Shown here: positions 1-34,051 of the stretch, one piece after another | Numbering within the stretch: position 1 is the first letter of the stretch | How the letters are laid out: every line of letters starts with the position of its first letter | From: Longimicrobium sp. | GTDB taxonomy: Bacteria; Gemmatimonadota; Gemmatimonadetes; Longimicrobiales; Longimicrobiaceae | Length of the DNA: 34,051 bases | Assembly (NCBI GenBank): GCA_035715345.1 | Contig: DASTLD010000480.1 | Coordinates: forward strand, 1-34,051 | Reading direction: 5' to 3' | Translations under genes and position numbers: made by a program | The notes under the pieces: generated by a model | Database searches by the model: none | What the model saw: only the letters and a program-made list of their open reading frames with translations | What the model was told of the DNA's origin: nothing

Positions 1-2
1 CG

Positions 3-1934
3 ACGGCGGTGACCCACCCCGGCGGCGCACAGGACCGCTACTTCTACCACGACACGACGGGCGCGCTGCGGCGCGTGCTGGACCGCGGGGGGCTGGAGTT
101 CACCTTCGCTCACGACCGCCTGGGACGGCCGATCAGCACGCGCATGCCCGGCCAGGTGGTGGACACCGTCCGCTACGATCTGGACGGCCGCGAGGAGTGG
201 CGAAGCGAGAGCGGTCCGCAGGCGGGGCTGCTGAACGGCTACACCAAGAGGTACGACGCCCGGGGCAAGCTGCGCTTCGTGGACAACGGCGGCAGCGGCT
301 ACTCGCAGTGGTACTCCGGCCTGGGCAACCTGGTGGCCACCGACTGGGACAACGTGCTCGACCAGGACCGCGTCTCCGAGCAGTACGTCATGGACGCGCT
401 CGGCAACATGCGGTTCAGGAAAACGTCGTACGTCGGCGCCGAGGCCATCGGCGTGGAGTTCCCGGAGTGGGACTTTGCGTACGCGCCGGAGGTCGGGCGC
501 CTGCTCTGGTCGGCCAAGCGCACCCCGTTCTGGCAGGACACGGCCGCCTACGGGCCCACGCAGGACGACGTGCAGCGCGAGTACGATGTGGGCGGCAACG
601 TGCGCGCGGGGATGGAGGAGGACTGGGCGAGCAGCACCGGCCAGTTCGGGAAGGTGGGCGTACAGAGCCGCCGGGAGACGCGTTCCTTCTACGGCGCGGA
701 CGAGAAGCTGCGCGTGTTCCAGGAGATCGAGGTCCGGAACATCGGCGCCGGATACGACAACCGCGGTGTGTGGGAGGAGTACCGCTACGACGCGCTCGGG
801 CGGCGGGTGCTGGTGCGCACCAACCGCGCGGACCTGTGCGCCAGCCAGCAGGACGACTGCACCAGCAGCATCACGCGCTTCGGCTGGTCCGGCGACGAGA
901 TCATCCGCGAGCTGCGGGGGCCGGGCGGCGACGACGTCCCGCTGGAGACGGCGACCGGGACGGCGCAGGAGTACGGCGCCGTTTCGTACACGCACGCCGG
1001 CGGCATCGACCGGCCGCTCTCGATCCACAAGGACGGGCTGACCTCGATCATCCCCCACCAGAACTGGCGCGGGCTGTTCAGCAACGGAACGAAGCCGGAC
1101 GGCACGCTCGCCTGTCCGCCCGGGGGCCCGTGCATCGCCATCGCCTGGCCTGGGTGGCAGACCACCGCGTGGCACGCCAAGCCGAAGTCGGGCGCGCCGC
1201 AGAGCCGCCTGTGGATGGGCTCGCTCGTCGACGAGAAGCGCGACGAGAGCGGCCAGCTCTACATGCGCAACCGCTACTACGACCCCGCGACCGGCCAGTT
1301 CACGCAGGCCGACCCCATCGGGATCGCGGGCGGGCTGAACAGCTATGGGTTTGCCGATGGCGATCCGGTTTCGTACGGAGATCCATACGGGCTGCAGCCC
1401 GGCGCGTGCCCTCCATGCGAGCGCAATCCATTCGGTGCGGCGCTCAGCCCTGCACAGGCATCCCAAATCGCTGCGCACGTGGGTCAACGTCTTCGACCAG
1501 TTGCACCCGCGCTGCGCGCCGCATTTGATATGTTGCTTTTCGTCAGCCCTGATCCTTCCGGAGAGTTAGCATTCGGAATGATGATTCTTTCGCGGGCGGG
1601 CCGTCACGGCGACGATGCTGCGGAGCTGGCGGTCGATGTCGTTCGCGGGAAATCACTTCCTGGTTCGGTATCGAAAGGGTTCAAAACTGATGCACACCAC
1701 GCCTTCAGCCGTATCATCGACAACTATGCCGATGACGCGTCGGTGTTTACAATTCCTACGCGTGGCCCCGGAGGCCAGGTCGTTGGACACGCGGAACTGC
1801 GACAGCTCAAGGGCTCGCTCAACGGGGAGGACGGCGTGTTCGAATGGATTGTCGACCGCGGGGAAGTCACACACCGGCGGTTCATCCGGGGTGGCGACAT
1901 TACAGGAGCCCCGAACCAAGTGGTGAAGAAGTGA
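3..1934 (+). CDS. Rhs/YD-repeat polymorphic toxin, 5'-truncated by the window edge; C-terminal toxin domain ~1395-1934
   Basis: YD-repeat motifs (YDLDGR, YDARGK, YRYDALGRRV). Canonical Rhs core YMRNRYYDPATGQFTQADPIG..GGLNSYGF..GDP....DPYGL, with DPxG at 1380-1394. Codon usage/GC drops after the core. The frame is open to the window start. Confidence 0.93.
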   Translation, partial: TAVTHPGGAQDRYFYHDTTGALRRVLDRGGLEFTFAHDRLGRPISTRMPGQVVDTVRYDLDGREEWRSESGPQAGLLNGYTKRYDARGKLRFVDNGGSGYSQWYSGLGNLVATDWDNVLDQDRVSEQYVMDALGNMRFRKTSYVGAEAIGVEFPEWDFAYAPEVGRLLWSAKRTPFWQDTAAYGPTQDDVQREYDVGGNVRAGMEEDWASSTGQFGKVGVQSRRETRSFYGADEKLRVFQEIEVRNIGAGYDNRGVWEEYRYDALGRRVLVRTNRADLCASQQDDCTSSITRFGWSGDEIIRELRGPGGDDVPLETATGTAQEYGAVSYTHAGGIDRPLSIHKDGLTSIIPHQNWRGLFSNGTKPDGTLACPPGGPCIAIAWPGWQTTAWHAKPKSGAPQSRLWMGSLVDEKRDESGQLYMRNRYYDPATGQFTQADPIGIAGGLNSYGFADGDPVSYGDPYGLQPGACPPCERNPFGAALSPAQASQIAAHVGQRLRPVAPALRAAFDMLLFVSPDPSGELAFGMMILSRAGRHGDDAAELAVDVVRGKSLPGSVSKGFKTDAHHAFSRIIDNYADDASVFTIPTRGPGGQVVGHAELRQLKGSLNGEDGVFEWIVDRGEVTHRRFIRGGDITGAPNQVVKK

Positions 1935-2449
1935 CCAGACGTAACCCGGACCGCGCGGCAGCCCGATACGAGGTGGCCCATGTGAAAGGGTTCCTGACAT
2001 GGAGCTTCGTACGACTTGGTTTTGAACGCGGGTACATCGCCGAAGACCAGGTCGTTCAGCATGCAGTCGAGGTGGTCAGTCGCCTCCCCGATCCATCTGC
2101 GCTGGAGTTGGAGCTCGCGGGAGCGGATGGGCTCGCTTCATCCGAAATCCGAGAGCTGCTCCGGAGACTCTCGCCGGGCGAACCTTCGATGGACGAGATC
2201 GATCGATGGCGCCTGTGCATCCTGGTCGAACTGCGAGGGCGCGTCACCGATCCCGAGCTGCTGCTACGCGAGATCAACGACGTGTATCGCCTGTTCGACT
2301 ACCCTCCCGACATGAGCACGGCGGTATCCTACATGCCTGTCGAGGGCGGGCGACACGCCGAGGTCGGCACCGCACTCCTATCCCCCATCAAAGCCCTGGA
2401 CGACGTCATTGACGCTCTCGATGCGCGACTCGCGCCGGGTAAGAGGTGA
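1931..2449 (+). CDS. Putative cognate immunity protein, DUF2247-like (172 aa)
   Basis: GTG start overlaps the Rhs stop (GTGA, 1931-1934), in frame with ORF 1844..2449. Shares the lower-GC composition of the toxin tip. Motif W..C.L..L....D...LL.EI..VY..FDYP.DM...VSYMP resembles DUF2247 proteins. Confidence 0.72.
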   Translation: MTRRNPDRAAARYEVAHVKGFLTWSFVRLGFERGYIAEDQVVQHAVEVVSRLPDPSALELELAGADGLASSEIRELLRRLSPGEPSMDEIDRWRLCILVELRGRVTDPELLLREINDVYRLFDYPPDMSTAVSYMPVEGGRHAEVGTALLSPIKALDDVIDALDARLAPGKR

Positions 2450-2517
2450 CCACGGCACTTGGTAGGTGAGATGCGGCGTTGCCGCAGCGCCTACGCTATC
2501 GGCAGCGAACCCACAAG

Positions 2518-2553
2518 GCAGCCCCCGGCACGCGCCGGGGGCTGCTGTCGTTT
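2518..2553 (+). terminator. Intrinsic terminator-like hairpin after the Rhs-immunity pair
   Basis: 12-bp perfect stem GCAGCCCCCGGC / GCCGGGGGCTGC with a 4-nt loop, followed by TGTCGTTT. Confidence 0.6.
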
Positions 2554-2815
2554 GCGGCGGCGGAACCACGCCCGGGTGGGCCGAATGACTCAGGGAATCC
2601 CTGGACCGTAAACGCCGCCAATAGTCCACCTGCCCGATACCCTGCTTCCACATTCCGGAGCACCTTGGGTGACGCACTCCGCGGGGCGGCCGCCGACCCA
2701 CCCGGTCCGCAGTCCCCCCTCGCCCGGCACGGCGCCCATCCCGCCGGCCCCGCGTCCACCCGCGCCGCGGCCCCCCCGGCCCGCGCTTTCCGGAACTCCA
2801 GAAAGGAACAGGATC

Positions 2816-4237
2816 ATGCCCGAGGTCATCCTGCCAGGCACCTATATCACCGTGCGTGACGAGGGGCTGATCACGGCCGGGCGCATCGCGAGCGGCTACA
2901 TCGGCATCGTGGGCACGGCGTCGCGCGGGCCGGTGGACCAGGTCGTGACGCTGGGCAGCTTCACGGAGGCCCGCAACGTCTTTGGCGACGCGGACCCCTG
3001 GCGCGGCGGCGCGGACGGCGAGCTGACGCTGATCCGCGCGCTGGAGCAGGTGTTCAACAACGGCGGCTCCACCGTCTACGCGGTGCGCGCCGCCGGCGCC
3101 GACGCCAAGGGCAACTCGCTGTCCAAGCGCGCCACCTACGCGGTCAAGGCGGGCGGCGCCTCGCCGCTGACCCTCAGCGCCGCCACGCCGGGCACCTGGG
3201 CCAACGACATCTCCGTCGTGGTCACCAAGGGGGCCACGGACAAGGACCCCAGCACGCTGGAGCTGGTGCTGGGCACCGCGCACGAGGTGTTCACCGGCGC
3301 CACGGCGGGCGACCTGGGCGCGGCGGTCAACAAGAGCTCGCGCCTGGCCACGGCGGCGGTCAACGCGGCGGCGGCCGGCGCGGTGCCGGACGCGGTGGAC
3401 GAGGACGCCAAGGCGGTGTTCAAGGGCGGCGCCAGCGGCGAGGCGGCCGGCGGCGCGGACTACGCGCGCGGCCTGGCGCTGCTGGAGAACGAGATCGTCA
3501 ACATCGTCATCCTGGCCGGGCAGGACACGGGGATGGCCGACGTGCTGGAGGCGCACCTCAAGCGCACGGAGCAGATCCGCCGCGAGCGCATCGGCGTCAT
3601 CGGCAGCAACGGCAAGGACGACGTGGACGCCATCGCCGGGCACGCCATGGACAACGGCCGCCTGATCTTCGTGGCGCCCGGCATCCGCGTGAAGACGCCG
3701 GACCCGGCCACCCGCAAGGACGTGGAGATCAGCCTGCCCGGCGGCTACACGGCCGCGGCGGTCGCCGGCCTGATCGCCTCCCTCCCGGTCCAGACCAGCC
3801 CCACCAACAAGACGCTGGCCGTGAGCGGCGTCAGCACGCAGCTCAACACCCCGCGGCTGGAGAAGCTGGTGCAGAGCCGCGTGCTGGCGGTGGAGAAGCG
3901 CGAGGGCTACCGCGTGGTCAAGGGCATCACCACCGCCACCAACCCGGCGTGGCACCAGGTCACCACGCGGCGGATCGTGGACTACGCCATCTACGGCGTG
4001 CGCTCCGCCTGCAATCCCTACATCGGCAAGCTGAACAACTCGCGCGTGCGGTCCGCCATGAAGGCGACGATCGACGGCTTCCTGACGCGCATGGTGCAGG
4101 ACGAGGCGCTGGTGGGCTACCAGCTCGAGGTCGGCGCCACGCGCGCGCAGGAGATCGCGGGCGAGGCCATCGTGACCATGACCATCCAGCCCACGTTCAG
4201 CATCGACTTCATCATGGTCACCATGTACCTGGGCTGA
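2816..4237 (+). CDS. Contractile tail sheath protein (473 aa)
   Basis: ATG at 2816 preceded by GAAAGGA. N-terminal PGTYI..GIVGTASRGPV..VVTLGSFTEARNVFG. C-terminal sheath motifs (TAAAVAGLIA, SPTNK, VKGITT..WHQVTTRRIVD, YIGKLN, TIQPTFSIDFI). Confidence 0.95.
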   Translation: MPEVILPGTYITVRDEGLITAGRIASGYIGIVGTASRGPVDQVVTLGSFTEARNVFGDADPWRGGADGELTLIRALEQVFNNGGSTVYAVRAAGADAKGNSLSKRATYAVKAGGASPLTLSAATPGTWANDISVVVTKGATDKDPSTLELVLGTAHEVFTGATAGDLGAAVNKSSRLATAAVNAAAAGAVPDAVDEDAKAVFKGGASGEAAGGADYARGLALLENEIVNIVILAGQDTGMADVLEAHLKRTEQIRRERIGVIGSNGKDDVDAIAGHAMDNGRLIFVAPGIRVKTPDPATRKDVEISLPGGYTAAAVAGLIASLPVQTSPTNKTLAVSGVSTQLNTPRLEKLVQSRVLAVEKREGYRVVKGITTATNPAWHQVTTRRIVDYAIYGVRSACNPYIGKLNNSRVRSAMKATIDGFLTRMVQDEALVGYQLEVGATRAQEIAGEAIVTMTIQPTFSIDFIMVTMYLG

Positions 4238-4286
4238 GCCCCGGGACGCCATCCACGACGACGAACCCGAACCGGAGCGCCCGGAG

Positions 4287-4796
4287 ATGCCCAACAACAA
4301 CGTGTTTCGCGGGTCCGACGCCACGCTGGTGCTGGCGGTGGACGACAAGGAGAGCGAGGAGGGAAAGATCGCCGACACCCTGCTGGGCGAGTACGAGCTG
4401 TCCAGCGTGGTGGGCCGGCTGCAGCAGGTCAAGGTGATGGTCAACAACGAGCTGCGCCCCTACCACGAGCTGGGGCGGCGCTTCGCGACGGAGCTGCGGC
4501 CGGGGAACGTGGACGTGAGCGGCTTCGCGGAGCGGGCGCACGTCAACGGCGCGCTGCTGCGGCTGCTGCTGGGCGACGGCGCCACCAGCCCGCCGCCGCA
4601 GGGCGCGCTGGTGCAGCCCTCGTTCAACATGGTCATCAACCTGGGCAACCCCGCGCTGCCCGGCACCGGGACCAAGCTGGTCCTGTTCGGGGTGAAGTTC
4701 GACACCTGGAGCTTTTCCCTGCCCGAGGACGACTTCGTGATGGAGGCGGTGACCTTCAGGGCCCTGCGCGTGGCGAGCGAGGAGGTCGCCGCGTGA
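4287..4796 (+). CDS. Probable tail tube protein (169 aa)
   Basis: Lies directly after the sheath with typical tube size. Beta-rich pattern (VGRLQQVKV...YHELG...ELRPG.VDVSG; LFGVKFDTWSFSL...DFVMEAVTFRAL) matches myophage tube proteins. Confidence 0.8.
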   Translation: MPNNNVFRGSDATLVLAVDDKESEEGKIADTLLGEYELSSVVGRLQQVKVMVNNELRPYHELGRRFATELRPGNVDVSGFAERAHVNGALLRLLLGDGATSPPPQGALVQPSFNMVINLGNPALPGTGTKLVLFGVKFDTWSFSLPEDDFVMEAVTFRALRVASEEVAA

Positions 4797-4834
4797 CCAT
4801 CGGCGCGCGGCGCGCGGCGCGGGGGGGCTGACCG

Positions 4835-5188
4835 ATGCCCACGGAGGTGCGGGCCCTGGCGCCCGACGACCTGCTGGCCGGCGCCGCCGCCGCCTTCGAG
4901 GTAGAGGTGCCGGCCGAGGTGCTGGCCCCGGGCGGCCGTGGCCTGCCCGGCGACGGCGGATCGGTGCAGCTCCGGCCGCTCACCATCGGCGCCTTCCAGC
5001 TCATCCTCAGGGCGGCGCGCGGCGACGCGGGGCTCATCCCGCTGCTGATGATCAAGGAATCCCTGGCGGAGCCGCGGCTGTCGCTGGAGCAGGTGCGGCA
5101 GCTCCACCTGGGGATGGTGAACTTCCTGATCGCGCACATCCGCGAGATCAGCGGGCTCACGGTAAAAAAAAAGCCGCCGCTGAGCTGA
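4835..5188 (+). CDS. Tail assembly chaperone, short form (lambda gpG / P2 gpE analogue, 117 aa)
   Basis: Follows the tube gene. VQLRPLTIG motif typical of tail assembly chaperones. Ends ...TVKKK over a 9-A run containing A AAA AAG. Confidence 0.8.
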   Translation: MPTEVRALAPDDLLAGAAAAFEVEVPAEVLAPGGRGLPGDGGSVQLRPLTIGAFQLILRAARGDAGLIPLLMIKESLAEPRLSLEQVRQLHLGMVNFLIAHIREISGLTVKKKPPLS

Positions 5189-5334
5189 CCGCCTCGCCGC
5201 TGGTGCGCGGCGCCTACGTCCTGGCGCGCGCCTTCGGCTGGACCCCCGCACAGATGCAGGAGATGACCATGGCGCAGGTGGGAATGTACCTGCAGCTCCT
5301 GGAGCAGGAAGCGGCGGCGGAGCATGGGCGCTGA
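4835..5334 (+). CDS. Tail assembly chaperone, -1 frameshifted long form (gpGT / gpE+E' analogue, ~166 aa)
   Basis: In-phase slippery heptamer A AAA AAG at 5167-5173. The -1 frame from 5173 reads AAAELTASPLVRGAYVLARAFGWTPAQMQEMTMAQVGMYLQLLEQEAAAEHGR* with normal high-GC codon usage. Its stop (5332-5334) overlaps the next ATG (5324). Confidence 0.82.
5167..5173 (+). promoter_or_regulatory. Programmed -1 ribosomal frameshift slippery site (A AAA AAG)
   Basis: A 9-A run is extreme for this GC-rich sequence. X XXY YYZ phasing is correct, and it is the same heptamer used by E. coli dnaX and many IS elements. Confidence 0.82.
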
Positions 5335-7009
5335 CGAGCTGCGCGCGCTGGGCGCGGAGGTGCGCGGCGACCTGGATGCCTGGGCGGGCGACGCGCTCGC
5401 CGGCTGGCTGGCGCCCGAGGTGTTCGACCACGCGGACGAGCTGGCGGAGCTCGCGGCGCTGGAGGCCGCGCTGGAGCCGCTGGCCGAGGCGGAGGACGAG
5501 GTGGCGGAGCTGGAGGCGTGGCTGACCTCCGGCTTCTACCCCGACGTCGCCGCACCCGCATTGACCACTTTGACCACTATTGATCCAGTGAGCCCGCGCA
5601 CCGACTCGCCTTCCCCTGCTCCGCGCCGCCAGCCGCGGCGCGCCGACGGGCCGCGCGCGGGGCGGTGGGACGGGATGCCGCCGGAGCGCTTCAGCCCCGC
5701 GCCGCGCGAGTACGGCGACGGGCGCGCGGTGGAGCGGGAGCGTGGGGATGCGCCATTGCCCTCGCGCGGAGGGCGGCGGGGGATCGGGAGCCTGGCGGAC
5801 CTGGCGGGGGCGATCGGGAACGGCGGCGCGGCGTGGCCGGCGGCCGACGCGGAGCCGGGGTCGTTCGCGCGCTGGGACGACCACTTCGGCCCCGACGACC
5901 CGGACGGGCAGGAGCAGCCGGACGTGCCGCGCGCGCCGGAGCCGACCCGCGCGCCGGGGCACGTGCTGCCCGACCCCGACGACGAGGAGCCGCCGCGCGA
6001 GAAGGAGCCGGCAGGCCTCGACTTCCCCGCGCGTGCCAGGGCTGATGCTGCCTGGGAGGCGCCACGCCCGACGCGCGGCGCCGTCCGCGGCCTCGGCGAC
6101 CTGGCGGCGCTGGCGGGGTCGGGCGGGCTCGATCTCGCGGCACCCGGTGCCGATGCGCGGGCGGAGCGCGATTGGACTCACGCAGAGACGCAGAGGACGC
6201 AGAGAGAGGGCGCGGAGGATCCGCGCGGCGGGCCGGCGGAGGCGCGGGAGCGGGGCGGGTGGGCGGCGGATCGCGGGGAGTCCGCGGCGGCGCGCGAGTG
6301 GGAGGCGCGGCGGGAATCCGCCGGGCGGGAAGTGGACTGGGCGCCGGCAGCGCTGACGCGGCGGGAGCGCGGGGCTGCGGGCATCGCCCCGGACGGCGAG
6401 GCGGGGCGGCGCGGGTGGGCGGTGGAGGGAGAGCGGCCGGGCGTGCCCGTGGGGTGGATTTACCCCCCGCAGCCGGCGGGAAATGGATCGGCGTTCCCGT
6501 TCACCGATCCGCCCGCATCCTCCAGCCGCGCGGAAGCCGCGGTTCCCCGCCCCGAGGATCGCCCGCACGGGGAGTACGGGGCGCCGCTGCTGGAGACCGT
6601 GCCCGCGCGGACGCACGCGGAGCTGCGGGGACTGCGCGGACGGATGCGCGACACGGCCGCGCCCGCCATCGCCCCCGCTGACCCCCAGGACGCCGGCCCG
6701 TTCGCGGAGCCCGTCGCCGCGCCGCGAGGCCAGAGCGCGGCGGCCATCCTCGCGGCGGTGGGCCAGGTGCGCGCTCGGGACGCCGCGGCGGCACCGGCCG
6801 CATCCCCCGCCCGCGACAGCACGGGTCCCGCGGCATCGGCGGCGACGGCGGGAGAGGCCGCGGCGCGCCGGGGGCCGCCGCTGCTGGAGATCGAGGTGGA
6901 GGCGCGGAGCGAATCGCCCGCCGCAGTGCCCGGCATCGACGTGGACGAGCTGATGGACGCGCTGTCGCGCGAGATCGGCCGCGAGTACCGCCGCTACTAC
7001 GGGAGCTGA
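5324..7009 (+). CDS. Largely disordered Pro/Ala/Arg/Glu-rich protein in the tape-measure gene slot (561 aa)
   Basis: Start overlaps the frameshifted chaperone and the stop lies 3 bp before the next gene. Helical acidic N-terminus, low-complexity middle, amphipathic C-terminal helix DVDELMDALSREIGREYRRYYGS. Function inferred from position only. Confidence 0.6.
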   Translation: MGADELRALGAEVRGDLDAWAGDALAGWLAPEVFDHADELAELAALEAALEPLAEAEDEVAELEAWLTSGFYPDVAAPALTTLTTIDPVSPRTDSPSPAPRRQPRRADGPRAGRWDGMPPERFSPAPREYGDGRAVERERGDAPLPSRGGRRGIGSLADLAGAIGNGGAAWPAADAEPGSFARWDDHFGPDDPDGQEQPDVPRAPEPTRAPGHVLPDPDDEEPPREKEPAGLDFPARARADAAWEAPRPTRGAVRGLGDLAALAGSGGLDLAAPGADARAERDWTHAETQRTQREGAEDPRGGPAEARERGGWAADRGESAAAREWEARRESAGREVDWAPAALTRRERGAAGIAPDGEAGRRGWAVEGERPGVPVGWIYPPQPAGNGSAFPFTDPPASSSRAEAAVPRPEDRPHGEYGAPLLETVPARTHAELRGLRGRMRDTAAPAIAPADPQDAGPFAEPVAAPRGQSAAAILAAVGQVRARDAAAAPAASPARDSTGPAASAATAGEAAARRGPPLLEIEVEARSESPAAVPGIDVDELMDALSREIGREYRRYYGS

Positions 7010-7012
7010 GGC

Positions 7013-7594
7013 ATGCCCATCCAGATCGGCGACGTGGAGCTGGCGCGGGTGCACCGCATCACCACCCTCGAGGAAGCGGCGTTCGTGCACCACAGCGTGC
7101 CCGGCGCCGAGGGCAACGTGCTCCAGAACCTGGGCCGCCGCTCCGTCCGGCTGCGCGTGGAGGGCATCTTCTACGGCGCCACCGCCGCGGCGGACCTGGC
7201 CAAGCTGCGCGCCGTCTACACCGCCCGCGAGCCGGTGGACTTCATCGCCGACGTGGTGGGCGACACCTACGTCAGCAAGGTGGCGGTGGACCGGCTGGAG
7301 GTGGCGGAGGTGGCCGGCGAGCCGGACCAGTTCTCCTTCGCGGTCATCCTGGCCGAGTTCGTGGAGCCCCCCGCCAGCGGCGCCGCCGCGGTGGAGGCGG
7401 TCAACGCCGCCGTGGCCGTGGACGCCGCCGCGCTGATGGAGCTGGCCACGCTGCCCGACGCGCTGGCCCTGGGCTCCCTGCCGGAGATCAGCAACCCGTT
7501 CGCGCCACTCAAGGACGCGCTCAACCCGCTGGCCGACGCCAGCGCCGGCGTCCAGCAGTCCATGGCCGGCCTCAAGATCCTGCTCGAAGTCTGA
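7013..7594 (+). CDS. Tube initiator / distal tail protein, Mu gpN (DNA circularisation N-terminal) or P2 gpU-like (193 aa)
   Basis: Motif HHSVPG.EGNVLQNLGRR.VRLRVEGIF.G...DL..LR........P..F, then ...FSFAVILAEF, characteristic of this tube-fold family. Confidence 0.75.
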   Translation: MPIQIGDVELARVHRITTLEEAAFVHHSVPGAEGNVLQNLGRRSVRLRVEGIFYGATAAADLAKLRAVYTAREPVDFIADVVGDTYVSKVAVDRLEVAEVAGEPDQFSFAVILAEFVEPPASGAAAVEAVNAAVAVDAAALMELATLPDALALGSLPEISNPFAPLKDALNPLADASAGVQQSMAGLKILLEV

Positions 7595-7623
7595 CCACCT
7601 GAACCGATAGAGGCGCCCCCGCC

Positions 7624-10600
7624 ATGCCCGAATCCAGCATCTTCTCCGCCCTGCCCGGCACGGGCGACCTGAGCCTGGGCGCCCTGCCCACCTCCGTGCC
7701 CCTGCCCACGCTCGACACGGACCTGGGCGGGATGAAGGAAAGCCTGATGGGCAGCCTGGGCGGCGGCATCCCGGCCGTGGAGATGCCCGACCTGAGCGGC
7801 GCCCCCAGCGTCTCCGGCTTCCGCAAGTCGCTGGAGGAGCCGCTCTCCGGCCTGACCAGCATCGACGCGGGCTCGCTGATGGAGAGCGCGAAGGGCGCGC
7901 TGCCCATCGAGATGCCCAAGGCCGGCTTCGACGTCAACGGCGTGGTGAGCAAGATCACCAGCCAGGTGCTGCCGCCGGAGGCCAGCGGGTCCATGGACAC
8001 GGACATCGGCCTGCCCCCCACGCTGGGCGACTTCACGGGGCCGCTGCGCCGGCTGGCGGAGGCGGGCGCCGCCACGCCGCTGCGCATGCTGAGCATGATG
8101 CTCACCATCCTGGACCGGCTGGTGGAGACGGCGACGGACGCGGACAAGCTCAAGCAGTTCACCGCCGAGGCGCTGGGCGAGATCCTGGTGGCGCAGGTGC
8201 AGAACCTCCGCGACGCGCTGCCGCTGGCGGCGCTGGAGCAGGCGCGCGCCCCGTTCGACGCGGGCTTCCTGGACCGCTACCAGGCGCTGCTGGCGCAGCT
8301 GGGCCGCGTGCAGGACGCCGCCGGGCCGGAGCTGCTGGCCACGGTGCAGGCGGTGCGCGCGGAGCTGGTGCCCGCCATCCGCCACGCGGGCGCCGCGGCC
8401 GCCACGCTGGGCCGCTTCCGCGCCGGCGACACCGACGAGGTGACGCGCGCGGTGCAGGCGGTGGTGGGCTTCTCCACCAGCGACGCGGTCTTCCTGCAGC
8501 CCATGTTCGACCGGGTGGAGGCGACGGTGGGCACGGTGGTGGACGCCATCGCCAGCCCGGTGCAGCAGCTGGCGGCCATGATCGGGCAGATCAAGGCCTA
8601 CCTGGAGATGGCGGCGGACAAGGCGGAAGAGGCGGCCACCGCGGTCAGCCAGAAGCTCTCCGCCACGCTGCGCACCCTGGCCGGGCACCTGGAGACGGCG
8701 CAGGCGCGCATCACCGAGCTGGAGGAGAAGGTCCGCGCCTTCATCGACAAGGTCGACGTCGGGCCCGTCATCGAGAAGTTCAAGGCCGGGCTGGTGACGG
8801 TGGTGGACGGCGTGGACAGCTTCTTCACCCAGGTGGAGAGCGTCCGCAAGCAGCTCGACGACGCGGTGGCCAAGCTGGACGCCGACGTGCGCGTCAAGTT
8901 CGACGAGGGGCTCAGGGCGGTGGAAGGGCAGATCCGCGGCCTGCTCGACCAGATCACCGGCGTGCTGGACCGGCCGGAGGTCAAGGACGTGCTGGACCAG
9001 GCGCGGCAGGGGGTGGAGAAGCTCAAGAAGGCCATCGAGGAGGCCTCGCTGCAGCAGGTGTTCGACCTGGTGATCAGCAAGACCGGCGCGCTGGAGGGCA
9101 AGATCCAGGCGATCGACACCTCGCGCCTGGGCACGCCGCAGAAGACGGCGCTCAAGGTGGGCGTCAAGATCATCCAGGAGGTCAAGGTCGACGACATCGT
9201 CAAGCCGGAGCTGGAGGCCGCCTTCGCGCAGATCATGGGTCCGCTGCGCGAGCTGATCCAGCTCCTCAAGGACAAGGTGCTCTTCGTCGAGAAGAAGATC
9301 GACGAGTTCGCGCCGGGCACGCTGGTGGCCGGCACCATCGAGCCCTACCTCAAGCCGGTGTTCGACGCGCTGGAGGGCTTTCGACCCAGCCAGCTCCTGC
9401 AGCCGCTCAAGGACGCGCTGGACTACCTGACCGGCCTGCTGGAGCAGCTCGACCCGCAGAAGCTGCTGGACGTGGTGCAGGGCCTGTACGACCAGCTCAC
9501 CGAGCTGGTGGAGTCGCTGGACCCGGCGCCGCTGAACGGGATGATCGCGGGCGCGGCCAACACGGCCACCGCGCAGCTCGGGCAGGTCCGCGACGTGTAC
9601 CTGGACGACATCGTCCGCACCATCAAGGAGACCGTCTCGCTGCAGAAGCTGCTGGAGGGCACGGGCATCCAGGAGATCGCGGACGCGGAGTTCTGGGACC
9701 TGCTGCGCAAGTGGCTGGGCGGCGCCTTCCTGGACGTCATCACCACCGCGGTGGACGACGTGGAGAAGCGGCTGGGCCAGGAGTTCGGCGGCCTGGACTA
9801 CGGCACCGCCGCGGCCGCCGTCGCCGACGTGGCGAAGGCGGTGGACGCGCAGTCCCGCATCGGCGCGGACGGGTTCCTGGCCAAGGTGACCGGCTTCCAG
9901 GGCGTGCTGGACGGCGCCGCGGTGCGCGTGCAGCAGCTCGATTCGCAGCGCCGCGCGCTGCTGGACGCCGGCCCGGCGCGCCCGGAGGTGGAGGCGGCGC
10001 TGCGCGAGCTGGCCCTGCAGCCCGTGCTGGACCTGGCCGCCGCGCTCAAGGCGACGGCCGCGGTGACCCCGGACGCCGCCACGGCCGCGGTGGAGAAGGT
10101 CAAGACCGCGCTCACCGGCCAGGCGGCCAAGCTGCGCGCCATCAACGAGGACGCGATCCGGCAGGCCGTCCCCAACCTTTTCAGGACGCAGCTCGGCGAC
10201 CCGGTGCGCGGCTTCGTGGCGCGCATGAAGGTCAAGCTGCAGCCGTTCGCGGACGCGGTGACGGCCATCCAGGACTTCCTCAAGACCACGCTGCAGGAGC
10301 TGCCCGCGCGGGTGGACCGCGTGGTGGGGGGCGTGCTGGACCAGCTCAAGGTGGACCTGAAGACGGTGCTGGGCGAGGTGATCGACACCATCGACACCCT
10401 GCGCGACGCCATCACGCGCACCATCACCCGCGTCTACGAGCAGGTCAAGGAGCAGGTGGAGAAGGTGAACCCCGCCTGGGTGCTCAACTCCTTCGTGGAG
10501 GCGGACCTGGCGGAGGGGGGCATCGCCGCCATGGCCACGGCCATCGCCGCGGCGGGCGACCAGCCGTCCGCGGCGCTGCAGACGCGCCTGGCCAGCGACC

Positions 10601-11259
10601 AGCTGGAGCTGGTGCGCGCGCGGCGGGGCGACTACGGCGCCGCGGTCATCGGCGCGCTGAACGGCGTGCTGCGCGACGCGGACTTCGCGGCGCGGCTGGG
10701 CACGGGGGCGCGCACGAAGGTGGACGCGGACGCGAAGGCGCTGGCGGAGACGCTCAAGACCGCGCAGGGCGACGCCTGGCTGGCCGCGCGCAAGGCGCAG
10801 ATCCGCAACTTCGCCCTCGCTCGCCAGCTCGACGCGGCGCAGAAGGCCTTCGCCGCGCCGGCCACGCGCAAGGCGGGGCTCATCCGCCTGAACCGCGTCA
10901 TCCTGGAGGTGCACTTCCCCGCCCACCTCAAGGCCGGGCTCCAGGGGCTGCATCCCTACGTCGTGGAGACGGTCGCGCACCTGTGGCCGGAGGAGACGGT
11001 GGCCCGGGTGGACAGGCTGTACGCGGACATCCTGAAGGACGTGAAGGCGCTGCCCGACCGGCTGATCCGCGCGCCGCTGGACGAGGCGTACGCCAAGGTC
11101 AAGGCCAAGCTGAAGGAGACCTTCGACATCCAGGGCATCTTCCGCGTGGTGGACCTCAAGATCGACGGCATCGAGGGCGACCTGTCCAAGGGGCTGGACC
11201 GGCTGAGCGTGGCGTACGAGCGGCTGCTGTCCACGCTGGACCAGCGCCTGGCGGCGTGA
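7624..11259 (+). CDS. 1211-aa alpha-helical repetitive protein (tape-measure-like or lumen/cargo candidate)
   Basis: Strong GC3 codon bias. Long amphipathic helical repeats (e.g. LDPQKLLDVVQGLYDQLTELVESLDP). Stop overlaps the hub start (TGATG). No enzyme motif recognised. Confidence 0.75.
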   Translation: MPESSIFSALPGTGDLSLGALPTSVPLPTLDTDLGGMKESLMGSLGGGIPAVEMPDLSGAPSVSGFRKSLEEPLSGLTSIDAGSLMESAKGALPIEMPKAGFDVNGVVSKITSQVLPPEASGSMDTDIGLPPTLGDFTGPLRRLAEAGAATPLRMLSMMLTILDRLVETATDADKLKQFTAEALGEILVAQVQNLRDALPLAALEQARAPFDAGFLDRYQALLAQLGRVQDAAGPELLATVQAVRAELVPAIRHAGAAAATLGRFRAGDTDEVTRAVQAVVGFSTSDAVFLQPMFDRVEATVGTVVDAIASPVQQLAAMIGQIKAYLEMAADKAEEAATAVSQKLSATLRTLAGHLETAQARITELEEKVRAFIDKVDVGPVIEKFKAGLVTVVDGVDSFFTQVESVRKQLDDAVAKLDADVRVKFDEGLRAVEGQIRGLLDQITGVLDRPEVKDVLDQARQGVEKLKKAIEEASLQQVFDLVISKTGALEGKIQAIDTSRLGTPQKTALKVGVKIIQEVKVDDIVKPELEAAFAQIMGPLRELIQLLKDKVLFVEKKIDEFAPGTLVAGTIEPYLKPVFDALEGFRPSQLLQPLKDALDYLTGLLEQLDPQKLLDVVQGLYDQLTELVESLDPAPLNGMIAGAANTATAQLGQVRDVYLDDIVRTIKETVSLQKLLEGTGIQEIADAEFWDLLRKWLGGAFLDVITTAVDDVEKRLGQEFGGLDYGTAAAAVADVAKAVDAQSRIGADGFLAKVTGFQGVLDGAAVRVQQLDSQRRALLDAGPARPEVEAALRELALQPVLDLAAALKATAAVTPDAATAAVEKVKTALTGQAAKLRAINEDAIRQAVPNLFRTQLGDPVRGFVARMKVKLQPFADAVTAIQDFLKTTLQELPARVDRVVGGVLDQLKVDLKTVLGEVIDTIDTLRDAITRTITRVYEQVKEQVEKVNPAWVLNSFVEADLAEGGIAAMATAIAAAGDQPSAALQTRLASDQLELVRARRGDYGAAVIGALNGVLRDADFAARLGTGARTKVDADAKALAETLKTAQGDAWLAARKAQIRNFALARQLDAAQKAFAAPATRKAGLIRLNRVILEVHFPAHLKAGLQGLHPYVVETVAHLWPEETVARVDRLYADILKDVKALPDRLIRAPLDEAYAKVKAKLKETFDIQGIFRVVDLKIDGIEGDLSKGLDRLSVAYERLLSTLDQRLAA

Positions 11260-12230
11260 TGCTGGTCGTCGGCTACAAGGTCACCGTGGGCGGCGCCGCG
11301 CTGGAGCCCGGCGACCAGGCACCCCTGCTGTCGCTGCTGTGCCAGGCCGCGCTGGACGTGCCCGCCAACCGCTGCCGCATCGCGGTGCACGGGGGATCGG
11401 ACCTGGCCGCCAAGCCGGGGGACGCGGTCAGCGTGGAGCTGGGCCACGGGGACGCGCTGGAGAAGGTGTTCACCGGCACGGTGGCCGGCGTGGCGCAGGG
11501 GTTCGCCGGCATCGAGGTGGAGGCGCTGGGCTCGTTCGCCGGGCTGGCGGCGGGGCGGCTGAACCTGCTGTACGAGAAGCAGACCGCGGGGGCCATCGTG
11601 AGCGACGTGCTGGGGCGGGTAGGGGCCACGGAGGGCAAGGTGGAGGCGGGGCCCAAGCTGCCCAGCTTCGCCCTGGACGACGGGCGCACGCTGTGGGCGC
11701 ACCTGCGGGCCCTGGCCACGCGCTGCGGCTTCGACCTGTACGCGGACGCGGACGACAAGGCGCAGTTCAAGGCCTACGCGGCGGCGGCGACGCACGCCTT
11801 CAGCTTCGGCGTGGACGTGCTGGCCTACGAGCACGGCGCCGCGCCGGCGGAGGTGGAGGGGGTGGAGGTGCTGGGCGAGAGCCCCGCCGGGCAGGGCCAG
11901 GGCGACGACGCCAGCGCCTGGCTGACCAAGAAGGACGTGAAGGGCACCGCCGGCAAGACCAGCGGCAGGGTGCTGCGCGTGGCGGACCGGGCCGCGCGCA
12001 ACCCCAACCTGGCGGGCGACTTCGCCAAGGGGCTGCTGGCGCCGCACCAGCCCACGGCGCGCGGCGGGGTCCGCCTGGTGGGCGCGCCGGCGGTCAAGCT
12101 GGGCGACGCGGTCAAGCTGGAGAAGCTGCCCGTGGCGGCGCACAACGGCGAGGGGCGGGTGACGGCGGTGCGGCACCGGCTGCACGCGCGGCTGGGGTTC
12201 GTGACGGACGTGGAGTGGGAGCGCGCGTGA
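11259..12230 (+). CDS. Baseplate hub protein, T4 gp27 / P2 gpD-like (323 aa)
   Basis: ATG at 11259 overlaps the upstream stop. Motifs GDAVSVELG..VFTGTV, YEKQTAGAIVSD, LWAHLRALATRCGFDLY, G.P.VKLGD...G.GRVTAVRH......GFVT. Confidence 0.88.
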   Translation: MLVVGYKVTVGGAALEPGDQAPLLSLLCQAALDVPANRCRIAVHGGSDLAAKPGDAVSVELGHGDALEKVFTGTVAGVAQGFAGIEVEALGSFAGLAAGRLNLLYEKQTAGAIVSDVLGRVGATEGKVEAGPKLPSFALDDGRTLWAHLRALATRCGFDLYADADDKAQFKAYAAAATHAFSFGVDVLAYEHGAAPAEVEGVEVLGESPAGQGQGDDASAWLTKKDVKGTAGKTSGRVLRVADRAARNPNLAGDFAKGLLAPHQPTARGGVRLVGAPAVKLGDAVKLEKLPVAAHNGEGRVTAVRHRLHARLGFVTDVEWERA

Positions 12231-12973
12231 TGGGCGATTCCGTCGTGGGGGTCATGCGGCGCGTGGCGGAGCACGAAGCCCGGCGCGTGCTGACCACGGA
12301 GCTGGGGGTGGTGACCGCCGTGTTTCCCCACGCGGACGAGGGGGACAAGGACAACTACCAGTGCTCCGTGCAGCTCCGCCACAAGGTGCTGCCGGACGGG
12401 CAGAAGCTGGAGCTGCGCCAGGTGCCCATCGCGGTGCCGTACATCGGGATGGCGGCCATCCCCAACGTGGGAGACCTGGTGCTGGTGCAGTTCGTGGGCG
12501 GCGACGTGAACCAGCCGGTGGTGACCGCGCGGCTCTACAACGACGAGGACCGGCCGCCGGCCAACCTCAAGGACGAGTTCCTGGTGATGCACAAGCCCAG
12601 GGAGGGGGGCAGCATCAAGATCGACAAGGATTCGAAGGTGGTCATCACCAGCAAGAGCAAGGAGAACGTGCTGACGGTGGACGACGAGGCCATCTCCTTC
12701 AAGAACGAGAAGTTCAGCCTGGTGATCGACTTCAAGGGCGAGAGCATCACCCTGACCAGCGACAAGGACCTGTCGCTGCTGGCCAGCAAGGGCAAGGTGC
12801 TGATCGATGCCAAGGAGCTGGAGATCAAGTCGGGGAGCACCATCAAGATCGGGGCGCCGAGCGGCAAGCTGAGCATCGAGGCGCAGGAGGCGGAGGTGAA
12901 GGCCAGCACGACCGCCAAGGTCGAGGCCAGCGCCGGCCTGACGCTCAAGGGCGCCACGATCGATCTGAACTGA
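12230..12973 (+). CDS. Central spike, gp5/gpV OB-fold plus beta-helix (247 aa)
   Basis: ELGVVTAV...IPNVGDLVLVQFVGGDVNQPVVTARLYN OB-fold signature. Lys/Ile/Ser beta-helical repeats. Ends KGATIDLN like VgrG C-termini. Confidence 0.92.
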   Translation: MGDSVVGVMRRVAEHEARRVLTTELGVVTAVFPHADEGDKDNYQCSVQLRHKVLPDGQKLELRQVPIAVPYIGMAAIPNVGDLVLVQFVGGDVNQPVVTARLYNDEDRPPANLKDEFLVMHKPREGGSIKIDKDSKVVITSKSKENVLTVDDEAISFKNEKFSLVIDFKGESITLTSDKDLSLLASKGKVLIDAKELEIKSGSTIKIGAPSGKLSIEAQEAEVKASTTAKVEASAGLTLKGATIDLN

Positions 12974-13037
12974 GGATGGGGATGCGGGGCGATGGGGTGC
13001 GGACGTACTCGCTGGAGGCACGGGCCTGCGCATGAGC

Positions 13038-13192
13038 CCCGGGCGAATGAATTCGCGGCAACGAAAACGTGATGTCGGCCTTCGCCGACAGGCGGGCGGG
13101 CGGCGGTGTGGGATGGGAGAGCCCGGCGCAGGGGCGCCCGGCGAATGAATTCGCGGCTGAGAAAACACGAAGTCGGCCTGCGCCGACTGCAG
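13038..13192 (+). repeat. Two tandem copies of a ~55-bp two-hairpin REP-like element
   Basis: Consensus GCGAAT-GA-ATTCGC ... GTCGGC-CT(T/G)C-GCCGAC at 13038-13092 and 13137-13192. Further family members occur at 30841-30989. Confidence 0.8.
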
Positions 13193-13210
13193 GGCCGCCA
13201 TCGGCGCGGG

Positions 13211-13428
13211 GCGCCACCACCGTTGTCATCCTGGGGGAGCGCGGCGCGGAAGGCGGTGCAGGAACGGGGTTTCGGCGCGACCGAAGGATCTCGTGTGCGT
13301 GGCGCGGGGGTGGGGCCGGAGAGCGGAGCCGGGCCCTGCGCCGGGCGGGCAAGATCCTTCGGTCGGCGCCACAGGCCGGCGAAAAGGCAAGCGCCGCAAG
13401 GCGCCTCCCTCAGGATGACAAGTGGCGC
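13211..13428. repeat. ~200-bp nested palindromic element (TGTCATCCTG...GAAGGATCT...AGATCCTTC...CAGGATGACA type)
   Basis: Outer arms TTGTCATCCTGGGGGAG (13223) / CTCCCTCAGGATGACAA (to 13421). Inner arms CGACCGAAGGATCT / AGATCCTTCGGTCG. Confidence 0.8.
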
Positions 13429-13457
13429 GTCACGGTGAGAGCCGGCGCTGCAACCAT

Positions 13458-13516
13458 GCACTAGGCACTAGGAACTAGGCACTCGGGCCTTTCGCACTCA
13501 CGCACTCACGCACTCC
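13458..13516 (+). repeat. Short tandem repeats (GCACTAG)x~4 and (CGCACTCA)x3
   Basis: Read directly: gcactag gcactag gaactag gcactcg ... cgcactca cgcactca cgcactcc, immediately before the ATG at 13520. Confidence 0.8.
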
Positions 13517-13519
13517 GAC

Positions 13520-13951
13520 ATGGCCGACTCCATCCTGATGACCGGCGACATGGTGATGTTCATCCCCGCGTTCTCGCCGGCGGTGATCGTCCCGGTGCCG
13601 GGGACGCTGGCGGGGACGGGGCGCGCCGGCATCGGCAAGAAGCCGGTGTGCGTGGACGGCGACGAGAAGAACGTGGTCGTGCCGGGCGTGGTCTACATGA
13701 CGCCCAGCCACCCCATCCCCGGCGTGGGCATCCTGACCATCGCCGCGCTGGGCGGCGACCAGAAGGCGAAGAAGACGAAGTGCGGCGGCAAGGCGGTGCT
13801 GCTCAAGGGCAGCACCTTCGACGCGAAGCTCCAGGTGACCGCGCCGGCGCAGCAGCCCGCGCCGCCCGGGCCGCCCGTGCCCGACGCCAACGCGGAGTAC
13901 AAGGGGAAGGGCCAGTTCATCACCACCAACGTGCAGGTCAAGGGCACCTGA
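13520..13951 (+). CDS. Spike-tip protein, PAAR-like, Afp10/Pvc10 (eCIS) type (143 aa)
   Basis: Pattern GD.V.F.PAF..A...GTG.A.I..KPVCV.GDEK.V...Y.TP.HP.PG.G..TI..L...Q...P.PD....GKG.FIT matches Afp10/Pvc10-like tips. Located after the spike. Confidence 0.82.
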   Translation: MADSILMTGDMVMFIPAFSPAVIVPVPGTLAGTGRAGIGKKPVCVDGDEKNVVVPGVVYMTPSHPIPGVGILTIAALGGDQKAKKTKCGGKAVLLKGSTFDAKLQVTAPAQQPAPPGPPVPDANAEYKGKGQFITTNVQVKGT

Positions 13952-13983
13952 GGCCCGCGACGACCTTCGCCATACGGAACCGC

Positions 13984-14427
13984 ATGCCGGACCCATTCCT
14001 GAGCGACCTGGCCCTGACCCGCCGCGCCACCAACGCGCTGACCAGCGACCGCGAGGCCGTGGACCTGCGCGCCGCGCGCGGCGACCTGCTGCGCGCATCC
14101 GGGCGCGACAACCTGGCGCAGGCCATCCTCAACCGCCTGTACACCCGCGTGGGCGCGCTGTCCGGCCTGGGCCACCCCGCCTACGGCAGCCGCCTGTACC
14201 TGCTGGCCGGCGAGCCGGACACGCGCCGCACCCGCGCCCTGGCGGAGTTCTACGTGCGCGAGGCGCTGGGCCGCGACCCGCGCGTCACCGCCGTGGACCA
14301 GGTGCTGTTCGAGACGTCGCCGCGCAACTCGCCGCTGCGCAACGCGCTGCGCATGCACGTGACCGTCGTGCCCGCGGGCGGCGAAGCGCCGCTTACGGTG
14401 ACCCTGACGCCCGCGCTGGGGGGCTGA
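13984..14427 (+). CDS. gp25/GPW-like baseplate protein, sheath initiator (147 aa)
   Basis: G.DNLAQAILNRL.T..G.L..LGHP.YGSRLY.L.GEP ... VREAL..DPRV..V signature. Confidence 0.92.
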   Translation: MPDPFLSDLALTRRATNALTSDREAVDLRAARGDLLRASGRDNLAQAILNRLYTRVGALSGLGHPAYGSRLYLLAGEPDTRRTRALAEFYVREALGRDPRVTAVDQVLFETSPRNSPLRNALRMHVTVVPAGGEAPLTVTLTPALGG

Positions 14428-14433
14428 CCGGCC

Positions 14434-17355
14434 ATGGCCTTCGAGAAGCGCCCCTTCCGCGACCTGTACGAGTCCATGGCGGCGGACCTGCGCCGCCGCA
14501 CCGCCGAGCTGACCGACTTCGAGGAGGGCAGCGTCGTCCGCTCGCTCTTCGAGAGCGTCTCGGTGGAGATGGCGCTGCTCTACGAGCAGATGGACCTGGT
14601 CTACCAGTCCGGCTTCGTGGACACCGCCACCGGGCCCAACCTGGACCGCGTGGTGGCCGTGCTGGGCATCACCCGCAACGAGCCGGACTTCGCCACCGGC
14701 GAGGTGACCTTCGAGCGCGACCCGGGCGCCACGCAGGAGATCACCATCCCCGTGGGCACGCTGGTGACCACGGAGGAGAACCCCGAGAAGAAGCCGGTCA
14801 AGAAGGCGTACCTGACCCGCGAGGAGGGCCGCCTGCGCGCGGGCGACACGGCGGTGGACGTCAAGGTGCAGGCGGAGGAGCGCGGCGCCGACCTGTTCAC
14901 CGAGAGCGAGACGGTGGTGGTCATGCCGCGGCCGGTGCCGGGCATCAAGACGGTGCACAACAAGCGGCCCATCCGCTTCCTGGGCCGCGGCCGCGAGACG
15001 GACGAGGAGCTGCGCGACCGCGCCAAGAAGGCGCTGCTCGCCTCCGGCCGCGCGAGCGCCACCGCCATCGAGAACGCGCTGCTGGCCCTGCCCTACGTCC
15101 GCGGGGTGCGCGTGCGCGAGAGCTTTCCCGCCACCACGCTGGGCGACCCCGCGCCGGACGCCCCGCCCGCCCGCGGCCGCGGCGAGGTGGACGTCTTCGT
15201 GGACGGCCTGCGCTCCGACAACTACGACCGCCTGCGCGACCGCGTGAACGAGGTGCGCGCCGCCGGCGTGTACGTGCGGCTGATGCCCGCCGTGGCCATC
15301 AACACGCAGGTCACGCTGCGCATCACGGCGGACCCGGCGGTCACGCGCGACCAGGTGCCCGTGCTCGAGCGCAACGTGCGCGACCGGGTGATCGACTTCA
15401 TGGACCGCCTGCGCATGGGCAACCCCCTGCTCTTCTCGCAGCTCACCCGCGAGGTGCTGAACGTCAAGGGCGTCACGGACCTGGCGGACTTCCGCGTGGT
15501 CACCTTCCGCGAGGGGCTGCAGGAGGCCACCGGCGCCGTCACGCTGACGCGTGCACGGGCGGTGGATGCGAACCTCCCCATCCCCCGCGGCACGCTGCTC
15601 ACCACCACGCGGCCGGACGCGGGGGGCGCCGAGCCGCTGCTGTTCGAGGTGGTGGGCCCCGTGCCCGCGGAGGGGCAGGCGCAGAAGGAGGAGGACGTGC
15701 TGCTGCCCGCGGGCCAGGCGCAGGCGCGCGTGACCGTCCGCGCCACGCGCACCGGGCGGGGTGGCGAGCTGCTGCGCACCGGCAGCGCCGCGCTCTGGGA
15801 GCCGGTGCGGCTGGGCGACACGGTGCTGGCCGTGGTCAACGACGCGCCGCTGCGCCTGCCGCGCGAGGTGTGGACGCCGGAGATGAAGCAGGTGCCGGCG
15901 CGGCTGGAGGAGCGCTTCTCCGCGGACCTGGTGCGCGCCGCGGCGGAGCCCAAGCCGCTGGACGTGCAGGTGCAGGTGGCGCTGGCCATCCCCACCGCCG
16001 CCGCGCAGGAGGCCGCGCTCAAGGCCGCCGCGGACGCGGTCGTGGACGCCGGCAAGGACGCGGAGGCGGGGCTCGCGGCCGCACTCAAGCCGCTGACGGA
16101 CGTGCTGGCGGCGGCCAGGAGCGGCGGCAATGCGCTGGGCCTGGCGCTGGACGAGCAGGCGCGGACGGACGTGGCGAAGGTGCTGGCGGCGTTCGGCCGC
16201 GCCCTGCGCCGGGCGGCGGAGCCCGCGTTGCGCGCCCGCATGGCGGACCCGCGCCCCGGCGCGGAGGGCGACGCCCTGCGCGACGCCGTCGTGACGGCGG
16301 TGCGCGCCTACTTCGCCTCGCTGCTCCCCGCCCCGCCCGCCGCGGACGGCGAGGACGGCGGCGCGGCGGAGAAGCCGGCGGCCGTGGCGGCGCGTCCCGT
16401 GATCGAGGTGGAGGTGCTGGCGCGGGTGGAGGCGGCCATCCGCGCCACCCTGGGCGCCGACGCGCCCGAGACCCGCATCGCGGCGGACCTGGGGGCGGCG
16501 CTGGGGCCGGCGGTGGCGGAGGCGGGCGCGGCAGCGCTGGCGGACTTTCCCGCCGCGGAGCTGGAGCGCGTGCTGCGCGACGCGGTGGACCGCGTGATCG
16601 CCGCGCGCATCCAGGCGGAGACGGACGCCGTGACGAAGGCTTCGCGGGAGCTGGCGGACGCCACCACGGCGCTGGGCAAGGCCGCCGGCGACCCCGCCGG
16701 CGACGCGTACAGGCAGGCCCAGGCCAGGGCCGACACCGCGCGGGCCAGCTTCGAGACCATCCGGCGCGACGCGGAGGACGTGCAGGGCGCCGCCGGGCGC
16801 GCCGCCGACGCCGCGTCCCGGGCGGTGCCCGCCGCGGTGGCCGCGCTGCGGGCAAAGGTGGAGGAGGCCATCGCCGCCGCGGCCAGGCCGGCCGCGCTGG
16901 CCGCGAAGGTCCTGCCGGCGCTGAAAGGGGGGGCGTTCGAGACCCGCGTGCGGCTGCGCGCGCTGACCTTCGACGGGGCACTGCTGAGCGACGCGCCCTG
17001 GCTGGAGCCCGGCTTCGTGGAGCAGGCCACGGCGCGCACCGTGTTCGTCTACACGCGCGAGCTGGAGCTGGCGGGCACCATCGCCCTCAGCCTGCCGCTG
17101 ACGGCGACGGACGCGGACAAGCGCGAGATCCGGAAGCAGGTGCGCCAGTCCGTGGCGGACTACGTGGACGGGCTGGAGCCGGAGGAGAACGTGGACCTGG
17201 CGCGCGTGGAGGAGCTGTCGCGCGGGCACGACCGGGTGCTGGGCGCGGCGTTCACCCCCGCGCCGGCGCTGGAGCCGCGCATCCGGGGCGGCGCGGTGGA
17301 CGTGGCGGCGTGGGAAAAGGCGGTGGTGCGCGACTCCCTGCTCATCCAGGGATAA
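14434..17355 (+). CDS. Baseplate J/gp47-like wedge protein, enlarged (973 aa)
   Basis: LTDFEEGSVVRSLFE, GFVDTATGPNLDRVV..LGITR....ATGEVTF, IPVGTLV, G...ETDEELR.R, RAAGV motifs. Carries an extra beta domain and an Ala-rich helical insert. Confidence 0.93.
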   Translation: MAFEKRPFRDLYESMAADLRRRTAELTDFEEGSVVRSLFESVSVEMALLYEQMDLVYQSGFVDTATGPNLDRVVAVLGITRNEPDFATGEVTFERDPGATQEITIPVGTLVTTEENPEKKPVKKAYLTREEGRLRAGDTAVDVKVQAEERGADLFTESETVVVMPRPVPGIKTVHNKRPIRFLGRGRETDEELRDRAKKALLASGRASATAIENALLALPYVRGVRVRESFPATTLGDPAPDAPPARGRGEVDVFVDGLRSDNYDRLRDRVNEVRAAGVYVRLMPAVAINTQVTLRITADPAVTRDQVPVLERNVRDRVIDFMDRLRMGNPLLFSQLTREVLNVKGVTDLADFRVVTFREGLQEATGAVTLTRARAVDANLPIPRGTLLTTTRPDAGGAEPLLFEVVGPVPAEGQAQKEEDVLLPAGQAQARVTVRATRTGRGGELLRTGSAALWEPVRLGDTVLAVVNDAPLRLPREVWTPEMKQVPARLEERFSADLVRAAAEPKPLDVQVQVALAIPTAAAQEAALKAAADAVVDAGKDAEAGLAAALKPLTDVLAAARSGGNALGLALDEQARTDVAKVLAAFGRALRRAAEPALRARMADPRPGAEGDALRDAVVTAVRAYFASLLPAPPAADGEDGGAAEKPAAVAARPVIEVEVLARVEAAIRATLGADAPETRIAADLGAALGPAVAEAGAAALADFPAAELERVLRDAVDRVIAARIQAETDAVTKASRELADATTALGKAAGDPAGDAYRQAQARADTARASFETIRRDAEDVQGAAGRAADAASRAVPAAVAALRAKVEEAIAAAARPAALAAKVLPALKGGAFETRVRLRALTFDGALLSDAPWLEPGFVEQATARTVFVYTRELELAGTIALSLPLTATDADKREIRKQVRQSVADYVDGLEPEENVDLARVEELSRGHDRVLGAAFTPAPALEPRIRGGAVDVAAWEKAVVRDSLLIQG

Positions 17356-17364
17356 GGCCCCGCC

Positions 17365-19524
17365 ATGGACGCGCTGACCGGCAAGGGACGCGGCATCCTG
17401 CTCCGCCTCCCCCACTTCTTCGACCCCGAACAGGCGGGGCCGCTGCTGCTGGACGTGGTGGACGCGTTCGGCCGCGGCCTGGAGCGCGCCGAGGGCGACC
17501 TGTACGAGGTGCTGCGGTCGCACCACGTGGAGACGGCGGAGAACGAGGCCGCCGGGGGATACACGGCGCCGCTGGAGAAGCGCGGCGACCTGGACAAGAT
17601 CCTGTCGCTGTACCTGGAGGTGCTGGGCGGCACCAGCCACCTGGTCAAGGTCAGCCCCGCCTTTACCCCCCGCTCCATCGACGCGCGGCGGCTGGCGGCG
17701 GCGCTGGCGGAGCCGGACTCGTCGCACCCGCTGCGGCCCTACCTGCGGCGCCGGTTCGCCAGGCGCACCTGGGAGCTGGTGCTGGCCTTCCGCGTGGAGC
17801 GCACGCGCATCACCGACGCCGAGGTGCGCGCCGGGCTGGTGATGGAGCTGCTGCTGGAGCGCTCGCCCGTCGCGTCGTACATCGTCCCCCGGCTGGCGGA
17901 GGAGACGCGCGCGCTGCTGGGCCGGCACCGCGGCGGGGCGGAGGTGGACCCGCGCCTGGCCGCCGCGCTGCGGCGCGACCTGAACGACCGCGTGCTGCCG
18001 GACCCCGGCCTGTACCGCGCGCTCTGGCCCTGGTGGGAGGAGCGCGCCCTGCCGGAGGCCGCGCGGGCGCTGCGGGCCGGCATCTTCGGCGCGTTCCTGC
18101 GCGGGCGGCTGGCGGCGCCCGACCCCACGGAGGCGGAGCGGGCGCTGCCGGACGCGCGGCGCGGGGCGCTGGCGGCGGACCTGGCGGGTGCGGACCCGGC
18201 CCCCGTGCCCGCCGGCGACGACCTGCGCCGGCTGAACCGCCTGCTGCTGGAGACGGCGTGGGCGTGGGACCCCGCCGCCCGACCCTGGGGGCTGCGCCCG
18301 CGCGGCATTCCGCTGCTGGCGCTGCCGCGCGGCGCCCCCGCCGCGGGACCCGTGCGCGCGGTGCGCGAGGCGCTGGTGGCGGAGCTCAACCGGCTGCTGG
18401 ACGACCCGGGGCTGGCCGCGCCGGAGCGCTTTCCCGAGCTGGCGGAGGAGCTGCCCGCGCTCCGACGCCGCTTCCGCGGGCAGACGGCCTGGCTCAACCG
18501 CGTGCTGCTGGAGGCGGCGTTCCCGCGCAGCATCGAGCGCAGCTACAAGCCGTACCGCGAGCGGCTGCTGGGGCTGATCCAGGTGCTGCGGCGCGGCGCC
18601 AGCACCCCGCGCGGCATCCTGGACATCGTGGCCGCCAACCTGGGCATCGTGGGCGACGGGCCGGAGGTGGAGGCGGCGCGCGCGCTGATCCAGGTGCAGG
18701 AGTTCGACCCGCGCCAGAAGGCCTTCTTCGAGGGGCAGGTGGGCTTCTGGGACGTGTTCGCCATCACCAGCGACAACCCCGGGGCCTCCGCCCCGCGGGT
18801 GCAGGTCACGGTGCTGGACCAGGACGGGATCGAGCTGGCCAACCTGCGCCTGCGCGACGAGCGCACGGACCACGCGGTGCTCTACCCCGGCCGCCTGCGC
18901 GCCGGCGACGAGCTGCTGCTGGAGGGCGGCGGCGTGCTGCTGAACGGCGTCGCGCCCCCCAAGGCGCTGCTGGGGACGGTGCCGGAGCTGCCGCGCGGCA
19001 CCAGCCGCTGGAAGCTGGACGCGGACGTGGTGGTCTTCGGCGCGGAGGCGGGCGCGGAGCGCGGGGTGCCGGTGGGCCGCTTCGACATGCCGGTGGGGGC
19101 CACCTTCGACGGCGCCGCGCTGGCGCCGGAGGGGCCGATCGCGAAGGTGGAGGTCTTCTCCTACCGCCACACGCCCGGCGTCTTCAAGGTCGTGATCCCG
19201 TGGAACATCCCCGGCTTCACGGACAAGTTCGACGCCGAGGACCACCCCCGGCAGCAGATCCTGCCGCTGGTCAACCGCGTCAAGGCGGCGGGCGTGCAGG
19301 CGCTGGTGGCCTACCGCGAGGTGTTCGCGGAGACGCACGACGTGGACGAGGCGCTGCGGCTGAAGGTGTCCGGCCGCCTGCTGGCGGAGGCGCACGACGC
19401 CGCGGACGACTACCGCTTCTTCAGCCGCCAGACCGCCGCGGAAGACCAGGGCCAGCAGGACGCGCTGGTCGTGAACGGCGTGTTCGACTACACCACCTTC
19501 GACAGCCTGAACACCTTTGCCTGA
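17365..19524 (+). CDS. Baseplate wedge partner, P2 gpI / Mu gp48-like with insertions (719 aa)
   Basis: Follows baseplate J. Motifs LP.FF, LRSHHVETA...DLDKI, YRERL...........TPRGI, VNRVKAAGV...Y.E, and C-terminal FDYTTFD. Confidence 0.72.
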   Translation: MDALTGKGRGILLRLPHFFDPEQAGPLLLDVVDAFGRGLERAEGDLYEVLRSHHVETAENEAAGGYTAPLEKRGDLDKILSLYLEVLGGTSHLVKVSPAFTPRSIDARRLAAALAEPDSSHPLRPYLRRRFARRTWELVLAFRVERTRITDAEVRAGLVMELLLERSPVASYIVPRLAEETRALLGRHRGGAEVDPRLAAALRRDLNDRVLPDPGLYRALWPWWEERALPEAARALRAGIFGAFLRGRLAAPDPTEAERALPDARRGALAADLAGADPAPVPAGDDLRRLNRLLLETAWAWDPAARPWGLRPRGIPLLALPRGAPAAGPVRAVREALVAELNRLLDDPGLAAPERFPELAEELPALRRRFRGQTAWLNRVLLEAAFPRSIERSYKPYRERLLGLIQVLRRGASTPRGILDIVAANLGIVGDGPEVEAARALIQVQEFDPRQKAFFEGQVGFWDVFAITSDNPGASAPRVQVTVLDQDGIELANLRLRDERTDHAVLYPGRLRAGDELLLEGGGVLLNGVAPPKALLGTVPELPRGTSRWKLDADVVVFGAEAGAERGVPVGRFDMPVGATFDGAALAPEGPIAKVEVFSYRHTPGVFKVVIPWNIPGFTDKFDAEDHPRQQILPLVNRVKAAGVQALVAYREVFAETHDVDEALRLKVSGRLLAEAHDAADDYRFFSRQTAAEDQGQQDALVVNGVFDYTTFDSLNTFA

Positions 19525-19539
19525 GAGGAAGACCCGCCC

Positions 19540-20007
19540 ATGAGCCTGCACGAGCGCCAGGACATCACCGGCCGGCTGACCCTGCGGCTGCACGCGCCCG
19601 ACGGCCGCGTGGCGCGCGAGCAGACGGCGAGCAACGAGATCACGCCGCAGGGCCGCGCGCTGGTGGCGCAGCTCTTCAACCGCGACATGGCCGCCACGCC
19701 CATCGCCCGCGTCAGCCAGATCGGGCTGGGCCGCAACGGCGAGAAGCTGAAGGCCGGCGGCACCACGCTGAACGAGCCCATCGGCATGACGCCGGTGCGC
19801 AGCATCGAGCAGGTGCCGCGCCAGCCGAACGAGACGCGCACGGTGCTGCGCCTGACCGGCGAGCTGGCGGAGAAGGAGATGAACGGGGTGCTGCAGGAGG
19901 CCGGCCTCTTCACCGAGGACGGGGTGATGTACAACCGCGTCACCTTTGCGCCGATCAGCAAGTCCGAGCAGTTCAAGCTCACGCTGGTGTGGGAGATCAC
20001 CTTCTAG
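19540..20007 (+). CDS. Tail-fibre attachment/collar protein (P2 gpH N-terminal / DUF3751-like, 155 aa)
   Basis: N.IT.QGR.L.A...IGLG...L.EAGLF...G.MYNRV.F.PI.K....LTL.WEITF pattern. Directly upstream of the fibre gene. Confidence 0.72.
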   Translation: MSLHERQDITGRLTLRLHAPDGRVAREQTASNEITPQGRALVAQLFNRDMAATPIARVSQIGLGRNGEKLKAGGTTLNEPIGMTPVRSIEQVPRQPNETRTVLRLTGELAEKEMNGVLQEAGLFTEDGVMYNRVTFAPISKSEQFKLTLVWEITF

Positions 20008-20022
20008 CCGCGCGCTGCACAC

Positions 20023-22260
20023 ATGGCATTCACGTACCTGGAAAAGACCCCCGGCGAGCTGATCCGCTCCGCCGACTGGAACGCGGTGGGGATGGAGGTG
20101 GCCCGCCTGGGCGGCGACAAGGTGGACCGCGCCGGCGGCGACACCATCAACGGCTCCCTGGGCGTCCGCGGCGACTTCACCGTGGGCGCGGCGAACAAGG
20201 GCGCCGGGCTGCGCATCTTCAAGAAGCAGGAGGACGGCACCGCGGCGGACCACGGCGCCGTGGTGCTGGGCACCGACGGCGACGCCAGCGCCCGCCTGCA
20301 CCTGGGCTACGCCGGTCCGTACTCGTGGATCCAGTCCCAGGGCAAGCCCACCCTGGCGCTCAACCCGCGCGGCGGCAGCGTGGGCGTGGGCACGGAGGCG
20401 CCGCAGGACCGGCTTCACGTGCACGGGGCGCTACGCATCCTCTCCGACTCCAACCCGGTGCGCTTCACCAGCGGCTGGAGCGGCTTTCCGGACGCGGCGC
20501 CCAACCAGGCGGAGATCGCCAACGACACGGGGACGTACAAGACGCTGATGCTGGTGGGCAACCGGTCCGCGGGCGGTCCGCGGCGCGTCTCCGTGTGGGA
20601 CCGGCTGGAGGTGAACGGCACCCTGGCCGTCACGGGCGATGCCGGCGTCGGCGGCGCTTTCTCCACCGCCGGCGCGGCCACGGTGGGCGGGCGGCTGACG
20701 GCGGGCGGCGGCGCGGCGGTCACCGGCCCGCTGTCCGCCACCGGCGACGCCAGCCTGGGGGCCAACGCCACCGTCGGGGGCGCGCTCTCCTTCGGCGAGC
20801 GCGGCGGGCAGCACGTGAACCTGTGGCGCACCGGCTACGGCATCGGCATCCAGGGCTCCACGCAGTACTACCGCAGCGACGCGCACTTCGCCTGGTTCCG
20901 CGGCGGCGCGCACCACAACGACACCTTCAACCCCGGCCCCAACGGCGCCGCGCTGATGGTGCTGCGCGCGGACGGCGCGCTGGGCGTGGGCACCGCCACG
21001 CCGGCGGCGCGGCTGCACGTGGCCGGCGGCGCCATCCGCGTGGACGCCGGCCAGGAGCTGATGTTCGCGGACAACGGCCAGATCCGCAGCGCGGACGACA
21101 ACCACCGCATCCTCTTCCGCCGCTCGGAGAACAAGCTGGAGCTGCGCGAGCACGGCGACATCGTCTTCTCGCCGGGCGCCACCGCCGGGGCGGAGACGGC
21201 GCGGATGGTGGTGAACGCCGCCGGCAGCGTGGGGATCGGCACCGCGGCACCGCAGGACCGGCTGGACGTGGCCGGCCGGGTGCGCATCGGCAGCAACGCC
21301 AGCCCCATCCAGATCGGCGGCGACGGCCACACCGGGTTCGTGAACGGGAACGCGCGCCAGGCGGAGATCAGCAACGACGTCGACGGCTACAAGACGCTGA
21401 TGATCCTGGGCAACTCGTCCGCGGGGATGGGCCGGCGCGTGTCCGTCTGGGACCGGCTGGAGGTCAACGGCATGCTGGTCGCCAACGGCGCGCAGGTCAA
21501 CGGCACGGTGGAGTCGCTGGCGGACACCGTGATGGGGAACGGCGTGGGCAAGCGCTTCATCCTCCACACGCGCACCAACGGGGGCGGCGACTTCCTGCAG
21601 CTGACCACCGACGACGGCGCGGGCAACTGGCAGTGGCACCAGGGCCTCACCTTCCGCCGGGCCACCGGCAACGTGGGCATCTCCAACGTCGACCCGCAGG
21701 ACCGGCTGCACGTCAACGGCACCGTGCGCATCCTGGGCGACACCAACCCCCTCCGCTTCACCAGCACCTGGAGCGGCTTCCCGGACCCGGTCAAGCACCA
21801 GGCGGAGATCTGCAACGACACCACCGGGCACAAGACGCTGATGCTCGTGGGCAACCAGTCCGCGGGGATGGGCCGGCGCGTCTCCGTCTGGGACCGCTTC
21901 GAGGTGAACGGCACCTTCGTGAACAACTCCGACGCCCGCTTCAAGCGCAACTTCCGCAAGCTCACCGGCGCGCTGGGCTCCGTGCTGCGGCTGGAGGGGC
22001 TGCGCTACGACCTGCGGCCGGAGGACGGCGGCCCGTCGGCGGAGCACCAGAAGGACCACATCGGCTTCGTCGCGCAGCAGGTGCGCGAGGTGTGCCCGGA
22101 GCTGGTGAGCCACGACCCCGCGCAGGACCGCTACTACCTGAACTACCTGGGCATCGTCCCGCTGCTGGTGGAGGCGGTCAAGGAGCTGCGCACCGGCATG
22201 GAGGCGGAGCTGGCGGCGGCGCGCGCGCGCATCGCCGCGCTGGAGGGCGGCGCCGCATGA
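20023..22260 (+). CDS. Tail fibre 1 with C-terminal intramolecular chaperone (Peptidase S74) (745 aa)
   Basis: Repeated GxVGIGT..P..RLHV.G fibre joints. Three copies of the AEI.ND....KTLM..GN.S....RRVSVWDR.EVNG module. SDARFKRN...IGFVAQQV.EV.PELV...LNY.GI.PLLVEAVKEL chaperone from 21928. Confidence 0.92.
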   Translation: MAFTYLEKTPGELIRSADWNAVGMEVARLGGDKVDRAGGDTINGSLGVRGDFTVGAANKGAGLRIFKKQEDGTAADHGAVVLGTDGDASARLHLGYAGPYSWIQSQGKPTLALNPRGGSVGVGTEAPQDRLHVHGALRILSDSNPVRFTSGWSGFPDAAPNQAEIANDTGTYKTLMLVGNRSAGGPRRVSVWDRLEVNGTLAVTGDAGVGGAFSTAGAATVGGRLTAGGGAAVTGPLSATGDASLGANATVGGALSFGERGGQHVNLWRTGYGIGIQGSTQYYRSDAHFAWFRGGAHHNDTFNPGPNGAALMVLRADGALGVGTATPAARLHVAGGAIRVDAGQELMFADNGQIRSADDNHRILFRRSENKLELREHGDIVFSPGATAGAETARMVVNAAGSVGIGTAAPQDRLDVAGRVRIGSNASPIQIGGDGHTGFVNGNARQAEISNDVDGYKTLMILGNSSAGMGRRVSVWDRLEVNGMLVANGAQVNGTVESLADTVMGNGVGKRFILHTRTNGGGDFLQLTTDDGAGNWQWHQGLTFRRATGNVGISNVDPQDRLHVNGTVRILGDTNPLRFTSTWSGFPDPVKHQAEICNDTTGHKTLMLVGNQSAGMGRRVSVWDRFEVNGTFVNNSDARFKRNFRKLTGALGSVLRLEGLRYDLRPEDGGPSAEHQKDHIGFVAQQVREVCPELVSHDPAQDRYYLNYLGIVPLLVEAVKELRTGMEAELAAARARIAALEGGAA
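20779..20964 (+). repeat. 186-bp direct repeat, copy 1 (fibre 1)
   Basis: Identical to 24969-25154 except one base (20870 A vs 25060 T). Confidence 0.92.
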
Positions 22261-22297
22261 GCGGGCCGCATCACCCCCATTCACCTGCGTGAGTACG

Positions 22298-22543
22298 ATG
22301 AAAGACAAGCTGCAGGCGCGCGTGGACGCGCTCCGTTCCGAGTTCGAGCAGGGCGAGAAGATGATGGAGGAGCTGCGCGGCCGGCAGGCGGAGCTGCGCG
22401 ACACGCTGCTGCGCATCAGCGGCGCCATCCAGGTGCTGGAAGAGGAGCTGCGCGCGCTGGACGACGACGGGCTGGGGAACGCGGGGGATGCGGACGCCCC
22501 CGCGCCGGACCTGCCCCGCCCCGAGACGCTGGCCGCGGACTGA
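22298..22543 (+). CDS. Small coiled-coil protein (81 aa)
   Basis: MKDKLQARVDALRSEFEQG...LRDTLLRISGAIQVLEE heptad pattern. I recall similar small proteins beside fibres in eCIS-like loci (unverified). Confidence 0.75.
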   Translation: MKDKLQARVDALRSEFEQGEKMMEELRGRQAELRDTLLRISGAIQVLEEELRALDDDGLGNAGDADAPAPDLPRPETLAAD

Positions 22544-22550
22544 GCGGGCC

Positions 22551-23612
22551 ATGATCCAGCCGCTGATCGACGCGGCCGCCGCCGCCCTGCGCGAGCAGCT
22601 CGGCGCGGTGCTGCCGGAGCCGGAGCGGCGCGTGGCCGTGGGGCCCGCGCCGGAGCCGGACGCCGGCGGGCTGCCGCTGCTGGTGCTCTCGCCGGGGCGC
22701 TTCGAGGTGCGCGCGCCCGGCCGCGAGCCCGGCGCCGGCGAGCCCCGCCCGCGCCCGGTGGCCGAGCGGCTGGCGTGGGACCCCGCCGTTGCCGCGCCGC
22801 TGCCCCTGGCGCACGCGCCGCTGGAGGGCAGCGCGCGCGGGCGCCTGGTGCTGGCCGAGGGCACGGTGGCGGAGACGTCCGAGCTGCTGCTGGAGGGCCA
22901 CGACTTCACCGTGGACCCCGCCGCGCCGTCCGTCGCCTTCCTCCCACCCGCGAAGGCGAAGGCGGACGCGTACGCGGAGCGGCTGGCGGTGCAGGTGCAG
23001 GCGCGCGTGGGCCGCGCCTTCAGCCTGGACAGCCCGGCGGACCTCTCCGCCGCGCTCTTCGGCGACCTGAAGCTGCCGCCGCAGGGGGAGAAGACGGCGT
23101 CGGGCTACTGGTCCACCGCGGCGCCGGTGCTGGACGCGCTGGCGCCGCTGCACCCCGTCGTCCCGCTGGTGCAGGCGTACCGCGCCTTGAAGCGCGGCGC
23201 GCCGCTGCCGGTGGTGCTGGAGTACGCCTTCGCGGGGGTGTTCGCGGTGCGCGAGTTCCAGCAGGCGCTGCTGCTGGACGTGTACGACGCGGACGCGGGC
23301 GGGGTGGAGCGCTGGTCGTCGCTGGCGGCCGGCGTGCTGCTGGCCTACCAGGACGACCTGCTGGCCGCCGCCCGCCGCGACTACGCGTCGCGCAGGTCCG
23401 TCTCCACCGCGCACCACCTGACGCGGCTGGAGCTGGCGGAGGGCACGCCCGACGCCTTCGAGGCCGGCGCGCACGCACGGCTGGCCTTTCGCGTGGGCGG
23501 ACAGCTCGTGCTGGCCCGCGAGGAGCCCGCCAGCCTGGCCACCATCCGCCACGTGCGCGGGCCCGGCACCTTTTCCGACGCGCCCGTGGACGTGCCCGCC
23601 GGCCTGGGCTAG
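22551..23612 (+). CDS. Putative tail terminator/cap-like protein carrying an inserted family-A DNA polymerase thumb subdomain (353 aa)
   Basis: ATG lies 7 bp after the upstream stop. Terminator-like framework (N-terminal helix, GP..P....LP.L.L; ...REFQQ.L.LDVY..D....E..SSL...VL). Internal segment 22974-23192 is PolA-thumb-like. The terminator role is inference. Confidence 0.6.
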   Translation: MIQPLIDAAAAALREQLGAVLPEPERRVAVGPAPEPDAGGLPLLVLSPGRFEVRAPGREPGAGEPRPRPVAERLAWDPAVAAPLPLAHAPLEGSARGRLVLAEGTVAETSELLLEGHDFTVDPAAPSVAFLPPAKAKADAYAERLAVQVQARVGRAFSLDSPADLSAALFGDLKLPPQGEKTASGYWSTAAPVLDALAPLHPVVPLVQAYRALKRGAPLPVVLEYAFAGVFAVREFQQALLLDVYDADAGGVERWSSLAAGVLLAYQDDLLAAARRDYASRRSVSTAHHLTRLELAEGTPDAFEAGAHARLAFRVGGQLVLAREEPASLATIRHVRGPGTFSDAPVDVPAGLG

Positions 23613-23653
23613 GTCCCCGCATCGCCCGCAAGCAGTCTCCCGGACGTCCCGCC

Positions 23654-23694
23654 AGGCGGCCGCGCGAGCAGGAAACGCGCGGCCGCCTCCGTTT
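23654..23694 (+). terminator. Hairpin (possible terminator) between the main operon and fibre 2
   Basis: 13-bp stem AGGCGGCCGCGCG / CGCGCGGCCGCCT followed by CCGTTT. The U-tract is weak. Confidence 0.45.
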
Positions 23695-23858
23695 ACCCTC
23701 GCCATCACCCCGGCCATGACCCTTTCCCCGCGCGCCCGCGGACCGCCCGCCGCGCCCGCGAGCTATCCGTACGACCGCATCCGCGGGGGACCCGCGGCGC
23801 GGACTTCCGCGCGCCGGCGTCCCCCCGCTTCGTTTCCGCATCACACAGGGTGACAGAG

Positions 23859-26036
23859 ATGCCATTCACGCACATCGACAAGGGCCCCGGCGACCTGATC
23901 CGCTCCGCCGACTGGAACGCCATGGGGCAGGAGATCCAGCGCCTGGCCACGGACAAGCTGGACCGCGCGGGCGGCGACGCCGTCGCCGGGCCGCTGGCCG
24001 TGCGCGGGGACCTGAGCGTGGGCCTGGCCAACAAGGGCGCCGGCCTGCGCGTGTTCAAGAAGCAGGAGGACGGCACCGCGGCGGACCACGGTGCCGTCGT
24101 CCTGGGCACCGACGGCGACGCCAGTGCCCGCCTGCACCTGGGCTACGCCGGCCCATACTCGTGGATCCAGTCGCAGGGCAAGCCCACACTGGCGCTGAAC
24201 CCGCGCGGCGGCAGCGTGGGCGTGGGCACGGAGGCGCCGCAGGACCGGCTGCACGTGCACGGCGCCCTGCGCATCCTGTCGGACTCCAACCCGGTCCGCT
24301 TCACCAGCGGGTGGAGCGGCTTCCCCGACCAGGCGCCCAACCAGGCGGAGATCGCCAACGATACGGGCAGCTACAAGACGCTGATGCTGGTGGGCAACAA
24401 GTCCGCGGGCGGCCCGCGGCGCGTGTCCGTGTGGGACCGGCTGGAGGTGAACGGCACGCTCGCGGTCACGAGCGACACGGCGCTCGGCGGCTCGCTCTTC
24501 GTGGGGGGCGCCGCGGCCGTGGGCGGCGCCCCCACCGCCGGCGACGTGGTCATGGGCGCCGCGCCCGGCAGGCGGTTCCTGCTGCACACGCGGTCGGGGC
24601 AGTACGGCGCCGACTTCTTCCAGGTGACCACCGACGCGGCGGACGGCGCCTGGCAGTGGGGCCAGGGCATCACGCTGCGCCGGGCGACCGGAAACGTGGG
24701 CATCGCCGTCACGGACCCGCAGGACCGGCTGCACGTGAACGGCTCCGCGCGTCTCCTGGGCGACGCCAACCCCCTGCGCATCACCGGGGGCTGGAGCAAC
24801 TTCGCGGACGGGAACAGCGCCCGGGCGGAGATCAGCAACGACACCGGCACCTACAAGGCGCTGATGATCGTGGGCAACGCCTCCGCCGGGCAGGGCCGGC
24901 GGGTGGGCGTGTGGGACCGGCTGGAGGTGAACGGCACCCTGGCCACCACGGGCGACGCGGCCGTGGGCGGCGCGCTCTCCTTCGGCGAGCGCGGCGGGCA
25001 GCACGTGAACCTGTGGCGCACCGGCTACGGCATCGGCATCCAGGGCTCCACGCAGTACTTCCGCAGCGACGCGCACTTCGCCTGGTTCCGCGGCGGCGCG
25101 CACCACAACGACACCTTCAACCCCGGCCCCAACGGCGCCGCGCTGATGGTGCTGAACACCGCCGGCAGCCTGGGCATCGGCACCACCGCGCCGCGCGCCC
25201 GGCTGGAGGTGGCCGGCGCCATCATGCCCGCCGCCGGCAACGCGGAGACCGCGGGCATCATGTTCCCGAAGGATCCCGGCGGCGGCGGAGGCGACAGCGC
25301 CTGGATGCGCTACTACGCGCGCGCGGGCGAGAGCTGCACGCTGGAGCTGGGCATCGCCAACGACGGCGACGACCACATCGCGCTCATGCCGGCCGGCGGC
25401 GTGGGCATCGGCGTCAACGCCCCCGCGGACCGGCTGCACGTGCACGGAGGCGTGCGCATCCTGACCGACACCAACCCCATCCGCTTCACCAGCGGGTGGT
25501 CGGGCTTCCCGGACCCGGTGCAGAACCAGGCGGAGATCAGCAACGACACGAGCGCCTTCAAGACGCTGATGATCGTGGGCAACAAGTCCGGCGACGGGTC
25601 CACGCGCCGGGTGTCCGTCTGGGACAAGCTGGAGGTGAACGGCAAGCTCAAGTCGCAGAACGCGCGGGTGCAGCGCGTGGCCAGCAACAAGATCGACAAG
25701 GGGGTCAGCGACTGGACGGACATGCCCGACATGCAGGCCGACCTGCCGGTGCACGCCGGCGCGGCGCTGCTGCTGTTCAAGGCGGGGGGCGTGCAGCTGA
25801 CCGGGGCCGGCAACGGCCAGATCCACTTCCGCATGCTGGTGGACGGCAGCCAAGTGGCGTTCTGCCTGCACGAGTTCCACAACAACGGCTGGCAGCTCCG
25901 CGACGTCTCGCTGGTGTGGATGGGCGACCTGGCCGCCGGCACGCGCCGGGTCTCCGTGCAGTGGAAGGTGCAGGCCGGCGTCGGCTCGTGCTGCTGGTAC
26001 GGCGACAACCGCTCCCTGATCGCCCTCGAGCTCTGA
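23859..26036 (+). CDS. Tail fibre 2 with a different C-terminal beta-sandwich head and no S74 chaperone (725 aa)
   Basis: Same N-terminal anchor as fibre 1 (K.PG.LIRSADWNA) and the same repeat modules in a different order. C-terminus WTDMPDM...FRMLVDG...LAAGT..VSVQW...RSLIALEL suggests a jelly-roll (BclA/C1q-like) head. Confidence 0.9.
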   Translation: MPFTHIDKGPGDLIRSADWNAMGQEIQRLATDKLDRAGGDAVAGPLAVRGDLSVGLANKGAGLRVFKKQEDGTAADHGAVVLGTDGDASARLHLGYAGPYSWIQSQGKPTLALNPRGGSVGVGTEAPQDRLHVHGALRILSDSNPVRFTSGWSGFPDQAPNQAEIANDTGSYKTLMLVGNKSAGGPRRVSVWDRLEVNGTLAVTSDTALGGSLFVGGAAAVGGAPTAGDVVMGAAPGRRFLLHTRSGQYGADFFQVTTDAADGAWQWGQGITLRRATGNVGIAVTDPQDRLHVNGSARLLGDANPLRITGGWSNFADGNSARAEISNDTGTYKALMIVGNASAGQGRRVGVWDRLEVNGTLATTGDAAVGGALSFGERGGQHVNLWRTGYGIGIQGSTQYFRSDAHFAWFRGGAHHNDTFNPGPNGAALMVLNTAGSLGIGTTAPRARLEVAGAIMPAAGNAETAGIMFPKDPGGGGGDSAWMRYYARAGESCTLELGIANDGDDHIALMPAGGVGIGVNAPADRLHVHGGVRILTDTNPIRFTSGWSGFPDPVQNQAEISNDTSAFKTLMIVGNKSGDGSTRRVSVWDKLEVNGKLKSQNARVQRVASNKIDKGVSDWTDMPDMQADLPVHAGAALLLFKAGGVQLTGAGNGQIHFRMLVDGSQVAFCLHEFHNNGWQLRDVSLVWMGDLAAGTRRVSVQWKVQAGVGSCCWYGDNRSLIALEL
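24969..25154 (+). repeat. 186-bp direct repeat, copy 2 (fibre 2)
   Basis: Identical to 20779-20964 except one base; offset 4190 bp. Confidence 0.92.
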
Positions 26037-26058
26037 GCCGCTCGTCCTCGCTTCTCCC

Positions 26059-26094
26059 GGGGCGGCCGCGCCAGGCAGGCGGCGCGGCCGTCCC
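26059..26094. terminator. GC-rich hairpin between convergent fibre 2 and recQ
   Basis: GGGGCGGCCGCGCC / GGCGCGGCCGTCCC stem. No clear U-tract. Confidence 0.35.
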
Positions 26095-26155
26095 ACCCCT
26101 CGAGTACGCCCTCCAGGTACCCCCCAGTGCCGCGGCGGGCACGGGGGCCCCGTGC

Positions 26156-28474
26156 TCACCCGTCGCGGAGGACGGCCAGGAAGGCCTCGCCGTACTTCTC
26201 CAGCTTGGCCGGGCCCACGCCGGAGACGGCCAGCAGCTCCTGCTCCGTGCGCGGGTGGCGGCGCGCCATCTCCACCAGCGTTCTGTCCCCGAAGACGCAG
26301 TAGGCGGGGAGCGACGCCTCGCGGGCCAGCCGGCCGCGCAGCTCGCGCAGGCGGCCGTACAGGCGGCCCTGCTCGGGCGTGGGCGCCTCCGGCTCCGCGC
26401 GGGAGCCGCGCGCGCCTCGGGTGGTGGGGATGGCCTCGTCGCGCAGCACGTCCAGCAGCGCGCCGCCGAAGCGCTCCACCGTCTGCGGGGTCACGCCGGG
26501 GACGGCCAGCAGGTCCTCCGGGGTGGTGGGGCGCGCCTCCACGATGCGGTCCATCACCGCGTCGCTGAACACGAAGTACGCGGGCACGCCCGCGCGGCGC
26601 GAGATCTCCGTCCGCGCCGCGCGCAGGCGGCCGCGCAGGTCGCGCACGCGCGGCTTGCGCTCGCGGCGGCCGCCGTCCTCGGAGGCCTCCGTCTTCGCGA
26701 GGGGCTGGAAGGGCGCGCCGCCCGCGGCCAGGCAGTTGTCGCAGGCGCCGCACTCGCGCATGGCCGCCGGATCGCCGAAGTAGCGCAGCACGAAGCCGCG
26801 CCGGCACCCGTCCGTGTACGCGTAGTTCTGCATCTGCTGCAGCTTGTCCAGGTCGCGCGCGCGGCGTGCGTCCTGGCCCCGCCAGTCCACCGGCAGCCGG
26901 GGGATGGGCGTGTCGCGGTCCAGCACCCACACGCCCTCGCCGCGGAGCGCCTGCCACTCCAGGAAACCCCCGTCCATCAGCGCGTCCAGCGCCGCCTCCG
27001 CGTGGCCGCCCGCGGCGCGCTCCAGCACCCGCCACTCCAGCTCCACGCCGCGGTACAGCGCCTCGCCGCCGCCCGCGCGCCACACCCCGCGCAGGAACTC
27101 CAGCTCGCCCGTGCGCCCCGCCAGCTCGCGCGAGATGCGGTCCGGGCGCGCCAGCAGCCGCAGGCGCACGGTGGTGCCGCCGCCCCCGTACGTGGGACGC
27201 ACCAGGCCGGCCTTCTCCAGCACGCGCAGCGCGGACCCCGCCTGGCGGTCGCCCTTGAGCCCGCGGACGGCATCCGCCAGCGCGTCCAGGGAGCGCGCGT
27301 ACAGCCCGCGCTCGTCCGCGCCGCGCCGCAGCTCCTCCATCACCCCCTCCACCGCCCTGCGGGGGGGATAGGACTGGTCGATGAAGAACTCCTGGATGAA
27401 GCGGTCGCGGTGCGCGTGCAGCAGCACGCAGTCGGACTGCGCGCCGTCGCGGCCCGCGCGGCCCGCCTCCTGGTAGTACGCCTCCAGGTTGCCCGGCAGG
27501 TTGTAGTGGACGACGATGCGCACGTCCGGCTTGTCGATGCCCATGCCGAACGCGTTGGTGGCGACGACCACGCGCGTCTGCCCGCGCATGAACTCGTCCT
27601 GGACGCGCTTGCGGTCGCGGTCGCCCAGGCCCGCGTGGTACCCCACCGTGGTGATGCCCACGCCGTTCAGCAGCATGGTCAGCGCGTCCACGCTCTTGCG
27701 GGTGCTGGCGTAGACGATGGACGACCCCTCGCGCCCGCGCAGCAGCTTGATGAGCAGGCGGTCCTTCTCGCTGTCGTTCTTGGCCCGGAGGACGTGCCAC
27801 ACCAGGTTGCGCCGGTCGAAGCCGGTCACCAGCACCGCCGGGTCGCGCAGGCCCAGCTGGCGCACGATGTCGCGGCGCACCTCCGGCGTGGCCGTGGCGG
27901 TCAGCGCCGCGACGGGCGGGCCGCCCAGCAGCTCGCGCACCGGGCCCAATCGCAGGTACGACGGGCGAAAGTCGTGGCCCCACTCGGACACGCAGTGCGC
28001 CTCGTCCACCGCCAGCAGCGACACGTTCAGCCCCGCCACGCGGCGGCGGAAGCCCTCCGCCTCGAAGCGCTCCGGCGCCACGTACAGCAGCTTGACCTCG
28101 CCGCGCTGGGCGGACTCCATGCGCGCCGCCTGCTCGCCCGCGCCCAGGGTGGAGTTGATGAACGTGGCCGGCACGCCCGCGCGCTCCAGCGCGTCCACCT
28201 GGTCCTTCATCAGGGAGATGAGGGGCGACACCACCAGCGTGGCGCCCGGCAGCAGCATCGCGGGCACCTGGTAGCACAGGCTCTTGCCGCCGCCCGTGGG
28301 CATGATGGTCAGCGAGTCGCCGCCGGACAGGACGTTGCGCACCGCCTGGTCCTGCCCCGGGCGGAAGTCGGGATAGCCCCAGTAGCGGTGCAGCGCCTCG
28401 CGGGCCGCGTCCAGCGGGTCGCCGGCGGCGGGGTCGAGGGGCGGCGCGGCGGCCAGGTCGGTCACGGACGCCAC
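26156..28474 (-). CDS. recQ: RecQ-family ATP-dependent DNA helicase with two C-terminal HRDC domains
   Basis: MPTGGGKSLCYQ, VSPLISLMKDQV, DEAHCVSEWGHDFRPSY, ATNAFGMGIDKPDVR, YYQEAGRAGRDG, Zn-binding CRR...CGACDNC, and two PAY.VF.D..P.T...LL.V.GV HRDC repeats. Confidence 0.96.
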   Translation of the reverse strand: MASVTDLAAAPPLDPAAGDPLDAAREALHRYWGYPDFRPGQDQAVRNVLSGGDSLTIMPTGGGKSLCYQVPAMLLPGATLVVSPLISLMKDQVDALERAGVPATFINSTLGAGEQAARMESAQRGEVKLLYVAPERFEAEGFRRRVAGLNVSLLAVDEAHCVSEWGHDFRPSYLRLGPVRELLGGPPVAALTATATPEVRRDIVRQLGLRDPAVLVTGFDRRNLVWHVLRAKNDSEKDRLLIKLLRGREGSSIVYASTRKSVDALTMLLNGVGITTVGYHAGLGDRDRKRVQDEFMRGQTRVVVATNAFGMGIDKPDVRIVVHYNLPGNLEAYYQEAGRAGRDGAQSDCVLLHAHRDRFIQEFFIDQSYPPRRAVEGVMEELRRGADERGLYARSLDALADAVRGLKGDRQAGSALRVLEKAGLVRPTYGGGGTTVRLRLLARPDRISRELAGRTGELEFLRGVWRAGGGEALYRGVELEWRVLERAAGGHAEAALDALMDGGFLEWQALRGEGVWVLDRDTPIPRLPVDWRGQDARRARDLDKLQQMQNYAYTDGCRRGFVLRYFGDPAAMRECGACDNCLAAGGAPFQPLAKTEASEDGGRRERKPRVRDLRGRLRAARTEISRRAGVPAYFVFSDAVMDRIVEARPTTPEDLLAVPGVTPQTVERFGGALLDVLRDEAIPTTRGARGSRAEPEAPTPEQGRLYGRLRELRGRLAREASLPAYCVFGDRTLVEMARRHPRTEQELLAVSGVGPAKLEKYGEAFLAVLRDG

Positions 28475-28747
28475 GGGGCGCGGCCGGGGAACGGATGATG
28501 GGCGGACATGGACGGCGTATACCCTCGCGCGGCGGATCGGGTCGGGGGATGCACTCTGCGTCTACACGATGGCGGCGCGCGCGGAAAATCGCGAACCCGA
28601 ATCCGCCAGCGGGCGCACGGATTGGACGCGGGCGATGCGCATCTCCCGGCTCCGCAATCGGTTACGGGCGCACTGGACGCGGGGAACGGACGCATTAGCT
28701 TGCCTGTCCCGCGCTTCCCTCGTCCCCCGCTGCCCGGACCGGTCCCG

Positions 28748-29569
28748 ATGACGACGACGACCCCGCAGGCCGAGACGCCCACCCCCATGCGGCACGCCCC
28801 CGGCAGCTTCTGCTGGATCGAGCTGGCGGCCCACGACCGCGACGCCGCCGAGCGCTTCTACACGGCGCTGTTCGGCTGGACGGCGCGCCACGACAAGATC
28901 GGCCCGGAGGACGACGACCTGTACGTCATGCTGCAGAAGGACGGGCGCGACGTGGGGGCGCTGTACTCGATGATGGCGGACCAGCGGCAGGCGGGCATCC
29001 CCAGCCACTGGATGTCGTACGTGAGCGTGGACAGCGCGGACGGCGCCGCCGCGCGGGCGCGCGAGCTGGGCGGCACCGTGCTGGCGGAGCCGTTCGACGT
29101 GATGCAGTACGGGCGGATGGCGGTGGTCTCCGACCCGGCGGGCGCCGCCTTCTCGCTGTGGGAGGCGCGCGCGCACCACGGCGTGGGCGTGCGCGACGAG
29201 CCCGGCAGCCTGTGCTGGAACGAGCTGGCCACCACCGACACGGACGGCGCCCGCCGCTTCTACGAGGGCCTGTTCGCCTGGGCGTCGGACACGATGGACG
29301 TGGGGATGGAGTACACCACCTTCCTGAACGGCGAGGCGCAGGCCGGGGGGATGTACGGCATCACCGACGAGATGAAGGGGATGCCGCCGATGTGGCTGCC
29401 CTACTTCGCGGTGGAGGACACCGACGCCGCGGCGGAACGGGCGAAGGAGCTGGGCGGCACCGTGCACGTGCCGCCGACGGACATCCCCGGCATCGGCCGC
29501 TTCAGCATGCTGATGGACCCGCAGGGCGCGGTGTTCCACGTGATCCGCCTGGCGCCCATGGACGCCTGA
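28748..29569 (+). CDS. VOC/glyoxalase family protein, two-domain (273 aa)
   Basis: Duplicated PGSFCWIEL...A..FY..LFGW...W..Y..V...D.A...A.ELGG.V...P.D...GR....DP.GA.F. Confidence 0.92.
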   Translation: MTTTTPQAETPTPMRHAPGSFCWIELAAHDRDAAERFYTALFGWTARHDKIGPEDDDLYVMLQKDGRDVGALYSMMADQRQAGIPSHWMSYVSVDSADGAAARARELGGTVLAEPFDVMQYGRMAVVSDPAGAAFSLWEARAHHGVGVRDEPGSLCWNELATTDTDGARRFYEGLFAWASDTMDVGMEYTTFLNGEAQAGGMYGITDEMKGMPPMWLPYFAVEDTDAAAERAKELGGTVHVPPTDIPGIGRFSMLMDPQGAVFHVIRLAPMDA

Positions 29570-29700
29570 CGGCTGACGCAAGTCCGGCGGGGGCCGCGGC
29601 TTGGGACCGCTGGTGCGCGGGGGGAAAATCCGTTATTCTCTCCCCACTGCCGCGCGCCACGGTTCCCAGGCGCGACGATCCCACCCGCAGGAGCTTTTCC

Positions 29701-30684
29701 ATGTACGCAGCATCCCGCATCCACCGCTTTGCCTCCGCCGGCGCGCTCGCGCTGCTGCTCGTCGCCGGCCTGGCCGAGAGCGCCGAGGCGCAGATCGGCG
29801 GGCGCCTGCGCGGCGCCATCAACCGCGCCACGGGCGGCCGCATCACCCCCGAGCAGCTGTTCGGCGGCGACCACCCCATCACCACCAGCCTGCCGGACGC
29901 GCGGTGGGCCGTGGACTCGCTGGACAACTTCACCCCGCGCGAGCAGAAGCGGGACATGCTGCAGCTCCAGCGCACGCCCAACGGCGGGTTCGTGCTGCAG
30001 CCGGGGTACTGGGAGATGCACACCCAGAGCTACTGCCTCAAGGCCGGCACGCACGGCCCCGGCGGCGGCGACGGCTACCTGTTCGCCCCCACCAAGGGCC
30101 CGGCCGAGCAGGCGGTGATGACCATCCTGCGCAACTCGGTCAACCACCCGGAGATCGAGCAGCACAAGATCCAGACGCTGCTGTGGGCCATCATCGCGCG
30201 CGCCAAGTTCGAGGACCTCTCCGCGGAGCACAAGGCGACGGCCAGCAAGCTGCTGACGCCGCAGCAGCTCAGCATGCTGAACCGCAGCGCGCTGGACCTG
30301 ATTCCCGGCGACGAGATGGGCGCGATGATGAACCGCGTGCCCGGCCCGCTGCGCGCGGTGGTGGAGGCGGAGGCCAACCTGCGCAACCTGCTGGCGGACC
30401 CCACGGCCAGCTTCGCGGACATGGAGCGCGTGGCGGTGCTGACGGGCGCGGTGGGCATGGGCCCGGGCAGCCGCGCGGTGCCGTCCGGCCGCTGGTCGCT
30501 GCACCCGGACGGGTACTACGTGCGCTACATCCCGCAGGGGTACAGCTACACGGTCACGCAGGTCTGGGTGCCGCAGGGCAGCCCGGCCGTGGGCAAGGAG
30601 TACGACCCGGCCACGCACATCGCGGTACCGGGCAACACCGCCCGCCAGCGCCTGGTGCAGTCCGGCCGCGTGCGCCAGCGCTGA
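29701..30684 (+). CDS. Secreted protein of unknown function with thioester-domain-like motifs (327 aa)
   Basis: AGGAG RBS. Sec signal peptide ending AEA-Q. Motifs SYCL, IQTLLWAI and C-terminal RQRLV. Confidence 0.8.
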   Translation: MYAASRIHRFASAGALALLLVAGLAESAEAQIGGRLRGAINRATGGRITPEQLFGGDHPITTSLPDARWAVDSLDNFTPREQKRDMLQLQRTPNGGFVLQPGYWEMHTQSYCLKAGTHGPGGGDGYLFAPTKGPAEQAVMTILRNSVNHPEIEQHKIQTLLWAIIARAKFEDLSAEHKATASKLLTPQQLSMLNRSALDLIPGDEMGAMMNRVPGPLRAVVEAEANLRNLLADPTASFADMERVAVLTGAVGMGPGSRAVPSGRWSLHPDGYYVRYIPQGYSYTVTQVWVPQGSPAVGKEYDPATHIAVPGNTARQRLVQSGRVRQR

Positions 30685-30706
30685 GCCGCGTCGCAGCACA
30701 CACTTG

Positions 30707-30741
30707 AGCCGGCCCCGGAGATTTTCTCCGGGGCCGGTTTT
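30707..30741 (+). terminator. Rho-independent terminator
   Basis: CCGGCCCCGGAGA-TTT-TCTCCGGGGCCGG stem followed by TTTT, just after the 30684 stop. Confidence 0.85.
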
Positions 30742-30840
30742 CGTTGGAACTGCATCTCACGCAGAGCCGCAGAGGAGAAAAGAGAGCCGCAGAGGGGATC
30801 GGTGTGAGGGCCGCCATCGGTGCGTGCGGTAACCCTCCGG

Positions 30841-30989
30841 CCGGCGGTTGAAACCGCGCCTCCAAAGGCACGAAGTCCGCCTGCGCGGACTGCAAGGCCG
30901 GCTCCGCGGTACGGACCATAACCCCGCGCCAGCCCCGTCGGCGCAGGCCGACATCACGTTTTCATAGCCGCGAATTCATTCGCCGGGGC
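30841..30989. repeat. Inverted pair of the two-hairpin REP-like element
   Basis: Forward variant at 30841-30894 (GCGGTT-GA-AACCGC...GTCCGC-CTGC-GCGGAC) and reverse-strand copy at 30933-30989 nearly identical to 13038-13092. Confidence 0.78.
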
Positions 30990-31038
30990 ACCCACGCCGG
31001 CCCCTCCGTCCTTCCACGATGGCTCGTCGGGAATATCG

Positions 31039-31243
31039 CGCCCGCCACGCCCGCCACGCCCGCCACGCCCGCCACGCCCGCCACGCCCGCACGCCCGCCG
31101 CGCCCGCCGCGCCCGCCGCGCACGCCGCCCGCCGCCGCCGCCGTCGCCCATCGCCCCTCGCCTATCGCCTATCGCCCATCGCCCATCGCCCATCGCAATC
31201 GCAATCACCATCCGCCATCGACATCACCATCGCGATCCTCATC
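31039..31243. repeat. Simple tandem repeats: (CCCGCCACG)n followed by degenerate (TCGCCYA)n and hexamers
   Basis: Read directly; intergenic. Confidence 0.85.
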
Positions 31244-31580
31244 CGCTATCCCACCCACCTTCCGCCTTCGGACGACGCATGTTCGGCCTTCGCCGTCCTG
31301 CCGTCTGTTCCCGTTGTTCGGACATCCCTCCGCACCCGCTGATTGCCGCGCGCGCGGGTTTGCTGACATCGCCCATCCGGCACCGCTCGGCACCTGCACT
31401 GGCCGGCGCGCCATGGATCGTCGCGATCCCCTTCCGCTGCAACGGTTTCGCAGGGGGGATGCTACGGGCTTGCGAGTGGCGCGGGGCTTGCCTGTTGCCG
31501 ACGTGTGTTTCAGCGGACGGCAGGCGGGACCTGGCCGTACCGCACGATTCGTGGTTCCCCCTGAACGGGGTGGTGGAAAG

Positions 31581-32783
31581 ATGTACCTCACGTTCGACCC
31601 GCGATCCCTCTCGCGCCGGGTGGCGGCCGCCGGCGCGGCGTGCCTGCTCCTGGCGTCGTGCGACACCAAGGACAACCCGGCCTTCGTGCAGCCCACCGTG
31701 GCCTGCGACGGCAACGGCGGCGCCACCATCAACGGCAACGCGGTGGCCATTGCCCCCGGCGGCTACTTCACCGCCGGCAACAAGATCTACAGCGCGGCGT
31801 CCTGCCAGCCCGTGCGCTTCTACGGCGTGTCGCGGCCGTCCCTCTCGTTCAACGCCACCGGCGACCGCTTGGGCGACTCGGTGACCACGGAGCACGACTT
31901 CGCGGCCATCCGCTCGTGGAAGGCCAACATGGTGCGCATCGAGCTGGCCTCGTACTACTGGGTGCCCACGGCGGGGTCGTACAGCGCCAGCTACGCCGGC
32001 CGCGTGGAGCGCGTGGTGCGCCAGGCGCGGCGCGCGGGGCTCAACGTGATCCTGGCGCTGCAGGCCAGCGACCGCGGCGTGGCCAGCTTCGTCCCCAGCG
32101 GCAACACGCACCAGCCCATGCCGGACCGCAACCACGCCATCCCCTTCTGGACGGACGTGGCCAACCGCTTCAAGAACGACGGCGGGGTGATGTACGAGCT
32201 GTTCAGCGAGCCGTTCCCCGTGGGCGGGCGCGGCGGCTTCAGCAACTGGGGGATGTGGAAGAACGGCGGGCTGCACCCCGCGGACAACGTCTACGAGCCC
32301 CGCCCGGCGTTCCAGGCCGTGGGCATGCAGGAGCTGTACAACCTGGTCCGCGGCACCGGGGCCCACAATCTGGTGATCATCGGCGGCACCAAGTGGGGAT
32401 ACTACCTGGACGGGGTGCCCAAGAACCGCGTCAACGGCTACAACCTGGTCTACGCCACGCACCCCTGGGACTTCCCGGGCGCCAACCAGCCCGGCGACTG
32501 GCAGAAGGACTGGGCCTTCCTGGCCAAGACCGACCCCGTGATGGTCACCGAGTTCGGCCAGTTCGACTGCGGCGACGACTACGTGCGGGCGCTGCTGGAC
32601 AAGGCGGACGAGCTGGGGCTGTCGTGGACCGCGTGGATGTGGAGCGCGCCGCGCCCCGGCGAGTCCACGGCGCAGAACGGGCCGGACGACGTGGTGTGCG
32701 AGCGGTCGTACCTGGTGATGGACTGGACCGGCACGCCCAGCAAGACCGGGCAGACCATCAAGAACCGCCTGGCCACGTACTGA
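31581..32783 (+). CDS. Glycoside hydrolase family 5 (cellulase-like) lipoprotein (400 aa)
   Basis: Lipobox LLAS-C. GH5 motifs W.AN.VRI, FW..VANRFK...V.YELFSEP (acid/base), Y..HP, PVMVTEFG (nucleophile), SWTAW.W. Confidence 0.88.
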   Translation: MYLTFDPRSLSRRVAAAGAACLLLASCDTKDNPAFVQPTVACDGNGGATINGNAVAIAPGGYFTAGNKIYSAASCQPVRFYGVSRPSLSFNATGDRLGDSVTTEHDFAAIRSWKANMVRIELASYYWVPTAGSYSASYAGRVERVVRQARRAGLNVILALQASDRGVASFVPSGNTHQPMPDRNHAIPFWTDVANRFKNDGGVMYELFSEPFPVGGRGGFSNWGMWKNGGLHPADNVYEPRPAFQAVGMQELYNLVRGTGAHNLVIIGGTKWGYYLDGVPKNRVNGYNLVYATHPWDFPGANQPGDWQKDWAFLAKTDPVMVTEFGQFDCGDDYVRALLDKADELGLSWTAWMWSAPRPGESTAQNGPDDVVCERSYLVMDWTGTPSKTGQTIKNRLATY

Positions 32784-32784
32784 C

Positions 32785-33966
32785 GTGCGGGGCCCGCGGG
32801 ACACGACGGCTCTCCGTGCCGGGGAGGCGCACGCGCGCTTCCTCGGCACGAAGTTCTTCTCCACGCTGGACGGCCTGCGCGCGCTGGCCATCGTGTTCGT
32901 GGTGGGGCACCACGCCATGGGCACGGAGCACTGGCTGTTCGGCTACGAGGTGCACTTCGCCCTCTTCTTCGGCATCAGCGGCTTCCTGATCACCACGCTG
33001 CTGCTGCGCGAGCGGAGCCGGTACGGCGGCATCTCCCTCAAGCGCTTCTACATCCGCCGCGCGCTGCGCATCTACCCGCTCTACTACGCGGTGCTGGCGC
33101 TGTACTGCCTGCTGGTCTTCCTGACCGAGCGCGGCACGGCGGCCGGCGCGGCGTTCTGGGACAACCTGCCGGCGTTCGCCACCTTCACCACCAACTGGTT
33201 CGTCCCGTTCGAGCGCGGCGACCGGGTGATCTTCTACTTCGCCTGGTCGCTGGCGGCGCAGGAGCAGTTCTACCTGGTGTGGCCGTGGATCGTCAGCGCG
33301 CGGCGGCGCTGGGTACCGGTCGCGTTCCTGGCGGCGCTGCTGGCGGCGGACGCGGCGGTGGCGGCGGCGCTCTCGGCGGGGTGGCTGGAGATGGGGGCCA
33401 CGGGCGCGCGCATCGCCACCAGCGCGTCGGCGCCCATCCTGCTGGGCGCGCTGCTGGCCTACGCGGCGCACCACCGCGCCACCTTCGCCGCCGCGTACGG
33501 GGTGCTGGGGCGCGCGTACAGCCTGCCGGTGGCGTTCGGGGTGATGGCGGCGCTGTACGCGGTGCAGGCGCCGGAGCCGTGGATGACGCTGGCCATCGTG
33601 GCGGTGGTGGGCGCGGGGTGCATCCGCCCGGACCCGGCGATGCGCTGGGCGTTCGCCAACCGGCCGCTGGCGTGGGTGGGCACCATCTCGTACGGGCTGT
33701 ACCTGATGCACATGCTGTCGCTCAACGTGGCGCGGCGGCTGGAGCTGCCCGCCTGGCCGGAGTACCTGCTGGGGCTGGCGATCGCGATCGCCGCGGCGGC
33801 GGTGAGCTACCGCTGGTTCGAGTCGCCGCTGCTGGAGCTCAAGGACCGCTTCGCCGGCCGCCGCCCCGCGTCCGGCTGGGGCGAGGACGCCAGGCACTCG
33901 CAGCTCCCCACGCCGGCCTCGGCGCTGGCGCCCGCGGCGTCGGCGGCCGCGCCGAACGCGGGGTGA
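32785..33966 (+). CDS. Acyltransferase_3 (OafA/YrhL-like) membrane O-acyltransferase
   Basis: LDGLRALAI..VV..H, LFF.ISGFLIT..LL.E, FY.RRALRIYP.Y, WSLA..EQFYL.WP, G.ISYGLYL.H, SY..FE.P. Many transmembrane helices. Confidence 0.93.
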   Translation: MRGPRDTTALRAGEAHARFLGTKFFSTLDGLRALAIVFVVGHHAMGTEHWLFGYEVHFALFFGISGFLITTLLLRERSRYGGISLKRFYIRRALRIYPLYYAVLALYCLLVFLTERGTAAGAAFWDNLPAFATFTTNWFVPFERGDRVIFYFAWSLAAQEQFYLVWPWIVSARRRWVPVAFLAALLAADAAVAAALSAGWLEMGATGARIATSASAPILLGALLAYAAHHRATFAAAYGVLGRAYSLPVAFGVMAALYAVQAPEPWMTLAIVAVVGAGCIRPDPAMRWAFANRPLAWVGTISYGLYLMHMLSLNVARRLELPAWPEYLLGLAIAIAAAAVSYRWFESPLLELKDRFAGRRPASGWGEDARHSQLPTPASALAPAASAAAPNAG

Positions 33967-34051
33967 TGCGGGCGCGGGTAGGCGCCAGGAGAAGGGTGCC
34001 TCCCGTGGGCGGAGGCCCCCTCCCCGCTCGTTCCTCGCTGCCCCTCCCCCA

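What the first reader, a model, noticed from the sequence alone, without database searches (positions are those of the whole stretch)
22974..23192. DNA polymerase I thumb subdomain grafted into a contractile-tail structural protein
Seen: AERLAVQVQARVGRAFSLDSPADLSAALFGDLKLPPQGEKTASGYWSTAAPVLDALAPLHPVVPLVQAYRALK. Established: this follows the family-A polymerase thumb pattern G..FNL.S..QL..VLF..L.LP...KT..G..ST...VL..L...HP.V..I..YR.L (cf. Taq GHPFNLNSRDQLERVLFDELGLP…KT..TGKRSTSAAVLEALREAHPIVEKILQYREL), the part that grips duplex DNA. No palm/fingers catalytic motifs (e.g. DYSQIELR) are present. The ~73-aa segment sits cleanly in frame between beta-strands (DFTVD…VAF and VVLEY) of a terminator/cap-like protein. 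Inference: a non-catalytic, possibly DNA-binding module displayed on the tail end. It could tether particles to nucleoid or extracellular DNA, sense DNA, or handle nucleic-acid cargo in a headless tail. Several basic residues are lost, so it may instead be a repurposed protein-interaction domain or a lineage-specific capture. I know of no described CIS component like this.
Basis: partly seen in the sequence, partly recalled or inferred. Interest (0 to 1): 0.88.

Follow-up and report, generated by a model that had tools for sequence, protein, structure and literature searches.

The report
Polymerase thumb grafted onto syringe cap
An 81-residue piece of DNA polymerase I (its DNA-gripping thumb, with no catalytic parts) sits in frame inside the predicted cap protein of a headless phage-tail injection system of a soil bacterium and is conserved in about 30 relatives, where it likely acts as an outward-facing grip that may tether the particle to DNA.

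Summary
Residues ~136-215 of the 353-aa gene at 22551-23612 are a family-A polymerase thumb (Pfam 40.7 bits; predicted fold 1.6 Å from KlenTaq), with no palm or fingers. The host protein has a predicted tail-terminator fold (lambda gpU Z 14-16) plus an outer beta-sandwich like the phage 812 terminator, and lies in a sheath-to-fibre gene cluster with no head genes. The insert is not a one-off. 31 homologue clusters carry it (down to 32% identity; one shared site in the 16 aligned against insert-less forms), while 60 of 60 aligned ~275-aa homologues lack it. It is as conserved as the core, has pN/pS below 1 in close pairs, and is only 34% identical to the host's own PolA. By analogy it faces outward, so handling cargo inside the tube is unlikely. 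Phosphate-contact residues are half kept (Ser513/Thr514/Arg536 equivalents) and half lost (Lys508, often Lys540). Best reading: an old domain capture, likely an avid DNA/polyanion tether on the cap (about 40%); a protein-docking or decoration role is nearly as likely. Binding, assembly and expression are untested. No description was found in four literature searches. New variant of a known kind.

The parts
22551..23612 (+). Tail terminator/cap gene with PolA-thumb insert (353 aa, P0003)
22551..22742 (+). N-terminal half of the terminator core (aa 1-64)
   Evidence: model; VIA-align to lambda gpU and others; coordinates
22743..22943 (+). Beta-sandwich domain, first part (aa 65-131); outer domain by analogy with the phage 812 terminator
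22959..23201 (+). Inserted PolA thumb (end of helix H, H1-loop-H2, start of helix I; aa ~137-217); helix names recalled
23205..23237 (+). Last strand of the beta-sandwich (aa 219-229), closing the domain around the insert
23238..23522 (+). C-terminal half of the terminator core (aa 230-324)
23523..23609 (+). C-terminal arm (low pLDDT alone, conserved IxSPG); inferred sheath-binding strand
   Evidence: analogy PMC12886913
2816..4237 (+). Contractile sheath; first gene of the cluster
   Evidence: Pfam, PHROGs, start
4287..4796 (+). Tail tube-like protein (PF18906, below cut-off)
7013..7594 (+). Baseplate hub / tube-initiator-like protein
7624..11259 (+). Tape-measure-like long protein
   Evidence: PHROGs
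11339..12973 (+). VgrG-like spike (match in C-terminal part; true start not determined)
13520..13951 (+). CIS spike tip (PF19267, 167 bits)
13984..19524 (+). Baseplate wedge genes (gp25-like 13984-14427; wedge 14434-17355; unassigned 17365-19524)
20023..22260 (+). Tail fibre 1 with Peptidase_S74 chaperone
22298..22543 (+). Small coiled-coil gene, directly upstream of the terminator in the window and in 6 of 7 distinct related loci
23850..26036 (+). Tail fibre 2; last gene of the cluster

Best explanation
The gene encodes the predicted cap (tail terminator) of a headless contractile injection system, into which the thumb of a DNA polymerase I was inserted in frame, and the thumb likely serves as an outward-facing, low-specificity grip for DNA or a similar phosphate polymer. 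Shown: thumb homology, absence of catalytic parts, one insertion site, conservation, gene context. Predicted: terminator core plus beta-sandwich fold, with the thumb folded and hanging from the loop before the last sandwich strand. Inferred by analogy with phage 812: a hexameric ring on the end opposite the spike, sandwich domains clamping the sheath from outside, so six thumbs would ring the outside of the cap. Inferred and untested: each thumb binds backbone phosphates weakly through the kept Ser-Thr helix cap and Arg, six together bind avidly, and the particle is thereby held by its rear end on DNA released at lysis, on matrix DNA or on the producer's chromosome, with spike and fibres free. 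Layered odds: real old capture 0.97; protein is the cap of this system 0.85; thumb binds DNA or a polyanion usefully about 0.45 given that.
For: Thumb match. Terminator fold: gpU Z 14.0, rmsd 2.2 Å, 120 aligned; insert-less homologue gpU Z 15.7 and phage 812 terminator as best Foldseek hit, E 4.6e-7; another insert-less homologue matches PF23932 phage-terminator clusters. No other cluster protein scanned matched a terminator family (the others were not folded). The 4 of 71 family genomes with this protein are the 4 with the 67-100% identical sheath subtype. Mean pairwise identity across 28 insert-bearing proteins: thumb 0.60, sandwich 0.56, core 0.53; pN/pS 0.29 in the closest pair; GC3 1.0. 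Of the 12 Taq thumb residues listed within 5 Å of primer phosphates (PMC10009445 Table 2), the window protein keeps 4 and has 2 conservative changes (gap-free mapping). In 30 inserts: Ser513 equivalent 28, Thr514 28, Arg536 27, Ser486 28, and a new Arg at Ala516 in 20.
Against: Lys508 equivalent kept in 4 of 30 and Lys/Arg at 540 in 6 of 30; Asn485 became Asp in 22 and Gln489 Glu in 20. Ser513/Thr514 also cap a helix, so their retention may be structural (inference). P0018 and P0027 lost the Ser-Thr pair and the Arg. The insert ends near Taq 540, so the rest of helix I is missing. The window's thumb has net charge only +2. 60 homologues do without it. Phage 812 similarity is modest (TM 0.40) and the model's pTM is 0.57, so domain orientation is uncertain. 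Most of the 30 inserts are close kin, so the counts overstate independence.
Confidence: 0.4

Rival explanations
1. The thumb was kept as a folded protein-interaction or decoration module on the cap. It would dock the neighbouring coiled-coil protein or a fibre, bridge caps into arrays, or stiffen the sheath clamp, and no longer binds DNA.
For: The best-kept positions are mostly hydrophobic core and turn residues, while the Lys-rich loop is remodelled and two acidic changes appear. The gene lies between fibre genes and behind a conserved coiled-coil gene. The carrier beta-sandwich resembles N-terminal attachment domains of tailspikes and fibres (CBA120 TSP4 Z 8.6, rmsd 1.6 Å, 65 aligned). The phage 812 terminator carries separate decoration proteins (PMC12886913, passages).
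Against: Polar Arg536, Ser486, Ser513 and Thr514 equivalents stay at 27-28 of 30. No partner is identified.
Confidence: 0.33
2. The thumb is a tolerated passenger: a chance insertion into a surface loop that must stay folded so as not to disturb the cap, but does nothing.
For: Insert-less homologues are the majority (60 against 7 among 50% representatives). A mixture-model tree forces at least two changes, compatible with loss. P0049 has about 15 extra residues at the site, possibly a remnant.
Against: The insert is at least as conserved as the core, also among 9 divergent members (0.45 against 0.40), and persists in proteins only 32-44% identical. Length is nearly constant (shortened by a few residues in P0028 and P0039).
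Confidence: 0.15
3. The protein caps a DNA-carrying or head-bearing particle (a defective prophage tail or gene-transfer device) and the thumb holds DNA at the neck or inside the tube.
For: Closest architecture is a true phage terminator. The cluster has a tape-measure-like gene and lacks Pvc16_N.
Against: No capsid, portal or terminase match in the scanned window ORFs. The cluster begins at the sheath in four genomes and is followed by RecQ or other host genes. PF03237 not found in the 82%-complete genome. No relatives in IMG/VR or GenBank phages. The carrier domain is outside the channel in phage 812.
Confidence: 0.07
4. The fusion is an assembly chimera or a recent accident of this genome.
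For: The genome is a fragmented assembly of 656 contigs.
Against: 31 independent protein clusters from several sources carry the fusion; the genome's own polA is elsewhere and only 34% identical over the thumb.
Confidence: 0.01

Closest known systems
Staphylococcus phage 812 tail terminator gp99 (PDB 8QKH, 8Q01; PMC12886913)
   Same: Terminator core interrupted by a beta-sandwich; about 275 aa like the insert-less homologues; best Foldseek hit, 213 residues aligned.
   Different: About 10% identity, TM 0.40; belongs to a headed phage; no thumb insert.
Lambda gpU and related single-domain terminators; PVC, Anabaena, Algoriphagus and Streptomyces CIS caps; pyocin R2 collar
   Same: Core fold: Z 14-16 for gpU, 12.2 for the R2 collar, 8.5-10.7 for the CIS caps.
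   Different: The window protein does not match Pvc16_N/PF14065; none of the listed structures aligned over the thumb.
Family A DNA polymerase thumb (Taq 469-538)
   Same: Sequence and predicted fold; Ser513, Thr514 and Arg536 equivalents kept.
   Different: No exonuclease, palm or fingers; helix I cut near residue 540; Lys-rich loop remodelled. NCBI nonetheless names two homologues 'DNA polymerase'.
Exapted enzymes in virus proteins: poxvirus F12 (bioRxiv 10.1101/2022.11.22.517515, passages) and TTV1 nucleocapsid from Cas4 (PMC4625639, search listing only)
   Same: A nucleic-acid enzyme reused without catalysis in a virus-derived machine.
   Different: F12 is a whole inactivated family-B polymerase used in egress. 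Here only one subdomain of a family-A enzyme is nested in another structural protein of a bacterial machine.

Membership tests
Family A DNA polymerase | Thumb subdomain homology | tested here: met
Family A DNA polymerase | Palm and fingers with catalytic motifs | tested here: not met
   Match covers Pfam positions 9-86 of 381; 44 bits against cut-off 720
Tail terminator (gpU / phage 812 gp99 type) | Terminator core fold | tested here: met
   Predicted models, Z 14.0-15.7 to gpU
Tail terminator (gpU / phage 812 gp99 type) | Outer beta-sandwich in the same place as in gp99 | tested here: inconclusive
   Both domains aligned but rmsd 6-9 Å, TM 0.40
Tail terminator (gpU / phage 812 gp99 type) | Forms a hexamer that binds tube and sheath | not tested
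Headless contractile injection system | Sheath, tube, baseplate, spike and fibre genes in one cluster | tested here: met
   (tube match below cut-off)
Headless contractile injection system | No capsid, portal or terminase genes in the locus | tested here: met
   both ends of the cluster lie inside the contig
Afp/PVC-type eCIS | Pvc16_N (DUF4255) cap domain in the locus (marker per PMC8213781, passage) | tested here: not met
   No match in P0003 or neighbours; the genome's two matches lie on other contigs
Afp/PVC-type eCIS | AAA ATPase (Pvc15-like) in the locus | tested here: not met
   None among the 29 sequences scanned against Pfam
DNA-binding protein | Binds DNA | not testable with these tools
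   Only residue conservation could be examined, with mixed result

The most novel reading that the evidence does not exclude
A class of bacterial injection particles anchors by its cap to DNA through six captured polymerase thumbs, so that matrix or lysis-released DNA becomes the scaffold that positions armed syringes; the PolA thumb is then an autonomous, transplantable DNA clamp.
Probability: 0.3. Interest if true: 0.85.

Novelty: new variant of a known kind. Interest (0 to 1): 0.66.

Why it matters
The thumb is normally seen only as part of the polymerase hand. Its survival as a folded module inside a tail terminator shows that it can be transplanted and kept under selection. It gives a clean natural pair, with and without the insert at one site, for a direct test. 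If it binds DNA, it would be a new way for contractile particles to be positioned and a small portable DNA-binding unit. The host family is itself an unnamed two-domain cap of a non-Afp/PVC contractile system. Databases mislabel the fusion as 'DNA polymerase'.

Tried and rejected
Donor of the thumb: unresolved. All 15 inserts grouped together but with support 16, apart from the host family's PolA clade; an AU test could not reject inserts plus host-family PolA as one clade (p 0.55); 78 columns are too few. Single origin from the host part: a tree with 16 inserts held together had a higher likelihood under LG+G4 (p-AU 0.55), but a quick mixture-model tree placed P0039 among insert-less proteins with support 97; the careful search did not finish. 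Expression: no RNA holder listed, which says nothing either way. Class-wide search: 1 of 301 genomes, the own one. No relatives in IMG/VR, GenBank phages or plasmids; gene context of insert-less and of the distant insert-bearing proteins was therefore not seen. The insert-less family has no meaningful Pfam, PHROGs or PDB sequence match (best: 2 of 59 members weakly). The cap-like gene of a second system in this genome (C453) does not match the family. The Atlas search with P0003 returned only PolA clusters. No promoter or terminator-like site near the gene; no junction repeat seen by eye. No earlier findings of the scan. Literature searches that found no description of the fusion: (one search likewise); subscription papers and supplements were not searched or read.

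Full report
Observation. The 73 residues at 22974-23192 are as written and lie in frame in a 353-aa ORF, 22551-23612. They match Pfam DNA_pol_A above its cut-off (40.7 bits, E 1.9e-10) over the first quarter of the profile only, align gap-free to Taq polymerase 469-538, and in an AlphaFold model built on 24 homologues fold with pLDDT 89-94 and superpose on KlenTaq at 1.6 Å over 83 columns. There is no palm or fingers. This is far beyond chance.

Host protein. The rest of the model matches tail terminators: lambda gpU Z 14.0 (rmsd 2.2 Å, 120 aligned), T5 p142 13.1, pyocin R2 collar 12.2, PVC cap 9.1, T4 gp15 8.3. A model of an insert-less homologue (pLDDT 92, pTM 0.81) gives gpU Z 15.7 and the phage 812 terminator as best Foldseek hit (E 4.6e-7, TM 0.40). 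A second insert-less homologue matches PF23932 phage-terminator clusters in the Atlas. The layout is nested: terminator core (aa 1-64, 230-324), a beta-sandwich inside it (65-131, 219-229), and the thumb inside the loop before the sandwich's last strand. In phage 812 the core lines the channel and the beta-sandwich is an outer domain that clamps the sheath (PMC12886913, passages read). By analogy the thumb faces outward at the end opposite the spike, in six copies. This is inference; the whole-protein pTM is 0.57.

Locus. Window 2816-26036 encodes sheath, tube, hub, tape-measure-like protein, VgrG-like spike, CIS spike tip, wedges, two fibres and this gene. No capsid, portal, terminase, Pvc16_N or AAA ATPase match was found in the ORFs scanned (29 sequences; 19). 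The cluster starts at the sheath here and in G332, G333 and G353 and is followed by RecQ or other host genes. PF03237 was not found in the 82%-complete genome. The order fibre, coiled-coil, terminator recurs in 6 of 7 distinct related loci; the seventh begins inside the gene. Named close homologues are Longimicrobium sp.. So this is a headless contractile system that is not of the Afp/PVC marker type.

Distribution. All 24 hits of the first search carry the thumb (7999 candidates scored). The exhaustive search gave 319 hits, of which the best 150 were seen: 7 host-plus-thumb, 82 host-only, 61 thumb-only. The thumb-only rows read as PolA or PolA fragments by eye. All 60 host-only proteins of 245 aa or more lack the thumb at the site where the 16 aligned carriers have it; 22 shorter host-only rows were left out. 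Two more carriers came, giving 31 clusters, down to 32% identity. Named insert-less members come from Acidobacteria and Saprospiraceae, with one short-contig fragment labelled Bradyrhizobium; distant carriers have no names. Full-length matches occur in 4 of 71 genomes of the family (one of the 71, G318, is unpublished and counts only in the denominator) and 1 of 301 of the class. The same four genomes hold the close sheath subtype (67-100%), while 11 others hold only a 45-58% sheath paralogue and no such terminator.

Age and selection. The thumb is 34% identical to the genome's own PolA thumb and has GC3 1.0, like its flanks. Mean identity among 28 carriers is 0.60 for the thumb, 0.56 for the sandwich and 0.53 for the core. 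pN/pS in the thumb is 0.29 for the closest pair and about 0.4-0.7 for other close pairs; distant pairs approach 1 in all regions, as synonymous change is limited by extreme GC3. One capture is the simplest reading: one site, shared derived residues, and a constrained host tree that is not rejected. Against it, a mixture-model tree needs at least two changes, so later loss or recombination is likely. The donor is unresolved.

Does it still bind DNA? Taq thumb residues within 5 Å of primer phosphates were taken from PMC10009445 Table 2 (passages); PMC12795823 (passages) names Arg536 as a phosphate ligand; PMC2441791 (passages) cites a study whose title reports reduced DNA binding when part of the Klenow thumb is deleted. 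Of the 12 listed positions in range, the window protein keeps Ser513, Thr514, Ala516 and Arg536 and has Ser for Thr509 and Arg for Lys540 (mapping; the 506-508 loop is ambiguous by one residue). Across 30 carriers: Ser513 28, Thr514 28, Arg536 27, new Arg at 516 in 20, but Lys508 4, Lys/Arg540 6, Asp at 485 in 22, Glu at 489 in 20. Lysines fall from 6.4 to 2.5 per thumb, not only through GC bias (5.0 in the 32 locus-derived PolAs), while net charge is about the same (five loci repeating sequences already counted, L002, L005, L006, L007, L035, were dropped). The picture is a kept phosphate pocket with an eroded periphery, suited to weak but six-fold binding, and also compatible with a purely structural role. 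Most carriers are close kin.

Mechanism and rivals. I commit to an outward polyanion grip on the cap (0.40), with protein docking or decoration (0.33), passenger (0.15), DNA-carrying particle (0.07) and artefact (0.01) as rivals.

Novelty. Four searches aimed at the fusion found no description; PMC8213781 and PMC10598620 (passages) contain no mention of polymerase. Subscription papers and supplements were not seen. Precedent for reuse of polymerases exists (poxvirus F12), but for a whole inactivated enzyme. Verdict: a real, conserved, previously undescribed architecture within a known kind of machine; interest 0.66.

Noticed in passing
window 9-2449: 3' end of an RHS-type gene followed by a DUF2247 gene, a likely toxin-immunity pair directly upstream of the sheath; not at this position in three related loci.
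   Followed up: partly
G000 contigs C453, C104, C24 and C187, C603, C562, C98: The genome holds parts of at least two more contractile systems: a paralogue of this type with a different 260-aa gene before the sheath, and a Pvc16_N-bearing type.
   Followed up: partly
window 22298-22543: Small coiled-coil gene of no known family, conserved just upstream of the terminator; candidate plug, adaptor or chaperone.
   Followed up: partly
window 26156-28474; L003 4944-7589; L037 11140-13644: RecQ follows the cluster in three loci, suggesting a stable chromosomal site.
   Followed up: no
L046 3265-8258; L073 3605-11562: Tandem large (750-900 aa) related genes run divergently upstream of the sheath in two genomes; the two tested have no Pfam match.
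   Followed up: partly
P0049: Insert-less-length homologue with about 15 extra residues at the insertion site, possibly a remnant of a deleted thumb.
   Followed up: partly
P0085: A eukaryotic family-A polymerase record with two thumb segments in tandem; may be a gene-model artefact.
   Followed up: no
L009 601-1755 (-): Second polA-like gene in G311, of a different lineage from the family's PolA, at a contig end.
   Followed up: partly
P0004, P0021: NCBI names these cap proteins 'DNA polymerase' because of the thumb match.
   Followed up: yes
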